Assembly (NCBI RefSeq): GCF_964204645.1
Contig: NC_134027.1
Location: 13,424,485 to 13,488,484, forward strand
Source of the DNA: Tubulanus polymorphus
Taxonomy: Eukaryota > Animalia > Nemertea
DNA length: 64,000 nucleotides
Direction: 5' to 3'
How positions within the stretch are numbered: position 1 is the first letter of the stretch; every line of letters begins with the position of its first letter. Below are positions 1 through 64,000 of the stretch, one piece after another. The notes beneath the pieces were generated by a model. That model ran no database searches. It was not told where the DNA came from and was given only the letters and a program-made list of their open reading frames with translations. The translations under genes were made by a program, and so were the position numbers.

Positions 1-735
1 CACTTTTATATAAATACGCAATTCAAGAAGATATTATATTTGAGATAAAATTTGCTCCTGTAAATGAAATTGTATTATCTAGCGTTGTTAAAGATATGGG
101 TTATAAATTATCGAATATATGTTTAGAATATGACACAGTAACTAATGAAAATATTGCTAGCACAATTCAAACTCAATACAATCAAGGATTTTCATTATTA
201 TATGATTATATTGATAAATTTAAAACTGTAACTATTAATGCAAATGATAAAATAATTAATGAGAATATTAACTTCCCAAGAAGATCTATTAAAGGTATAT
301 TAATATTTTTTACCATTGCAACACAACATATACTAATGGCGCAATAAAGGTAGATAATTAATATAATCCTGAAATAACAAAAGTAGAAATAACTATCGAA
401 GGAATAGCAAATAAAATATTATGTCAAGGAATGAGAATGACTGATCAATGGCCAGAAATTAGAAAACATTTTATGAATGAAAAAGTAAAATCATTTGAAA
501 ATTGTAATATTAATCAAATTGATTATTATACCGGCAATAAATATGCATTATGGTTAGAACAACAGAGGATAATTCATTACATGGTTCTGGAAAAAAACTA
601 CAGAACACTAAAGATGGAATACAATTATTCATGAAAAAGATAAGAGGAGACAAAAATTTTAAAATGCACATTTATATTATATCTGATGCCCAATTAAATA
701 TTGTAAATTCACAATTAGATAGTATTCAATATTAG
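1..735 (+). pseudogene. Major capsid protein C-terminal part, frameshifted
   Basis: ORF pieces 96-347, 431-634 and 550-735 are nearly identical to the C-half of intact ORF 43998-45245. Confidence 0.88.
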
Positions 736-765
736 AAATATAAAGTTAAAATTAACGATGTATAA

Positions 766-1851
766 ATGGGAGGTAAAAAAACTACTAATACTAAAGAACA
801 ATATTTAAGAAATTTATATTACAACCCTGAGAGTTCGGTTGCTTATTCTTCTACCAAAAATATATGGCGCCAAGTAAAACAAGATAAATTAGATAAGATA
901 ATCCCACATTTAGTTAAATATAAAGATATAAATGAATTTATGTTAGAACAACCAACATATACAACACATAAAAAAATTGTTAGAAAATATAAAACTCGTA
1001 AAACTATGGTAAGTTATGTATATCAACAGTGGCAAGGAGATTTAATTGATATGAAAAATGTTAAGAAAGATAATGATGATTATTGGTGGTTATTGAATAT
1101 AATTGATATTTTTAGTCGTTATGTATGGAGTTTCCCACTTTATAGAAAAGATGCTGTACAAACATCAAATGTTTTAAGAAAATTTCTTTCGGATGATAAA
1201 CTAAAACCAGAAAAAATACAATTTGATGATGGAAAAGAGTTTGATAATTCACTTGTTCATGAACTCTTAGATAATCATAATATTAAATATTTTTCAACAA
1301 AATCGGATAAAAAAGCAGCAGTTGTTGAACGATTTAATAGAACATTAAGAACAAGAATGTGGAAATATTTTACAGCAAATAATACTTTTAAATGGATTGA
1401 TGTTTTACCAAAATTGATAGAAGGATATAATAATTCTTATCATTCTTCTATTGGAATGAAACCTATTGATGCTAGAAAACCTGAAAATGCTGAAATTGTT
1501 TGGAATAATTTATATGGAGCATTTCTTGTAGATGATTTTGGTGAACCTAAATTTAAAGTTGGTCTAAATGTTAGAATTTCTAAGTATAAAAAGATATTTG
1601 GTAAAGGATACGATCGAAATTTTACTAGAGAAATATATGAAATAAAAAAGGTAATAACAACAAAACCATATGTCTACTTTTATGAAGAAGAATTAAGTTT
1701 AACTACAGAAAATCTAGAACAAGAATATAAAATTGAAAAAGTATTAAAAACAAAAACTATTAAAAGAAAAAAATATTCTTTAGTAAAATGGGTTGGATGG
1801 CCAGATAAATTCAATGAATGGATATTGTCAAGTAAAATTAAAAATATATAA
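766..1851 (+). CDS. Retroviral-like (rve) integrase with C-terminal chromodomain
   Basis: WQGDLIDM, IDIFSRY, QFDDGKEF and VVERFNRTLR form the DDE core; YKIEKVL..LVKWVGWPDKFNEWI is the chromodomain. Confidence 0.95.
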   Translation: MGGKKTTNTKEQYLRNLYYNPESSVAYSSTKNIWRQVKQDKLDKIIPHLVKYKDINEFMLEQPTYTTHKKIVRKYKTRKTMVSYVYQQWQGDLIDMKNVKKDNDDYWWLLNIIDIFSRYVWSFPLYRKDAVQTSNVLRKFLSDDKLKPEKIQFDDGKEFDNSLVHELLDNHNIKYFSTKSDKKAAVVERFNRTLRTRMWKYFTANNTFKWIDVLPKLIEGYNNSYHSSIGMKPIDARKPENAEIVWNNLYGAFLVDDFGEPKFKVGLNVRISKYKKIFGKGYDRNFTREIYEIKKVITTKPYVYFYEEELSLTTENLEQEYKIEKVLKTKTIKRKKYSLVKWVGWPDKFNEWILSSKIKNI

Positions 1852-2460
1852 ATGAATGAGGAATTATTTATATTTGAACCTCATAATATGTTAATTTCTG
1901 GTGTAACAAATTGTGGAAAAACTTATTTTATATTAAATTTGTTAGAAACTGTTTATAAAAACTATTTTGATAATATAGTATTATTTTGTCCAACATATGA
2001 ATTTAATCAAACTTATGATAGAAATATTACTAGAAATAATAAATTTATTATATTAGATCCTAAAACAGTAAAAGAAAATTTAGATAATTGTATTAAAATA
2101 GCAATAGATATTTATAAAGGATCAAATACATTATTCATTATAGATGATTGTGCTAATCTACATGATTCAAAAGTTAGAGAAAGTGAGTTATGTTATTTAG
2201 CTTTTTCTGGTAGACATTTTGGGATAACAACATGGGTTTTAAATCAAAAATATAATTCAATTGTTAAAGACTTTAGGGAGAATATAAGATTTCTAATTTT
2301 ATTCTACAATAAAGATAGAAAATCGATGAAAAATGCACTTGAGGAAAATGATATTATTCCACATGATTTACATAATGAATATATGGATAAGTTGAAAAAT
2401 ATTAAAAGATCAAAATTACTATTTAGATTACAACACCCATTTAAATATGAATTTATTTAA
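1852..2460 (+). CDS. A32/FtsK-like genome packaging ATPase
   Basis: Walker A GVTNCGKT, Walker B LFIIDD, and GRH..Q motif; Polinton context. Confidence 0.92.
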   Translation: MNEELFIFEPHNMLISGVTNCGKTYFILNLLETVYKNYFDNIVLFCPTYEFNQTYDRNITRNNKFIILDPKTVKENLDNCIKIAIDIYKGSNTLFIIDDCANLHDSKVRESELCYLAFSGRHFGITTWVLNQKYNSIVKDFRENIRFLILFYNKDRKSMKNALEENDIIPHDLHNEYMDKLKNIKRSKLLFRLQHPFKYEFI

Positions 2461-2735
2461 ATTCAACTAGCTTGTTAATCTATTACATATTTAGTTACAT
2501 TCTAGTTGAATTCTAGTTATTAGTAGTTGGAACAAAAATCAACTAGATTTAACAATATTTTAACTAGCTTGTTAATCTAGTTTAATTCTAGTTACATTCT
2601 AGTTGAATTCTAGCTGTTAGTAGTTGGAACAAAAATCAACTAGATTTAACAAGAAATAAACAAAAACAACGATATTTCAACTAGCTTGTTAATCTGGTTG
2701 AATTCTAGTTACATTCTAGTTGAATTCTAGTTGCA
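2461..2735. repeat. CTAGTT/AACTAG-rich degenerate tandem repeat
   Basis: About three copies of AACTAGCTTGTTAATCT..GTTACATTCTAGTTGAATTCTAG between ATPase and next ORF. Confidence 0.85.
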
Positions 2736-2764
2736 ACATCACAAGTAATTTTTTTGTTATATAA

Positions 2765-3370
2765 ATGGTAGGTGAAAAGAAAATAAAATCTAAAAATGGT
2801 GATGTTTCAATTGAAAAAACTTTAGATGATTTAGGAATAACAGAAACAAAATTAACTCCAGATGATGGTGCTTTAAGTAATGTTACAACAAATAATAATT
2901 ATGAATATTATCTTTACTGTAAACATCAATTAGAAATATTAATAGCATCTGGAAAATGTAAAAATTTTGTCGGTAAAAATTTAACTTATAATGAATTAGA
3001 CACAATGAAATCAGATGAAATTATTAGATTATTTAAGATTTATGAAGCCGCGAGAACAGCTAGAATTAATGACGCGATATCAGAAAATGTAGTAAAAGGT
3101 TATAGTAAATTATGTAATTATATACTACCAATTGAAGATGAAAATAGATTATATTCCGATTTAAAAAATGACTATTTAGTTATGACTGAATTAAATAAAT
3201 GGATTGGATATTTATCATTTCAATTAGGCGGATTTATGACATTATTATCAACTGGAGTTATAACATTTTCAAATATTGAAAGTAAAAATATTTCTATAAT
3301 AAATGAGCGAGGTGGAAGAAGTGAAGGAATTAACTGTGAAGAAAAAACCGAGATCACAGAAACAAATTGA
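2765..3370 (+). CDS. Polinton conserved hypothetical protein with C-terminal hydrophobic segment
   Basis: TAAATG start; clear homologue in copy B at 26575-27139 (-). Confidence 0.8.
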   Translation: MVGEKKIKSKNGDVSIEKTLDDLGITETKLTPDDGALSNVTTNNNYEYYLYCKHQLEILIASGKCKNFVGKNLTYNELDTMKSDEIIRLFKIYEAARTARINDAISENVVKGYSKLCNYILPIEDENRLYSDLKNDYLVMTELNKWIGYLSFQLGGFMTLLSTGVITFSNIESKNISIINERGGRSEGINCEEKTEITETN

Positions 3371-3671
3371 ATGGTCTCGGCAATTAGGAATTAAATCACA
3401 AGAATATAAAAAAGCTGTAAAAGAAAAAATAAGTAATAAAAATGTTAATAAAAATAGTGAAAATATTGTTATTTCTACTCCTTCTAATGATAGAATATTT
3501 GATAAATGTCTATATTTTACAGTTGGATTTGTAATTGTATTCATTTTGATCGGGTGTAATTGGTATAAGAAATCAAATAAAATTCATGATATTTATAATT
3601 CTGAAACAACTGCTATCAAAAATGAAAATACTTCTGAAATTCCAAAATTGACAATAAAAAAAATGGATTAA
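3303..3671 (+). CDS. Polinton small basic protein with one predicted TM helix
   Basis: KKPRSQKQIEWSRQLG motif shared with 26397-26582 (-); hydrophobic LYFTVGFVIVFILIG; TAAATG start. Confidence 0.78.
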   Translation: MSEVEEVKELTVKKKPRSQKQIEWSRQLGIKSQEYKKAVKEKISNKNVNKNSENIVISTPSNDRIFDKCLYFTVGFVIVFILIGCNWYKKSNKIHDIYNSETTAIKNENTSEIPKLTIKKMD

Positions 3672-4145
3672 TATTTTAGAAAAAAGCGAAAACAAATAAT
3701 TGAATATCACCATGTGGGTGCCGTACGACACCATCTCACTACTTTTGTCTATCACTGTGTGGGTGCCGTTTATGGCACCATCTATGCGGAGCAATTAAAT
3801 TGTCCAGATAAGTCATTTCGGATTCTAGATATTCATTATTTTTATTAATTTATTTTGTTTTTACTTGAATATTGTATTACAGTCATTTCTTATTATTAGT
3901 TTTTTCTTAAATTGAAAGATGGCAGCACTGGGTGGGGTGTGATGCTAAAATGAATTATTTGAATTTGAATTTGTTAATCAATTAACATGGTAATCGATTA
4001 CTAATTTGATTAAAAATTATATCATAATTAAGTTAAAAATCCATAATTCATTTATCAGTTTTCATTCTTATATTCTTTTCATTCGGAATAATTTATAATT
4101 TCAAATTTCATATATTTTTTGAGCACCAACAACATTTACTTAGGT

Positions 4146-4452
4146 GTTTTAGCTAAGTATATAAGGCAATTCATTCAACCACTGGAGTGCCGCCGGGCTT
4201 GGCTTGCAGGGGCATTTCGAAAATGCACCTTTGTCCACCCTCCGTGGTTCTCCTTCAGTTTCGACTTTCGATCCTCCTTTCGGGGGTAAGGGGTTGATAG
4301 GAAATGCATTAGGCGCCTTTAATATAATGTGTTTCCTGTCAACCATTGAAGGAGAATTGGTGAGGTTTGGGTCACAGGGGTGTAATTAGAAATGCTTGGG
4401 GATAGGTATCTCGTGGCGCCTCTCAATAACGGGATGCTTATCCCCTAAAAAC
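4146..4452 (+). ncRNA. Putative structured non-coding RNA of Polinton copy A
   Basis: GC-richer island with nested stems (4239-4259/4345-4365, 4292-4311/4325-4344, 4398-4414/4429-4445). Non-Watson-Crick positions are mostly G-U on the + strand. Confidence 0.6.
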
Positions 4453-4760
4453 TCTGCGAGTCAAGTCGGGTGGTTTTGCTAAAACTTACCGTAAAAACAT
4501 TGAAATATTCCTTTTAATCACGAGAGAGAATGACTATCCTCCTGTCCTGTGTGTGTTGTATGTACTGCGTGCTTATTATATAACTGCTAGCTATCTAATA
4601 TAACAACAACGTTGTGCAACACCTGTTTGATTGATCAATATTCAAATGAAGCACTCTCTTATAATAACATGTAACAGATGTTTGACTGTATGATTGTAGT
4701 TGTTTATAAAACGACTAAGGTCATTTTGGATTCTAGATATTCATTATTTTTATTTCTTAT

Positions 4761-5087
4761 TTAATCAACAATTTCTAAATCATGATGACCGTCTTCATTT
4801 TTCCCATGATAGATTATTTTAAATCCTACTAAATCTTTCAATTCCTCTGTACTCAATGAAACCCATTTATCAGGTAAAAATACTTTAAATTCTCGCGATG
4901 TACTAACATTACAGTAGCTTAAATTTGCTGATACTTTCTCTCCATATTTAGTTTTTATCTTTTCTAATTTCAATATTTTATGTTCCATTTCTTTTGTAAC
5001 ATCAATTAACTTTTTTATTTCAAATTGTTTTTTTGCTGGTTTAATTCTGTTATTTATTGTTGCTAAGAATGCTTTTCTATCTCCCAT
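4761..5087 (-). CDS. Polinton terminal small hypothetical protein
   Basis: ATG lies within the TIR. Homologues at 45997-46321 (-) and 14119-14412 (+) share KYG..LPD..GKNE.GHH. Confidence 0.8.
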   Translation of the reverse strand: MGDRKAFLATINNRIKPAKKQFEIKKLIDVTKEMEHKILKLEKIKTKYGEKVSANLSYCNVSTSREFKVFLPDKWVSLSTEELKDLVGFKIIYHGKNEDGHHDLEIVD

Positions 5088-5171
5088 TTATTAGGAAAAA
5101 AATTACTTGTGGTGATGAGTGGTGTCTCGTCCTCTCGTCCTCTGGTATGAAAGCCTACTTTTCCAATTACT
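5080..5171 (-). repeat. Right terminal inverted repeat of copy A
   Basis: Reverse complement AGTAATTGGAAAAGTAGGCTTTCATACCAGAGGACGAGAGGACGAG..CCTAATAAATGGGAG matches the TIRs at 33705 and 57993. Confidence 0.92.
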
Positions 5172-5489
5172 GACATGATGGAAAACATCAGAATAAACTA
5201 GTTTCGACTTTTTAACAGAATCGCATTAATGAGGTTTAACAGTACAAATAGCCTAGGCTAAATCGTTCGGCAGAAAATAAATTCATTTTCAGGAATAAAA
5301 TCGTACTAGACAAATAGACCTTTAAGTCTGTGGTCCTCCCAATCAACATCGCCATAGAAGATTTGCCGGCAGATCCACTTAATACCACAGTATAATCTAC
5401 CAATGCTTCAAGGCCCATGGGCCTCTTGTAACACAATTAATTACTAATTTCCATTATTTACAATATACAATTAGCTGGTCTATCATACA

Positions 5490-6807
5490 TTGATGCCCTT
5501 CCGGACTGTCAGCCACCACGACCATATCGTCTGCGTACATCAAAATAAATAATCTAAACCATAGCTCAACTTGGCCATCATCGGCCAAAAAACTTAGTGA
5601 AGGGCAATTATTTTCCTATAGATGCTGTTGCAGGTCGTTTACATATATTGAAAAGAGTACCGGGGACACATTTTCGCCTTGCCTTAGGCCCATAAAACTC
5701 TCACAGACACACATGACTTAACATGCTGATACATATTGTGGATGACTTTTAAAATTTTGCATTTAATTCCTGTCTGAATCAGCTTGTGCCAAAGAGCTTT
5801 CCTCCAAATGCTATCAAAACATTTTTGGTAATCTGCGAACACACAATACAGCCTGCGATTTGATTTCAAGAACAAGTCAATTAAGGTTTTCAACGTGATA
5901 CGTGGTCGAGTATACTATGATTTTTGCGGAATCCCGCTTGATTATTTAGTAACAAGTTATTTGATTCCAAGAAGGACGCTATTCTTTTATTTAACACGCT
6001 AGTAAAAAGTTTGCCCATACACGATAGTAGGGAAATACCCCTGTAGCTATCCGGCCCTTTCTGTTTGTAAATTTGTAAAATGATTCCATTTAACCAGTTT
6101 TCAGGTATACAACCAGTTTCAAGGACGTTATCGAAAAGGTTAACAAGACTAGTTAAAAGAAAATGGTCTGAGTTCTTAAGAAACTCGTTTTGAATTTCGT
6201 CAACACCAGGTGACTTAAAGTTCTTAAGTTTTCTTAAGTGTTTTAAGACCTCTTCACCAGTTACCGGTTGATTTAGTATGGAATTATCGATATCATTTTC
6301 ACTGAAATCATCAACGTCTTCCAGGAAAGGTTCTTCTCCCGACAATTCCGGGCTTCCGTTTAAGGCCTTGAAGTGTTGGAGGAATTCATTAGCAGAGATT
6401 TTACAGTTATCATCATTTTTGCCTTTTTTAGAATTTTCCAAAACTCGTTATGTTCTTTAGTTGCCATGCCTCGAAGAGTACTGTTGAATTTTTCTATCTT
6501 GTCTCTATTTGCCTTTTCAGTGCTTTCTTATAGCGCCGAAATCTTAGATTTACGTTTGAATGATTTTCTCTTGTCGGCATATACGAATACAAACGTTTGG
6601 CTCTACGGTAGTCAGCACGGGTCTTATTTCTCTACTTAATATTGGTCGTTTTTTTGCTTTACTGACATTGATTTTGATTACTCTTTTACCCATGACTTTT
6701 GTAGCCGATTGTGTTATTACATCACACAGTCGGTGATTGGCGGTATTAATAAGATGTTGTTCCAGGTCAGAATTTATATCATCAAGTATTGGTGATTGTT
6801 TGGACAA
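5490..6807 (-). pseudogene. LINE reverse transcriptase, frameshifted
   Basis: KSPGVDEI, YRGISLLSCMGKLF, QAGFRK, FADYQKCFDSI and YADD motifs across several frames. Confidence 0.9.
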
Positions 6808-6888
6808 GGTTTCAGTATACTGGCCATTGCGATTAGGGTATCATTTAATTTTCTCTTGGGTTTTATAGTCATTATGGATATCATTTGT

Positions 6889-7683
6889 TTAAGATTTACT
6901 GCCAGAATCCTGGCTCCTTTTTATCCCGCATACAACTGGGGAATGTACATCCGAAAATAGCTTTTCGAATTTAGCAACCTCAAACATACAGAGTTTATCC
7001 AGAAGTTGTGGGGAATAAATAAACCAATCCACAACGTGCTTATATTCTGCCTTAAAACAAGTGTATTCACCAATGTTTTTATCTTTTCCCACACGCCCGT
7101 TTAGTATGAAAACATTCTGCCCTACACAAAGATCTATTAAGCGATATCCATAATTATTAACCACTGGCTCTTTGTTAACACGGTTCACAACTTCATTTTC
7201 TTTAAGGTAATACAGACTCTTACGGGGTTCAGTAAAAACCTCATCTAAGTCGAGTGAATTGATACGAAACTCATCTATATTTACTAAGTCACACAAGCAC
7301 CCAGTATGGGAATTAAAATCACCACACATACATAGACAATGATTATCACTAGAATAATTTTCCAAGGTATTGTGAATTAATTCATCGAACAGATTAACTC
7401 CACCTCCAAGGGCTAGCTTACTACTAGATGAAATTAACTTAACACTTTTTCTTAAAGAATTTCGTACCGCAATTCCAACGCCTCCTGACCGGAACGGTGA
7501 AATACTTTTACGATTATTCATATGAAAATCATAACCCAAATCGCTGAAGAAATTTTTTGCCCAAAATTCATCTGTGTCGTCTAATTTCGTTTCGGTCAGG
7601 ACAAGGAAGTCATAAAATTTTACAAAATTTTGGAATTCTGTAATACTTGCTTTACTTTTTAGACCACAGACATTCAATGTCAC
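6889..7683 (-). CDS. LINE AP-like endonuclease domain
   Basis: LNVCGL, LTETKL, GGVGI, GDFNSH, VDWF and SDVHSP motifs. Confidence 0.9.
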   Translation of the reverse strand: MTLNVCGLKSKASITEFQNFVKFYDFLVLTETKLDDTDEFWAKNFFSDLGYDFHMNNRKSISPFRSGGVGIAVRNSLRKSVKLISSSSKLALGGGVNLFDELIHNTLENYSSDNHCLCMCGDFNSHTGCLCDLVNIDEFRINSLDLDEVFTEPRKSLYYLKENEVVNRVNKEPVVNNYGYRLIDLCVGQNVFILNGRVGKDKNIGEYTCFKAEYKHVVDWFIYSPQLLDKLCMFEVAKFEKLFSDVHSPVVCGIKRSQDSGSKS

Positions 7684-7713
7684 GATAGATAAACATTCTG
7701 GCCCTGCGCTTTC

Positions 7714-8952
7714 CTATTTGTTAGTAAGTTCCGAAACCGTGACACCCGAGTCCATATCAAGTACTAATCGTGCTGACGCGAGAACGGCACCGATATCGCC
7801 GCCCAATGATGAGTTTTTGTTCTGCGAGATCTCGTCTGAAGGTGAACTCGGTCTCTTTGCCTCCGGTCGTCCCGAATTCCTCCGCTTCATCGTTCTTTGC
7901 GGACGCCTACCAGTGTTGAATAAAGGCCTGCACGATTCTCTGTCTAATGCTTCCACAGCAGCCGTCGCGTTTAACTGTACCGTCGACGAGGCCGCAGTAC
8001 TAGCCTCTTTGGATACTGACAGGTTCGTTTCTTTCGCATCCGACATTGTGTTTAAGTTTGCCCGAAATGAGAACCCAGGTGCGGGGCTTGGACCAGTAAA
8101 GTTAAAAACACGGTGTTCAGTCGCTGTTTTCTCGCACGGAGCTATTTCAATGTTGTGCCCTTTCTCAGAGGATGATGACCGATTGATCAATCGACCATTC
8201 CTAGCTATCTTTAACTCTTTCTTTGCTCGCAGGACGTAATCCAACAACTTATTGGAGTTGATGTCGTTCAGCCTCTCGGCATGGGACTGACTTGAACGCA
8301 GCCAGACGTTACTGAATCTTTTAATTCTACGCAGCTTCTCTTTTTTGCGGAGTATATGAATCTTAATTTCCTTAGTTTTTACCGAAACTTTGACCAGCGG
8401 GCATTTCTGTTTTCCTCTGGCTGGTAGCTTTTTGGCGTCCACGACGACGTTTTTATGGCCAAGATGACTAAATATTTCATCACAAGTGTCCGTGGGTTTG
8501 TTATTCACCCCTAGTTCCAGACCACTTATAATTATACAGATTTCCGTGTTGTCTAGAGGTTTCGGTATCGCGCAACTGGACTGAGTAGCTAGTTTTTTCT
8601 GAAGATCTAAACACTCCGACGTTAAGCTCGCTATTGTTTTGCTGGAGTCTGCCATGGCAGCAGCAAAGCGCGTATTCTCGCTTTTTAAACTATCATTAGA
8701 CGTGCTAGTAAATTCCACTGAACCAGAGAGTTCGCCAACTGTTTTTGCTTGGGCTCCTAATTTTTCTTTGATTTCGTTTATGTCTCGGCCGTGCAGGCAA
8801 ACTGTAGTGTCTAGCTTTCCGAATCTTTCTGTGACATTTTTATAGTCCGCCCGCATTTTGGACAAATCTGACTTAATTTCCGTAATTGATTGTGTCAGAA
8901 ACGTATCGAACTCAGACGAGTGATTGACCATTGATGCTGCCTCTGAATTCAT
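7714..8952 (-). CDS. LINE ORF1 (coiled coil plus RRM-like region)
   Basis: Heptad-rich N-half, IIISGL..PLVKVSV segment; lies directly upstream of the endonuclease. Confidence 0.78.
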   Translation of the reverse strand: MNSEAASMVNHSSEFDTFLTQSITEIKSDLSKMRADYKNVTERFGKLDTTVCLHGRDINEIKEKLGAQAKTVGELSGSVEFTSTSNDSLKSENTRFAAAMADSSKTIASLTSECLDLQKKLATQSSCAIPKPLDNTEICIIISGLELGVNNKPTDTCDEIFSHLGHKNVVVDAKKLPARGKQKCPLVKVSVKTKEIKIHILRKKEKLRRIKRFSNVWLRSSQSHAERLNDINSNKLLDYVLRAKKELKIARNGRLINRSSSSEKGHNIEIAPCEKTATEHRVFNFTGPSPAPGFSFRANLNTMSDAKETNLSVSKEASTAASSTVQLNATAAVEALDRESCRPLFNTGRRPQRTMKRRNSGRPEAKRPSSPSDEISQNKNSSLGGDIGAVLASARLVLDMDSGVTVSELTNK

Positions 8953-11900
8953 CGCTTATATGTTTCCAGTCCCACTCACTTAAGCAGAGTGTACGCATTT
9001 AAGCCCATTTAATTTGGGATATACTATATGCCGAGTTGAATTGGCTTTAACACATATGATATCACACAAGCGAGACGGTAAGAACAGAGTATGTTTGGTC
9101 TGGTCAAGCGGAACGGTTACCCTTCCGTATGCTTCAAGCACTAAAGTTGGGTGGTTTTACAACAAAATCAATCCAATTCAAAAGCGATGTTGGTATATAA
9201 CTGTTCACTCATTGGATAATGGCCTTTCCATTTTTCATACAAGCTAAAAGTTCTCCACTTGGTCTCTCCAAATAGTTCAAATAATTTGTCCAGAACTGGT
9301 GAAATTAACTCACAATATAGAGTGCAGAAATTGAGTTATTTTCCCTGCCGTTACACCAGCGCTTGTACTCCAATTGCCATCTTGGATCACGTATGTATGG
9401 CCAACACATAACATCATAAATTGGTCCGCTAATATAGTGTTTTGTGGTATAGATGACACGTTTGTATGAATTTGTGCTGAACATAGATACTTTTTCAGGA
9501 CTTAAGGACCGAAAATTGGCAATATTTTTGATACAAACTGAGAAAGTATCAAAACATTTGAGAACGCGTTTCTTATGATTCACAGCTTGAACTAATTAAG
9601 CTTTGCAGGCGGTAAATGATATAATCGACTTTAATTCTAATAATGTTCTCCGGTAATCTTGGTACGATTTACATATCTTCTAACAGCTCCTCGTCGATGA
9701 CAACAACTCGAACAATCAGCTCTAAACTTTTTCGGTGAGTACAACATGGTTCAACAATCGCTTAAACGGTGTCGACGTAGACAATGGCGCGGAAATAAGT
9801 CCTGATGATTGGGAGAAATCTGCTGTTAGGCCTTCTGATAACTGAGACCCAGAGATGTTGGGTACTGTAGTGCGTATTATTAACATCCACCTGACAAAAT
9901 CAGAAACAATAAAAAATGTATCAATATAGTTTCTGCCTAATCAGAACACAAATAAAATAAACATTGTCGGGGCTTGTCAAGTTAGGATATCTAAGGCCGG
10001 CACTGGAATGATCTAGTTACCGTTGGCGTTGCATACCAACAAATCTAAGTCAAGAATAATTTTGGCAGACGTTAACGCCCGGCCAAGCCATTTTCATTCA
10101 GCAAAAGCAGACCGTCTCCCAGGCAAAATGAATTAGGTTGAAATTTGAATTTGAAATAAATTATTATTAGAAAGGCACACAAATGCGGTTGAAAAAGAAT
10201 CACATGCGACTAAAATTACGATGTATACTTTGATATCGATGCAATATACCTCGGTTACACATAAGCCTAGGTAAATGACGGTTTGCCGCTAGATAAATCG
10301 AAAGAAAACACCAGCTAATGTCACAGTTGTTAAAATTGTTCTAAGAATGTTGCGGGCTCGACTTTTACGGAATATATCATTCAGTATTCCATCAAAATTG
10401 GACCCAGCATTGCCACACTTAACTGGGTTCTTATTCTGGATTACATAATTCTATCATATTCAGCATCGGTAAAAATTCTGCGATTTCTTGTTCATCTAAA
10501 CTGGTTGTTTGGAGAATACCCCAGCTGCTGAGGGTATTCCTTAAACCAGTAACCAATCAGAGCGCAGCTTTCTCACAATGACGTGGAAAGCGGGATTATG
10601 TAGGCCGTGGCCTGAACAGTGATTATTTGAAAGAGCTTACGTGATCTCCGCATAATAAAAGTTTTAATTTTCGGGATGGAGCATATACGTATTCGCGAAA
10701 AATAGTGAATTTTGACTGTTTACTGCGTAACTGGAACGATCACCGTTTCACCTTCTTACCGTTTTATCTATGCTTGCTAACGTTTTAAATGGCGCAAATC
10801 GTATAACGAAAGTGTACGGTACAAAAGACGAGTTAACGTGCACGGCAATTTGTGAGTAAGTTATTTCCGGAAAGGTCCCCAGAGCCATTATTGAAGACTC
10901 CGTCGACATACAACGAAGTCAAAAATTGGGATAATTTGTTGTTGTTTGCTTAGTGCTATTATTGGTGTATTTTTTGCATTCTCGCAATTTCGATAAAGGT
11001 GGGCCTCGGACCCATTTAAATTCGTGGAACCCTAGTTCATTCCGGAATTCTCCTGAAAACCTGGGCATGCAGCCACTAAAGGATGCCCTAGAGAAGGGAC
11101 GGTATTCCATAATGTTGAAGTTTGTACTGTAATCCCTCTGGCCGGCTGGTTTTATTCTCTTATCCTTTTATCCTCGCATACCGCTACCGGTTTCACTGTC
11201 CCCCAACATAGCCTGACATATATTTCCAATATCTCTTATCTTATTATTTTGTTCTGGTCTAAAACAGCCGAATATAACCCGGTAGCTTTATGGACTGCCA
11301 TACAGCCAAGTTCGACTGCTTTATAGTGGCAAGTTTCTCTTTGAGTTCCCCCAAGACCAAATTGTCGAATTTTATGTTTCTCTCCATTTGGAAAAGCTCA
11401 TCTTCCAAGAGAAGTATCCAAGAGTGAGTTGCTTCAGCTTTAGATTCTCGTTTCCCTAAAAGAGCGCATCATTCAAACAATGAATCGGGCGACAAAGACA
11501 TAACGATCATGAAAACCTATCGAATTATTCTTAACAACCCAATTTAATAAAAAGTTTTCATGGCGATTTGCAAAAATGAGTGATGTCATTTTCGTCACGA
11601 TTCATGATTATAATCAAGGGTAGCAAATTTGCCCCCCCCCCCCATTAAAGGGTGAAATGGGTGCATTATCAGAACCAAATGTTTTAAAACGGTCACTTGT
11701 CAGTAGACCACAGCTACTATAGAAAACCGACTGAATTGAAAGGTAAACTATTTCAGAGTGGCTGTTTTGAAATGTATACTACTGGAAAAGTAGCCGATAT
11801 TGTTAATTGCTTATTGTTCTCAAGTAGCTACTAAGTAGAAGTAGACCTTTGAGTTCAAAAGTGCGATAGACATGTGCTTAAATTCAGCCTTTCATTCTGT

Positions 11901-12082
11901 GTATGGTCTTAAACATCAGTAACCATCAGGTGTTAGTTACACGAGCGATGGCAATCTTATATATCATCAGTAGATATTCGTTAACGTGGAATTTGGATTA
12001 CCTAGCTTATGTCCTCCTCACCAAAAGATATTAGCAAATGTAACTGCTGGTTATTCATTGCTGCTTTTTCTTATTCATTGAG

Positions 12083-12204
12083 AGTGATATTTGATCGAAT
12101 ACCGAGAGCTTATCGAGATCAATATCAAAAAGAACCTTGGAAATTCGTCGATACAAAAGATCTGCCGTACGATTACGATTCGATAATGCATTACCCTGAT
12201 AATG
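12083..12204 (+). CDS. Host astacin-family metalloprotease exon (Met-turn)
   Basis: PYDYDSIMHY motif; GTAAGG donor at 12205; pyrimidine tract upstream (acceptor position +/-2 nt). Confidence 0.85.
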
Positions 12205-12317
12205 GTAAGGGCTTTACAAATTGATTGAATTAAATCTAATTGATTACTCAACGAATATGCTAGGTAATGATGTCAATTTTGCGTTATTTTCTTCGTATTG
12301 TAATTTTCTTTTTCTAG

Positions 12318-12425
12318 ATGGCGAACTTATAACAGTTGATCGTCGTGCCCAGCATCGAATCGGACAAAGAGAAAAATTGAGTTTTTACGACAAGAAATTA
12401 GCCAACATTATGTATAACTGTAACG
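12318..12425 (+). CDS. Host astacin-family metalloprotease exon (end of catalytic domain)
   Basis: IGQREKLSFYDKKLANIMYNC; TTTCTAG acceptor and GTAAGG donor; phase-1 splice keeps frame with the previous exon. Confidence 0.87.
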
Positions 12426-12866
12426 GTAAGGGCTTAGTACCAAATTTTTTGACGCCTTATAAAACGTTACCATTATGAAACCTAAACAATGTTAACCATT
12501 CAGCGTCATTTTACAAACGACAACCGTGAATCGATGTGCCAAACGCCACAGGTCTATGTGTACACATACAAGCTATTTGGCAAAATATCATTGACAAAGA
12601 TGTAGAATGTCTTCCTGTGATTATATAATGTGCTCTATTTGAACGTCGGAATGTTATATTGCATTGAATATCATTAGAAGACATAGAAGCTATCTACGAT
12701 CAGTGTAGGGCCGGTGTGAAGTACTCTCGAATTTATTTTTCGACCCTCCAACCTTTGACTTAAAACAACTTATTCCTATTAACCTTATTAAACAACTTAT
12801 TCCTATATATATATATATGTATGAATAACTTCTGAAATCAATTTTAATAACAAATTTGATATTAAA

Positions 12867-14088
12867 ATGGAAGCAAATAAGAAGTACTACTGTTCAACAT
12901 GTAAAATTAATATAGATAAATCTCAAAAAGCAAGGCATAATAAAACTAAGACACATTTAGAAAATGAATTGAAATTAGAATATAAAGATGATATATTAGA
13001 AACTAAATTAGACCAGATTATTAAACCTGAAAATCATATTCTTACAGAAAAGTTAATGGTTACTCAGGAAGATAAATTTAATAATGTAGTGCATTATACA
13101 ATGTTAAAAATCTATTTGAATCAAGGAATGATTCTAAAAAAAGTGCATAGATATATATCATTTAGTCAATCTAAATGGTTAGAAAATATATAGATTTTAA
13201 CACCAAACAGAGAACTAAAGCTAAAACTGATTTTGAGAAAGATTTTTATCAAGTTCATGAATATTGCGTTCTATGGTAAAACTTGCGAGAATATTAGAAA
13301 TAGAAATGATATTGAGTTAGTTAGTAATGGTAAAAGAATTAGACATTTACAAACATATCCTAAGTTCATTGGTAACAGAATATTTGATGAAAATTTAGCC
13401 GCAGTTAAAATGAGGATAACTTCTATGAAATTTAATAAACCAATCTACGTTGGCGCTTCAGTTTTAGAAATATCAAAACTATTAATTTATGAATTTTACT
13501 ATAACGTATTACAACCTCATTTTGGAGAAAAGCATATAGAAATCTTATATTTTGATACCGATAGTTACTTATTAAAGATCAAAACTAATTACATAACAGA
13601 TGATTTGATAACATTAAAACATCATTTTGATTTTAGTAACTATCCTAAAACTCATCAATTGTTTAACAATGATAATAAAAAGGTGTCCGGTAAATTCAAA
13701 GATGAATAAGGTGGTGAAGAAATGATAGAGTTCATTGGAATTCGATCTAAAATGTATAGTTATAGAACTAAAGAACATGAAGCTAAAAAGTTAAAAAGGA
13801 ATTACAAAAAGCGTAGTAGAAAAAATCATTCATTTCAAAGATTACATCAATTGTATATTCAATGAAGAAGTTAGAAAACATAAGATGAAATGTTTAAGAT
13901 CTGAGTACCACGAGATGTTTATTGAAGAGATAGAGAAGATAAGTTTGAATCCTTTCGATGATAAAAGATATATTTTAGATGATGGTATACACACAGTCGC
14001 GTATGGTTGCAATTTAGATGAATACTTAAACTTTAAAAGAGAAGAAACAAAAGAGAATGAGATTATGAAAAGGATTCTAACATGTTAA
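12867..14088 (+). pseudogene. Protein-primed DNA polymerase B remnant, intein-free, large internal deletion
   Basis: N-terminal Zn finger joined to the C-terminal part; K.MN..YGKT motif B and uninterrupted YFDTDS motif C at 13548-13565. Confidence 0.92.
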
Positions 14089-14118
14089 TCGGTTTTAATA
14101 AAAAAATATGTTATTAAA

Positions 14119-14412
14119 ATGGAGAGTAAACAAGTACACAATGAGAACAACGAATCATTTCTAGATAGAATAAAAGATACTAAAAATGCTAAATCAGTAG
14201 ATTATAAATCTAAAAAAATAAATGAACTAACAATTCATACGAAATATTTAAATACAAATATTGATACAGTTACTATTAAATATGGAGATAAATTAGTTAT
14301 TCACTTATAATATGAAAGATTGAAAGGAAATAAATATAAATTCAGAACATATTTACCAGATAGATTCCATAGATTATCAAGTGAAGATTAAGAAGAATTA
14401 TGTTCTGGTGAT
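14119..14412 (+). pseudogene. Homologue of terminal ORF 4761-5087 with internal stops
   Basis: KYGDKL..FRTYLPDRF..GKNEKGHHEIDFE when read through the stops. Confidence 0.72.
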
Positions 14413-14489
14413 TTCTATTTCATATACATAGGTAAGAATGAAAAAGGGCACCATGAAATAGATTTTGAATAAGAAAATTTGTAAAATTA

Positions 14490-16784
14490 ATGGTAGAATT
14501 AAAAGAATACAGAATATTTGTTGATTCTAGAAGACTTACAAATTATAAATCACATAATTTACTAGTACAATTAGATAGAGAATTTGAAAATTGTGTAGAT
14601 TTAAAATTAGTAAATGTAAGTTTATGTAATTCTTTTTATAATATATCGGAAAAATCTATTGAACATAGAGTCTTTTTAATTCATGATAGAAATAAAAATA
14701 GATGGTTTCATCTTTTTCTTAAACCAGGATTATAATATGTAATAGATGAAATCCAAGTGACGGACGCTTCGTCACAGCTTGATGATTTAATTTTTTATAC
14801 TAACAAATCATTTCGATTCAAAAACAACCTCGTGTATTTTGATATTGTGTATTGTGTATGTATTGTGTATTTTGAGTATATAACGAAATACACTCAGAAT
14901 ATTGTCAGTGACTAGGAACACAGAGAAAATTAATTGTAGTCAATCCTATGGAACTGGAAAGTAACTTTGATCAATTTTATTTCAAATTGAAATTGTACTT
15001 TGGCCCGAAGCATATTAATTCTTAGATAAAACTTGGGAAAATGAAAAATAATGCCAGAGGGTTGGCGGAGGGGGAAAGACAATTAAACTGCAACTCTAAG
15101 GTTTGATTCATATCTGGTTATAGAAAATTTGGGCTTTTAGGATTAGGAAATTCAATTTTCTGAAAAAGACTTGACCCAATTTCCCAACTGAATTGTTTAT
15201 TTATTTTAATTTTTGGTCTTTGGCTTACCCGTGGCTCTGTTTATTACTGCTAAAAACTATTTCGATTTAGATTAGTGTATCAAGAATTATTCAATGGTTT
15301 AAACCACTTTGCAAAACCACTATATAACCGACATTTCGAAGTGAAACTGAGTCAGAATGAGACTGGTTTTTGCAAGATTGAAGAATTTTTGACCTGGTTG
15401 TTGATTTAGAAATTAACACCATCCGAAAAAAGGACAAGAGGGTTACTACAAACTTTTTGATAACGGAGAAAAATGGAAGACGCGTTGAAATGCATCAATC
15501 GGAAAATTATTTTCTGCCAGAAAGAATCGAATTAATCAAGATGGAAAATTCAAATGTCAATACAAAAATTGATTTCTCTTACGAAAAATACTTATTTGTT
15601 TCTAATCATCCGATAATGTCGAATACCGGGAATCTACGGCTCAAGTAAATAAGCAGTGCACGTGGCTAGCGGTACCGAATTCCTTATTTGGTGTAAGAAG
15701 GGGTGGAGACTAAATGTTGTTGCCGACCGCGATGTTGGGGCTGCTGCTCGAGCGAGACCGATCGGCGATCCGCCGCGCTGTCGTGAAATTTTAAGCAAAT
15801 CGTACGACTCAGTCTAACACGACTCGCTGTTTTAGAGTCATTTAATTTGATAAGATAATTAAATATTTCAGTGCTGTGGCTGGGGTCGACTGCTGTACGT
15901 GCGCGCTAGAGCGTAATTCTCCGGGATTCGAACCCGCGCGCGATTGTTATTATGAATTCGCTCCAGTTGCTAAAGGAATTTCAGCTATTTTGAACTCGTT
16001 CGATCAACGCGGTTCATTGTTAAACGATTCAACGATCCAATCTTGGTCGAAATTTCACGAAATAAATACATTCTGAAATCACCCGATCCAAAAGTTGCCG
16101 GATTTTAGTTACTTCGCTGCCGGATTTTAGCGTGACGTAATTCTACTTCCGATTTCCCCATGAACTTCAAACCGGACGTACCCTGACGTCATTTTTTTCT
16201 GACTTTGTCAGTAAGTCAGATTCGGTTAAAAAGACACTTTCTAGAATCCACATATACACGTTTATCAAAGGGACGTCGTCCGTCTATAATTTAGAAACAT
16301 TAGCTCAAGAAATTAATAAAAGAGCACGCTCAAGAATGGGCGCATCTGCTGGATTTGGATTAAGACTGATTAAAAGTGATAGCTCTGATAAAGTAAGAAT
16401 AAAATTAGGCAATTTCTAGTTAAAAAACCTTTAGCTAAAATTTTAGGAATAACTCCAGGTGTAAGCATACGTAATGCTGATGCTACACCAAATATAATGC
16501 CTTTTACACACTTTTATATTTATTGCAATTTAATTGATCCTACAAAGACATTTGAAGCAACTAAAGACACAATTTGTAATTCTGGTTTATTTTATATTCT
16601 ACCATTAAAAAATGTTAAAGAATTTGGAACACAAATAAATTATAATTTAGCCGAGTGCGATTTCAAACCATGCATTCCTCAACTTAATAATTTTAGATTA
16701 GAAATTAGAAATCACAATGGATATTTGATTGATTTAAATAATTTTCCTGTAATCAATGAATTAGTTATAAGATGTAAAGAGTAA
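14490..16784 (+). pseudogene. Minor capsid (penton) gene interrupted by a 1.55-kb insertion
   Basis: 14490-14734 and 16285-16784 match 38845-39606; C-terminal FYIYCNL..LEIRNHNGYLIDLN pattern. Confidence 0.8.
14735..16284. mobile_element. Unclassified non-autonomous insertion in the penton gene
   Basis: Absent from copy C (GGTTATATAATTTAG); flanked by TA; hairpin GTGACG..CGTCAC near left end; minus-strand B-box GGGTTCGAATCCC at ~15923-15935. Confidence 0.75.
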
Positions 16785-16800
16785 TTGTTTTGATATATAA

Positions 16801-19800
16801 ATGAATATAACTGTTGGACCGAGTCTATGTTTTGGGTTATATTTTAAACATGGTAAAGAAATGAGAATTAAACTAAATGATGTAATTACTGATATCAAAA
16901 GTAAGTCATTTAATAATGCATCAATGATTAATAAAGAAAATTATAATATAGAAAAAGTAATTGATTTAATTAAAACATCTTTAGAATATTATGAACTAAA
17001 TGCAGATGGAACAATCGATGATATTAAAAACATATTATCTAAAATATATGATAATCATAGAAGAAGTATTGAAATAAATGTTGAACTAATTATAACTAAG
17101 ATAACTAAATATTTTGAAGGTGATTTTTTTTAATTAATAAATGAGTGATAATAAGTGGATGATAAATGGATAATATAATGGAGCATTATTATCAGTTGGA
17201 ACTGTTTGGATATACAATGGTGTTAAAAAAAGTCTTTAAAATGGGAAGTGTTAATGTTGATAGATTTGATATAAATGATATCTTAAAATTAACATTAGCA
17301 GTTACTTTCTCTAATTTAACTATTGATTATTTAGAAAAACAAAAATATATTCCTCTTATAAAAATGCGTAATTTTTTTGTTAAATAAATGGCATCTGCAA
17401 TTATAACTATTATAGGATCGGCAATAGTTAACGCTTTAGCATTTACTGGTGGTGGATATTTATTTAAGCATATTGATAAAAATAGTTAATTAGCAGAACA
17501 AAGAAGACATAACTTAGCATTAGAGAAATACAATAAAGCTGCAGAAGAATACAGAGAAAAGAGACAAAACTATATGGATTATATAAATAAAGAATTATAT
17601 AATCAAAAAATTACACATAGAGATTTTCAATCAGTTGATGATGCAATGAGTTTATATAACGCAGTAACAAATAAAGAAAAATTACATCAATACAAACCTA
17701 AATTATCAGATTATTATACCCCAAGTAGTAAACAGAAGAAATATGAAATAATATGGATTTTAGGTGGAACAGTTATTGTTATATTTGTAGCATATAAATT
17801 TACTAATTAATTATATATTATTTTTTGTCAAATAAATGGATGATAAAATTGATAATATTGATATTATTTCTCATGATTTCAGTAAAACTAAATTAGAATT
17901 ATATTTTGAAAAACAAATATTAGAATTTGAAAATGATTTAAAAGTTAAAAAGAAAAAATATTTAAAATCTAAAATCATATATTATTTTATTATAAGTGGT
18001 TCAGTTACAATAAGTTCTGTAATAACATTTCTAGCAATAATGAATTTAATATAAATATTAATTCCGATTTTAGAGCGCATGGTAAATTACATGGCGTTGG
18101 TGAACAGTTTGAAATAAAAAGAATTGATTATATGCATATAGTTGGAGCTTATCATCATTATAAAATTGATAATATTAATGGATGGATTAATTTCATTTTA
18201 GAAAATAGTGAAGGATTTACAAAATCAGCTATACAAAGAATAAATCAATAAGAATTTATTTAATTTGTATTCTAGGTGCGTAAGTTGAAACAAGATCACC
18301 AATAGTTGGAAATGATAATACTTCATTTGATGCGCAGAAACAATTCAAAGATTTATTTGAAGATTCCATTCATAATGATTAAAATGGATCGATTCCAGAA
18401 AATATAGTCAGTTACCAAAATTATTTAGATAAATCTCACGTAAGATTAAATTATTGTATAGGACCCAATTTATTAATTATTTCTGATGATTTAATATTAA
18501 AGATGGGAAATATAATTGGTTATAATAATTTAATTAGAACTGCATTAATACATAATAAGTTTGGATTAAATAATATAAATAAAAAAATTATCACCGCTCC
18601 AAAATTAATGGAAGGTGAAAGAATTTAAAAACATATTCAAACAACAGATAATGCTAAATTAGCTATAACTTATATAGGAATTGTAATTGGAGGAATATTA
18701 TATTTTAAATTTTAATTTTTATAAAATATAAATGGAAGTAGAAGGTGGAGAAGCTTATGAAATGGGAGAAATGGGAAATAATAATGATGGATTTATACCT
18801 GATGAACCACAACCTGATTTTAATGAAACTAATATTGATAACGATAATCAAACAGCATATAGTTCTAATTTAGCAGATAGTGGTTCTAAAGCCCCTTCAA
18901 CAGAGGAGTTTGATAAAAAAAACTAGATCGAGAATAAATGCTGAAAATGAAAATCCAGATTTAGTAAAACAAAATTTAGAAAATAATGAATTTATATATA
19001 ATTTCGAACCTATATTTGAAAATTCTGGATATAGTATAAATAATAAAGGTTCTAGACTTTTAGTACAAGAATTAAAATTTAGATGGTGAATATAATTATC
19101 ATTTGAAAGATGATAATTATATTAATATCATTTATAAAAATCAAGATAAAATATTAGCAGAGTCAACTTTGAGAAAATTAGACCCATCTAGAATTAAAAG
19201 AATAAGAAATAGTAATGAAATGGAAAATGTTACACAAGAAGAAATAAATCAAAATGAAAAATTATTTAAACGAAGAATTAAAAATTTTTATGAAATAATC
19301 AATAATAATTTAGAAACAGAAACAACCTCTGAACAGAATATAACTTCCAAAACTAGTAAACTTAAATAGAATAAAGTTCCAATTGAAAAGCTTTTACCGA
19401 AATGATTAATAGATGCAACAAATCAACAATTGGGAGATTTAAATATATTTTCTGATAAAGCAATTAGAGAAATTATTAGTATAAGAAATAAAGCTGATAA
19501 ATTTGCGCATGATAAAAGTATAAGAGATTTTAAAATTAGAACTTTAGAAAAAGAGATAGAACTGATAAAATTAAAGAAATAGAACAATTAAAATTAGATA
19601 GAGATAATAAAGTTATTGAAGAAATTGAATTTAAAAAAAAGAAATGTATATTTAGAAAAAGAAAAAGATGATTTAGATAATAACATAGAATTACAGAAAG
19701 TAGAAATTAAATTATTATCAAAATCATATGATTATAATATTAATGGATTAAAAGTTATTTTTAAAGATTTGTTGATAAAACCAAATTCTGAAATATCATT

Positions 19801-20196
19801 GAAAGAAAGAATAAAATTATTATTTAAATTAGAAGGTATAACAATTCTTTCAATTCTAACAGCTGTAACTATAATATTTACAACAATAGGTTTAGCTATT
19901 TCAAATTCATTAAAATCTACGCCTACTCCTTAAAAACCAGATAAACCACCAAATAATAATAATTCTATACAGGATAAAGTGAAAGATGGATAAAAAAAAT
20001 TAGCAAAATATTTATGGGAACTATCTAAAAAATCTGCTGCAGCTTTACCCGGAATTATTGCATCAATTGTTGGTTTTATATTGAAATCTGCAGGGAATAT
20101 TCTTAACTTTGCTGCTGAGCATATTATTTTATTTTTAATTACAGTTGTAAGTGCAATTATTTTTGGATTAGTAAATATGATTAAAAATAAATGATT
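16801..20196 (+). pseudogene. Decayed block of six Polinton hypothetical/membrane genes
   Basis: Colinear with 39624-43973 of copy C, with stops, frameshifts and a deletion near 18040. Confidence 0.85.
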
Positions 20197-20216
20197 AATT
20201 TTTTTTTGTTAAATAA

Positions 20217-21456
20217 ATGAGTGGGAGTTATACAAATTCTTCTAAAAATTTTAGAATATCTAATGCAATTAAAGCAAAAAGATCTCACCATATAATTACT
20301 CATAATCCTTCTAATATTAATCCTGATGAAACTTTATATGTTAGAATCCCTCGATTAACAAAAAATACTTTTTATGTTCCAAATAGTATTTATTTGTCAG
20401 CTGATATAAAAGTAACTGGTCATGATAATAATCATGTTGTTGATAATGTTGGAAGATATTTGATTAAAAAATCAATTGTAACGATTGGAACAAATTTTTC
20501 ATTTTAAGATTATAATTTATTTAGGTATTATAAAGATTTATGGTTAACAAAAGAAAATAGAAATAATATGATATTTCAAGGCATCCAATCAGAAAACCAA
20601 AATAAATTTAGATATGAAGCTAATAATGCAGTAGTAACTAATGCTGAAGATAATTTAATAAAAAAGATTAATGGTAGTAAATATAAAATTCCATTAGACT
20701 TTGAATTGATAAATAATAATGCGACTTTATATAAATACGTTATAGAAGAAGATACTATATTTGAAATAACTTTTGCTCCTGTTAATGAAATTGTATTATC
20801 AAGCGTTGTTAAAGATATCGGTTATAAATTATCAAATATATCTTTAGAATATGACACACTAACTGATGAAAATATTGCGAGCATAATTAAAACTCAATAT
20901 CATCAAGGATTTTCATTATTATATGATTATATTGAAAAATTTAAAATTGTACCTATTAATGCAAATGATGAAATAATCAATGAGAATATTAACTTCCCAA
21001 GAAGATCTATTAAAGGCGTATTAATATTTTGTACAATTGCAACATATTCTAATGGCGTAATAAATGTTGATAATTATTATAATCCAGAAATATCAAAAGT
21101 AGAAATAACCGTCGAAGGTATAGCTAATAAAGTATTTTGCCAGGGAATGAGAATGATTGATCAATGGCCAGAAATTTAAAAAAAATTTATGATTGAAAAA
21201 ATGAAATCATCTGAAGTTAGTAATATAAACCAAATTGATTATACTGGTAATAAATATGCACTATGGTTAGATTTTAGAACCACTGAAGATAACTTATTAC
21301 GTGGTTCTGGGAAAAAAACTACAGAACACTAAAGATGGAATACAATTATTCATGAAAAAGAAAAAAGGAATCAAACATTTCAAAATGCACATTCATCTTA
21401 TATCTGACGCGCAATAAAACATTATAAATTCTCAATTACACAGTGTTATGTTTTAG
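20217..21456 (+). pseudogene. Major capsid protein, frameshifted
   Basis: Fragments 20217-20507, 20568-21179 and onward align with 43998-45245. Confidence 0.88.
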
Positions 21457-21488
21457 AATTAAAATTTAAATAAAAAATGTTATAATAA

Positions 21489-22100
21489 ATGGAAGGTGGA
21501 ATATATGAAATACAAAGCCCAAGTGAAATGATATCAGATATATATTATATAATACCCTATGATGAATACAGTAAGTATTTTGGAGAATTCTTTAATCAAT
21601 TCAAATATAGAATAAGTAAAATAGAAAAGAATATTGAAACTAAAAAAGAAGATAATATTGAATCTAAAATAGAAGATAATATTGAATCTAAAATAGAAGA
21701 TAATGTTATACCTTCTACATCGAATAATGATAATTATAATACAAAGATTGAACCTGATATCAAAACCAAAAAGAGAAATGAAAAATATTGTGACGTATGT
21801 AAGAAATATATATCATATAAAAATTGGGCATCACATAAGAAATCAAAGAAACATGAAGAAAAAGAAAAGAATAATAATGATAATAATATATCTGATAATA
21901 ATATCATAGATATTGTTAATACAATTGAAACTAATGATACCATAGATAATATAACAGATAATGTTAATACATATGAAACTAATGATGATATTAAAACAGA
22001 TAATGAAACAATTGATGATTCTAAAAAACATTGTAATGTTTGTAATTTAGATATCTCTATAAGTATTTTTCTAAGCATAAAAAATCTCAGGCGCATATAG
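21489..22100 (+). CDS. Zn-finger, Asn/Asp-rich hypothetical protein (probably frameshifted at 3' end)
   Basis: TAAATG start; YCDVCKKYISYKNWASHKKSKKH and HCNVC fingers. Confidence 0.65.
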   Translation: MEGGIYEIQSPSEMISDIYYIIPYDEYSKYFGEFFNQFKYRISKIEKNIETKKEDNIESKIEDNIESKIEDNVIPSTSNNDNYNTKIEPDIKTKKRNEKYCDVCKKYISYKNWASHKKSKKHEEKEKNNNDNNISDNNIIDIVNTIETNDTIDNITDNVNTYETNDDIKTDNETIDDSKKHCNVCNLDISISIFLSIKNLRRI

Positions 22101-22619
22101 AAAATGAATGGGAGTTAGAAGAACATGAAAAAGAATTAGGTGAAATAGAAAGAAATAAAACGTGCCAATATTGTAAACTGAACCTGTTGATGAAAATACA
22201 TCTAATTAATGTTTATAAAAATGTGAGTATGATACCATTGTTAAATAACCCAAAGAAATATATCCAATAGTTTGATCCTAAAACTAAACAATATTATATA
22301 TTCTATAAGTTGTTATTTGATAAATTATTAGCTTATGCAGAAGATAATCCTAAACAAATATATAAATTATTATATTTTAGAAATATGGATTTAAGTTATC
22401 TAATGAAAAATTTTGGATATCATTTTGATTTCGATTTTGATGAATACTTTGAAAAATTAAGAAAAGAAGCTTAGATATATCCTTATTAAAAACTGATGCT
22501 TCAACTAAAATAAATAAATCTACCTAAGAATTATTATGAATTAGATATAAATAAAGATGATTTTATAAACTTATTAGAAACAAAATTAGAATAATCATTA
22601 TAAAAATATTTATGATATC

Positions 22620-22749
22620 TATGTACTAGACGTACGAGTAAGAATCCAAGAATCCAAGAAAGTAAGAAAGGTACGAGAGGTACGAGTAAGAATCCAAGAA
22701 TCCAAGAATTCTTACTTTCTTACTTTCTTACTCGTACGTCTAGTACATA
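22620..22749. repeat. Palindrome with 25-bp perfect arms and internal 7-8-nt repeats
   Basis: TATGTACTAGACGTACGAGTAAGAA (22620-22644) / TTCTTACTCGTACGTCTAGTACATA (22725-22749); degenerate second copy at ~22880-22980. Confidence 0.9.
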
Positions 22750-23084
22750 CATATATAAATTAGTTAATCTAAGTATAGAAATAGTTATAATATAATCTAT
22801 TTTTAATTTTTATTAAGTGAAAACATATAATTTTTTTCATCTTTATATTTTTAATTATTATTTAACTAATTCATATACCCAAGTACTAGAGGTTCGAGTA
22901 AGAATCAAAGAATTCTTACTTTCTTACTTTCTTACTTTCTTGGCAAGAATCTTGGTTTCTTATTCGTACGTCTCGTACTTAGATATATATAGTTATTTAA
23001 AAAAAGGGGTTTTAGGTATTAAGGTATCTAATACGTACCTAATATGTATCTAATACATAAATGCTTAAAGTAGCTTATTTTATA

Positions 23085-23337
23085 AGTTTATATTCATAGG
23101 GAAATTGAAGCCTCAGAAGTAATTTTGAACCTTTATTACTTTTTAATTTATTCTTATATTCATCATGTAATTCAGTAGGTATAATTTGATTTTCTGCCAA
23201 TGATTGTTGCATAGATTTTCTATCTTTATTGTAGAATTAAACTAAAAATCTTATATTCTCTCTAAAGTCTTTAACAATTGAACTATATTTTTGATTTAAA
23301 ACCCAAGTTGTTATCCCAAAATGTCTCCCAGAGAAAA
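23085..23337 (-). pseudogene. Packaging ATPase C-terminal remnant
   Basis: Minus strand reads GRHFGITTWVLNQKYSSIVKDFRENIRF, as in 1852-2460. Confidence 0.85.
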
Positions 23338-25322
23338 ACGTTTACGGCATTTACTAAGCCCAGATGGGTTATCTTCCTGAGGTTGGACTATGCCGTCTAT
23401 ATGACTCCAGTATGCGCGACGCAGCCCTTTTTGTACTATTCTCTTCAATGCCTTGAATTTAGCTTGATGAGAGTGGTGGCCACTTTTTATGTATTTCTTG
23501 TGGATACGGTCCCTCTTCTTGATGAGCTTCTTTAGTTCTATAGTAGTAACCCACGGCAGTCCATCCTTTGGTTTTGTGACTTTGTGGGGGACATTTTCTT
23601 GCACGATTTCTATGACCTTGTCTCTAAAGAAGTTCCACATGTTGGTGGCAGTACATCCTCTCCGATACATCTCCTGAACCCTGGCACTTATGGATGTCGC
23701 ACTTTCTTTCATCCTGGCCCACTTCGCATGACGATATAGTGGGACCTTCCTTGGTTTCTGTTTCAGTTTGATTGGAGCATAACTCACCTCCAAGAACACT
23801 ATGTCATGCTCAGCAATTGCTGGCATTGGTTCAATGCGCATTACTTTAGATGGGTCATTGGTTACTATGAGGTCAAGTATGTTGTCTCCTCTTGTGGGAA
23901 ATTCAACCATTTGTTGTAGTCCATTATCATCTAACATGTCACTGAAAAAAATGTGGTGGTTGACATAAGGGGCGCCTGGTTTGATGATCTTGTTGCACCA
24001 ATCCCAGCTTGGTAGATTAAAATCCCCGCCAACCAGGAGCACACCATTACGAATGGAGCATACACGATCCATGATTGTCTTCAGCTCGTTATATCCGTGT
24101 TAGTTCGATGTTTTTGGGTTGTAGAGCGAACAGAGGTAGAGTGACTTCTGGCCAGCCATCTCAATTTTGCACCACACAATCTCGCAATCAGTTTGGAGTT
24201 CCACAACTGGAGAACGAATGTAGGTGTTACTTACTGCAATCAGGACGCCACCACCTTCCATGTTTCTGTCCTTCCTAAATAGTTTAAAGCCAGGTGGAAA
24301 GACTTCATTGTCCTTCATGGAGTCGTCAAGCCATGTTTCGGTCCCTATTATGATATCAGGTTTGCAGCTTTCTACCAGGTTTTGAAGATGGGGCCTCTTG
24401 TTTCTCAGGTTTTGGTAGTTGACGTTGAGAATTTTCAGTGGCTTAGCGAGAGATGGACTAGGCCAGTCAGAGCGTCGGTTAGTTGATGCGTGTGCTGGTT
24501 TCATGTGTTTGGGGGTCGACGAAAGCGATGTATCTGCGATCAATGAATCGTCGCGGTCTGTTAGCGCTTGAAATCTGTTGTGAGTGCTAAGGTTCAGGTT
24601 GAAGCATACACTCGAGTAGTGCATTCCGTCACAGATCAGGCAGTTCCAGGCCACTGCACTATCAATCAGGTCATCATACGATCTGGTATGGACTTCCTGG
24701 CAGTTAGCGTGATACCATTGGTTACATGTATCGCATACTATACCCCTGTCCTCCCAGGTTACAGGTTTTTCGCATGTTCCACATGGATATAGCGATGCCG
24801 ATGAGGGCTGATCGCTGATGACTACAGCAGGTCCTGGATTTGGGTTCACATCGTTAGACAGTAGCAATAACAGGAGTGAGATCCGTAGAAACATACCTGT
24901 TCTGCTGCGCGTCTTGTTAGGTGAGTGTTGTGATAGGAATTCAGACAGACTACTCTTCAGTGTAAGCAGAGATGCAGCTTTGAACAGCAATTTTGTAGAG
25001 GCTCTACATTGAACAATACTTGTATCATTCCCGGTGGTGTCAGCCCTGTACAGTAGCAGGCGACAGATGAAAAGATTGAGTAGAAAACACAGTCCTATCA
25101 GTATCAGCATCGTGGCAATGTTTTTATCGTCTTTTCTCATCAACTACTAGTTAAGTTTCTCCCTTGAGTAATGGATTCTTATGCGAAACAGCCTTACCCA
25201 CATTTACAGTGACCGATAAAATACTTTTGGGACCCGAAAAGACTCCAAGATAGCAAAAATTTGTTGGAGTTATTTTGGAACAGCAGAGAAAACCAACATG
25301 TCCGCCGCGCGCATGCACCTCT
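23338..25322 (-). mobile_element. 5' part of a CR1/L2-type LINE (2A-like peptide, PHD finger, AP endonuclease) inside copy B
   Basis: ORFs 24100-25143 and 23311-24072 carry DVNPNPGP, C-x2-C PHD, GTETWL, GDFNLP and LDL motifs; GC content jumps at both junctions. Confidence 0.9.
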
Positions 25323-26234
25323 CTAGGTTCTTGTTAATATTTCTTCATCTTTTAAATCTTCTATCTTATATACAAAAGGTTTAGTTAATATTATGTTTTT
25401 AATCTTAAATATTTCTTCAGTAAAATTTGGAGTATAAAATGTTTTTCGATATTTAGATATTCTAACATGTTGTCCTGGTTTAAATTTTGGTTCTCCGAAA
25501 TCATGCGTTACAAATGCTCCATATAAATTGTTCCAAACTATTTCTGAGTTTTCTAATTTTCTAGCTTGTATAGGTTTCATACCAATACTTGAATGTTAAG
25601 AATTATTATAACCTCAACTAAATCATCTAACACATCGATATATTTATATGTTTTATTAGCTGTAAAATATTTCAACATTCTAGTTTTCAATGTTTTATTA
25701 AATCTTTCGATGATAGATGCTTTATTATCTGAGTGTGTTGAAAAATACGCTACATAGTTATCAGATAATAGTTTTTTAAAATCTTTATTATAAGATTCCT
25801 TACCTTCATCAAATTGTATCTTGCCTGGAATAGCTTCTTTAAATATAAATTTAAAAGCATTTTTTTCTTCTATACCAGTTTTATTTTTGATTGGAATTGA
25901 CCATGCGTATCTACTGAATATATCTATAATATTCAATATCCAAAAATATCCTTTGTTGTATTCTTCTAAGTTCTTCATATCTATCAAATCTGCTTGCCAT
26001 TGTTGATCAATATATGAAACCATAACTTTTCTTGTTAAATAATTTTTATCCATTTTCTTATGGATTTGATATGTTGGTTGATTTTGTAAGCATAATCTTA
26101 AATCACTATATTTTATATTTTCTTTGTCAGATTTTATTTTATCCCCTAATTCTGAAACACTAGAATATGATACTCTCTGGGTTATAATATAAATCTCTTA
26201 AATATTGTTCTTTTTTCATCTTATTTTAATCCAT
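25323..26234 (-). pseudogene. Polinton integrase, frameshifted and C-terminally truncated
   Basis: WQADLIDM, IDIFSRY, QFDEGKE and IIERFNKTLK motifs. Confidence 0.92.
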
Positions 26235-26239
26235 TAATA

Positions 26240-27139
26240 ATAATTTAGATTTAGTTTTGTGTATAATAGGTTTATAATCATCACTACTATCATCATTATC
26301 ATAATCATCATTATTATTAGATTTGGATTTATACTTATATTTATATATTACACCAGAGAATATAATAACTGTTACTAATCCAATTGTAATATATAATTAA
26401 TTATTACTTCCAGCATTAGAAGAATTGGATAAATTATTATTTGAACTAATATCAGGCGATTCATTTATATCAGTTAATTTCTTTTTTTTAGCTCTTTTCA
26501 ATTCTACAGATCTTTTACCTAATTCCCTTGCCCACTGTATTTGTTTTTCAGATCTAGGCTTTTTCTTAATATCATCACTCATTTATTGTACTTAATTTTT
26601 GTTCTGATTCAATATTATCTGATTTATTTTTATCTTTAGATACTATAGGTTTAATGTTAGAAAATGTTATAAATCCAGTAGACATTACTGTCATTATTCC
26701 ACCTAATTGAAATGAAGCGTACCCAACCCATTTCTGTAATTCTGTCATAACTAAGTAGTCATTTTTTAAATCAGTATATAGTTTATTTTCGTCATTGATT
26801 GGTATTATCCTGTTACATAATTTAGAATAACATTTTATGATACCATCCGAAATAGAGTCATTTATTCTAGCTAATCTAGCTTCTTCAGATATTTTGAAAT
26901 GTTTGATTACTTTATCAGGTTTCATGGCATCTAGTTCTTGATAAGTTATAATTCTATTTAAGAATTCTTTAGATTTTCCGCTGGCAATTAGTAACTCAAG
27001 ATGGTGCTTACAATATCAGTAGTACTCGTAATCAATATCATTATCAACTTGAGCACAATCAGTTACAACTGTATCTTTATTATCTGTAATACCTAAATCT
27101 TCAATTGTCTCTTCAATATCAGTACTATTTCTTTGACAT
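26240..27139 (-). pseudogene. Homologues of ORFs 2765-3370 and 3303-3671
   Basis: ARINDSISDG..LKNDYLVMTEL and KKPRSEKQIQWARELG; TAAATG starts at 27139 and 26582. Confidence 0.83.
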
Positions 27140-27239
27140 TTATATTAGAGAAAAAGTGAAAAAAAATATTATGATTATTCTAAAATGATACTAGTAACTC
27201 ATTAGGTTAATAATAGTGTTAGCACTAAGAATACTAGCT

Positions 27240-27460
27240 ATTCGAAGTTATTGTTTTTTTATTTGAATCTATTCAAAATCTATTTAATCTAGTGTTAATT
27301 AAAATTGCATAAGAAAATATTAAAAATATAATAGATTTCAATATCTATTTGAAGATATGTAATTTTCATTAAAATCTATTCGAAATCTATTAAATCTAGT
27401 GTCAATTAGAATTGCATAAGAAATTATTAAAAATATAATAGAATTCACTAGCTAGTTGAA
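27240..27460. repeat. Two-copy degenerate repeat (AATCTATT/AATCTAGTG units)
   Basis: Duplicated ~110-bp unit upstream of the 27139 ORF, the same relative position as the 2461-2735 repeat in copy A. Confidence 0.7.
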
Positions 27461-27694
27461 GATATTGTTTTTTTTAATACTTTTTATTTAAATTAGGATT
27501 CAATATCTCACTTTTTTGTCTATCTATAGGAGCGGTAACTATAACTGTCCAGATAAGTCATTTCGGATCCTCGATAATAAATCCTCAATCCGAAAAGTAA
27601 TTTAACGAAAACGCTGGGTGGAATTACTACTTCATAAACACATATATTTATTATGGAAATAGTAGCGATCGAAGATAGAATAATTGAGAAAAAT

Positions 27695-27935
27695 AGAAAA
27701 GCGGTCCTAAAGGACCGGTTATTGCGTTATCACAGTTAAATTTTTATTCTGTAAACAACAACACTCAAACACAGAACTGTAACCAATCAATACAGAACAG
27801 TTGTTTCCATCAACAACGACCGAACGACTAATGTAGAAAAGCGGTCCGATAAGACCGGTTATTGCGTAATACCAGTTAACAGTAACCAATCAATACAGAA
27901 CGGCTGTCACCATTAACAACAGCCAAACGACTAAT
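27695..27935. repeat. Two-copy ~135-bp direct repeat
   Basis: AGAAAAGCGGTCC..GACCGGTT(T)ATTGCG and GTAACCAATCAATACAGAAC each occur twice. Confidence 0.8.
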
Positions 27936-28861
27936 GCATAACAACACAATATTAAAGCAGATTCTGTAGTGATTTACACAATCGCGATTACATCATTTGA
28001 TTTCTATATACAAAGATCGTCAGTGTTGTAATGTACATATAAAATTTATAATTTCGACCAGAATTCTTTAATTACTGAATGGTTTTCAATCATTTCTTCA
28101 ATTTCTGGCAAATATTTGACAACATCAATAAATGCCAAACTTAATAATTGGAATTTTTCGTATTTTATTAACCTACCTACTCTTCTCAGTTTTCTTTCAA
28201 AGCCGGCACTGATATCTATGTTTTTTTAACCCAAGCCCCTATATTTAAATAACCCCCGAAAATGATATGGTCCCATAGGTGCTTTGCTTTTCTATTTAAT
28301 ATGGTTTTATAACTTGTTTTTAATATATTAGTAATTTTGGCAAATGAAATAACTTCTTCACTTTGTATTTCTGGAAAGCTTAATATATGTTCTGTTTCAA
28401 TGATTAATTAAGATTTTTAAAACTCATTCAACTCATATCCACTCATTTTTCGTAGTTTTCAATTCAAGGTGTGTTGTTGGTAATTGTGGTAATGATGATA
28501 CGCGCGGTAATTGTTTATTACGTATTACATCGCTCAGCATTTTCCCCATTTCTTCATAATCCAAATGTTTTTGTAATTTTTGTAAAGTTTGTTCGTCAAT
28601 CTCTTGAGTTACATACTCCATTCCTGTTGATTCCTGGGTTTCAATATCCATCGTTTCTGGTTCCTCTTCCGGTGTTTGACTTGAAAATTCTGGTTGATTT
28701 CTGTATTCCATTTTAATCTAAAAGATATCTATCTAACGTAGAATAGAATTAACTTATGAAGCGGTTGTTGTGAAAACGAATTACTGTACTTAAATATAAT
28801 TAAAGGTTTTATATTTAGTAACCCCCTTCCCCTACTTCATAATAACTACAAAAAAACGGTA

Positions 28862-29089
28862 CTTACATTTAGATTTAGAACTGTAAACTGTAAACTCCTA
28901 ATTGTGTTTCGAGAGAGAAATCCTATGCGTCCTGTATATGCGACCCAGGATGATGTAATGCGACTGAGGTGGGTGATTCACTATGTCTTAATACGTCCAG
29001 GCACTGTCTGGTGCTATGGAAACGCTGGTGACGGGTGTTCTTTTATAGGCTTAATGAAATTTATTAATTCTTTACAGTTGAAATGTAAG
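28862..29089 (+). ncRNA. Putative structured RNA segment of copy B
   Basis: Closing stems CTTACATTT/AAATGTAAG and AACTGTAAA/TTTACAGTT; internal hairpins with + strand G-U pairs. Confidence 0.4.
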
Positions 29090-29157
29090 CGGGTAACAGA
29101 TGTTAACCAAACTAGAGCTAATACAACCAGTTATATAGGCTGAGTGTTATCGGGCGT

Positions 29158-29425
29158 TTATAAAGATTCAACGTATTTTTCATTATGTGTTGAATTCCAT
29201 AATTCAACAAATGTCCTTGCTTTAACCAACTGGTCTAAATACAACTGTAAATCTAGTTTATTTCCTTTCCTAATATTTTCCTTCTTTTCAAGAGGTCTCA
29301 GGTTTTTCCAATTCCATATCAATTTCTTATTGTATTCATCATTCATATCAAATTTCGATATTGGTAACACGTGATCAAATGAAAGTATTCACCATAATTA
29401 TCTATATTCATTTTATCATCGAATG
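29158..29425 (-). pseudogene. HNH-type endonuclease C-terminal fragment
   Basis: MNIDNYGEYF/FDHVLPISKFD..WKNLRPLEKKENIRKGNK (one frameshift); truncated by the next element. Confidence 0.72.
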
Positions 29426-29432
29426 AGCTACC

Positions 29433-32400
29433 GGCTATGCGTGCACCTGACCGCAGCTGACTGTCAACTCGGTTATAGCGACCCCACGTGAACCCGGAAG
29501 TAATTCAATAGCGTGCGGCTTTGAATGGGGCACTTTGAACCGTTTTTCTCTTCTTCTGAATGAAAGTTGGCCATGCCGACTGAATGCTGTGTTCCGTTGT
29601 GCGGGCAGCTCGGAGGACACGCTTTCCCGAAAGATGAGACTACGTTGAAATTACCACTTCAGGTTTGTTTACGCTTAATGCTCACAACAGGTGTTACATA
29701 CAAGGTGTTACAATGAATGAAATCAATTTGATATGGGATATTTAGAAGATTTTTTAGCCTGATGGGTCGTTAAAAAAGTGTGAGTAGTCATTCTTCAATA
29801 ATCTGGTAGTTGGGCCTCATCAGGCCTAAAAAGTGAAATTCAAGTATCAGTTTACCGTCACCCGCCACGTGTTGACTGAGGACCGCTCTCGCATGAAAAC
29901 TTTCAATACGTACGTTTCAATTCTATGTTCTAAAAATCCGGAGAGTGGATTTATAATGTACAAAACTTATAAAAGTAATCGAGAAACGTTTTTTAAATCA
30001 ATATTTAATGTGTTGATTGCCTTTTGAGGTTTGGATTGCAATGTTTATGTCTTGAAATTTAGGGATTATTATCGGGTGTGACTGCTTTAAGTCAGCTAAC
30101 TTATTTTGATAGCTGAGCTACCACTAGCGCCATCCATTGAACAAAAGTTGAAGTGTTGACAAATTTTACTGCCAACGCTGCCATAATCATTGATTATGAC
30201 TAGTCTCAGTTGAAGTTTAATATATTTTTTGAATTATTCTATGTACAGGTACATCACCTCTGCAAAATCGACTGAAGAAAGATGCGGTACCATCAGTGTT
30301 TCCCTGGAATTCAGAAATTTCACCAGCAGGACTTAGCAGGAATGATAGATACATGAAACGTAAAAAGCTTCTGTCGGAACAAGAATCTGCGGCCAAAAAA
30401 CAATGTAAAGTGGCACTTTATCAAGTAGCAGCGCATGTAACAGTGGGGGAAAATTGTCAATGTAAGGACCTTTGAGTGAGAAATTGTGAAGATGCATTCC
30501 AAATTTACACTCAACAAAAAATAATCTTGCCTTTTCAGATCTTCCCGTTACTGTGTGTGAAGATTTGCCTGATTCTGCACCACCGATCACCAGTATTGGA
30601 GTACAGTGTGAAATTGTTTCGGTTTACTCTCCCTTGGACCATTACGGGAAAAATGATGACTGTTTTCATTACTACACTGGGTTGGAATCACGAAAGAAAT
30701 TTTATCTTGTGCTCAACGTGCTAGGATCTGCAGCTTACCAGTTGAACTACTATCAGGGAATAACACCGATTATATCTGTCGACGAACAATTTTTAAAATT
30801 AAGTGTCTCATTAAATTAAGGCTATATAAATGTGACTTTGAACTATCTCAAATGTTCAATATATCTGAAAAAAATTGTGCGGAACATTTGCATAACATGG
30901 ATTAATTTTATGGCCAATGAACTGGATGAAATCAATTGGTGGCCAGAGAAGAAGTTAGTTCAGTTTTACATGCCAACCGATTTTCCCATCAAATTATCAG
31001 GTACATTAATCTGTTTTACAGTCAAATTTATTTCCACATGTCGAACCTGCGCCTACATCATGTGTGTACATAAAAATTACCAAACGATGCCAATAAAATG
31101 CACTCGTCCATCTCAGGGTCTGTGAACATAGGGTGTTGAAAAAATCTGTTTTGAGTGGTCGTATGGAGTATTCTAGAGTGTGAAGCTAATTCATTTAATT
31201 AAAAAGGCTAATGTTCAGTTGCATTCTCTAGTTACAGTATATGCCATTTCTGCAGTTGTGAGAACCAGATAATCCATACGCTGCTGAAAATGACCTTATG
31301 TACATGAAAAAATCTGGTGTTAAGGAATTTTTAATTAGGGAAAAGGTAAGATAATCATAAAATACATGTTTTTGCTCATTATGACGGCAGTGGAACCTCA
31401 TTATAACGAACTCATGAACGGAATATAATGTTTTATTTTTCAGTCAGCAATACTGTTTGGTCAAGATGGGTACACCTAATTTCATTTTTCTGACTTAATT
31501 TTAGATTTTACCAGGATCCGTGTCTGATACAGATATAGAAGTAATAGAGAATGCTACACGTTGGCAATCTACAAACAAGACTTGGATTTCTTCAAGACTG
31601 AAACGCATGACAGCATCCTCATTTGGAAGAATATGTAAAGCCACTGCTGCCACTGATTTAAAAAAAAACTAGCATCTGATTTATGTTCCCCGCAGCCAGA
31701 ACTCAGCGTTTCATCCATCGTACATGGGAGAAAATACGAATCAACAGCTATCACAAAGTTTGAGTCAGTGTTTGGCGTTAAAGTTAACAAATGTGGATTG
31801 TATATTTCAAAGGACAGGCCGTATATAGCTGCATCTCCTGATGGTACGATTGACTCATTGATACATTGATTGAAGTTAAACGCCTTATGCCGCACGCAAT
31901 CAAGCTATTTACGAGTTAACTGTAGCGTATTTGATAAACGAAAATGGCTCACTCGAACTGAAGAAAGATAAACCCTACTATTACCAAGTTCAAGGACAGT
32001 TATTTTGCACAAATGCAACAACGTGTTATTTTATTATTTTTACATTTAAAGACATGAAAGTGATAAAAGTTATCCTGGAAGTCTTTGTCCAGGATCAGAT
32101 GTTCCAAGAATTAGATTTTTTTTCGATGTATATTTCAAAGATGCTGTGCTGGAGCGGTACTTCTTCACAAATTATTCAAAATATATGTAAATGCATTATT
32201 GCTGAAATATGTCTTTATCCTGTCTATGCATCTCGTGAAACAATAACAAGTAATTTAAAATTACAGAAATAGAAACAAATTATTTTTTGATTATGCTTCC
32301 AGCCATCACTGTTTTCGTATAGTTCATTGGATGTGTTAAGATCTTGAAGGTTTTAGCAAGTCCAATGATTCTCAATGTGGTTCAAGTACATGTAAAACAA

Positions 32401-33300
32401 AGAAAAACTTCTTGCGCGACTCTAATCCTGTGAAGAAATGAATATTCTCATCTGTTTTTCCATAGCGGTCCAATGGGGTACAGTCAGCAAGAAGTTCACA
32501 CCACTGGACACCCGAACTAACGGAAGATCGAACTTCATTTCAATTTCGCCAGAATAAATATCTGAAAAACGTTTGAAAAATAAGTTAAAATCTGTAAATA
32601 TTTTTTTGCTTTCAATGTTTTACTTAAGCTGTTTTATTTACTGTACAGTTTAATTTCCAAAGTCACCATTAACTTATCAATATTTACCTTCAATTTGCTT
32701 TTGATCGTCCAAATCAGTGATCGTTTCATTGGCTGAAACTTGGTTAAGGGCCTTCTTCCTTTGTTGTTCGGCTTCATAGGCCTGGGTCTAGTTGTACAGT
32801 TCCGAATCAAGATTTAACTTTTGAGGTAACTCATTGAAAATGAACTAACTTTAACTCAGAGTTAAATCTAACTCACAACTGTGAAACTGGGTCCGCAGCA
32901 GCAAGTAACTGTTTGCGCTTTATCATCCATTCCTCTCGACTGATATGTGCAGGATGTGAAAGTTTCTTTGACCACGGAAATATCTGAATCATGTCTTTAT
33001 CATCAATGGATGGCAGAGAGTACTAAATTCCATTTCTGCTTGATGCCTCATTTCTTCGATACTATTCTAATCTGAAAGACAAAAGTTATTAGGAAATAAG
33101 TATCTCCATTATATAGTTGTTAACATTCACCGTTGTTAAGAATCGATATTACACGTCCATTTTAAATGTTTTATAAACAGCTAGGCTACTAGTAGCTACT
33201 GGCTAAGAGATTTAATTACAGACTAGATGTAGCCGCCAGTAGGCTTATAGATTAACCTTTTCAGCAGTTACAGAATAGTTCACAGATCATTTAACAAAAC
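29433..33300. mobile_element. Decayed ISL2EU/Harbinger-type DNA transposon (THAP-transposase plus YqaJ exonuclease)
   Basis: MPTECCVPLC..HAFPKD (29573), LKKDAVPSVFPW (~30270), HYYTGL and ITWINF transposase pieces; YqaJ motifs at 31550-32170. Boundaries approximate. Confidence 0.72.
31550..32170 (+). pseudogene. YqaJ/lambda-like exonuclease
   Basis: RMTASSFG, HGRKYE, CGLYIS..YIAASPDG, IEVK and YYYQVQGQL motifs. Confidence 0.85.
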
Positions 33301-33414
33301 GGGCAATATTAACCGTAGGCTATAGTACGTCTTATTTATGGCATCTGTTACAAATTTTATACCGATGTTAAAAACCGATACCGATAAAAAAAACCGGAGC
33401 CCGGAGACGAGAAA

Positions 33415-33618
33415 GCGTGTCAGGTATAAGTGCAGATCCGCACCTCTCGTGATTGACGCAATCTACTAAATGAAAGAATCCAGGCTAAAAATCTACTTTC
33501 TAGTGAGTATATCTTAAAATTAACCAATGTACTGAATTGCTGATGATATTTTGAATCTGAAATACGCCCGGTAGTGAACCACCCGGAGAGGTGCGGATCT
33601 GCACTTTTTACCGACACG
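33415..33618. mobile_element. MITE-like element with ~33-bp inverted termini
   Basis: AAGTGCAGATCCGCACCTCTC (33428-33448) / GAGAGGTGCGGATCTGCACTT (33586-33606), extendable to CGTGTC/GACACG. Confidence 0.65.
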
Positions 33619-33704
33619 AAAGTGTATCCTGTTCTCGCGATTTAAAGCAAAAAATCGAATAAATACCTTTCGATCAGCTACTTTTTTCTCCCAGACACTA
33701 TAAC

Positions 33705-33797
33705 AGTAATTGGAATATCAGGGGTTCAGATCAGAGGACGAGAGGACGAGAGACCACTCATCACCACAAGTAATTTTTTTTCCTAATAAATGGGAGA
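33705..33797 (+). repeat. Left TIR of copy C
   Basis: Reverse complement of 46314-46406. Confidence 0.97.
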
Positions 33798-36700
33798 GAA
33801 TGAACACCAACCAGAAAATAGTAATGTTAATAAAAATCAATATTATTGCCAATGTTGTAAAAAATACGTCGATACATCTAATAAAACACGACATGAAAAA
33901 ACTGCAAATCATATAAAAAATGTAATAGATTTTGAAACTCCAGAAAATTCCAATGAAAGAAAAGAAAGATTAGAAAATATGAATGTAGATGAAATAAAAT
34001 GTGAAGTTTGTAATGAATTTATAGTAAAAAGGAATTATAATAGACATCTCGAATCACAAAAACACCATCAAAATTTGAGTAATAATGTTTTAGGAAAAGA
34101 TAAACCTCAACAAGTAAAAAAACCAACTTCAAAAACTAAATCCATTTCAAATAAACCTTACATGGAAAATGTTAGAAATTATATCGATTCACTAGAAATA
34201 AAAGATACAATTAAAATTTTAGAAACATCACGCAGTAAAATTGGACCTGCAGCTATTATATTTAGATTTTTTATAGGTACAACAATAGAAGATTATAGTA
34301 AATTTAATGAAATAATAGAAAAAATACTAGATTTGATAACAGATGTTGAATATCCAAAAATTAGTATCTCTGGGAAAGTAAGTTTTTTAAAGTCAGGAGA
34401 TAAAATGGATTATAATATTCAAACACACTCTGAAGAAATAATTTCAAAAACACAAATAAAAGAGAAGTTAGAAAAAATATTTAATGAATTTAAACGTCAT
34501 ATTGAAGAAAGATATTTTGAGGGTTCTGGCTTAACATTGAATGAAATTATATATTTAGATTTAAATGTTTATAATACAAAAAGAAATAAAACATCAAAAA
34601 GTAATAAAATGTTTAAAAATGATTCAAACTTTACAACAGAAAAGGATATCAAAGCATCATCTTATATTAAATTACCATTTACAACAAAAGCAGTAATAAA
34701 TGTTCAAAATGAAGATAATAAATGTTTTCTATGGTCAATTATTAGTTGCTTACATCCAACACAAGAAAATGTGCGTAGAATAACAGATTATCGGAAATAT
34801 GAAACATTATATAAAATTGATCAATATCCAGTAACTATAAAAATGATTCCTAAAATAGAAAAAGTTAATAATTTAAAAATAAATGTATTCGAATTAATGC
34901 AATTACCAAAGACAAAAGGTGAAAATATTAAAGATTATACATTGGAAGCTTTATATTTAACAGAATATTATGATGATGAAAATGCTATAGATTTGTTATA
35001 TTACAAAAAAGATGAAAATGAACATTATATGTGGTTAAAACAAATTGATTTATTCTTTAGAACAGAAAGTGATCACCATAATAAAATGTATCTATGTAGA
35101 AAATGTTTATCTAAATTTATGACTGAGAATACATTATTAAAACATAAAGAATTATGTGAGAATAAAGATTTTTGTAAATTAATAATGCCAACAGAAAAAG
35201 ATTATAAATTGAAATTTACTAATCATAAATTGAAGTTGAAAATGATGATAAAACTGATTGGGAAAGCGCAATTGCGAGTTTAAAAGATGAAGCACCAATT
35301 GGTTATTTCTTTGTAGTTGATTTAGAATATCCTGATAAAATAAAGTTTAAAACAAGAAACTTACCTTATTGCCCAGAACATTAAACTGTAGATGATAGTT
35401 ATTTAAGTGAATACCAGAAGAAAATAAAACCGAAAGATCATGTTTTTACAGAAAAATTAATAATAAATTCATATATATTGTTCATTATAGAATGTTAAAA
35501 TTTTATCTAAAACAAGGAATGAAATTAAAGAAAGTACATAGATATATTGAATTTAATCAATCGAAGTGGTTAGAAAAATATATAGATTTCAATACTCAAC
35601 AGAGAACCATATCAAAAACAGATTTTGAAAAAGATTTCTTCAAATTAATGAATAATAGTTTTTATGGTAAAACATGTGAAAATATTAGAAATAGAAATGA
35701 TATTGAATTAGTAAATAATTCTGAAAGATTAAGACATTTACAATCAAGCCCTAGACATTTAGGAAATAAAAGATTTGAAGATTATTTAACAGCAGTTAAA
35801 TTAAAAAGAACGTCAATGAAATTTAATAAACCTATATTCATTGGTTCAACTGTTTTAGAAGTATCAAAATTATTAATGTATGATTTTTATTATAATGTTG
35901 TACAACCACTTTTTGGGGAAAAGCATATTGAAATATTATATTTTGATTCTGTTACAGCTGACACCCCAATATTATTAAAATGTTATGATAAAATATTGAT
36001 AAGAAGAATTTCAGAAATAATTCCAAAACAAAATGAATGTTATATTTCATATGGTGAAAAAGAATTAATACAAATAAATGGTTTAATGGATGTTTGGACA
36101 AGAAATGGATGGAAAAAATTAAAGAATATTATTAGGCATAAAACAAATAAGAAAATCTATAGAGTTAGAACTAAATTAGGATTTGTAGATGTTACAGAAG
36201 ATCATAATTTAATTAAACGAAATGGCGATGAAATAAAACCAACTGATAAAAAAATTGGAGATGAATCATTACATAAAAGATTTTTCCAAAGAATGAATCA
36301 TATGCCATTTGATGAAATAATTGATAATATTTATAATATAGAACCCGAAACATTAGAAGAAAAAGAATATTTTATCAAAGGATTTCATGGGAGATGGTTC
36401 AGCAGGTGTGTATAATTATGTTTGGGGTAATAAATATTGTTGGTATTTATGCAATCAAGACTTAAAATTATTAGAAAGAATAAAGAAATTCTGTGAAGAA
36501 GTTTATCCAAATAAAACATTTAAAATCATAGATGTTATGAAATCATCGCAATGTTATAGAATACATGTGAATAATCCTAAAGATTTTGCTATAAAATATA
36601 ATGACGAATTCTATATTCATGCAATAGTGAAAAGTAATACTTCAACAAAAGAAAAGATAGTTCCAGATTATGTATTAAATGCAAAAAATAATTTTAGAAA

Positions 36701-37465
36701 ATGGTTCTTCATTGGATTCTACGCAGCAGATGGTCCAAAAAGTTTCAAAAACCGCAAAACGATATCTTAAGCTCAAAAAGGAAAAGTTGCTATATCAGGA
36801 TTGAATATATTATGCAATTCATTGGGTTTTAATATGAATATTGGATTGATTAAATCTAAACCAAATTGCTTTAATTTAAGCCATGTAGAAAATGAGTTAA
36901 CAGAAGAAGTTTAGGATTTATTTGAAATATATAACCCATCAGATTATGTTTATGATTTATCAACTGAAGATGGTACATTTAACTGTGGATTTCCATTAAT
37001 AGCAGTCAATACTGACGCCTACATACTAAAAATCAAGACAAATGACATAACAAAGACTTAAAAACATTAAAACATCATTTTGATTTTAGCAATTATCCCA
37101 AAGATCATGAACTATTTAGCAATGATAATAAAAAGATTCCTGGTAAATTTAAAGATGAACTAGGGGGTGATGAAATGATTGAATTTTTTGGGATAAGAAG
37201 TAAAATGTATAGTTATAGAACAAAAGATCATGAAGCTAAAAAGTTAAAAGGAATAACAAAACATGTGGTTGATAAACATATAGAATTTCAAGATTATATA
37301 AAGTGTTTATATAACTCAATTGTAATGAAACATAAAATGAATTGTTTAAGATCAGAAGATCACGAGATGTACATTAATGAAGTTGAAAAAACTAGTTTAA
37401 ATCCATTTGATGATAAAAGGCATATTTTAGATGATGGTATAAAAACATTACCTTATGGTTATTAA
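33790..37465 (+). pseudogene. Protein-primed DNA polymerase B with intein; disrupted
   Basis: N-terminal Zn fingers, SSYIKLP..INVQNEDNKCFLW, KLMNNSFYGKT, split YFD|TDA, SKMY, DDKR. About 1.37 kb deleted at 35232 relative to copy D. Confidence 0.95.
35948..37010 (+). other. Intein with LAGLIDADG homing endonuclease in pPolB motif C
   Basis: Starts SVTADTP; block B VTEDH; GF(F)MGDG and GFYAADG; block F YVYDLSTEDGTF; ends LIAVN followed by Thr. One frameshift and one stop. Confidence 0.95.
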
Positions 37466-38776
37466 AACATAAAATCAATATCATCATACTCGAAATCACT
37501 ATTGGCTTCTTCATTTTCATTTAATTGTTTAGGTTCTTCTTCCATTTCATTTTTCTCATTTAAATTAAGTTCTATCTTGTTCCACATTTCATCTCGCTCT
37601 CTTTGTTTCTTTTTGTTTGTTAATTCATCAAATGGAATTATAATATGTAGGTTTAAATAATTTACAATCTTATTTAAAAAGAATTCATAATAATTAATTG
37701 AATCTGTTATTCTATTTTCCAAATAATACATTAATATTTGTTTGAATATTTTTTTTTTATTTTTCATATCTTCTGTTAATTTAGGTTTTTCATAATAATC
37801 GTTAAATAATAAATATAAATACATTTTCTTTTGTTTTGTGTTAAATGTTGACGGAATAATTGTTTTTATAATATCTTTTTTTGTTATTTCACCATTTTTA
37901 TTTTCTATCATTTTCATTTTTTCAAGCCATTGCATATATTCTGGTGTATGATCTTCTATAGAAAATATTTTAAAAATTTCATCAAGATAATTTAATTTTG
38001 GATCTATGAGAAAATTTCTAGTTTTTTCTTCACCCAATAAATTCTTTTGCCATCCACATTCATTACAAAATAACACAGTACCTTCTTGCCTTAAGGTCGC
38101 ATAACTACATTGTGGGCATTTTTGTTTATAATTTATTGGTAATAGATCTTCATTAAGCTCTTGGTATTTTCTTACGTTTTCTTTATGTTTTATTGTTCTA
38201 TTATGTAGATTTGAATTACTTGTTGTAATAATCAATTTACAATATTTACAATAATGTTTTTCTTGTTAATTCATTATATTGTTTTTCTAACTTTTCAACT
38301 GTTTCTTTATTATCTGGTAACGTTTTCTCATATTTTATGTTTTCTAATAAATTATCTTTTCTTTCATTGAATTCAGTTTCAAATTTATTAGAAATTTTAT
38401 CTATATGTGCTTTACGAAATTGATGATTCTCCCAATCTTCTGTATTTTCAGGGCTATATTTCATTCGACAAGGCTCACAGAAATGATCTTTTATATTATC
38501 CTTATCATAGAATAAGAAAGGTCTTTTCCAAATACCTTCAGGTTCAACTTCAACAGAATTACTATTACTTTCATTACTATCAACATTAGCCGTTGCGCCA
38601 TTAATTCTACACTTCTCTGAATGTTTTTTAACATAATTTCTTGAGAATGATTTATTACATTTTGGACAGTTTAGTTTAGGGGGTTTATAATTTTCATCAT
38701 GTTTTTTCACATGTCGAGCCATATTACTTTTTCTTAGAAGTTAACCACAAATTTCGCATGGTATCTTCTCATCCAT
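37462..38776 (-). pseudogene. Multi-Zn-finger protein with C-terminal poxvirus A2/VLTF3-like late transcription factor domain
   Basis: CPQC..FCNEC ribbon, RNFLIDPKLNYL, IFKQIL..SINY(Y)EFFLNKI, EMWNKI. TAAATG start at 38776; one stop and a 2-nt frameshift (in frame in copy D). Confidence 0.75.
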
Positions 38777-38844
38777 TTATTAAGGAAAAATTTTATTAAA
38801 ATTAATTTTTAGTGATGAGCGGTAATTTTTTCATGTTATAAATA

Positions 38845-39606
38845 ATGGTAGAATTAAAAGAATACAGAATATTTGTTGATTCTAGAAGGCTTACAAATTA
38901 TAAATCTCATAATTTACTAGTACAATTAGATAGAGAATTCAAGAATTGTGTAGATTAAAAATTAGTTAATATAAGTTTATGTAATTCTTTTTACAATATA
39001 TCGAATAAAACTATTGAACATAGAGCCTTTTTAATTTTTGATAAAGGTAAAAATGAATGGTCCTATATATATTTAAAACCGGGGTTATATAATTTAGATA
39101 CATTAGCACAAGAAATTAATAGAAAAGCCTGGCACAAGTTAGGTAGTAGTTCTGGGTTTAGTATTAGATTTTTAAAAAGTGAGAGTTCTGATAGAATAAA
39201 GATAAGGTTGTCTAATAGTGAAAAACATAAATTTATGGTAAAAAAACCTATAGCTAAACTGTTAGGAATTCTTCCAGATAGATCTTTTAAAAATATTGAC
39301 GCTACTACACCAAACTTAATACCTTACACACATTTCTATATTTATTGCAATTTAATCGATCCTACAAAAACATTCGAAGCAACTAAAGATATAACTTGTA
39401 ATTCTGGTTTACTAAACATTTTACCATTGAAGAATGTTAAAGAATTTGGAACGCAAATAAATTATAATTTAACAGAATGTGATTTCAAACCATGCATTCC
39501 TCGTTTTAATAATTTTAGATTAGAAATTAGAAATCATAATGGATACTTAATTGATTTAAATAATTTCCCTGTAATTTATGAATTAGTTATAAGATGTAGA
39601 GAGTAA
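38845..39606 (+). pseudogene. Minor capsid (penton) protein, one frameshift
   Basis: IFVDSR..LCNSFYNIS N-terminus; FYIYCNL..ILPL..INY..LEIRNHNGYLIDLN C-terminus, typical of Polinton pentons. Confidence 0.8.
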
Positions 39607-39623
39607 TTTTTTTCACTATATAA

Positions 39624-39965
39624 ATGAATATAACTGTTGGACCGAGTTTATGTTTTGGGTTTGATTTTAAACATGGTAAAGAAATGAGAATTAAACTAAA
39701 TGATGTAATTACTGATATAAAAAGTAAATCATTTAACAATGAATCAATGATTAATAAAGAAAATTATAATATAGAAAAAGTAATTGATTTAATTAAATCA
39801 CCTTTAGAATATTATGAATTAAATGAAGATGGAATTATTGATGATATTAAAAACATATTAACCAAAATATATGATAATCATAAAAGTAGTAATGAAATAA
39901 ATGTTGAATTAATCATAAATAAGTTAACTAAATATTTTGATGATAGTAATTTTTTTGATAAATAA
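39624..39965 (+). CDS. Polinton hypothetical protein
   Basis: Conserved with 16801-17133; TAAATG start. Confidence 0.8.
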   Translation: MNITVGPSLCFGFDFKHGKEMRIKLNDVITDIKSKSFNNESMINKENYNIEKVIDLIKSPLEYYELNEDGIIDDIKNILTKIYDNHKSSNEINVELIINKLTKYFDDSNFFDK

Positions 39966-40187
39966 ATGAGTGATAATAAGTGGATAATAACTGGATTATA
40001 TAATGGCGCATTACTATCAGTTGGAACTGTTGGTTATTCAATGGTATTGAAAAAAGTATTTAAAATGGGAAGTGTTAATGTTGATAGATTTGATATAAAT
40101 GATATTTTAAAATTAACATTAGCAGTTACTTTATCTAATTTAACTATTGATTATTTAGAAAAACAAAAATATATTCCTCCCATATAA
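39966..40187 (+). CDS. Small hydrophobic Polinton protein
   Basis: Two hydrophobic stretches; homologue at 17141-17387. Confidence 0.78.
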   Translation: MSDNKWIITGLYNGALLSVGTVGYSMVLKKVFKMGSVNVDRFDINDILKLTLAVTLSNLTIDYLEKQKYIPPI

Positions 40188-40211
40188 ATGCGTAATTATT
40201 TTACTAAATAA

Positions 40212-40634
40212 ATGGCTTCTGCAATTATAACTATTATAGGATCGGCTATTGTTAACGCTTTGGCATTTACTGGTGGCGGATATTTATTTAAACATATTGA
40301 TAAAAATAGTTCATTAGGAGAACAAAGAAGACATAACTTAGCGTTAGAGAAATACAATAAAGCTGCAGAAGAATATAGAGAAAAGGGACAAAACTATATG
40401 GATTACATCAATAAAGAATTATATGGTCAGAAGATTTCACATAGAGATTTTCAATCAGTTGATGATGCAATGAGTTAATATAACTCAGTAACCAATAAAG
40501 AAAAATTACATCTACATAAACCTACAATATCAGATTATTATACCCCAAGTAAAGAACAACAGAAATATGAAATAATATGGATTTTAGGTGGAACAGTTAT
40601 TGTTATATTTGTTGCTTATAAGTTTACTAATTAG
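40212..40634 (+). pseudogene. Membrane protein with N- and C-terminal hydrophobic helices (frameshift at ~40477)
   Basis: MASAIITIIGSAIVNALAFTGG; the homologue at 17388-17810 shows the C-terminal continuation. Confidence 0.75.
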
Positions 40635-40654
40635 TAATTTTTTTTGCTAAATAG

Positions 40655-41088
40655 ATGGAAGATAAAGTTGATAATATTGATATTATTCCTCATGATATAA
40701 ATAAAACTAAACTAAAAACATATTTAGAAAAACAAATATTAGAATTTGAAAGTGACTTAAAGATAAAAAAGAAAAAATATTTAAAAAGTAAAATTATATA
40801 TTATTTGATTATAAGTGGTTCGGTTACAATTAGTTCTGTAATAACATTTCTAGCAATATTCAGTCCATTAACACCTTTAGCTATATCAATTGGTGTATTA
40901 GGATTAAGTTCAAGTGTTTTAACTGGTATAAGTTCAAAATTAAATATAAAAAGTAATAAAGAAAAAATTAAAACTAATATAAAGAAATTAATAAATTAAA
41001 GAATACACTAGATTATATAATAAGTTTAAATGGTCATATAACAGTTGAAGAACAAGATAAATTATTAAAAGAATTAATAAATTATTAA
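40655..41088 (+). CDS. Two-TM Polinton protein (probable frameshift near 40980)
   Basis: IIYYLIISGSVTISSVITFLAIF and LAISIGVLGLSSSVLTGI; homologue starts at 17836. Confidence 0.72.
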
Positions 41089-41104
41089 TTTTTTAATTAT
41101 ATAA

Positions 41105-42496
41105 ATGGTAGATAGTTTTCCAAAAGCTTTCCAATATAATAAATCAATTAAATATAATATTCCAGCAATAGATTTTAATAAAGATATTACATATAGAAAT
41201 GAAGTTTTAGATTCATTAACTAATTTAGAAATTTATGTTACTGAAACTAATAATTTTAATGCAAAGATGGAAAATATATTTCATGTATATTTAATTAATT
41301 TTAAAAAATTGAAAGATGAAAAACAATGGTTATTAAAATCTAATATGAAGTATTGGCAGAACCAATTAAATTTTGCTGTTTATTGTGCAACAACAGGTTG
41401 TGGAATTAGTTGGAATGATCATTTGAATAATTCTAAATATAAATTAATTCAAAGTTTATTTAGATTTCATACATACTTTCAAATAAGAATAATATTAAAT
41501 GAATTAGAGTGCGCTTTACCAGGATCTAGGTATTTTAAAGAATTAGATAATAATATTAATTTAACAAAGTTTTATAAAATTTGTAATGAATTTAATATAG
41601 ATATAAATAATTCTGATTTTAGAACAAAAATTGGAACAATAAGATCACTTCCTTGCCCTAAAAAGACTGCAGAATATTGTGCACTTCCCATACCATCTAA
41701 TAGTTATCTTTATAATATCTATAGTAATAAATTAGGTTATGGTAAAATAGAAACTAAGGATTTAGAAACATTAAATTTCAATAAATTACCGACATTTTAT
41801 GATAATTTAAAACAAGAAAACAATAATGGTTGGGTTTATTTCATTTTAGAAAATAATGAAGGTTTTACAAAATCAGGTATACAAAGAATAAATCAATCTA
41901 TTAGAACTTATTTGATATGTATTTTAGGTGCGCAAGTTGAAACAAGATCCCCGATAATTGGAAATTTGAATACATCATTTGATACGCAGAAACAATTCAA
42001 AGTATTATTTGAAGATTCAATTCATAATGATAAAAATAGATCGATTCCAGAAAACATTGTAAGATATCAAAATTATTTAGATACATCACATATTAGATTA
42101 AATTATTGTATAGGCCCTAATCTATTCATTATTTCTAATGATTTAGTATTAAAGATGGGAAACATAATTGGTTACAATAATCTAATTAAAACTGCAACAA
42201 TAGATAATTCATTTGGATTAAATGATATAAATAAAAAGATTATTACTTCTCCAAAATTAATGGAAGGTGAAAAAAATAAAAAACACATTCAATCAACAGA
42301 AACTAAAACTAAGAATATCAAATTGGATAATGATTCCAAAATAAAAGATTACAATACTACAGAAAATATTAAAATTGATAATATTCAACATAATATAATT
42401 AAAACTGATAATGATAATAAATTACATGAAAATACTAAATTAGCTTTAACTTGTATAGGAATTGTTATAGGAGGAATATTATATTTTGAATTTTAA
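41105..42496 (+). CDS. Polinton conserved hypothetical protein with C-terminal TM anchor
   Basis: Intact 463-aa ORF with WQNQLNFAVYCATTGCGIS and YLICILGAQVETRS; decayed homologue at 18040-18713. Confidence 0.85.
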   Translation: MVDSFPKAFQYNKSIKYNIPAIDFNKDITYRNEVLDSLTNLEIYVTETNNFNAKMENIFHVYLINFKKLKDEKQWLLKSNMKYWQNQLNFAVYCATTGCGISWNDHLNNSKYKLIQSLFRFHTYFQIRIILNELECALPGSRYFKELDNNINLTKFYKICNEFNIDINNSDFRTKIGTIRSLPCPKKTAEYCALPIPSNSYLYNIYSNKLGYGKIETKDLETLNFNKLPTFYDNLKQENNNGWVYFILENNEGFTKSGIQRINQSIRTYLICILGAQVETRSPIIGNLNTSFDTQKQFKVLFEDSIHNDKNRSIPENIVRYQNYLDTSHIRLNYCIGPNLFIISNDLVLKMGNIIGYNNLIKTATIDNSFGLNDINKKIITSPKLMEGEKNKKHIQSTETKTKNIKLDNDSKIKDYNTTENIKIDNIQHNIIKTDNDNKLHENTKLALTCIGIVIGGILYFEF

Positions 42497-42512
42497 TTTT
42501 TTTATGATATAA

Positions 42513-43973
42513 ATGGATGTAGAAGGTGGAGAAGATATTGGAATGGATAATTTTGATGAACCTGGTATAACTGATGAACAACCACCTGATTTTGATGAAA
42601 CAAGTTTCAGTAACGAAAATGAAACAGCATATAATTCTAATTTAGCAAGACCTGATACTAATGAATATGTTAATAAAGCACGTTCAAGATTGGACATTGA
42701 AAATGAAAATCCAGATTTAATGAAAAAAGAACTAGAATATGACGAATTAACTGATAAATTCAAACCAATATTAGAAAAATCTGGATTCAATATAACAAAT
42801 AAAGGTGTGAATTATTTAGTAAAAGATGTGAAATATTTAAATGGTGATTATTATTGGCATTTGAAAGATTACTATTATTTTAAGATATCTTCTAATAAAA
42901 GTCTCGATAAAATGATAACAAAACCAACTTTAATTAAATTAGAACAATCTAGAATTAAGAAAATCAACAATGATGTTATAACTGATGTTACAGAACAAGA
43001 GATAAATCAAAATAGAATAGAATTTAATCGAAGAAATAATGATTTTTTGAAGATAATTAGTGAAAATTTAGAACCAGAAACAATTCCTAAAGAAGATATA
43101 ACTTCCAAAACTAGTAAACTTAAATCAAATAAAGTTCAAACTGAAAAACTTTTACCGAAGGGATTACTTGATGCAACAAAACAAGAATTAGAAGATTTAG
43201 ATATATTTTCTGGTAAAGCAATAAGAGAAATTGAAAGTATAAGACATGCATCTGATAAAATTGCGCATGAAAAAGAAATAAGAGATATTAAAATTAGATT
43301 TTTAGAAAAAGAATTAACTGATAAAAATAAAGAAATAGAACAATTAAAGTCTGATTTAGATCATCAAGTAATTAATGAAATAGAATATAGGCAAAAAGAA
43401 TTACGTTTAGAAAAAGAAAAAGATGATTTAGAATATAACATAGAATTACAAAAAGAAGAAATTAAATTATTATTAAAATCATATGATTATAATATAAAAA
43501 GATTAAAAGATGTTTTTAAAAGATATCTAATAAAACCAAATTCTAAAATATCATTGAAAGATAGAATAGAATTATTATTTAAGTTTGAAGGAATCACAAT
43601 TCTTTCAATTCTAACAGCTGTAACTATGTTATTTACAACAATAGGTTTAGCAATATCAAATGCTTTGAAATCTACCCCTACTCCCAATAAACCAGATAAA
43701 CCCCCGAATGATAATAATTCTATACAAGATAAAGTTAAAGATGGTTTAAAGAAATTAGTAAAATATTTATGGGAACTATCTAAAAAATCTGCTGCAGCAT
43801 TGCCAGGAGTTATTGCATCAATTGTTGGTTTTATATTGAAATCTGCAGGAAACATTATTAACTTTGCTGCTGAACATATTATTTTATTTTTAATTACAGT
43901 TGTAAGTGCTATCATTTTTGGGTTAGTGAATATGATATCAAAAAGATATCAAGAAAAAAATGATAAAAAATAA
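42513..43973 (+). CDS. Coiled-coil protein with C-terminal hydrophobic helices
   Basis: Intact 486-aa ORF: acidic N-terminus, long heptad region, two to three hydrophobic segments; homologue at 18732-20196. Confidence 0.85.
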   Translation: MDVEGGEDIGMDNFDEPGITDEQPPDFDETSFSNENETAYNSNLARPDTNEYVNKARSRLDIENENPDLMKKELEYDELTDKFKPILEKSGFNITNKGVNYLVKDVKYLNGDYYWHLKDYYYFKISSNKSLDKMITKPTLIKLEQSRIKKINNDVITDVTEQEINQNRIEFNRRNNDFLKIISENLEPETIPKEDITSKTSKLKSNKVQTEKLLPKGLLDATKQELEDLDIFSGKAIREIESIRHASDKIAHEKEIRDIKIRFLEKELTDKNKEIEQLKSDLDHQVINEIEYRQKELRLEKEKDDLEYNIELQKEEIKLLLKSYDYNIKRLKDVFKRYLIKPNSKISLKDRIELLFKFEGITILSILTAVTMLFTTIGLAISNALKSTPTPNKPDKPPNDNNSIQDKVKDGLKKLVKYLWELSKKSAAALPGVIASIVGFILKSAGNIINFAAEHIILFLITVVSAIIFGLVNMISKRYQEKNDKK

Positions 43974-43997
43974 ATAATTAATTTTTTTGTTTAATAA

Positions 43998-45245
43998 ATG
44001 AGTGGGAGTTATATAAGTCCTTCTAAGAATCATAGAATATCTAATGCTATTAAAGCAGAAAGATTACATCATATAATTACTCATAACCCTTCTAATATTA
44101 ATCCCGATGAAACTTTATATGTTAGAATTCCTCGATTAACACAAAATACTTTTTATGTTCCAAATAGTATTTATTTATCAGCTGATATAAAAGTAATTGG
44201 TCATGATAATAATTATGTTGTTGATAATGTTGGGAGATATTTGATTAAAAAATTAACTATAAAGATTGGTCCAGAAACAGTTTTCTCATTAGATGATTAT
44301 AATTTATTTATGCATTATAAAGATTTATGGTTAACTAAAGAAAATAGAAATGATATGATATTTCAAGGCATCCAATCAGAAAACCATAATAAATTAAGAT
44401 CTGAAGCCAATAATGCAGTAGTAACTAGTGCCGCAGATAATTTGATAAAAAAGATTTATGGAAGCAAATATAAAATTCCATTATACTTTGAATTGATAAA
44501 TAACAATGCGCCTTTATATAAATATGCAATTCAAGAAGATGTTATATTCGAAATAACATTTGCTCCTGTTAATGAAATTGTAATATCTAGCGTTAATAAA
44601 GATATGGGTTATAAATTATCGAATATATGTTTAGAATATGATACAGTAACTGATGAAAATATTTCAAGTATAATTCAAACTCAATACAATCAAGGATTTT
44701 CATTATTATATGATTACATTGATAAATTTAAAACTGTAACTATTAATGCAAATGATGAAATAATTAATGAGAATATTAACTTCCCAAGAAGATCTATTAA
44801 AGGTATATTAATATTTTTTACCATTGCAACATATACTAATGGCGCAATACAGGTTGATAAGTATTATAATCCTGAAATAACAAAAGTAGAAATAACTATC
44901 GAAGGAATAGCAAATAAAATATTTTGTCAAGGAATGAGAATGATAGATCAGTGGCCAGAAATTAGAAAACATTTTATGAATGAAAAAGTGAAATCATTTG
45001 AAAATTGTAATATTAATCAAATTGATTATTATACCGGCAATAAATATGCATTATGGTTAGATTTTAGAACAACAGAGGATAATTCATTACATGGTTCTGG
45101 AAAAAAACTACAGAACACTAAACATGGAATACAATTATTCATGAAAAAGAAAAGAGGAGACAAAAATTTTAAAATGCACATTTATATTATATCTGATGCC
45201 CAATTAAATATTGTAAATTCACAGTTAGATAGTATTCAATATTAG
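43998..45245 (+). CDS. Major capsid protein (double jelly-roll, inferred)
   Basis: Intact 415-aa beta-rich ORF, highly conserved across copies A, B and C, next to integrase/ATPase. Confidence 0.82.
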   Translation: MSGSYISPSKNHRISNAIKAERLHHIITHNPSNINPDETLYVRIPRLTQNTFYVPNSIYLSADIKVIGHDNNYVVDNVGRYLIKKLTIKIGPETVFSLDDYNLFMHYKDLWLTKENRNDMIFQGIQSENHNKLRSEANNAVVTSAADNLIKKIYGSKYKIPLYFELINNNAPLYKYAIQEDVIFEITFAPVNEIVISSVNKDMGYKLSNICLEYDTVTDENISSIIQTQYNQGFSLLYDYIDKFKTVTINANDEIINENINFPRRSIKGILIFFTIATYTNGAIQVDKYYNPEITKVEITIEGIANKIFCQGMRMIDQWPEIRKHFMNEKVKSFENCNINQIDYYTGNKYALWLDFRTTEDNSLHGSGKKLQNTKHGIQLFMKKKRGDKNFKMHIYIISDAQLNIVNSQLDSIQY

Positions 45246-45275
45246 AAATATAAAGTTAAAATTAACGATATATAA

Positions 45276-45880
45276 ATTAGAGGTAAAAAAACTCCTAATA
45301 CTAAAGAACAATATTTAAGAAATTTATATTACAACCCTGAGAGTTCGGTTGCTTATTCTTCTACCAAAAATATATGGCGTAAAGTAAAACAAGATAAATT
45401 AGATAAGACAATCCCACACAATTTAGTTAAATATAAAGATATAAATGAATTTATGTTAGAACAACCAACGTACACAACACATAAAAACATTGTTAGAAAA
45501 TATATAAAACTCGTAAAACTATGGTAAGTTATGTAGATCAACAGTGGCAAGGAGATTTAATTGATATGAAAAATGTTAAGAAAGATAATGATGATTATTG
45601 GTGGTTATTGAATATAATTGATATTTTTAGTCGTTATGTATGGAGTTTCCCACTTTATAGAAAAGATGCTGTACAAACATCAAATGTTTTAAGAAAATTT
45701 CTTTCGGTTGATAAACTAAAACCAGAAAAAATACAATTTGATGATGGAAAAGAGTTTGATAATTCACTTGTTCATGAACTCTTAGATAATCATAATATTA
45801 AATATTTTTCAACAAAATCGGATAAAAAAGCAGCAGTTGATGAACGATTTAATAGAACTTTAAGAACAATATTCAAATGA
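45276..45880 (+). pseudogene. Integrase, truncated by internal deletion
   Basis: Nearly identical to 766-1353. At ~45868 it joins sequence equivalent to ~4638 of copy A. Confidence 0.92.
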
Positions 45881-45996
45881 AGCACTCATAATAATAATAA
45901 TAACATGTAACAGATGTTTGACTGTATGATTGTAGTTGTTTATAAAACGACTAAGGTCATTTTGGATTCTAGATATTCATTATTTTTATTTCTTAT

Positions 45997-46321
45997 TTAA
46001 TCAACAATTTCTAAATCATGATGACCGTCTTCATTTTTCCCATGATAGATTATTTTAAATCCTACTAAATCTTTCGTTCCTCTGTACTCAATGAAACCCA
46101 TTTATCAGGTAAAAATACTTTAAATTCTCGCGATGTACTAACATTACAGTAGCTTAAATTTGCTGATACTTTCTCTCCGTATTTAGTTTTTATCTTTTCT
46201 AATTTCAATATTTTATGTTCAATTTCTTCTGTAACATCAATTAACTTTTTTATTTCAAATTGTTTTTTGCTGGTTTAAGTCTGTTATTTATTGTTGCTAA
46301 GAATGCTTTTCTATCTCCCAT
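45997..46321 (-). pseudogene. Terminal small ORF, frameshifted copy of 4761-5087
   Basis: Near-identical DNA to 4761-5087. Confidence 0.88.
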
Positions 46322-46406
46322 TTATTAGGAAAAAAAATTACTTGTGGTGATGAGTGGTGTCTCGTCCTCTCGTCCTCTGATCTGAACCCCTGATATTCCA
46401 ATTACT
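46314..46406 (-). repeat. Right TIR of copy C
   Basis: Reverse complement of 33705-33797. Confidence 0.97.
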
Positions 46407-47813
46407 TATAACAACCCGAAATCGAAGCTCTGAGCAAGCGTTAAATCCGCACAGACTTCGAACAATCCATGAGTTTAAACAGGCCATCGCGAATCGATTT
46501 TGTATAACAACCGCCACTGCAGGCGAAGCGCATACTGCCAAGCGCGCTATAACCGAGTTGCTTAGCAGCGCCGCGGTGCGGAATAGTACGCCGACTCCCC
46601 ATTGATATATTATCCATGATTTTAAGAATTCATCTAAACAACCCAATAAATTAGATAGTGTTTCTGAATGCGCTTCTTTACTGAATAAATGTGATACTTT
46701 TGATCTTAAACATTGATATCTTTCTCTAATATATTCTGTCATATAATCATTATAATGTTCTCTATTATCTTTTTTTCCAATTTCTCATATATTCTGGATT
46801 ATTTGCTCGCCATTGTTTTTTCAATTCTTTACATTTTTCTAGATTATTTGTATAATATTGTTTACTATTTTGATTATGACAGCTTTATCTCGTAAACCAT
46901 CATTACCAATCTTACGTTTATAATAGTCTGTAAATGGCTTACTTTTTGGTTTACCTATGTCAGCGATATGATGTTGGCATTGAGCCAATTCATGTAAAAT
47001 CGCGGTACGTTTTTTTATGTGAGCATTTCTTTTATTGGTTCTCGGCTTAAACGACGTATAATCGATGCGATTGAAGACATGGCGAACCTCCGTCGATGAC
47101 ATGGTCAACTGAGTTAAAATTCTACGAAAAACTGTTTTTGGCGGGAAAATTCTTTGCTCTCGCGTATAAAATTGCAATAACCTCGATTGGGGGCGTCGTC
47201 TCTACGAGCGAATGGGATTGGCTGTTTTTGGGATTTACGGGGAATTCCGGCGCTACTAAAATAATTATGGGAAAGCCGTAGAATGGCGTACGTTTTATTG
47301 GACTAGGTGCCGTATACGTGCGAATTTCAAATGCTCATTGCTGGTGAGGATGTAATTATTTCACACATCCGCCATAGGTATTGTTTCATTTTAATACCCG
47401 GTGATTGTTTCGATTGAAATTGAGGTGTAAGCGAATATTCACTCATACGAGGCCTCCACATGCACGCGGAGTGTTACACTACACACACAAGCTCGTACAG
47501 TACACTACTCAAGGTGATGCTGTAATGCGTCCACCACGTCTGACATGAAAATAGGCTGAATAATCGTAGGAGAAGATGAGCGCTGTGTTTTCTGTTCGAT
47601 AGAATTTGTAATAAATTGTAATTTCTTATGACCTGAAAATACTAAGCAGCAAACTATAAGGTCTGTCGAGGTCTGAATATTGTAGTGGTAAATTCCAGGA
47701 TTTTAAACGATCTAATAGCCGATTTCTTCTGTACCGGTATTTTAGCTTCCGCGACCAAGGAAGACGTTTCCAAGACCTCAGCCACCCTCTGATGTGACAT
47801 CATATGAATTTTA

Positions 47814-48397
47814 GGCCATCCCAAAATATTGCTATATTTGCCGTAACCCGACCGACCCTACTTCAAAGGAACCGAGTGAAAACTTTTTTTTCTGGGATTC
47901 ATTAAAATAAATTTTATTTTTGATAAAAACGGCCGACCGACCGACCCACTGCCGACGTATGAGCTACATATGTTTGAATTCAAGTGTGCATCGTGTAAAA
48001 ACATGCCTTGACATGTGGCCTAGTTTAATTTTTCCAGGAAACTGGCAGTGTTCCAATAAGCTGCCATTCATTCTAATAGTGACTATATTTTAAAGCTGGT
48101 AACGTAAAAGCGCGCTGATATTCAATGTACTGTTTCATTTTTAACACAGAGATGACGCTCTGGACGAAGTTATAATTTTAGAATAATTCTCGAAATCTAG
48201 ACTATTAGACAAATTTCCCGTGCACAACGTAGATGATTTTTTTGCGATATTGTTTCCATGTAAAAAAGCCCAAAGGTGAAAAATGTGTTTTTTTGGCCAA
48301 AGATTTTGCCAAAAAAAATAATTTCTACCTACCTACCGACTCATCCTGAAAAGTTGAGTCGGTGTTACGGCAAACAGACAATTATTTTGGGATGGCC
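47814..48397. mobile_element. PIF/Harbinger-type MITE
   Basis: TIR GGCCATCCCAAAATA / TATTTTGGGATGGCC with further subterminal pairing; TTA on both sides. Confidence 0.85.
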
Positions 48398-48400
48398 TTA

Positions 48401-51400
48401 TTAGGGTTTTCTGTTACATCACAGAAAATCCTATTGATATTCGCGTGTTTCTTATTAGGGTTTCTGCTGCCTTCGCAGAAACCCTATTGTATTCCTGCTG
48501 ATTATTAAAACCCTCTTGTAATTCTGTTGATTGTTATTATTATAATTTACATATTTTCCACTTTTTTCGCACATAAAATACATCTTCTATCAGATTCGAC
48601 AACTAACAGCTTCTAATTGAAATGTAGAATTCTGATAGTAATATAACACGCAGTCGCTCCGAGTAGATTATATCTATGCACTCTCCGTCCTATTTTAAAC
48701 TTAAAATTACTGACTGAAAGATAACACCGGATGAAAGTAGCAATCGCGACTCGCCCTGTCCGGTACTCCCACTAACGATAAAAACAGCGTCCTGTCTTGT
48801 GGCATGGTGGATAAGGTGTTTGACTCCCAACTGAGAGGTCGAGGGTTCGAATCCTAGTGAAACCATGCATTTAGGTAGGGCACGTAGCTGCGCCGGCGCA
48901 TAACAATTTGTTTATTAATGAAAGAACATGGTGGATGGTTGAAATCATTTTCGGCTTAAATTTATCGCGAGTTTTAGGACGAATTTCACGAAACCATGAT
49001 TTCTAAAATGAGTCAATTGATTAATTCTATTCGTAAATCAATTTACGTTGGCTACATTTCCTGAAGATTTCGGGCTCAAATCAACGTGATATGGACAGAA
49101 ATTGTAGGAATTTTCACACGGAATTTTACTTCCGCGTTCAGTTGACGACTCGGATCGATGACAACGTCAGCGGAGTTTATGTATTTTAAGGTGAGAATCC
49201 GTTAACCAGGGAATGTATTAAATGATTTCTTTAATAATATGAGTATGGTAGCAAATGAGTAGGCCTACTCGGTGAAGCAATGATCATTGTTGGCTACTTA
49301 GAATAGATTTAGGCCCTAAATATAATGGGTAGAGCCAGTCAGTGGAATGCCTTAATAGCAGCTAGTTATGGCCTGGTTTACACTGAATGTGCATGACAAT
49401 TTATTGTGATTACTTTCTTTCCAGCTATTATTCATGGAATGAACTGGTCACTACGGTTTTCAATTCCTTTGCGGATTCTTGCAGGAATATTAAACCACAG
49501 TGCGCAAATGTATGTTTCAAATTAGGCTTTTTCGACATTGACAGCCAAAGACGTAACTTAACACTCTAACTGAAGCGCAACTGTCTCAGATGCTGTAAGT
49601 ACTTGACGTTTTGCGTAATTGTTTTTTTGTAATGCAATATTTGGATTAGTCATCAGTCCTGCTAACGTACATGCAGAATTGGATTCATTGTAATTATGGG
49701 ATGATAATTCATGGGCGTCACGAGTCCTCTGACATACCCTTGATATGAAGCTTTTTTAATGTTAATCATTGACTTGTTTTGGAGTAAACTGAATTGCCCT
49801 TAAAATACCAATGCCACGTGGCTTGGTGTCTATGCTCTACGAGACTGTAGTAATAGATTTTCACAACAAACTCATGATTTCAAATAGTCTCCTAAGATAT
49901 CTATATATTATTTCGCTCCTTACCTAAGTAATTCTTACATATGATTGCTTAATTACAGATGGAAAGAGGTCAGATGGCATGAAAATCGACTGTGGCTGAC
50001 TAATTGGCGCGAGTAACCAAAATGCTTCGATCATCAGGGGTAGACAAATTAGCCGAATATGAATGAAAACTTCACCTTGATGATCATCAGTTGATTTTGC
50101 TGCAATTATTTGCCTGGATATATCCTTCATTTCAAAATCTGTCTTCAGTAGAATTTCTTTCAATAAAATATTTTGAAGATTGAATTTGAATTGATCTTAA
50201 AACCAGAGAAAGCATTCAGAAATTTAGAAAATCCTTGACTCATAATCAAATTCTGTGAAGTCAGTTAAGGTCATTTTGGTCCAATCAAGCCCAGGGTTCA
50301 GGTGACTAAAACTCAATTCCTCACTCTCTTATAATGCCGAGTACGACGGAGTTTACACATTGAAACACGTTGGGATGTGTAAGTGTAATTTGGATAAGTC
50401 CACAATATGATGACCGCCCTGCCCCGCTGCATCTGAGACGTCAACAAGTTAGAGTGTATTGCTTCGATGACAAACTGACTCCTACGCAAGATGACCATCC
50501 AATTCAAATGTAAATTAAGAAAGAAAACAACAAAACTAGTTGCGTTGATCAACAAAAATAAATCAATAGTTTATTACAATACTTCAATTTCAAAATAAGG
50601 ATAGGAAAAAAGTGAACAATAAGTGTGTTTGCCATGCGTCTTTAAATATTTCCCAAGAATATGTCTTTGTCTGGCCATCACCTGCCTCGACGTCAGACTT
50701 TTTCGAGATTTTCGCTAAAAATACGAAACAAGACAAAATTGATGGATGGGAATCATACATGCTACATTCACTTTTACTTTAACATTGGAATCAGCTAAGG
50801 CAATTTTCTAGGAGGAAAAATGGAGTCAAATGATGTTTCAAAATCTGGACGGGAAAAGTTTTACAGAATTGTATGGCTAATGGCAAATACATGTTTATAT
50901 TGATAAGGTAAATATCTGTATAAAAGGTTGTATAGCAACTTGAATTGAAGGATTAATGCAATAGGTCTCTTATTCTAAAAGACGAGTGAGCCATACTTAC
51001 TAGATTGGTCATGTGAATCAACATCAAATTTAGAGCTATCATCCATTTTTAGTTTTCAATCAAAGACCAACCTATGAAATAAAGTACATATTTTTCTGAT
51101 AACAACCTGGAATAAATTAAAATAAGTCTGAGGAATTCACTAAATTTCTGTATCGAACCCCTAATAGGGCCTATATAACCTATAGATTGATACTTACATA
51201 CGACAAATTGACGAAGAAACTTCATTTGACAGTATACAAACTCGCGGACAAACTCCCAAAATGAATCATGTCCTATTCACCTAGAATCAAACAAAATACA
51301 ACTAAAAAATTCACAAGACAGATTTCGGTTTCGAATCCTTCAAATAGCTGTTTACTTACATGAAACGAATTATCAAACTACTTCTGCCGACAGCATACCA

Positions 51401-53528
51401 ACTCGCTGACAAACCCCCAAAATGAAACGTGTCATGATAAACATCTGGAATTAAACGTAATAAAGCTACAAAATTTACAAAATGTCGGTTTCGAATCCCT
51501 CAAATAGCCTTACACTTACAAATGATGGATTATCAAACAACTATGAACTCCCACAACGCCACATGTCTTTAATAATCTACAGTGAAAACCTGGAATTAAA
51601 TGAAATAAATCTTAAAATTCCGATTTGAACCCAACGTAGGCCCTCTCTCTACTTGTAGGCTTAAGATCTTGAAATAGGATAAATAATGTTATGATGAGAG
51701 GCATAATGGTTCGGAAAAATTGAATTCAATATGGCTCTTGGCCCGGCAAAGTTTGCTTTTGAAATATCCTTTTGATTAGGCCTAGTTACACATTTTAAAA
51801 GCAAATGACATTTTGCATCAAACTAAAAGCGGCTTTGTTGAGGAAAAGATTCGTTTGAGTCGTAAAATTTATAGCCTAGAACCAATTTCTTCGTCAAAGC
51901 GTGATGCACAATTTTGACTGGGTCTTTTTTCCACGTGGTAGTGGACAGAAAATTTGAATAGGCCTAAATAATAGAATAATCTTTCTTAGGTTTCATGATA
52001 AAGATGCAGCATTAACTTAGATTAATGCTTATCTTTTACAATTAGGCTTATGTTTCAAAGGAAAATGCCCACAGTTGGTCGAACAGGGGTTAGGCATTGA
52101 TGGTAGGTAGAGGGGCTGTGTGTGTGTGCTGAAACAGAGATAAAAATGCACGGGAACGAGTTTGTCGAGTGGAGCTTATTATTCCATGAGGGATAGTGTA
52201 CTATAGTCATATTATATATCAAAATGTTCCTTATTAGTTCCGCTGCATTGCATCGCTAAAAACAAATTGAGGTAGGTTTCCCTGTATTTTTTTACATATT
52301 ACATCACTTACAACGATAAACGTCCGTCGCCGACTGAAAAATTCGGAATGACAAAAACTTCGGCATTGAGAGCGCCACCGCACCAATTCAAATTCAATTA
52401 TATGGATCGGAAACCCTCCAGCGATGCACTCTATGATCTTTAGAACCTGTCTCTGCTGACTGGGAATAAGATATTTCTCAGCGCGAAGGGGGCGGGGCGC
52501 AGCGTCACCAGGTCCCGCTCCGCGAAGAAGCTAGATTTTCAAAGAAATGAGTGCACGCGTACGGGCGTGACCACTTGTTAGTGACGTCATCATGAAGGAT
52601 GGCTCCGAGAATCGCCACATCACAGGTTACTATGAATAAATGGGATTCGACCATTCAAAAGTTCAAAATGTGCTTTCTTGTTTTGTAAAACAAGTTTATT
52701 CATGTCGTTATATAAAGCATTTTGTTTGAAACATTCTTTAATAATGTTTGTTGAGTTTAAAGCCAATTGTCGTTGTGTAATTCGATACTGGTCACTGACA
52801 TCAAAGTTTTAGTTTCTGTTCACATGTTTCGACTTTTAAATATCCAACTTGTATGTTCTATCTTTTAATACAGGCCATGTGATTAATTGCGTATCACTCC
52901 GTTAGTTTAAAAAGAGAGCACATATTTCGATATTGTTAAATAATTAAATACATTTTTTTCTGTCACACGTTGATTTTTACACATCACTTATAAAATTCAA
53001 ATGTACGTGATGTATTATGTAAGCTTGTTCTTAAAAATACACTATGAATTTTCAATTTGTACTGACCATAATAGTTTATTTTTCGTAAATAAAATTTATA
53101 TTTTAATCAAATAATTTCAAAATCTTTTCTATGCCCTCTGCAACAGAAAGTTACTAAGGACTATTACATATTCAGATGTACGTTGATAATTGATTTCAAT
53201 CGTCCCTTGAAATAATTATATGAACATTATTTCGGAAAATGCAGGTGGCGCACAATCATAATACATACAACTCATCAAGCTGACGAGTCGTTTCCGTAAC
53301 CAATGTTACAGACGGGTAACCAATCTAACCAACTCCACAGACAACTAAACGACCCGAGTAACCCCCAATTTGACTATAACTATAAATTATGTTATGTTAA
53401 ACCGCATTGGTGTGACTTGACACATCAAATGCGTATCCCGTATTGATATATTTCTATTATCCACTTTTCGAATTATGAATAGTACGCCTGCTCAGAAAAC
53501 CCGTTATCGCTGCTTTGCAGCTATATTT
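48401..53528 (+). mobile_element. Helentron-associated (DINE/HINE-like) non-autonomous element 1
   Basis: 5' AGGGTTTCTGC..GCAGAAACCCT inverted repeat; 3' AGAAAACCCG subTIR followed by GCTGC-TTT-GCAGC hairpin and TATATTT. Confidence 0.55.
48794..48865 (+). pseudogene. tRNA-derived sequence (Gly-CCC-like pseudogene or SINE head)
   Basis: A box TGGCATGGTGG, CT-CCC-AA loop, B box GGTTCGAATCC; stems imperfect. Confidence 0.65.
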
Positions 53529-53622
53529 AGGGTTTCTACTGCTTTCGCAGAAACCCTATTGTAATTCTGTTGATTATTAGGGTTTCTGCTGCTTTCGCAG
53601 AAACCCTATTGTAATTCTGTTG

Positions 53623-53671
<49 letters not shown>

Positions 53672-55962
53672 GGGTTTCTGCAGCCTTCGCAAAAACCCTA
53701 TTGTATTCCTGCTGATTATTATTATTATTATTATATTCTTTTTCACACTGGATCTTACTGAAGGATAAAAACAACTGCAACTTACTTTCATTGTCGGCGA
53801 AACCATTCTGTATCACAAGTACTATGCTGCATTGACAAATACTGTATATAATATTAATCAGAATGCCACTGTTTACTCACTGTGAGCCTCTAAACATCGA
53901 AATTTAAGCCCGATTCAAACAGTATCCATCTACGTATGTGTATTGCCTACGTGTCTTATTCCCACAGTGCGGCAGTGCGTGTATTTGTGTGCGTATCCGT
54001 ATATGCAGTGATAGACAGCCCTGTTCTAGATCAGTAGTAAAAAGTATTTTTATCACTCTACGAGTCGATTGTTTTGCCGTTGAAATTGGACATTCTCGAG
54101 TGAACGCAACTGAGGAGTTTTTATAGCCTTGTTTGTGCCGCATATACGTACGTACAAGCAATAGCATCCTTGCAGTAACTTTCCTGGATAGAGGAATGCA
54201 GCTACGGTATCTATACGCGAGAGCCTGGATGGCTATATTCTTCTGCTAGCATTACAATATTCCTTGACGGATTTACTTGCAACTTTCGTGAGATGTACGG
54301 ATCACAGGTACCTTGAGGTAAGTCGAAGGGATCTTTGATTGGGGACCCCGTTCACCCACCAGGGGGCGTTTTACTTTTGAAAATTCTGACATCGAAAAGT
54401 TACTGTGTGAGAAAAATTTTTGTCTTTGAGTTTTCAGCTTCGGCCGAGCACGAAAGTTGTTCATAACAGCCTGGAGGCTAAAAAAGTCAATGGAACGCCC
54501 TATCTACGATTAACCGTTTGGGCGCTACGGGCTCGAAAATGGACCCACATATTTTTTAAAGAGATTTTTGCTCCTAGCTCCTTAACCGGTGGAGATAGAA
54601 TTGTGGTTACAACGAGTGACCAGTAGCCCTTGACAAGATGCTTGTATTGATGTATGGTATAACTATGTAACTCATATGGTTCTCCGGTAGCGCCACCTAT
54701 AAGACGCTGGAAAACACATTTTCATCTATATCGACTAAGGGTATCAATGGATTTCTATAAAAATTGATACACATGTACCTGGTTACTAAATGCAACGAAC
54801 CCCTCACATGATTAGTTCCTATCTTAACCACTAGGGGGCGTAAATTTTGAATCGATTTCGGCATCCATTTTTCGTATGTAATGCGGTCTGTTTATAATGA
54901 AAATCACAAAACTTGGTATAAGTACAAAGACATGTGTATAATACAATAATATGTGTAAATATATAGTATTGATGTATGGTATAACTATGTAGCTCATATG
55001 GATCACCAGTAGCGCCTCATATAAGACGCTGGAATACGCATTTTCATCTATATCGACTAAGGTTATCAATGGATTTCTATAAAAATTGATACACATGTAC
55101 CTGGTTACTAAACGAAACGAACCCCACATATGATTAGTTCCCATTTTAACCACTAGAGGGCGTAAATTTTGAAAAATCGATTTCAGCATCCATTTTTCGC
55201 ATTTAATGCGGTCTGTTTATTGTGAAAATCACAAAACTTGGTATAAGTATGAAGGCATGTGTGTAATATTTCCTTCCTGCATAAATAGTTCATACAACTG
55301 CCACCAGGGGACTGTGACAACAACAATTTTTGCTCCTAGGTCCTTAACCGTTGGCGATAGAATCGAGGTTGCAATGTGTGGTTAGCAGCCCTTTTCAAGA
55401 TACTTGAAGTGATGTATGGTTTAAGTAGGTAACTTATATGGTTCTTCAGGAGCGCCACCTACATTTTGCTGGAAATACATTTTTATTCATATCTACTAAG
55501 CGGATAAAGGGATTTCTATAAAAATTGATACACGTATACCTGGATATGAGATACAACGAACCCCTCACATAATAAGTTCCTATTCTAACCAGTAGGGGGC
55601 GTACATTTCGAAAACTCATTCTAACATCCGTTTCCTTACGTGTAATTCAGTCATTTTATGATAGACCTAAACAAAAACCTGGTGTGAGTACAAATACATA
55701 AGTATCGTACGCTAACCACCAAAATTAGTTCATACAACTGCCACTAGGGAATGGTAAAAATACTGTATCTTCGCTATTCTCGATTTCCTCTAAACTTTGT
55801 ACATAAGTACTTTGCGCGTAGTAGCCCTTGTGGGTCAACATATCCATGTCATAAGTTGACCCCTAGGTGGCACTCCTTTCGGTGAAATGTTTGCACGCAC
55901 CCTTGTACGACATTGTATCCAGCAAGGCAGAAACCCGTTATCGCTGCTTTGCAGCTATATTT
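53529..55962 (+). mobile_element. Helentron-associated (DINE/HINE-like) non-autonomous element 2
   Basis: Triplicated 5' hairpin units with (TTA)n; internal ~320-bp tandem repeats; same 3' end GAAACCCGTTATCGCTGCTTTGCAGCTATATTT as at 53496-53528. Confidence 0.65.
54560..55750. repeat. ~320-bp degenerate tandem repeats
   Basis: GATGTATGGTATAACTATGTA at ~54649 and ~54971; GGATTTCTATAAAAATTGATACAC three times. Confidence 0.85.
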
Positions 55963-57340
55963 ATTATTATTTTATGTCACACTATTTTCGCTAAAAGAAC
56001 TAAGGCTTTGTTACCTTGCCACTGTTGTCGATACAATCCGTATGATATCGTTCGGCTCACTGAGATCTACAAATACATCGCGTGTTTTTTCACGAATCAT
56101 CGTTACAAAAGCACTGTCGGGCCGTAAACATCGTTAATTTAGCCCCATTCAATGGGGCGACATGTTTTTCGAGTCGTCATCCCGAAATCAACCCGCAGGC
56201 CGATTGTCACTTCGATTATCAATTCAATTATAAATGAACGAATTTATTGCCGCAGACTTCACATTCAGCCGCGGTCTTCAAACAGTAATTTTAACAATAC
56301 CCCATTTTCCTCATCAAATCATATTACCGATACACAGGAAATTTACTACTTTAGATTTAAAAGCACTGTCGAGCCGTAAACATCGACGAATCGACGTGTG
56401 TCATTACATCGTGGTTCCGGGTATCAGCTGCGAGTTTCTCCTCATCATGAGAATCAAATCGAGTACAAATTAATTTATTACTAGCAGTGATTTGGCTGCT
56501 GGTTTCAAGGAGTTAGTTTAACAATACCTATTTTTCTTTACCAAATTAACCGTGTATTTACTAAGATAAATCATTAGTGTACCGGGGAGTCGTAGGCCTA
56601 AACTAAACACGCCGAAGAGATATAGCGGAGAAAAGCTGTTGTGTCGACGAGGTATCAAAATAAAAGAATATATTACATTATTCGGCCGCGGGCTTCAACC
56701 TCTATATCAATACCATCAATACTCTATATTTCCTACAGTACATACCGATCATTGTCAAATGCACAAGGTATTTACTAAATAACGGTATATAACACACTCC
56801 TATCCGTATGCTGGACTCACACTTAACATTCGGAGTAAGCGTTCGCTGTGGGGGAAAGGAGATCGTTCGCTGTGTCGTTTGAAGTGTTTATCGAGTTTTA
56901 CACGGCTTTCGGCCTACCGGTACTGAGCTTTACTGTCTCAAACAAACACAGTATAATTGTTGCATTTATTAACGAACTCATTGGATTGAACTTCAAAACA
57001 AAATTTACGATATTTAGGAGGGTTGTTATTCAATAGGCCTACAATCAATCTGTCCAGATGTTAGGCCTACGCATATACATAGGCCTACATAGGCTAGTAG
57101 CCTCTACTAGGTTAATGCTAAGTTCACTGTAAAGGAGGAATCAGATTTATTAAAATGCATGTTAATTAGTGATTAACTGGTTCCGACTTGCAACGATCAA
57201 TCACAATTATCAATTTTATTGCAAAAAATGAAGATTTTTTTGAAAATTTCGTCTGAGCAGAAAGCTTTATAAGCCAGACTTTTCATTTGAGTTTTTTCAT
57301 CATAAATGAACCAGGTATTTCATTAATTCCTATTGACTTA

Positions 57341-57637
57341 AGCCGGGCGTAGGTCGGCCTTGCGACGGCTTGTGACTCACTGCGACGCCATTCACTACGA
57401 CCACCATCGACCTACGCTCCCTTTCGACGGGTTGCGACTTTCGGCAACGCCAGTCACAAGGAGTCGCAAGTGTTCTACTTTCTGCGACGCGACACTACTG
57501 TCACAACCAACCTACGCGCTCATGCAACTGGCAGAAACTAGTCGCACCAGTCGCTGACAATCGTATCGCAACTGCACCGAAACTTGCGATGCAACGCGAG
57601 AATCACATCGCGTCACAAGGCCGACCTACGTCCGGCT
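57341..57637. mobile_element. PIF/Harbinger-type MITE
   Basis: TIR AGCCGGGCGTAGGTCGGCCTTG / CAAGGCCGACCTACGTCCGGCT; TTA duplication on both sides. Confidence 0.85.
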
Positions 57638-57659
57638 TTAAGTTACTGCGGAGCCCCAG

Positions 57660-57985
57660 AAATATCTTTTTTTTCGTTCAAAAGACCTTTTGCTTGAAAA
57701 TTCTTTTGTCGGAACAACATTTATTTCGTTCCAACCAATAATATTCTGTTCGATTGAACCAATTTGAAAAAATCGTTAGAACAATGTTGAACAAACTTCT
57801 TTTTGTCGAAACGAAAGGTTTTTCGTTCGAACAATCGTTCGATCGAACAGAATCGTTTTAATTTGAACAGAATTTTCTTGTCAGAACATTAAGTTTTTCG
57901 TTCGAACAAGTATATTGTAAAAAGTTTTTTCTCCGAACCAAAAGTATTAAGCATTTTGTTCAATCGAACAGAATCGTTTTCATTC
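57660..57985. repeat. TTCGAAC/GTTCGA-rich degenerate short repeat array
   Basis: Recurrent TCGTTCGAACA-like units immediately before copy D. Confidence 0.65.
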
Positions 57986-58073
57986 AAACATTAGAAATAG
58001 GGAAAGTGGGCTTTCATACCAGAGTACGAGAGTACTAGCTCTCATCACCACAAGTAATTTTTTTTCCTTATAA

Positions 58074-61000
58074 ATGGGGGGAATGAACAACATACAGAAA
58101 ACAATAATGTCAATAAAAATCAATATTATTGCCCGTATTGTAAAAAATACATCGATAAATCTAATAAATCTAAACATGAAAAATCTGCAAATCATATAAA
58201 AAATGTAATAGATTTTGAAACTCCAGAAAATTCCAATGAAAGAAAAGAACGATAAGATGATATGAATGTGGATGAAATAAAATGTGAAGTTTGTAATGAA
58301 TTTATAGTAAAAAGGAATTATAAAAGACATCTCGAATCACAAAAACACCATCAAAATTTGAGTAATAATGTTTTAGGAATAGATTTTTTTGATGATAAAC
58401 CTCAACAAGTAAAAAACCAGCTTCAAAAACTAAATCTATTTCAAATAAACCTTACATGGAAAATGTTAGAAATTATATTGATTCACTAGAAATAAAAGAT
58501 ACAATTGAAATATTAGAAACATTACGTAGTAAAATTGGTCCTGCAGCTATTATATTTAGATTTTTTAAAGGTACAACAATAGAAGATTATAGTAAATTTA
58601 ATGAAATAATAGAAAAAATACTAGATTTCATAACAGATGTTGAATATCCAAAGATTAGTATCTCTGGGAAAGTAAGTTTTTTAAAGTCTGAAGAGAAAAT
58701 GGATTATAATATTCAAACACTCTCTGAAGAAATAATTTCAAAAACGCAAATGAAAGTTAGAAAAAATATTTAATGAATTTAAACGTCATATTGAAGAAAG
58801 ATATTTTGAGGGTTCTGGTTTAACATTGAATGGGATTATATTTTTAGATTTAAATGTTTATAATACAAAAAGGAATAAAACATCAAAAAGTAAAACAATG
58901 TTTAAAAATGACTCAAACTTTACAACAGAAAAGGATATTGAAGCATCAAGTTATATTAAATTACCATTTACAACAAAAGCAGTAATAAATGTTCAAAATG
59001 AAGATAATAAATGTTTTCTATGGTCAATTATTAGTTGTTTACACCCAACAGAAGATATGACGCATAGTTTTAGAATAACAAATTACCGGAAATATGAAAC
59101 ATTATATAAAATTGATCAATATCCAGTAACTATAAAAATGATTCCTAAAATAGAAAAAGTTAATAATTTAAAAATAAATATATTTGAATTAATGCAATTA
59201 CCAAAGACAAAAGGTGAAAATATCAAAGATAATACATTGGAAGCTTTATATTAAACAGAATATTATGATGATGAAAATGCTATAGATTTGTTATATTACA
59301 AAAAAGATGAAAATGAACATTATATGTGGTTAAAACAAATTGATTTATTCTTTAGAACAGAAAGTGATCATCATCATAAAATTTATCTATGTAGAAAATG
59401 TTTATCTAAATTCATGTCTGAGAATTCATTATTAAAACATAAAGAATTATGTGATAATAAAGATTTTTGTAAATTGATAATGCCAACAGAAAAAGATTAT
59501 AAATTGAAATTTACTAATCATAAATTTAAGAATATTGTTCCATTTGTAATTTATGGGGATTTTGAATCGTTGAATAAAGAATTAACTGATCAAGATAGAA
59601 AAGAAATATATAACAAAAAGCAATTATTGAAATCAATGGATAAAGGAAATGAACTAAATGAAGATATAATTCCCACCATAAGACCCACCAATTATAAATA
59701 CAATTACAAAAGTTCATCAAAGAGCTGCTGCTTATGGAATTTACATAAAATAAAATTATCCTGAATTATATGAAAGTCGATATATTTCTTTTAGAGGTGA
59801 AGATGTAGTTAATAATTTTTGTACCAAAATAATTGAATTAGAAAGTGATTTTGCAGAATTATTAAACAAAATAAAAGAATAGTTATGACAAAAGAAGATG
59901 AAATTGATTTTAATTATGCAACTCATTGTTGTTATTGTGAAAAAAACGTTTTTATTCATTTGATAAAAAAGTTAGAGATAATGATCATTTAAATTCAAAA
60001 TACCGCGGAGCTGCTCATGAAGATTGCAATTTACAAGCTAAGAAAGTTAATTTCGTTCCAATATTATTTCATAATTTATCAGGCTATGATACCCATCTAT
60101 TTATAAAACAATTATCGGGAAAATTGGGCGCAATTAATCAAGAAATAGAAGATGTAATGCCATGAATGGTGTAAATGTAAGAAAATATGATTTTAAACTA
60201 TTAGCTAAAACATCTGAAAATTATATTTCATTTCAATTTGGTTGCATTAGATTTTTAGATTCTTATAGATTTCTAGCAAGTTCATTAGATAATTTAGCAA
60301 AAAGTTTAGTTGATAATGATTTTGTTATAACTCGATATTATTATCCAAATGAACAAGATTTTAAATTATTGAGATATAAAGGTGCAATTCCTTATTCATT
60401 TTATAAAACACACAATGATTTTAATGTAACAGAATTATTAAAAGATCAATTTTATGATCAATTAAAAGAGGAGTATGTGAAAGACGAAGTGTTTAATAGA
60501 ACATTAAATATTTGGAACAATTTTAAGATGGAAAATCATGGTGAATTAGTTGATTTATATTTAAAATCAGATGTTATGATATTGGCTGACATATTTGAAA
60601 AATTTAGAGAAGTTAATTTGAATCATTTTAATGTTGATCCTTGTTATTGCTACTCTAGTCCTGGTTTAACCTGGCAATGTGGTTTAAAATATACAAATGT
60701 AGAGTTAGATTTATTAAAAGAACCAGACATGGTTTTATTATTTGAAAAATCAATTAGAGGTGGAATTAGTGGTGTTATGGGAGATAGATATTTTAAAGCA
60801 AATGATGAATATAAATTATTATATATTGACGCCATTAATTTATATGGTTGGGCAATGATGCAACCTCAACCTTACAAAAATTTTATATTAACAGAAGTTG
60901 AAAATGGTGATAAAACTGATTGGGAAAGCGCAATTGCGAGTTTAAAAGATGAAGCACCAATTGGTTATTTCTTTGTAGTTGATTTAGAATATCCTGATAA

Positions 61001-63008
61001 CATAAAGTTTAAAACAAGAAACTTACCTTATTGCCCAGAACATATAACTGTAGATGATAGTTATTTAAGTGAATACCAGAAGAAAATAAAACCGAAAGAT
61101 CATGTTTTTACAGAAAAATTAATACTTACTCAAAATAATAAATACAATTATATCGTTCATTATAGAATGTTAAAATTTTATCTAAAACAAGGAATGAAAT
61201 TAAAGAAAGTACAAAGATATATTGAATTTAATCAATCGAAGTGGTTAGAAAAATATATAGATTTCAATACTCAACAGAGAACAATATCTAAAACAGATTT
61301 TGAAAAAGATTTCTTCAAATTAATGAATAATAGTTTTTATGGTAAAACATGCGAAAATATTAGAAATAGAAATGATATTGAAATAGTAAATAATTCTGAA
61401 AGATTAAGACATTTAAAATCAAGTCCTAGACATTTAGGAAATAAAAGATTTGAAGATTATTTAACAGCAGTTAAATTAAAAAGAACGTCAATGAAATTTA
61501 ATCAACCTATATTCATTGGTTCAACTGTTTTAGAAGTATCAAAATTATCAATGTATGATTTTTATTATAATGTTGTACAACCACTTTTTGGGACAAAAGC
61601 ATATTGAAATATTATATTTTGATTCTGTTACATCTGACACCCCAATATTATTAAAATGTATTGATAAAATATTGATAAGAAGAATTTCAGAAATAATTCC
61701 AAAACATAATGAATGTTATATTTCATATGGTGAAAAAGAATTAATACAAATAAATGGTTTAATGGATGTTTGGACAAGAAATGGATGGAAAAAATTAAAG
61801 AATATTATTAGGCATAAAACAAATAAGAAAATCTATACAGTTAGAACTAAATTAGGGTTTGTAGATGTTACAGAAGATCATAGTTTAATTAAACGAAATG
61901 GCGATGAAATAAAACCAACCGATATAAAAATTGGAGATGAATTATTACATAAAAGATTTTTCCAAAGAATGAATCATATGTCATTCGACGAAATTATTGA
62001 TAATATTTATAATATAGAACCCGAAACATTAGAAGAAAAAGAATATTTTATCAAAGGATTTTTCATGGGTGATGGTTCAGCAGATGTGTATAATTATGTT
62101 TGGGGTAATAAATATTGTTGGTATTTATGCAATCAAGACTTAAAATTATTAGAAGGAATTAAGAAATTCTGTGAAGAAGTTTATTCACATAAAACATTTA
62201 GCATCATGGATGTTATGAAATCATCAGCAGTTTATAGAATACTTGTAAATAATCCTAAAGATTTTGCTATAAAATATAATGATGAATTCTATATTCATGC
62301 AATAGTGAAAAGTAATACTTCAACAAAAGAAAAGATAGTTCCAGATTATGTATTAAATGCAAAAGATAATTTAAGAAAATGGTTCTTCATTGGATTCTAC
62401 GCAGCAGATGGTGCTAAAAAATTTTAACTGAAAAAGATTTAACTGAAAAAGTTCAAGATTTATTTGAAATATATAACCCAACAGATTATGTTTATGATTT
62501 ATCAACTGAAGATGGCACATTCAACTGTGGATTTCCATTAATTTGCTTCAATACGGATGCGTACATACTAAAAATCAAGACAAATGACATAACAAAAGAC
62601 TTAAAAACATTAAAACATCATTTTGATTTTAGCAATTATCCCAAAGATCATGAACTATTTAGCAATGATAATAAAAAGATTCTGAAATGTTTAAAGATGA
62701 ATTAGGGGGTGATGAAATTATTGAATTTGTTGGGATAAGAAGTAAAATGTACAGTTACAGAACAAAAGATCATGAAACTAAAAAGTTAAAAGGAATAACA
62801 AAACATGTGGTTGATAAACATATAGAATTTCAAGATTATATAAAGTGTTTATATAACTCAATTGTAATGAAACATAAAATGAATTGTTTAAGATCAGAAA
62901 ATCACGAGATGTACATTAATGAAGTTGAAAAAACTAGTTTGAATCCATTTGATGATAAAAAGGCATATTTTAGATGATGGTATAAAAACATTACCTTATG
63001 GTTATTAA
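58074..63008 (+). pseudogene. Near full-length protein-primed DNA polymerase B (Zn fingers, endonuclease VII-like insert, exonuclease, intein), frameshifted
   Basis: YGDFES, VRDNDHL..YRGAAHEDCNL, FHNLSGYD, FLDSYRF, YIDAINLYG, KLMNNSFYGKT and YFD|TDA motifs. Confidence 0.95.
61624..62552 (+). other. Intein in pPolB motif C (second copy, ~135-bp internal deletion)
   Basis: SVTSDTP..VTEDHSL..GFFMGDG..GFYAADG..YVYDLSTEDGTF..LICFN followed by TDAY. Confidence 0.95.
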
Positions 63009-64000
63009 AATGGATCAATATCATCAAACTCGAAATCACTATTGGTTTCTTCTTTTTCATTTAATTGTTCTTGTATAATTTGTTTAGGTTCTTCCATTTC
63101 ATTTTTCTCATTTAAATAAAGTTCTATCTTGTACCATATTTCATCTCGCTCTCTTTGTTTCTTTTTGTTCGTTAATTCATCAAATGGAATTATGATATCG
63201 ATGTTTAAATAATTTTACAATCTTATTTAAAAAGAATTCATAATTAATTGAATCTGTTATTCTATTATCCACATAATATCTTAATATTTGTTTGAATGTT
63301 TCTTTTATATTTTCCATATCTTTTTCTGTTAATTTAGGTTTTTTATAATAATCGTTAAATAATAAATATAAATACATTTTCTTTTCTTGTGTGTTAAATG
63401 ATATGTTAAATGATGTGTTGATGGAATAATTGTTTTTATCATATCTTTTTTAGTTATTTCACCATTTTTATTTTCTATTATTTTCATTTTTTCAAGCCAT
63501 TGCTTATATACTGGCGTATGATCTTCCATAGAAAATGTCTTAAATATTTCATTTTATATATTAATTATGATATTTTAATTTTGGTTCTATAAGAATATCT
63601 CTAGTTTTTTCATCACCCCATAAATTTTTTTGCTATCCACATTCATTACAAAATATCACAGGACCTTCTTGTCTTAAGTACTCATAAATACATTGTGAGC
63701 ATTTTTTTCTATCATAGCTTTGTAATTGATCTTCATTAAGCTCTTGGTATTTTCTTACGTTTTCTTTATGTTTTTATTGTTCTATTATGTAGATTTGAAT
63801 TACTTGTTGTAATAATCAATTTACAATATTTACAATAATATGTTTTTCTTGTTAATTCATTATATTGTTTTTCTAACTTTTCAACTGTTTCTTTATTATC
63901 TGGTAACGTTTTCTCATATTCTGTTTCAAATTCATTAGAAATTTTATCTATATGTTCTTTACGAAATTGATGATTCTCCCAAGCTTCTATATTTTCAGGA
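63005..64000 (-). pseudogene. VLTF3-like/Zn-finger gene, frameshifted, 5' part outside window
   Basis: ETFKQILRYYVDNRITDSINYEFFLNKIV; colinear with 37462-38460. Confidence 0.75.

Follow-up and report, generated by a model that had tools for sequence, protein, structure and literature searches.

A structured RNA element with twin GGCGCC loops in a Polinton family of Tubulanus polymorphus

A previously unannotated RNA element

In a 64,000-nucleotide stretch of the Tubulanus polymorphus genome (hereafter the window), we identified a structured RNA element that belongs to a Polinton family; it is real and had not been annotated before. Folding delimits a predicted non-coding RNA of ~289 nt on the + strand (4189..4477) that closes into a single fold with 108 pairs, including 20 G·U, and that has no Rfam or tRNA match. 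Its layout is coherently that of an RNA polymerase III (Pol III) gene, and kissing between its two main loops is predicted. Covariation among copies within one species shows, with high confidence, that the structure is under selection on the + strand. Taken as a whole, we read the island as a Polinton non-coding RNA, likely made by Pol III, that would form dimers or chains through its GGCGCC loops and serve as a decoy for dsRNA sensors, a reading that we place just short of an even chance.

Polintons have been described as protein-coding elements, and the island, if transcribed, would be the first Polinton non-coding RNA gene found. A search of the full-text literature, which reached a minority of subscription journals, returned no Polinton non-coding RNA, and such RNA is unmentioned in the main text of PMC8502044, PMC11071296, PMC11131425 and 10.1101/2023.08.22.554363. 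The island suggests that Polintons and the antiviral RNA sensing of invertebrates are in conflict at the level of RNA. That selection acts on an "endogenous" element suggests recent activity, and a size of 289 nt permits direct testing.

Genomic context of the RNA element

The island is set ~700 bp in from the right end of its host Polinton. Upstream of it, on the + strand, are the 3' end of a likely major capsid gene (3..347), a retroviral-type integrase with a chromodomain (766..1851; Pfam rve above and Chromo below the cut-off), an A32-like packaging ATPase (1852..2460; Pfam Pox_A32) and two overlapping unknown ORFs (2765..3671), of which ORF 2765-3370 gave no usable match in an atlas search. 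The likely capsid gene has a full copy at 43998-45245 (DNA 5-1354 matches 44513-45869 at 95.6%), and its neighbours in the atlas are viral; in some of these, 10-24% of members carry capsid families. Downstream of the RNA gene, before the right end, the - strand carries a conserved unknown ORF (4761..5087). The right terminal inverted repeat (TIR; 5080..5171) matches both ends of a sister copy at 33706-46406.

Polintons/adintoviruses are defined in 10.1101/2023.08.22.554363 by an integrase, pPolB, packaging ATPase, capsid, TIR and a 5-8-bp target site duplication (TSD). The host element fits this definition: rve and Pox_A32 occur in the copy described here, DNA_pol_B_2 in a related copy, and both terminal repeats with a 6-bp TSD in the sister copy, while the capsid gene is a lead only. 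That sister copy is without the island. The equivalent of position 1354 is joined straight to that of 4633, a 3.3-kb internal deletion, so that a single event removed the island, the ATPase and part of the integrase from the sister copy.

A conserved intergenic motif of ~35-60 bp recurs across Polinton families (3798-3846, 4720-4754, 27543-27576 and 45956-45990 in the window; 2433-2496 in a metagenomic relative, L004). After the ATPase gene, several related elements carry AT-rich, strand-symmetric palindromes or repeat arrays of unrelated sequence (2450-2760 and 22600-22990; L006 3033-3105, L008 3550-3640 and L011 810-1000), possibly a DNA-level origin or processing signal. Directly after the last ORF, at 3700-3783, lie two 25-bp and two 13-bp direct repeats, each of them GC-richer, that are divergent among copies. 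Another Polinton copy differs from its sister by an insertion at 14735-16284, the GC-richer part of which (15600-16200) is unrelated to the island. The polymerase gene runs into an intein-like stretch at 61555-62427 (Pfam Intein_splicing E 6.5e-6, below the curated cut-off), and a second polymerase copy (35492-36415) has a corresponding intein-like stretch with no Pfam match; inteins are unmentioned in the Polinton papers checked.

A closed, strand-asymmetric fold

An earlier note on this DNA, made from the sequence alone, had singled out two hairpins, and both are as it described them. H1 (4292..4344, + strand) has 20 contiguous base pairs and H2 (4398..4445, + strand) has 17, with exactly three non-Watson-Crick pairs in each, all of them G·U on the + strand. 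Both loops (4312-4324 in H1, 4415-4428 in H2) begin with the palindrome GGCGCC and end with AATA, which bears out the twin hexamers and the shared motif. The stem said to enclose H1 (4239-4259/4345-4365) pairs at 19 of 21 positions, and the island is indeed GC-richer than its surroundings (GC 49.5%, versus 18-31% in the element's other 300-base bins up to 5100). When compared with shuffles on both strands, the originally proposed span of 4146-4452 folds at -134.2 kcal/mol with z -8.19 on the + strand and z -3.35 on the - strand. Folded alone, H1 has z -7.1 (+) and -4.5 (-), and H2 has z -5.5 (+) and -1.3 (-).

The pattern GGCGCC-N3,4-AATA, which was chosen post hoc, occurs twice in 64 kb where 0.04 occurrences are expected, and 0 of 100 shuffles reach two. 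Among 14 hairpins with at least 15 contiguous pairs and a 6-20-nt loop, collected from the window and eight related loci, H1 and H2 are the only ones with a palindromic hexamer in the loop.

The span of 4146-4452 was off at both boundaries: 4146-4188 is promoter-like upstream DNA, and the fold extends to 4474-4477. Delimited as 4184-4477, the sequence folds as one closed domain of -152.6 kcal/mol (z -11.84) on the + strand, compared with -89.9 kcal/mol (z -4.24) on the opposite strand. This asymmetry of -62 kcal/mol far exceeds that of 219 other windows (-1.4 +/- 9.4, maximum 35). On the + strand of 4189-4477 there is no ATG ORF longer than 24 aa.

The predicted domain consists of a 22-bp terminal stem, a three-way junction with H2, a ~40-bp arm and a four-way junction with H1. 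Terminal stem P1 (6 + 16 bp, 6 G·U) pairs 4189..4211 with 4452..4474. Next come P2 and an internal loop, with the 5' strand of P2 and the GAA side of the loop in 4212..4223 and the other side of the loop and the 3' strand of P2 in 4385..4395. The long arm, P3-P5, has its 5' strand at 4224..4259 and is predicted to pair with 4345-4384. H1 sits flush on P5, with no unpaired base at 4344/4345, and H2 sits on the three-way junction with linkers of 2 and 6 nt. Uninterrupted stems are at most 23 bp long and wobble-rich throughout this predicted fold. Two small junction hairpins precede H1 (4261..4286, comprising 4261-4271 and 4273-4286; mean pair probability 0.71 and 0.79, respectively). Of the two smaller hairpins that had been pointed out before, the one at 4273-4286 thus stands (pair probability ~0.8), whereas the one at ~4206-4234 does not (z -1.8 alone) and gives way to long-range pairs in the final fold once the chain passes ~4400.

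Variation among copies largely preserves the fold

Copies of the island were sampled through raw DNA reads of the same species, and they fall into about two subfamilies, so that few independent events are represented. Summed read depth is ~490-785 over the island and ~90-440 over its flanks, and a depth in the hundreds means that the island is multicopy rather than private to this locus. The second subfamily is ~16% diverged and accounts for about one third of reads. Within 4280-4470, 32 positions vary in at least 6% of reads, and 15 of these fall in the stems of H1 and H2. We assigned 13 of the 15 stem variants to the second subfamily, ten because they occur at the exact depth of one X4 contig and three because they occur at sums taken to include it.

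These linked variants affect ten base pairs and break none; both partners change in three of the pairs and a single partner in the other seven. Random placement of the same substitutions left all pairs intact in 15 of 400,000 trials (P about 4e-5). The three double-compensatory pairs are all in H1 (4297/4339, 4301/4335 and 4304/4332), and the changes in H2 are five one-sided ones, all via G·U. Including two variants outside the linked set, every changed pair in H1 and H2 still pairs (12/12). All nine one-sided changes run via G·U on the + strand, six of them simply resolving G·U pairs of the window's own copy. Compensatory and G·U-routed changes among copies, together with the strand asymmetry of the fold, support the earlier suggestion that selection acts on the RNA fold of the + strand.

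Outside the hairpins, 13 variable rows were scored (rows 4356-4358 and 4364 were left out of pair scoring since their partners do not align). Four lie on predicted pairs, of which three hold and one, at 4395, breaks a junction-closing pair. The variant at 4457 keeps its pair in P1, and those at 4374 and 4376 keep theirs in the long arm. Two positions of the window copy carry a minority letter. At 4367 the majority letter creates an additional pair, 4238/4367; at 4386 it is found in 498 of 651 reads of set X5 and in all X4 contig depth, and places AGUA opposite GAA in the internal loop next to P2. This arrangement is what we take to be a loop E or sarcin-ricin-like pattern, and most copies accordingly have a loop E-like internal loop.

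Changed positions are somewhat rarer in the loops (1/27) than in the stems (13/74; p=0.064), and none of the 12 positions of the loop hexamers varies at or above 6% of reads (p=0.12). Stronger conservation of loops than of stems is thus borderline. Three outcomes had been named beforehand as counting against a selected RNA, and none occurred: the copies covary, the fold is stronger than that of shuffles, and a MITE insertion was rejected on the strand-asymmetric fold and on the depth of the island in the reads.

Promoter- and terminator-like ends

The ends of the fold coincide with candidate transcription signals. A TATA box, the likely promoter, lies on the + strand at 4158..4165. Relative to 4189, where the terminal stem and its pairing begin, it covers -31 to -24, with the TATA start 31 nt upstream of that base. 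The last paired base is the first T of a T4 run (4474..4477, + strand), a likely Pol III terminator and the sole T4 between 4151 and 4511. Neither signal is significant alone: there are six TATA-like words against 5.6 expected in this AT-rich window, so such words are common by chance, and T4 is absent inside the unit in 0.19 of shuffles. Their weight comes from coinciding with the fold ends. The TATA box, terminal stem and T4 end, all three absent from the earlier note, make the island look like a discrete transcription unit.

In type 3 Pol III genes, a TATA element lies about 30 nt upstream and a T-run marks the end (PMC8362101). The island has this spacing if its start is placed at the first paired base, and a TATA box at -31 is compatible with Pol II as well. 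The patterns used for internal A and B boxes gave 0 matches in 4181-4480, a search that degenerate boxes may escape. A block upstream of the fold (4100..4188, + strand) is common to both subfamilies, with read depth of ~690 at 4133-4173, and it is more strongly conserved than the beginning of the RNA, since 147 reads align up to 4188 and then diverge. Type 3 genes also carry a proximal sequence element at about -50 and a distal one at about -200; by position alone, a proximal element would fall within this block at about 4123-4142. An imperfect inverted repeat, 4143-4153/4478-4490, flanks promoter and terminator, with a related word at 3934-3950, and is possibly a DNA-binding site.

Judged by eye, the two terminal-stem strands of the second subfamily look complementary and end in T4. 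The same subfamily has, also by eye, a T4 about 25 nt after the start, which could cause premature termination by Pol III. Two X4 contigs seem to be without the end T4 (agreement 0.77).

Relatives of the island

A scan of metagenome contigs returned eight related loci of 1.1-11.5 kb, all partial elements, and none of these partial loci has GGCGCC or the island. One of them is ~80% identical in DNA over integrase and ATPase and is without the island. The closest relative, L004, has a deoxynucleoside kinase gene (10340-10981) where the RNA gene sits here, which suggests that this position is a variable cargo slot; the island may be lineage-specific. Among viral contigs, protein queries found no relative, the twin-loop pattern matched three loci that are all unrelated tandem or coding repeats, and further loop patterns had 0 matches. 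Prokaryote genome contigs gave no match to the protein query and three bacterial loci that match the pattern and lack the hairpin, and phage records gave no match. Within these viral, prokaryotic, phage and metagenomic collections, no homologue outside this species was found.

Comparison with Rfam, which the earlier note had recommended, identified no family at the gathering score and only chance-level matches (E 2.6-9.2), and there was no tRNA match and no 5S head. Several candidate identities were rejected. A tRNA-, 5S- or 7SL-derived SINE lacks support because there is no recognisable Pol III head or internal promoter. For telomerase RNA, the single telomere-like hexamer lies inside the stem of H2 and is changed at 4447 in the second subfamily. 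For a tRNA-Lys primer-binding site, at most seven bases match the site.

A proposed mechanism and its alternatives

We propose that Pol III would produce a transcript from ~4189 to the T4 at 4474-4477, driven by an upstream TATA promoter of the U6 type, and on the anatomy of the locus we lean towards the existence of such a transcript. The two loops would then kiss through six G-C pairs, giving a helix that stacks on both stems. Each hexamer directly continues the 5' strand of its stem, and the 7-8 nt after it end in AAUA; this linker would cross the minor groove of the kissing helix, as in loop 3 of a pseudoknot. In pseudoknots, the strand that crosses the minor groove is of similar length and make-up. 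Both hexamers are predicted to be unpaired (probability 0.91-1.0), and their best partner is each other (-11.7 kcal/mol), while the best non-loop site (-7.4 kcal/mol) is mostly paired. Since both are predicted to be free and the RNA offers neither of them a comparably strong alternative, kissing is plausible. With moderate confidence, based on loop geometry, we expect a kissing helix with a linker that crosses its minor groove.

Given the layout of the junctions, the two loops likely face opposite ends of a rod, which would favour pairing between molecules. The wobble-rich helices of ~20 bp would bind proteins of the Dicer, PKR/OAS or ADAR type but fail to activate them; argued from analogy with VA RNA, such binding is possible rather than probable. 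A self-assembling Pol III RNA might further build rings, filaments or condensates that sequester dsRNA sensors or scaffold packaging, a more speculative step that we regard as rather unlikely.

The best-surviving alternative keeps the kiss and moves it within one molecule. H1 would fold back at the four-way junction and meet H2, producing a compact monomer shaped like a paperclip, whose pseudo-continuous helix of 43 bp would bind protein. The lengths of H1 (20), the kiss (6) and H2 (17) add up to those 43 bp, which nearly matches the arm between the junctions, with its ~40 bp and internal loops. Exactly two loops with a palindromic hexamer are present. A kiss in cis has no need of identical palindromes, yet neither hexamer varies at or above 6% of reads, and the flush stacking of H1 on P5 also speaks against folding back. 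A three-way junction of this type would turn H2 towards the terminal stem, again opposing contact in cis. Dimers or chains are favoured over the kiss in cis because the loops lie at opposite ends and because identical palindromes are needed only between like molecules, and we consider the paperclip monomer unlikely.

In another alternative, the island would be a host non-coding RNA gene or a small non-autonomous retroelement captured by the Polinton, its fold a relic of a former job. Two 35-bp direct repeats on the + strand (3812..3846 and 4720..4754) bracket a 908-bp segment that holds the RNA gene, and four reads from three starts join 3819 to 4728 across it. Island depth above that of the flanks could mean that some copies sit in other contexts, and metagenomic relatives are without the island. 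However, the flanks themselves are at hundreds-fold depth, the repeat is the recurrent Polinton motif that occurs singly at 27543-27576 and in L004, and the sister copy retains 4633-4720, which lies inside the segment. The absence of an Rfam family, tRNA or 5S head also counts against a captured gene, and we judge this origin quite unlikely.

As a virion or packaging-motor RNA, the island would form loop-loop rings that sit on the A32-like ATPase or scaffold the assembly of the capsid, in the manner of phi29 pRNA. Two loop-loop contacts per monomer permit rings, and the RNA gene is 1.7 kb from the ATPase gene; against this, relatives with 75-82% identical ATPases include island-free contigs, though these are partial. 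We know of no packaging RNA in double-jelly-roll viruses and view this role as improbable.

Similarly improbable is that the fold acts in cis within a longer Pol II transcript, such as a lncRNA or the 3' UTR of the upstream ORFs, or forms in single-stranded DNA during replication. The island is downstream of ORFs on the same strand, the TATA position suits Pol II, and folding with DNA parameters is also strong (z -7.6). But poly(A)-signal-like words occur at 3653, 3794 and 4009 with none between 4010 and 4800, and the fold closes exactly between TATA+31 and T4. The G·U routing of changes and the loop E-like motif are features of RNA, and the family's AT-rich DNA palindromes fold alike on both strands, unlike the island. 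It is very improbable that the island is a dumbbell primary microRNA in which H1 and H2 serve as precursors. A likely Pol III unit that holds two long hairpins would suit this reading, and viral Pol III miRNA clusters exist (PMC12498455), but the stems change (13/74) while the loops hold, the reverse of the miRNA pattern, and H2 has just 17 bp.

Comparison with known systems

The earlier note had offered adenovirus VA RNA, phi29 pRNA and retroviral dimerisation loops as possible analogues. VA RNA proved the best match in design and fails as a family, while the other two gained no direct support.

As in the dimerisation initiation sites (DIS) of HIV-1, MPMV and MMTV, a 6-nt GC palindrome is predicted to be exposed in a hairpin loop. 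GGCGCC itself has been proposed as a dimer contact in the primer-binding sites of MPMV and MMTV (PMC3884649, PMC4264320), which supports the loop chemistry by analogy and not kinship. The island departs from the retroviral sites in having two loops per molecule, in a loop of 13-14 nt that opens with the palindrome on its 5' side, and in being a free-standing unit of a DNA element, for which there is no RNA genome to be packaged.

The resemblance to phi29 lies in assembly. Two predicted loop-loop contacts per monomer could build rings as in pRNA, and the Polinton, like phi29, has a protein-primed polymerase and a packaging ATPase. In phi29 pRNA, the two loops are distinct, complementary and non-palindromic, and the motor belongs to a different virus lineage; pRNA binds the prohead and the ATPase, and packaging depends on it.

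In promoter layout, the island resembles the genes for U6, 7SK, RNase P/MRP RNA, Y RNA and the EBV EBERs, in which a TATA element about 30 nt upstream precedes a structured RNA that ends in a T-run. Unlike these type 3 Pol III genes and EBERs, it exists in many copies on a mobile element, and it has no match to their Rfam families.

The closest likeness in design is to VA RNA I and II, which share with the island a paired 5'/3' terminal stem ending in four U (here the predicted P1 and the T4 at 4474-4477) and wobble-rich helices of ~20-22 bp. The literature describes VA RNA as a small viral non-coding RNA whose terminal stem serves Exportin-5 and Dicer (PMC7589676), and VA-I as having a 22-bp apical stem with three G·U pairs and one A·C, in which wobbles lower sensor activation (PMC6599070). 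VA RNA also inhibits PKR and competes for Dicer and Exportin-5. The island differs in having an upstream TATA box and no internal A or B box matches, twin palindromic loops, a loop E-like motif and no Rfam match. A GGGU-ACCC tetrastem and a central pseudoknot mark VA RNA; here the two tetramers occupy 4237-4240 and 4369-4372, in reverse order and not paired in that way in the predicted fold. VA RNA is ~160 nt long and the island 289 nt. Membership of the VA RNA family fails on the internal boxes, on size and on the Rfam model. The host Polinton is itself adenovirus-like (PMC8502044). If transcribed, the island would give a lineage closely related to adenoviruses its own functional equivalent of VA RNA, one with another type of promoter and a new architecture.

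Follow-up and report, generated by a model that had tools for sequence, protein, structure and literature searches.

A clade of animal Polintons with a poxvirus-type late start motif, traced from a defective copy in the nemertean Tubulanus polymorphus

Maverick/Polinton elements (adintoviruses, Polintoviricetes) combine a protein-primed DNA polymerase (pPolB), an rve integrase, an A32 ATPase and a double-jelly-roll capsid between TIRs with AG...CT ends and a 6-bp TSD, with variable accessory genes as in group 2 and with VLTF3 in a subgroup that includes coral elements. The family described here, found in a window of 64,000 nucleotides of contig NC_134027.1, shares these features. It is unlike described Polintons in having a clade-wide poxvirus-type start motif, an intein, a structured RNA island and short TIRs within which both terminal genes have their promoters and start codons, and in that a cysteine protease was not found in the window copies or in the related locus L003. 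The Mavirus/EMALE virophages of Cafeteria likewise have pPolB, an rve integrase and chromosomal copies, and the published excerpts describe one motif before most of their genes that matches the late promoter of the helper; they differ in their protist host and CroV helper, and in that dependence is experimental there, whereas here we infer it. The pGKL virus-like elements of yeast cytoplasm share pPolB, TIRs, very AT-rich packed genes and, as far as the excerpted accounts go, a TAAA-type initiator, but come with an RNA polymerase and a capping enzyme of their own. To our knowledge, they have no capsid and no integrase. Similar in proposed lifestyle are AHEV_PLV1/2, CBEV_PLV1 and Ca_PLV1 (PMC11296320), small capsid-coding elements proposed to be poxvirus parasites in an animal, which by their description encode a protease and lack an rve integrase. 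These entomopoxvirus PLVs are tied to their helper by co-purification, whereas the present multi-copy endogenous family is tied to one by a promoter signature; the main text of that paper uses none of the terms ‘promoter’, ‘TAAAT’, ‘motif’ and ‘VLTF’.

The focal element (33705-46406) is a genuine Polinton, but a defective chromosomal copy (Table 1). TIRs with a single mismatch lie at its two ends and the TSD TATAAC flanks it on the left and right; together with the polymerase, capsid, integrase and ATPase of the family, they mark an integrating Polinton, and the identification made in a preliminary description is thereby borne out. The AT-rich composition and tight gene packing noted there were also confirmed, with GC of ~22-26% inside against ~33-41% in the flanks and closely packed ORFs. 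The copy has suffered two large deletions, and its reading frames are interrupted in many places. One deletion, of ~1.36 kb near 35235 relative to copy D, lies within the polymerase gene, which also carries several stops and frameshifts (PF03175 is found in the copy D polymerase at E 2.6e-16). The other truncates the integrase and swept away the ATPase along with two other genes and the RNA island, with its junction placed against copy A at 1354/4633; the integrase-ATPase module of copy A (766..2460) is absent here. As parts of the polymerase and integrase and the whole ATPase are lost, the focal copy would be unable to reactivate by itself, and the earlier suggestion of reactivation finds no support in it. 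No RNA polymerase gene was seen, and Pfam gave no match to an adenovirus-type cysteine protease in the ORFs scanned from the window copies and the 11.5-kb L003, a set with no complete intact genome and with several unassigned ORFs. Scans of a viral contig set returned no relatives of the capsid, the intein, polymerase P0133 or the RNA island, and scans of a genome contig set and of phage records also found no relatives. In X8, a run presumed to be RNA, two records match the focal region and none matches copy A, numbers that carry no weight for or against expression.

Table 1. Features of the focal element and of its other copies in the window
Feature	Position	Strand	Remarks
Left TSD, 6 bp	33699..33704		same 6-mer at 46407-46412
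Right TSD	46407..46412		
Left TIR, 93 bp	33705..33797	+	first bases AG; holds T-run/TAAATG promoter-like motif and polymerase start codon
Right TIR	46314..46406	-	
Protein-primed PolB gene, broken	33790..37465	+	tblastn with intact relative P0133; self-blast
Intein with LAGLIDADG endonuclease remnant	35948..37010	+	YFD/TD motif-C site of PolB
Zinc-finger and VLTF3-like (poxvirus A2 family) gene	37462..38776	-	at least 3 frames; intact homologues P0264, P0265
Probable minor capsid (penton) gene	38845..39606	+	one internal stop
Four small conserved genes	39624..41080	+	starts 39624, 39966, 40212, 40655; two broken
Conserved 463-aa ORF	41105..42496	+	homologues 34-68% identical in L003, L007, L018, L020
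486-aa coiled-coil protein, hydrophobic C-terminal segments	42513..43973	+	conserved capsid-gene neighbour
Major capsid protein, double jelly roll	43998..45245	+	open frame
rve integrase	45276..45869	+	start damaged; frameshifted; truncated by deletion
Terminal gene, broken	45997..46321	-	starts within right TIR
Copy A integrase with chromodomain	766-1851	+	PF00665 41.1 bits, above cut-off; PF00385 weak
Copy A A32 packaging ATPase	1852-2460	+	PF04665 49.7 bits
Copy A RNA-like island	4184..4479	+	GC-rich, branched, nearly all paired
HNH endonuclease remnant adjoining copy B (diverged subfamily)	29158..29388	-	
Copy D: left end, polymerase with intein, 3′ part of VLTF3-like gene	57990..64000	+	broken too

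An AlphaFold model of the major capsid protein (pLDDT 90.2) matches the capsids of large DNA viruses (Foldseek E 5.6e-20), and in fold comparison PBCV-1 (Z 27.7, rmsd 3.3, 355 aligned), faustovirus (Z 24.3) and ASFV rank ahead of Sputnik (Z 18.8) and Mavirus (Z 18.0), a ranking by structural similarity. A profile of five homologues of the minor capsid candidate had a lone, weak PDB match, to PBCV-1 P1v1 (E 0.066). Homologues of the four small genes occur in the related loci L003, L005-L007, L010 and L016; the gene at 40655 is weakly SLATT-like (SLATT_fungal E 0.0013 in L003, below cut-off). The 463-aa ORF had no Pfam or PHROG match. At the right end, the remaining integrase scores above cut-off (PF00665, 43 bits), and the terminal gene is open in copy A (4761-5087) and in L003, which also carries a deoxynucleoside kinase (PF01712, 110 bits).

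Two features that the preliminary description had credited to the family were found, but outside the focal element. The RNA-like island is present in copy A, where the plus strand folds at -154 kcal/mol (z -11) with 111 pairs, against -93 (z -3.8) for the minus strand. A decayed DNA palindrome was rejected as its origin, as the G-U pairs are strand-asymmetric (21 on the plus strand, 0 on the minus strand). Rfam gave no match to the island at E<=1 and none for the window at gathering score, a simple pattern search found no Pol III boxes, and a GC scan and blastn of seven related loci found no similar island, except for a GC-rich coding stretch in L014. The HNH gene survives as a remnant beside copy B that is 70% identical at the nucleotide level to its counterpart in Polinton locus L001 (there PF01844 E 0.0055, below cut-off) and has homologues in L006 and L007.

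The strongest finding concerns the start motif, which nearly every gene has, those for polymerase and integrase among them. In the focal element, as the preliminary description had noted, a T-run and TAAATG stand ahead of most gene starts (9 of 12), the other three being a TAAAT-A-ATG variant (38845), TAGATG (40655) and the damaged integrase start; the bipartite TAAT-T-run...TAAATG occurs 7 times, against a mean of 0.145 and a maximum of 1 in 200 shuffles. Among 17 related metagenomic loci, several of them near-duplicates, 56 of 65 mechanically called starts carry TAAATG. The real starts (86%) contrast with spurious short-ORF starts in 16 of the 17 loci (36/551, 6.5%), and host ATGs gave 26/806. 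Four relatives of 33-44% GC have the motif at 10 of 12 starts, whereas it is absent from the outgroup relatives L015 and L016 at 29-30% GC (0/7), a small motif-free control made up of these two loci; L015 lies outside the motif-bearing clade of capsids. An upstream stop codon overlaps TAAATG in only 5 of the 56 cases, and 15 motifs sit ahead of divergently oriented genes. Position -3 is T at 57 of the 65 starts, which is a poor context for scanning ribosomes. T is also found at -12 in 58 and at -13 in 45 of them, that is, at the 9th-10th base upstream of TAAAT. In vaccinia late promoters, TAAAT plus G overlaps the start codon, with a conserved T as the 10th base upstream, according to the excerpted text of a review (PMC11980589); the peak in the relatives is one base nearer. 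The match is to this published description of vaccinia. The motif is clade-wide, independent of AT content, mostly without stop-start coupling, and has vaccinia-late spacing. Depletion of T5NT in coding strands (O/E 0.31) was dropped as a sign of pox early termination, since T5 (0.54) and A5NA (0.75) runs are depleted as well.

The VLTF3-like identity of the zinc-finger gene is supported by ESM Atlas comparison, in which PF04947 clusters make up 27 of 30 hits for the focal ORF (score 0.93, 203 shared features) and 28 of 30 for homologue P0265 (score 0.95, 210 shared features); the domain has the size of that of poxvirus A2. The HMM check suggested in the preliminary description divided its two homologies: the intein was recovered above cut-off, but Pfam detected no VLTF3 in the focal ORF and its two homologues, so the VLTF3 call stands on the Atlas result and not on the Pfam search. 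A word-index homologue search was without matches, PDB sequence searches gave no VLTF3, and Foldseek with a poor single-sequence model (pLDDT 42) returned nothing significant (best E 0.093). As a lead only, the top 25 of that Foldseek search include VLTF3 of Tetraselmis virus 1, cowpox, two entomopoxviruses and a pandoravirus. VLTF3 is given as common to all NCLDV genomes in an excerpted survey (PMC8715426), as present in ~30% of some PLV clusters in part of another report (10.64898/2026.06.19.733378), and as encoded by coral Polintons in the excerpt of a third (PMC11131425). As it is so widespread in NCLDV and some PLV clusters, the gene is no pointer to poxviruses.

The polymerase intein was also expected to link the element to a helper. 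Its N-terminal splicing block scores 31.6 bits with TIGR01445 (cut-off 24.5), its ends (Ser first; Asn last, then Thr) and boundaries agree with database inteins, the copy D intein matches PI-PkoII (E 1.1e-5), and copy B is an empty allele at the site; in the focal copy the coding frame is broken by a frameshift and stops. The intein itself is thus confirmed, but its description as Mimivirus-like, which we take to be a label for motif-C inteins in family-B polymerases of giant viruses, is too narrow. Those inteins have the same insertion site and Ser...Asn/Thr ends, whereas the Polinton inteins group apart as a clade of their own (6 rows, support 99, FastTree), with nearest non-Polinton relatives in Pol-delta-like and RB69-like polymerases. 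Of the 120 family matches listed, 111 carry PF00136, and members of the family sit in numerous DNA-primed polymerases, including an RB69/T4-like one, and in two topoisomerases. Judged by sequence relationships, the intein is old within Polinton polymerases and, being present also in a T4-like phage polymerase, is not Mimivirus-specific. As an argument for a helper it is weak, and we rejected it as a marker of a present one, because it forms one old Polinton clade with kin in non-pox polymerases.

With no RNA polymerase gene seen and a start motif of pox-late type, transcription by a helper virus is the best reading. We consider it somewhat probable that a co-infecting large DNA virus of pox type transcribes the genes of this lineage with its late-stage RNA polymerase, and the lineage would likely live as a satellite (provirophage) of an unseen pox-like helper. 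The clade-wide, vaccinia-spaced motif lends support to the helper dependence proposed earlier, which we still infer. In its favour we also count the A2-sized VLTF3-like domain, the deoxynucleoside kinase of L003 and the AATAAA signals that abound in coding strands. During helper infection, the helper polymerase would start at TAAAT, slip and add a 5′ poly(A) leader, replacing the T at -3 with a favourable A; slippage at TAAAT has been described (PMC6211774, in excerpt). The VLTF3/A2-like protein may aid in recruiting or redirecting this polymerase. Replication would proceed by protein priming from the TIRs, followed by packaging in the element’s own capsid and re-entry into a chromosome via the chromodomain integrase, and defective copies such as the focal one would be carried along in trans. 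There is precedent in virophages, which also use the late promoter of the helper (PMC10945749, in excerpt), and in the Polinton-like viruses of entomopoxvirus occlusion bodies (PMC11296320). Against the helper reading stand the nuclear phase needed for integration, whereas the helper polymerase is cytoplasmic, the missing Pfam match for VLTF3, the non-pox kin of the intein, and internal TAAAT that is not depleted in coding strands (O/E 1.07).

There are other possible explanations for the motif. An autonomous nuclear Polinton, in which the element’s VLTF3-like and zinc-finger proteins direct the RNA polymerase II of the host to a T-run/TAAAT core promoter of its own and the pox likeness arose by descent or convergence, is unlikely, though it would account for chromosomal integration with a chromodomain integrase and for a putative transcription factor of the element’s own. 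VLTF3 in coral Polintons fits with it, as do Mriyaviruses, which by excerpted accounts are small viruses that have VLTF2/3 and genomes of 35-45 kb. However, coding strands have AATAAA every ~220-335 nt with little depletion (139 per 46.6 kb, O/E 0.88; window ORFs 1.13), while host LINE ORFs have 0 against 3.8 expected; such density, as known from yeast cytoplasmic elements, is poorly suited to nuclear 3′-end processing. Nor does the motif leave a 5′ leader; a VLTF3 gene with the same promoter would be unable to start the cascade alone, and the motif-free relatives indicate that the family manages without the motif. Somewhat less probable still is a different helper, be it some other large DNA virus of the cytoplasm or a linear element resembling a plasmid, with a multisubunit polymerase and a TAAA-type initiator. 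The intein connects the lineage with polymerases other than those of poxviruses, a TAAAN initiator is described for yeast virus-like elements in partial accounts, and a literature search for poxviruses of marine invertebrates found none; yet the asfar-like late motif TATATA and the Mimivirus early motif AAAATTGA both differ (PMC11788076, in excerpt), the upstream T at 9-10 nt specifically fits the pox late class, and an old intein need not derive from the present helper. An origin of the motif as a side effect of high AT content and of stops packed against starts is highly improbable and was rejected, for although the element is ~23% GC and TAAATG accounts for 37 of its 531 ATGs, the controls on spurious starts, GC content, stop overlap and divergent genes largely exclude it.

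Earlier publications cover both the presence of VLTF3 in animal Polintons and the association of Polinton-like viruses with poxviruses; for a pox-type promoter signature of Polintons, our literature search found no report. It has long been asked how animal Polintons come to be expressed and to spread, and if some of them need a helper virus; a clade-wide pox-type late promoter opens this question to test. From such a promoter one would expect poxvirus-like viruses in invertebrate hosts for which a single literature search found none described, and it offers a general method, in which a helper is deduced from the promoter logo of an endogenous element. If true, the provirophage model would reach from protists to animals. 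We tentatively entertain, at somewhat less than even confidence, the fuller picture of a clade of animal Polintons that are integrated satellites of undescribed poxvirus-like viruses, with pox late promoters on every gene, an A2/VLTF3 factor of their own that captures the helper polymerase and, in the focal family, a 300-nt double-stranded RNA decoy, and that may be an inducible, Mavirus-like anti-poxvirus defence of invertebrates.

The interval singled out in the preliminary description corresponds exactly to one Polinton, the focal copy, which is bounded by 93-bp terminal inverted repeats (TIRs) with 1 mismatch and flanked on both sides by a 6-bp target-site duplication (TSD). Its capsid frame is open, with a predicted double jelly roll fold (pLDDT 90.2; Foldseek E 5.6e-20; Z 27.7 against PBCV-1). 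The annotated proteins of the bivalve Mactra antiquata include a remote homologue of this capsid (38%), so the host is probably an invertebrate animal. The flanks carry LINE-type endonuclease, PHD and reverse-transcriptase frames, and the window holds three further family members, copies A, B and D. In X6, one of the sequencing datasets compared with the window, depth is mostly 200-1000 across the focal element versus about 9 in a single bin of the flank. At the right end of copy A, 657 reads run out into dissimilar flanks, so the family comprises roughly tens of copies. One contig from a second dataset, X1, connects both focal flanks without the element; it represents either an allele lacking the insertion or, the flank being repeated, a paralogue of it. 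Since DNA to the right of the TSD resembles an HNH gene, the insertion site of the focal copy was apparently within or next to the remains of an older Polinton. A different HNH remnant, at or near the end of copy B (29158-29388, minus strand), has its counterpart among the accessory genes of the metagenomic loci L001, L006 and L007.

Features of the Polinton family in the window (coordinates from the window start)
Feature	Position	Strand	Description
Copy A	1-5171		right end of element
Spacer, copy A	2460-2730		repeated, non-coding, 3' of ATPase; also in metagenomic locus L003
RNA-like island, copy A	4184-4479	+	folding z -11, 21 G-U pairs
Island hairpins	4292-4344, 4398-4445		long, of pre-miRNA-like size
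Later insertion	5890-8955		another LINE, right of copy A
Copy B	about 12.8-29.4 kb		65-87% identical, broken up by other insertions
Later insertion	14736-16284		1.5-kb insert in minor capsid gene of copy B
Palindrome, copy B	22600-22990		imperfect, includes short tandem repeats; flanked by genes that converge on it
Later insertion	23340-25320		PHD-endonuclease LINE fragment separating copy B ATPase from integrase
Focal copy	33705-46406
Focal TIRs	33705-33797, 46314-46406		hold the promoter motif; both terminal genes have their start codons here
HNH-like DNA	46599-46712	-	right of TSD; resembles L001 HNH gene (tblastx E 3e-6)
Copy D	57990 to window end

TAAATG does stand on nearly all genes, as first described. 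It is found at 9 of 12 focal starts, the other three being one TAAAT-A-ATG, one TAGATG (TAAATG in copy B) and a damaged integrase start. Scanning metagenomes with an alignment of capsid proteins yielded 23 related loci, 17 of which we grouped as near, and starts were called mechanically for ORFs of at least 100 aa with a complete 5' end. TAAATG occupies 56 of 65 called starts in the near loci, counts that are not independent because several loci are near-duplicates (e.g. L001/L002), versus 36/551 spurious ORF starts (16 near loci, L002 excluded) and 26/806 host ATGs. Near loci of 33-44% GC have it at 10 of 12 starts. Upstream stop coupling occurs in 5 of the 56 TAAATG starts, and 15 are divergently oriented. 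The motif is absent from all 7 starts in the outgroup relatives L015-L016 and all 5 in four decayed loci; L015 lies outside the clade containing motif-bearing loci in a FastTree capsid tree (44 rows). Within that clade, several assemblies list the database protein P0046 and its cluster, 55% identical capsid relatives, under Bartonella sp., a label that probably reflects contaminating DNA of an animal host or vector. With motif and starts inside the TIRs, one repeat would drive both the polymerase (left) and a small conserved gene (right). All ten focal starts with TAAATG or TAGATG have T at both -12 and -13, also the T peaks among the 65 starts (58/65 and 45/65). In vaccinia late promoters, TAAAT and the G after it overlap the start codon, and the 10th upstream base is a conserved T (PMC11980589); the T peak among the 65 starts falls at the 9th-10th. 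In a search of openly available main texts we found no paper tying Polintons to TAAAT promoters, and prior notice elsewhere may exist. Poxvirus-associated PLVs have been described, in a main text without promoter analysis (PMC11296320); the poxvirus association is theirs, and the promoter signature was found here.

For the gene described as VLTF3-like, Pfam gave zinc fingers alone, with no VLTF3 match in it or its homologues, of which an exhaustive search found two (P0264, the full-length version of L003's final ORF, and P0265). ESM Atlas placed PF04947 clusters in 27/30 matches of the window domain (0.93, 203 shared features) and 28/30 of P0265 (0.95, named clusters only), where 4-10 of 100 shuffled proteins score 0.9. 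The gene probably belongs to the VLTF3 family (PF04947), and its C-terminal motifs may be nearer poxvirus A2 than Mimivirus-type VLTF3. VLTF3 in animal Polintons was already known (PMC11131425; PMC8502044).

The polymerase intein, initially called Mimivirus-like, is real: model TIGR01445 scores above cut-off in the focal copy and copy D, and copy B has an empty site. Among 120 listed of 330 intein matches, 111 have the PF00136 domain; the rest comprise 7 protein-primed polymerases and 2 topoisomerases (P0139, P0247). In a FastTree of 109 rows (12 matches with missing boundaries or short alignment dropped; copy D represented by its unbroken first 266 aa), six Polinton inteins form one clade (99) nested in a 25-row group (98) from DNA-primed polymerases. 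The host polymerases of related inteins are scattered across the extein tree, and the two checked are Pol-delta-like (P0150) and RB69/T4-like (P0145). P0145 and P0147 carry the same intein family, RB69/T4 phage polymerases being their best solved relatives. Motifs in several related hosts presumably point to Imitervirales. Judged from this nesting and scatter, the intein reflects an ancient exchange between this lineage and large DNA viruses, and it gives no pointer to a pox helper. Polinton polymerases with insertions of intein type were mentioned earlier (PMC11161782).

The structured island of copy A also held up. It is a nearly fully paired, branched 300 nt whose plus-strand fold is far better than shuffles (z -3.8 on the minus strand, -6.5 as DNA), which, with its G-U pairs, points to selection as RNA. 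Rfam returned no match, and island depth in X6 is at family level. We would guess at a double-stranded RNA decoy or small-RNA precursor. Separately, the close relative L003 encodes a deoxynucleoside kinase (10340-10981, minus strand; PF01712, 110 bits), an enzyme unusual among Polintons; the kinase gene begins at TAAATG.

Reactivation from the host genome, as had been proposed, is beyond the focal copy on its own. Its polymerase gene lacks about 1.36 kb relative to copy D, the remainder being split across several frames, and a second deletion near 45865 took out the integrase end, the ATPase and two more genes, together with the RNA island; copy A retains this stretch. Most reads are just 90-99% similar to the focal copy, yet its TIRs are mutually 99% identical and share a common outer segment unlike copy A. 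We infer that this copy had already diverged by the time it was replicated and inserted, its proteins being supplied in trans.

How the genes are expressed can be read in several ways. Internal TAAAT is not depleted (O/E 1.07), mild evidence against the late-promoter reading. Compared with synonymous shuffles, AATAAA shows hardly any depletion in the near loci (51 genes, 16 loci; O/E 0.88) and none in 8 window ORFs (1.13), with small controls giving 0.52 in L015-L016 and 0 versus 3.8 expected in four host LINE frames. A nuclear, autonomous element is an unlikely alternative. A cytoplasmic helper other than pox is about as improbable. That the start motif is an artefact can be set aside as very improbable next to the spurious and host starts. 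Since no RNA polymerase gene was seen in the element and one pox-late-type promoter stands on all genes, the simplest model, which we favor with modest confidence, is Mavirus-like: the late machinery of a helper virus would express the element's genes, and the element's own A2-like factor would assist that expression.

Follow-up and report, generated by a model that had tools for sequence, protein, structure and literature searches.

A pol-c intein with a LAGLIDADG endonuclease in the protein-primed polymerase of Polintons, probably in an animal genome and of giant-virus origin

The window, by which the whole 64,000-nt stretch analysed is meant, contains Polinton elements, here named copies A to D; features whose coordinates are separated by two dots lie on the plus strand. 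The elements were recognized as Polintons from terminal inverted repeats and a target-site duplication (copy C), a protein-primed DNA polymerase B (pPolB) matching PF03175 (copy D), and an integrase and packaging ATPase (copy A). Copy C (33705..46406) is bounded by 93-nt terminal inverted repeats (99%) and by an exact 6-bp target-site duplication, TATAAC, at 33699-33704 and 46407-46412. It carries a pPolB pseudogene (33790..37465), without approximately 1.4 kb present in copy D, and an integrase fragment (45497..45880) inside a region that matches copy A at 96% identity. A major capsid protein (43998..45245) is tentatively proposed from language-model neighbours, which at 0.97-0.98 include capsid clusters; recognition of this frame was below threshold, and no match was obtained in Pfam or PDB sequence searches. 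No packaging ATPase was seen in copy C; copy A contains an rve (PF00665) plus chromo integrase (766-1851) and an A32-type packaging ATPase (PF04665; 1852..2460). Among 32 window frames, no Pfam match to an adenain-type protease or an OTU domain was found. The pPolB core of copy D (PF03175, 60 bits) lies at 60138..61607.

In copy C, motif C of the pPolB (YFD|TD) is split by an insert of 1,063 nt (about 354 codons; 35948..37010), which begins with SVTADTP at 35948 and ends with Asn at 37010. It is flanked by the N-side of the motif (YFD, 35939..35947) and by the C-side (TDAY, 37011..37022), the latter supplying the +1 Thr and, after it, the second Asp of motif C, a residue whose role is established for family B polymerases. 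The insert has the layout of an intein, with a Hint N-part, a two-motif LAGLIDADG endonuclease and a Hint C-part. Block B (TEDH) was located at 36194..36205, the first LAGLIDADG motif (block C) at 36377..36398, the second (block E, YAADG) at 36720..36734, and blocks F and G (YVYD, NCGFPL and the terminal Asn) at 36942..37010. Damage consists of one frameshift near 36382, which runs through the first LAGLIDADG motif, and stops at 36768 and 36912. The intein of copy D (61624..62552) is open for 263 codons, after which it is approximately 135 nt shorter than that of copy C and changes frame; TEDH, MGDGS, YAADG and YVYD are common to both. Copy B, which the original prediction did not consider, holds an empty allele (YFD|TDSY, no insert; 13548..13568), 80% identical to copy C on both flanks, and the window copies are out of frame relative to it through later damage. 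The original prediction had placed an insert of about 355 codons between YFD and TDA in copies C and D, which was confirmed on the sequence, and had listed Ser1, TEDH, two LAGLIDADG-like motifs, block F, and Asn followed by Thr, all of which were recovered by motif reading and alignment. The GC contents of intein and extein are 25.5% and 24.6%, a match in base composition that fits an old insert.

The intein N-terminus profile TIGR01445 scored 31.6 bits in copy C and 25.8 bits in copy D (cut-off 24.5), so the insert is not due to chance. PF14890 (26.4, cut-off 35.8) and PF14528 (17.9, cut-off 22.5) were both below cut-off in copy D; only unbroken relatives passed these, for example P0032 with 37.7 and 24.8. 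The open part of copy D matched full intein-bearing polymerases with E values down to 1e-99. For P0004, a relative 49% identical to this open part, the predicted fold (pLDDT 91.2, pTM 0.90) comprised Hint and endonuclease domains, and the top six PDB entries in Foldseek were all endonuclease-bearing inteins (best E 3.7e-17); LAGLIDADG profile matches were to PI-PkoII, I-DmoI and PI-SceI. The Hint domain on which the original prediction depended was thus found both by TIGR01445, in copies C and D, and in the fold of P0004. Ser/Cys1, TxxH of block B, the block F Asp, the last Asn and Ser/Thr/Cys+1 are present in C, D and 5/5 aligned Polinton relatives. The penultimate residue is His in P0004, P0031 and P0032, and in its place Val is found in C, Phe in D, Ser in P0030 and Lys in P0033; as Lys is usual here in giant-virus alleles, His is not required for this allele group. 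On these sequence features the insert is a pol-c intein with a two-motif LAGLIDADG domain, predicted to be of class 1 and capable of protein splicing. A chance open reading frame or assembly artefact was excluded by the two window copies, the reads of a second study and the unbroken homologues, and a Hedgehog-type domain by the endonuclease and the empty alleles.

Counted from sequencing reads, approximately 30 intein copies are present per genome, most of them without the breaks of copy C, and copies C and D are dead relics of a recently active family. Reads that skip the intein in this genome resemble the 80%-identical B family and are therefore no demonstration of homing inside this genome. 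In other Polinton families, unbroken filled pPolBs occur alongside 98-99% identical empty alleles. Among the 15 listed members of the P0032 cluster (136 members), 7 were filled, 5 empty and 3 fragments; six unbroken filled relatives have an N-extein 98.8-99.5% identical to that of P0032, indicating that filled elements multiplied recently. The P0032 pPolB carries an endonuclease VII-type domain as well as the intein. P0167 (filled) and P0170 (empty) match at 571/577 and 169/169 extein residues and differ by 339 aa at the site, which argues for precise gain or loss of the intein. P0032 and P0160 differ by 346 aa exactly at the site, with 1028/1041 residues identical on the N side as a whole, 16/20 just before the site, and 15/20 and 17/20 just after it. 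Reduced identity beside the site is as expected of carried-over flanks; it also fits plain recombination, or the persistence of empty alleles that resist cutting.

Phylogenetic analysis placed the Polinton inteins in one clade, supported at 100/99 in an 89-row tree and 100/100 in a 57-row tree (subsets chosen by hand; five near-identical Polinton inteins were left out of one intein tree), and this clade branches like its polymerases. With an archaeal pol-c root it was sister (97/87) to a clade with the same C-terminal NxGFPL motif, while in the 89-row tree the immediate sister was different and weakly supported (90/78). IMG/VR matches to NxGFPL were GVMAG-labelled in 13/15 cases, and the 77 of 159 IMG/VR loci that were translated all begin at a YGD-type site. 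Single-protein searches for related loci returned none in IMG/VR and, from metagenome contigs, only 2 distant, unrelated inteins at 21%. The similarity and profile searches and the phylogeny thus bear out the intein family match, a single Polinton clade among giant-virus inteins, and the original reading of a LAGLIDADG-bearing intein at the YxD|TD pol-c site of a Polinton pPolB, which the alignment also supports. The label 'Mimivirus-type' held insofar as the kin lie in RNA-primed giant-virus PolBs; it was too narrow in that the nearest relatives are inteins of uncultured giant viruses (GVMAG-labelled; 40-47% identity), whereas the PolB of Megavirus courdo11 (Mimivirus group) was 28% identical in the fold search. 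Across Polinton families, intein and polymerase have diverged together to 40-65% identity, so the transfer looks old and single and not recent. A recent transfer from Mimivirus was excluded by this deep co-divergence, the closer uncultured relatives and the matched GC. Giant-virus sites differ from the empty site of copy B at 3-9 of 18 nt (16 loci), which argues that the first jump was not ordinary homing.

The preferred reading, to which a probability of roughly 0.7 is given, is that the pol-c intein was captured once, long ago, from a giant-virus PolB and has been kept by homing into Polinton copies that lacked it. Class 1 splicing would depend on Ser1, block B, the terminal Asn and the +1 Thr and would restore a continuous motif C, failing which the polymerase would presumably be inactive. 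The endonuclease would cut an empty site, which would then be repaired on the template of a filled copy and so acquire the intein with short flanks; such homing could take place between integrated copies, or between replicating forms within one nucleus. The intein may first have entered by inserting off target into the same conserved motif, with Polinton and giant virus in one cell. That cell could have been of an animal or of an earlier host, and the co-infection need not have occurred in an animal cell.

Patchiness of the kind described could also be left by vertical descent, precise loss and ordinary recombination, if the intein had entered once, still spliced and had lost homing. Intein and extein trees of the same shape suit a passive passenger, as do the mosaic flanks, which can arise by recombination alone, and the minority of filled alleles: among 120 listed pPolBs, 4 were filled, 100 were scored as empty (one, P0446, on the wrong motif) and 16 were unscorable. 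Passive persistence is nevertheless considered unlikely, as the 9 filled rows require 9 separate changes on a 115-row extein tree (built without P0033 and exteins <250 aa) and no mini-intein was present among the full-length Polinton alleles (339-354 aa). Furthermore, in families 38-65% identical in pPolB, the endonuclease is conserved like the splicing domain (49-71%, compared with 42-68% for the Hint N-part), and its catalytic-type residues are intact, 7/7 Polinton rows retaining the two LAGLIDADG acidic residues as well as the Lys of block D. The source of the capture may likewise be doubted, in that the direction could be reversed or both alleles old, the allele having already been in the pPolB lineage, or a third source (such as a phage, plasmid or archaeal virus) could have supplied it to Polintons and giant viruses alike. 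At p = 0.074, an AU test did not reject a tree grouping all 39 RNA-primed viral inteins in a single clade that excludes those of Polintons; a long branch leads to the archaeal root, the backbone has weak support, and related inteins also occur in type II topoisomerases, so the family changes host genes. Both ML trees and FastTree, however, put the Polinton clade inside giant-virus diversity, and a distinctive C-terminal motif is common to it and one viral subclade. When 289 intein hits were classified by host polymerase, 239 best matched RNA-primed PolBs and 14 pPolBs, and archaeal pol-c alleles (Thermococcus, Methanocaldococcus, Woesearchaeota) are only ~23-29% identical; a reversed or third-party origin is accordingly given a low probability, below that of the passenger. 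Of the move originally proposed between an RNA-primed NCLDV PolB and a pPolB, the kinship therefore stands, and the direction from giant virus to Polinton, that of the best tree, is favoured, not forced.

The remaining doubt concerns the host. Two exons of a host astacin gene (12081..12425; exons at 12081-12203 and 12317-12425) are separated by a 113-nt GT..AG intron, and one read-run contig joins both across this intron with no mismatch; the flanks are therefore spliced eukaryotic nuclear DNA. Beside the Polinton copies lie a transposon bearing YqaJ and LINEs that contain endonuclease, RT and PHD; given their typical taxonomic range, these elements and astacin together point to an animal. It would still be conceivable that the intein is real and its host a non-animal eukaryote, or that the assembly is chimeric or contaminated, as a scan of 147 frames found no host gene other than astacin, whose PDB matches were weak (meprin, E 0.23). 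Against this, a single WGS run from a second study has reads over the intein as well as over both astacin exons, the species label of the same runs covers the intein and the mismatch-free spliced astacin contig, copy C has its exact 6-bp target duplication, the LINEs and YqaJ-bearing transposon lie beside the copies, and read depth implies a genome of ~300 Mb. A non-animal host is thus considered very improbable, the least likely of these alternatives. From the spliced astacin gene and the LINEs, the host is very probably an animal; the earlier argument from these same flanks holds fully for eukaryotic nuclear DNA and very likely for an animal.

A literature search did not find an intein in a Polinton, a pPolB or an animal genome. 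Metazoan genomes are stated to be intein-free in a 2021 review, where this is the basis for inteins as selective drug targets (PMC8529194), in agreement with the original premise that inteins are essentially absent from animal nuclear genes; a eukaryote-wide survey reports them in fungi, algae, some protists and giant viruses (PMC5784728). The Mimivirus PolB pol-c intein (Ogata et al., 2005, PMC549080) has the same YxD|TD site, Ser1, last Asn, +1 Thr and LAGLIDADG, and a similar size (351 aa, compared with ~354 aa here), but its host enzyme is an RNA-primed giant-virus PolB, whereas here a protein-primed Polinton PolB in a nuclear genome is occupied. Archaeal pol-c inteins from the three groups named above share the site and the Ser...Asn|Thr ends, and differ in identity, in length (~390 aa) and in forming a separate clade. 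Gallot-Lavallee et al. (2023, PMC10710043) described inteins in viral-like DNA polymerases from nuclear scaffolds of Klebsormidium, Tetrabaena and Hondaea; there, too, the polymerase of an endogenous virus has brought the intein into a eukaryotic nucleus, but the hosts are algae and a protist, and 'polinton', 'animal' and 'metazoa' are absent from the main text of that paper. HNH and VSR nuclease inserts are known from Polinton pPolBs (Jeong et al., 2023, PMC10748475; Krupovic et al., 2024, PMC11161782) and are suggested by Krupovic et al. to stem from intein invasions; 'intein', 'Hint' and 'LAGLIDADG' are absent from the main text of Jeong et al. As in those cases a nuclease domain sits inside a Polinton pPolB, but the present intein has a full splicing domain and lies in motif C. 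Hedgehog/Hog proteins likewise bring a Hint fold into animal genomes, although as C-terminal autoprocessing domains without endonuclease or empty allele (PMC7765530, PMC5784728).

The intein would be an exception to intein-free metazoan genomes, though one that resides in an endogenous virus rather than a gene of the host. It shows that a pol-c intein has passed between RNA-primed and protein-primed polymerases, which have little beyond motif C in common, and would serve as a marker, dated by descent, of genes moving between giant viruses and Polintons, bearing on the question of a virophage-like Polinton phase. With filled, empty and altered-site alleles side by side among many copies, these elements offer a rare multi-copy system for studying the homing cycle. 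In its fullest form, which we hold at little better than even odds, the finding would be without precedent both as a true mobile intein in the nuclear DNA of an animal and as an intein of a protein-primed polymerase, and would represent a natural homing drive in Polinton populations since a single giant-virus capture; the ancestors of these animal Polintons would have shared cells with Nucleocytoviricota, and protein splicing and homing would operate in animal germ lines.

The insert in copy C occupied 35948-37010 on the forward strand (1,063 nt, Ser to Asn), with the YFD of motif C ending at 35947 and TDA following, the same coordinates as in the original prediction. Copy D carried it too, as predicted, at 61624-62552 (forward strand; 263 codons open, then about 135 nt missing). 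Identity between C and D was 96% across the intein's first 786 nt, and their flanks agreed at 97%. The copy C intein was damaged by a frameshift near 36382 and by stops at 36768 and 36912. An uninterrupted motif C (YFD|TDS, 13548-13568, forward strand) was found in copy B, which the prediction had not included and which was 80% identical to copy C either side of the site.

The insert is almost certainly an intein. TIGR01445 scored 31.6 on copy C and 25.8 on copy D (cut-off 24.5), and the Pfam intein and LAGLIDADG models fell under cut-off on copy D and over it on P0032, an unbroken relative. Ser1, block B TEDH, both LAGLIDADG acidic residues, the block D Lys, the block F Asp and the last Asn were present in 7/7 Polinton rows, which bears out the motifs originally read from the sequence. 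The penultimate His was missing from the window copies and two relatives; giant-virus alleles commonly have Lys there. A structure was modeled for the relative P0004, not for the window copies, from a 74-row alignment led by P0004 (pLDDT 91.2, pTM 0.90). Its best PDB matches were endonuclease-bearing inteins (TliVMA, E 3.7e-17), then I-DmoI, and sequence profiles matched PI-PkoII, I-DmoI and PI-SceI.

The intein is carried by an integrated Polinton. Copy C (33705-46406, forward strand) had terminal inverted repeats of 93 nt (99%) and was flanked by an exact target duplication of 6 bp. Genes of the family included a polymerase matching PF03175 in copy D, while copy A had both an rve integrase and an A32 ATPase; a capsid protein is probable, on weak evidence. 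About 1.4 kb of polymerase present in D was absent from C, which, added to the intein damage, makes copy C dead twice over. Another Polinton family had left an inverted remnant at 25352-27038 (68-69% identity to the copy A integrase region and neighboring ORF).

Two astacin exons (12081-12203 and 12317-12425), separated by a 113-nt GT..AG intron, were joined in one contig of run X9 with 0 mismatches, and X9 shared its species label with the four runs containing the intein. LINEs and a YqaJ-bearing transposon were situated between the Polinton copies, and a scan of 147 of the 207 frames of at least 45 aa in non-Polinton stretches returned astacin, YqaJ and a weak SAM match only. The astacin exons and LINEs earlier cited for an animal host were confirmed, and the host itself is graded as likely animal, a reading that also draws on the typical host range of astacin, LINE and YqaJ-type elements. 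The LINE remnants lay at 5890-8955 (endonuclease and RT) and 23311-25143 (PHD finger and endonuclease); the decayed YqaJ DNA transposon (30200-32270) was reminiscent of ISL2EU elements. A very high-copy repeat (12425-12830, depth ~2,900) began ~20 nt past the second astacin exon, and 78 reads switched to the opposite strand at 12726-12729 inside it; the repeat may represent a non-autonomous element of palindromic structure. The astacin exon that comes next in X9 lay outside the window.

Read depths were taken from 12% of WGS run X6 (second study). Depth over the intein was 131-257 (median 219, reads at at least 85% likeness), against 2.3-8.4 (median 6.6, 90% likeness) in eight bins of low copy number close to the astacin gene. 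From this ratio a haploid genome, roughly 300 Mb in size, would contain ~33 filled copies, an estimate accurate to a factor of two at best. Reads differed from copy C in 173/235 cases at the frameshift, 72/73 at the first stop and 156/165 at the second; the breaks are mostly private to C, from which the wholeness of any single copy does not follow. Eighty reads skipped the intein (45 and 35 at the two joints), and as their letters, judged by eye, resembled the copy B family, they are evidence of empty relatives and need not represent empty copies of the C family.

No intein in a Polinton, pPolB or animal genome was found in the literature searched, and an earlier mention could stand in supplements (PMC10710043, PMC5784728, PMC11161782), Repbase, InBase or subscription journals. 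The word 'intein' was absent from the available parts of PMC10748475, PMC8502044 and PMC11131425, and those of PMC12220804, PMC3671162, PMC13768754, PMC5718144 and PMC7765530 added nothing specific. In the sections available, metazoan genomes are described as lacking inteins (PMC8529194), eukaryotic inteins are assigned to fungi, algae, some protists and giant viruses (PMC5784728), viral-like polymerases that carry inteins are recorded on scaffolds of algae and protists (PMC10710043), and intein invasions are suggested as the cause of HNH-type inserts in pPolBs (PMC11161782). A known intein allele occupies a real placement that is apparently unreported.

With the open part of copy D as query, 29 proteins of similar length, 283 longer ones (best 120 used) and 1,814 representatives (best 150 used) were obtained. 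Among 289 distinct matches, 239 were closest to RNA-primed PolB references, 14 to pPolB and 36 to neither (fragments, topoisomerases), and the top matches were Polinton-type pPolBs with unbroken inteins (P0030 62%, P0032 49%, P0031 48%, P0033 47%). The best 120 pPolBs listed comprised 4 filled, 100 scored empty (one at the wrong motif) and 16 unscorable; the three closest to the window polymerase among the matches listed (71%) were all empty. Nine filled rows were scattered on the extein tree, with 9 changes needed. Filled and empty alleles also met within clusters: the P0032 cluster (15 members listed) had 7 that were filled, 5 that were empty and 3 fragments, and the P0033 cluster held filled P0167 and empty P0170 (extein identity 571/577 and 169/169 residues). 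P0032 and P0160 were identical at 1028/1041 residues on the N side, falling to 16/20, 15/20 and 17/20 around the site, a dip such as co-converted flanks would leave; cut-resistant survivors would fit also. Many empty alleles among the 120 pPolBs had YxD|CDS, D|TDG or D|TDA in place of D|TDS, variants that are candidates for resistance to cutting. P0032, P0160, P0170 and P0417 also had an endonuclease VII-type domain (PF02945) distinct from the intein. One pPolB (P0418, 59% identity to the window's) was labeled Sulfurimonas sp. by its source, but probably comes from a eukaryote or virus whose DNA was binned with a bacterium.

Polinton inteins formed one clade in all three trees (support 1.0; 100/99; 100/100). 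Branching order within it (P0033; P0030 with the window; P0031 with P0032) agreed with the extein tree, and pairwise identities were alike for intein and extein (about 40-65%), which together point to a single ancient entry, after which intein and extein diverged together. In the 57-row tree, rooted with 11 archaeal pol-c inteins (the allele at YxD|TD of motif C), the Polinton clade was sister (97/87) to RNA-primed PolB inteins with which it shared a C-terminal NxGFPL; 13/15 IMG/VR matches to this motif were labeled GVMAG, presumably giant-virus genome bins. Two results weigh against this placement: the 89-row tree gave a different, weak sister (90/78), and a tree uniting all 39 RNA-primed viral inteins in a single clade was not rejected by an AU test (p = 0.074, with lnL 18.1 lower). 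Named viral structures near the top were Megavirus courdo11 PolB (28%) and a PolB fragment from a phycodnavirus (33%). The description 'Mimivirus-type' held for the allele and not for the donor. Giant-virus sites and the empty site of copy B had 3-9 differences in 18 nt, and the first jump must therefore have involved either relaxed cutting or several hosts in succession; Ogata et al. made a similar argument for Mimivirus and archaea (PMC549080). A pol-c intein 42-44% identical to the open part of copy D was carried by P0036, a PolB of 1,483 aa with a weak match to a C4 zinc finger of the Pol delta type; this protein may be a Pol delta of cellular origin or a viral enzyme resembling it. Related inteins occurred in type II topoisomerases (P0035, P0125, P0147, P0149, P0364, P0400), one at a TEGD|SAA site similar to YGD|TDS; the intein family seems to change host genes.

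Both halves of motif C are needed in family B polymerases. As the insert splits them, the polymerase is predicted to work only after splicing, which would restore motif C and hence activity. Six unbroken filled P0032 relatives were about 99% identical in the N-extein, which suggests that filled elements multiplied recently, although their polymerase could have come in trans from empty helper elements. Between Polinton families the endonuclease was as conserved as the Hint N-part (49-71% vs 42-68%), a pattern to be expected only under continued selection for cutting. The most likely route by which the intein would persist is consequently homing among the numerous Polinton copies that share a nucleus. 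For the whole account, an intein captured once, long ago, from a giant virus and maintained by homing between Polinton copies, we put the probability at about 0.7.

Follow-up and report, generated by a model that had tools for sequence, protein, structure and literature searches.

Animal Polintons have been viewed as autonomous viruses, as transposons or as parasites of larger viruses, and the matter is debated. Homologues of VLTF3 (A2), a late transcription factor of poxviruses, in such elements are already in print, and for their presence in some polintoviruses PMC11131425 cites Krupovic and Koonin 2016. In the sections of the literature drawn on here, VLTF3 is reported for a subset of polintoviruses of corals (PMC11131425, section 8), labelled in MELD viruses, where it is called mimivirus-like (PMC8502044, section 10), and labelled on maps of PLVs (10.64898/2026.06.19.733378; 10.1101/2022.07.28.501842). 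The remark in the initial annotation of this locus that VLTF3 is not a standard Polinton gene thus needs the qualification that a subset of Polintons has already been reported with it (PMC11131425, same section). An excerpt of PMC11253617 states that VLTF3 is undetectable outside Nucleocytoviricota, and the literature on this factor is inconsistent because that statement conflicts with the Polinton, MELD and PLV reports. These elements share with the one described here a VLTF3 homologue as an accessory gene of a Polinton-like element; in the parts of those papers drawn on here, no pox-type factor, zinc-finger fusion or matching promoters are described.

Three further systems are close. Mavirus with CroV, Sputnik and PgVV exemplify promoter mimicry, in which a small integrating virus uses the promoter class of its helper (10.1101/2022.07.28.501842, in part); their helpers are Mimiviridae relatives in protists, whereas the present element has a poxviral signature, presumably an animal host, and a late factor of its own. 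PLVs found in occlusion bodies of entomopoxviruses are likewise proposed hyperparasites of poxvirus-family helpers, but lack an rve integrase or have a tyrosine recombinase, and have divergent capsids; the available text of that report contains no mention of ‘VLTF’, ‘promoter’ or ‘transcription factor’ (PMC11296320). The cytoplasmic linear pGKL elements of yeast likewise have a pPolB, and their mRNAs acquire 5′ poly(A) leaders at a TAAAN initiator, but, as far as the parts of PMC6211774 used here go, they encode their own RNA polymerase and capping enzyme, neither of which was found in the Polinton. The available portions of 10.64898/2026.10.13.758929, 10.1101/2024.03.23.586382, PMC12945077, PMC8400408 and PMC4642659 held nothing on the VLTF3 gene, and no description of pox-type promoters or of a finger-fused A2-type factor in Polintons appeared among the open-access papers listed by literature searches.

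A broken zinc-finger–VLTF3 gene in a Polinton

The window (the whole stretch of 64,000 nucleotides that was analysed) contains a Polinton of 12.7 kb, copy C (33705–46406), bounded by 93-nt terminal inverted repeats (TIRs) starting AG and by a 6-bp target duplication, TATAAC. Its genes include a split PolB with intein/LAGLIDADG, a putative capsid module and an integrase; the putative MCP is the ORF at 43998–45245, so labelled from its size, its position and 144 relatives, one of which is from a bivalve. This bivalve relative and the LINEs of the window point to an animal as the probable host. Across the copies in the window, Pfam recognized pPolB (PF03175) in copy D, the rve integrase (PF00665) in copies A and C, and the A32 packaging ATPase (PF04665) in copy A and in relatives; an ORF for this ATPase is absent from copy C.

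On the minus strand of copy C lies a gene of about 438 codons (37462–38776), broken, which was delineated from its reading frames and from intact homologues and which we call ZnF4–VLTF3. Its promoter-like start (38774–38800), composed of an A/T run, a spacer and a TAAATG overlapping the ATG, stands back to back with the start of the neighbouring gene, with ~70 bp between them. Four zinc fingers follow, all on the same strand: finger 1 (CX2C-11-HX3H, C2H2; 38699–38758), which contains a stop in copy C; finger 2 (CX2C-11-HX3C, C2HC; 38609–38668); finger 3 (CX2C-14-HX5H; 38405–38479); and finger 4 (CX2C-11-HX5H; 38185–38250), of zf-U1/matrin type (PF06220, E = 1.1e-6, above the cut-off). Downstream are an A2L-type zinc ribbon, CX2C-13-CX2C (38056–38118), a helical VLTF3 core with the motif [IVL]NYxF[FY]LxxI and a conserved Trp (37552–38028), and an acidic C-terminal tail that does not align to A2 (37465–37551).

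The N-terminal frame opens at the ATG at 38776, meets a stop at codon 12 (38741–38743) and joins the C-terminal frame at a frameshift near 38255. The latter (37462–38265, minus strand, 267 aa) contains CPQC-x13-CNEC, KTRNFLIDPKLNYL, IFKQILMYYLEN and the late Trp, and measures 218 aa from CPQC to its end, in agreement with the ribbon-bearing C-terminal stretch of ~220 aa first noticed there. The motif SINYEFFLNKI, quoted with that stretch, belongs to the other copy of the gene, which lies in Polinton copy D (63003–64000, minus strand; several indels, clipped by the window end), and copy C has SINYYEFFLNKI in its place. The initial annotation had joined two ORFs into one gene with about four zinc fingers, and both proposals stand: copy D, though broken elsewhere, reads in a single frame across the junction of fingers 3 and 4 (TRKTYYCKYC), and two separate genes were rejected because intact homologues carry all parts, four fingers included, in one frame.

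When 1.84 billion representatives were searched with phmmer without filtering, exactly two relatives came back, both Polinton-type: P0122, which has 697 aa and is 47% identical in the domain, and P0123, with 446 aa and 37% identity. As these independent, intact proteins each have four fingers, the ribbon and the helical VLTF3 domain in the same order, the fusion is real and old. Ribbon, core motif and Trp are retained across proteins that are 37–47% identical, and the N-terminus of P0122 is almost identical to a gene in L003, one of the Polinton contigs used below. Most reads of a DNA run under the same species label differ from copy C at its two breaks (216 of 221 at the stop, 210 of 290 at the frameshift), so that both are mostly private to this copy. 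Differences between copies C and D fall 20/16/21 by codon position, with 10 synonymous and 43 non-synonymous changes in 231 codons; both window copies decay neutrally, as dead copies would.

The earlier suggestion that the fingers bind element DNA is weakened by their type, since fingers 3 and 4 are HX5H, matches are to zf-U1 and, for one finger of P0123, to the dsRNA-binding JAZ family, and the same finger type is also found on the PolB and other genes of the element. By their sequences the fingers look like a general module of the element and unlike a DNA reader specific to VLTF3, and sequence-specific binding to element DNA appears doubtful. The pattern CX2C-11/13-HX5H is met again at the N-terminus of PolB and in a number of the clade’s accessory genes (window positions 33790–34100 and 21489–22100; L001:2461–3684, L005:2287–3117 and L012:2972–3547). 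PolB and the VLTF3 gene also share a 67-nt stretch that is 74% alike, which suggests module shuffling.

Relationship to poxvirus A2 and giant-virus VLTF3

VLTF3 went undetected in scans with Pfam and NCBIfam: with Pox_VLTF3 (PF04947) the window domain had no match at E 10 and P0122 and P0123 none at E 1, and poxvirus controls scored 143–161 bits with the same model. Profile–profile comparison did detect the family. With hhalign, a Polinton profile of three sequences (the window protein, P0122 and P0123) matched a reference alignment of 16 poxvirus A2 sequences at 97.4% (E = 1.5e-11, score 77, 189 columns) and six Megaviricetes-type VLTF3 sequences at 94.2% (E = 1.1e-7, score 54). The A2 and Megaviricetes-type reference alignments matched each other at only 0.5%, which makes the Polinton profile, matching both, a useful intermediate for VLTF3 evolution. 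The single window sequence reached a probability of only 42% against the pox profile.

Scored on individual proteins, the Polinton profile recognized 37 of 37 chordopoxvirus A2 (median 46.7 bits, range 38.6–53.5) and gave a median of 19.6 bits (range 0.1–40.5) on 80 Megaviricetes-type domains, so that the best of the latter overlaps the lowest pox score. The A2 match is more than chance, because shuffled references reached at most 7.2 bits. When IMG/VR was scanned with a motif based on the window protein, 117 stretches matched, of which the long ORFs were poxvirus A2 (Pfam verified five of five tested); the motif scans returned chordopoxvirus-type A2 only, and no entomopoxvirus or asfarvirus VLTF3. 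The parallels to vaccinia A2 that the initial annotation had drawn agree with the poxvirus A2 proteins so retrieved.

An AlphaFold model built from the alignment (pLDDT 73.5) had cowpox VLTF3 as its top Foldseek match in BFVD (E = 2.1e-4, TM 0.56, probability 1.0). Three matches had E up to 0.001, the third being an entomopoxvirus factor; six of the top 11 rows were named late transcription factors, and giant-virus VLTF3 stood close behind the top. A single-sequence model (pLDDT 45) also had VLTF3 at ranks 1 and 2, non-significantly, and ESM Atlas searches with two members drew most of their 30 matches (26 and 27, respectively) from the Pox_VLTF3 set. The family that a profile or structure search had been expected to return was therefore missed by Pfam and found by both hhalign and AlphaFold/Foldseek and, with profile, structure and ESM Atlas evidence in agreement, we regard the assignment to VLTF3 as secure, with very little room for doubt. 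Foldseek against the PDB was non-significant (best E 0.42), with transcription-initiation complexes in the top rows, the chains of which we take to be TFIIB and Rap94. A PDB fold search peaked at Z 6.0, with cyclin-fold rows at Z 4.7–5.9, and a likeness of the modelled VLTF3 domain to TFIIB or cyclins is no more than suggestive. PDB sequence searches gave nothing significant; word-index protein searches for relatives of the domain found 0 of 258 and 0 of 1,872 candidates (the second set spanned 105–343 aa, which excludes fusions). Viral and metagenome contigs likewise contained no locus matching the domain, and capsid scans of viral and prokaryote contigs were empty.

The Polinton protein thus resembles poxvirus A2/VLTF-3 (PF04947 plus PF08792) in its zinc ribbon with a 13-residue spacer and short linker, in the INYxFFLxKI motif and in a Trp 36 residues after the Asn. 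It differs in sequence (~21% identity), in its four N-terminal fingers and acidic tail, in lying below Pfam detection and in a C-terminal stretch, IIPF..K.KQ.E.D..W.KI, that resembles the Megaviricetes type, unlike A2. The 13-residue ribbon spacer of the window protein is shared by P0123 and all 37 poxvirus A2; P0122 has a spacer of 12, and 77 of 80 Megaviricetes-type VLTF3 have one of 14. A VLTF3 tree, unrooted and with long branches, was built from 43 rows (14 drawn from 38 pox-type sequences, 26 from 80 Megaviricetes-type ones, and 3 Polinton, with no entomopox, asfar, irido, egovirus or PLV rows; entomopoxvirus, asfarvirus, egovirus and PLV sequences were sought for it and none found). It separated poxvirus and Polinton proteins from Megaviricetes with support of 99/97, and placed the Polinton proteins on a long branch of their own, on the pox side of the split and outside the 14 chordopoxvirus-type rows. 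The phylogeny that the initial annotation had proposed against Poxviridae and other NCLDV hence puts the factor nearer to poxvirus A2 than to giant-virus VLTF3, but does not nest it among the sampled chordopoxviruses, and the donor is best described, from this unrooted tree, as an unsampled pox-side lineage.

Gene starts at TAAATG

According to the portions of PMC5294985 and PMC6211774 used here, TAAAT is the poxvirus intermediate/late initiator, where the polymerase slips and a 5′ poly(A) leader results, so that an ATG can overlap it; in a fish poxvirus, TAAATG is marked on many core genes (PMC4542343, in part). Nine genes of copy C start at TAAATG (33790, 38776, 39624, 39966, 40212, 41105, 42513, 43998 and 46321), as do the integrase, the ATPase and three further genes of copy A. 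A strict promoter pattern, itself drawn from the same genes, had 9 matches in copy C against 0.96 expected.

For a held-out test we used 24 contigs with the same capsid (L001–L024), scoring the first ATG of each ORF of at least 100 aa that had an upstream stop, in three groups of decreasing relatedness. TAAATG was present at 30 of 33 starts in L001–L005 (background ATGs 84 of 1,136, 7%), at 25 of 40 in L006–L017 plus L019 (72 of 1,468, 5%) and at 0 of 13 in L018 and L020–L024, where it preceded 2% of all ATGs. With L016 and L017 counted as outgroup the contrast is 55 of 66 against 0 of 20; these two were regrouped after their starts had been seen (55 of 73 against 0 of 13 without regrouping), and the outgroup control is weakened because several outgroup contigs are fragmentary. 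A quick capsid tree supports the regrouping, with TAAATG elements on one side of a branch with SH-aLRT 96. L016 and L017 themselves have no TAAATG and carry AATATAG/AATATAAT directly before several ATGs, which is possibly another promoter class.

The starts have further features in common. TAA is almost exclusive before the ATG (55 starts), TAG or TGA occurring in isolated cases only, and the motif holds in contigs of 40–44% GC. A run of four or more T lies upstream of 28 of the 55 TAAATG starts as against 19 of 95 other TAAATG, and an A-then-T run is found at about −18 to −10, a layout of A/T run and TAAATG that matches the vaccinia late promoter as given in the relevant part of PMC5294985. 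Stop–start overlap was rejected as the source of TAAATG, as an upstream ORF ended within 6 nt of only 4 of the 55 starts. TATATAA abuts the same ATG and was for that reason likewise rejected as its Pol II TATA box. Promoter and ATG lie within the TIR of copy C itself (33705–33790 and 46321–46406), so that a single TIR-borne start is used twice, by PolB at one terminus and by a small gene at the opposite terminus.

Distribution of the VLTF3 gene among copies

Read depth in one run was 12–16 on two low-copy flank bins, 234–260 on the VLTF3 gene and about 780–880 on the capsid gene. If the flank is single-copy, this amounts to roughly 15–20 copies of the VLTF3 gene among 50–70 capsid copies at 88% likeness. 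Copy B, the left part of which is missing, keeps its TAAATG starts with a different gene in the VLTF3 slot, and the factor therefore looks accessory to the promoter system. At the position that the VLTF3 gene has in copies C and D, copy B carries a small decayed gene (14008–14482) that by eye resembles the terminal small-gene family of the element. The related element L003 encodes a deoxynucleoside kinase (10343–10981; PF01712, E = 2e-31), head to head with the N-terminus of a finger–VLTF3 gene (11054–11483) whose position differs from that in copy C.

Proposed transcription by a pox-like helper

With a late factor of pox type and initiators of the same type on nearly every gene, the question of what animal Polintons are becomes directly testable. 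The initial annotation had proposed that the protein redirects, or competes for, the late transcription complex of a helper; for a dependence of the element on such late machinery, the TAAATG starts across the clade provide evidence that is new but circumstantial. We propose that the Polinton is an endogenous virophage-like element read by the polymerase of a pox-like helper, with VLTF3 as an optional factor biasing late transcription to the element, a mechanism that we consider about evenly balanced between right and wrong. The cytoplasmic RNA polymerase of the helper would transcribe the element from its TAAATG starts; as the element encodes neither polymerase nor capping enzyme, it would have to borrow both in the helper’s factory. 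Since the VLTF3 gene itself starts at TAAATG, the helper’s own factors would switch it on first, and the element’s VLTF3 would then supplement or displace that of the helper, its fingers adding non-specific nucleic-acid affinity that would keep the factor on element templates.

Extended to the clade, the proposal is that a deep-branching, still undiscovered lineage of poxvirus-like viruses has these animal Polintons as its endogenous virophages. They would copy its TAAATG promoters, and some would use a captured, finger-armed version of its late factor to seize the late transcription complex; we hold this tentatively, at slightly under even. The case for virophages of a pox-like virus is circumstantial. 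By this reading a pox-like virus, as yet unsampled, should exist in hosts of the TAAATG clade and, if it is true, the gene would be a fossil marker of that helper, whose VLTF3 would bridge the poxvirus A2 and giant-virus types. Against the helper stands that the element, with its integrase, has to reach the nucleus as well, that an integrated copy needs a first switch-on and that both window copies decay neutrally. No helper virus was found, the phmmer search having given only the two Polinton-type homologues.

Alternatively, a helper may read the promoters while the protein is a dominant-negative decoy that poisons the late complex and protects the host. An identity of about 20% to A2, the extra fingers and tail, and the accessory distribution would fit a decoy, and PLVs can suppress helpers (PMC12945077, in part). 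We think this unlikely, because the element’s own genes use the same promoter class and a general poison would silence them too, and because ribbon, core motif and Trp have been retained among the divergent homologues.

Less likely still is a scheme with no helper, in which VLTF3 would be a TFIIB-like adaptor recruiting host Pol II to a private TAAATG promoter in the nucleus. Medusavirus, as described in part of PMC8400408, keeps VLTF3 without a polymerase of its own. The ribbon-plus-helical layout is compatible with such an adaptor, as are the initiation complexes among the top, non-significant PDB rows and the cyclin folds at Z under 6. However, the VLTF3 gene and PolB both start at TAAATG, leaving no early class to begin the cycle; transcripts made by Pol II would presumably be leaderless, because the ATG sits on the initiator; and in copy B the motif persists although a different gene occupies the slot.

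That the VLTF3 domain was captured as cargo and does something else, TAAATG being no more than a translation-start context or stop guard in AT-rich DNA, is very improbable: the fingers are shared with PolB and other genes, the DNA is very AT-rich and the gene is missing from some copies, but the near-exclusive TAA, the persistence of the motif at 40–44% GC, the fixed upstream run and the confinement of the motif to one clade argue otherwise, and T at −3 makes for a poor Kozak context.

Other elements in the window

Five Polinton copies lie within the 64 kb (1–5171, 12800–23000, 23050–27100, 33705–46406 and 57993–64000). They belong to at least three subfamilies and are set among LINE remnants (endonuclease, RT and PHD), and the inverted copy is interrupted by a LINE. 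The PolB intein with LAGLIDADG is seen at 35411–36770 and at 61534–62427; in copy D it matched PF14890 (E = 6.9e-6) and PF14528 (E = 0.004), both below the cut-off. Among the capsid relatives, P0047 is 55% identical and falls inside the TAAATG clade; it is filed under Bartonella sp. and is probably animal DNA in a bacterial assembly.
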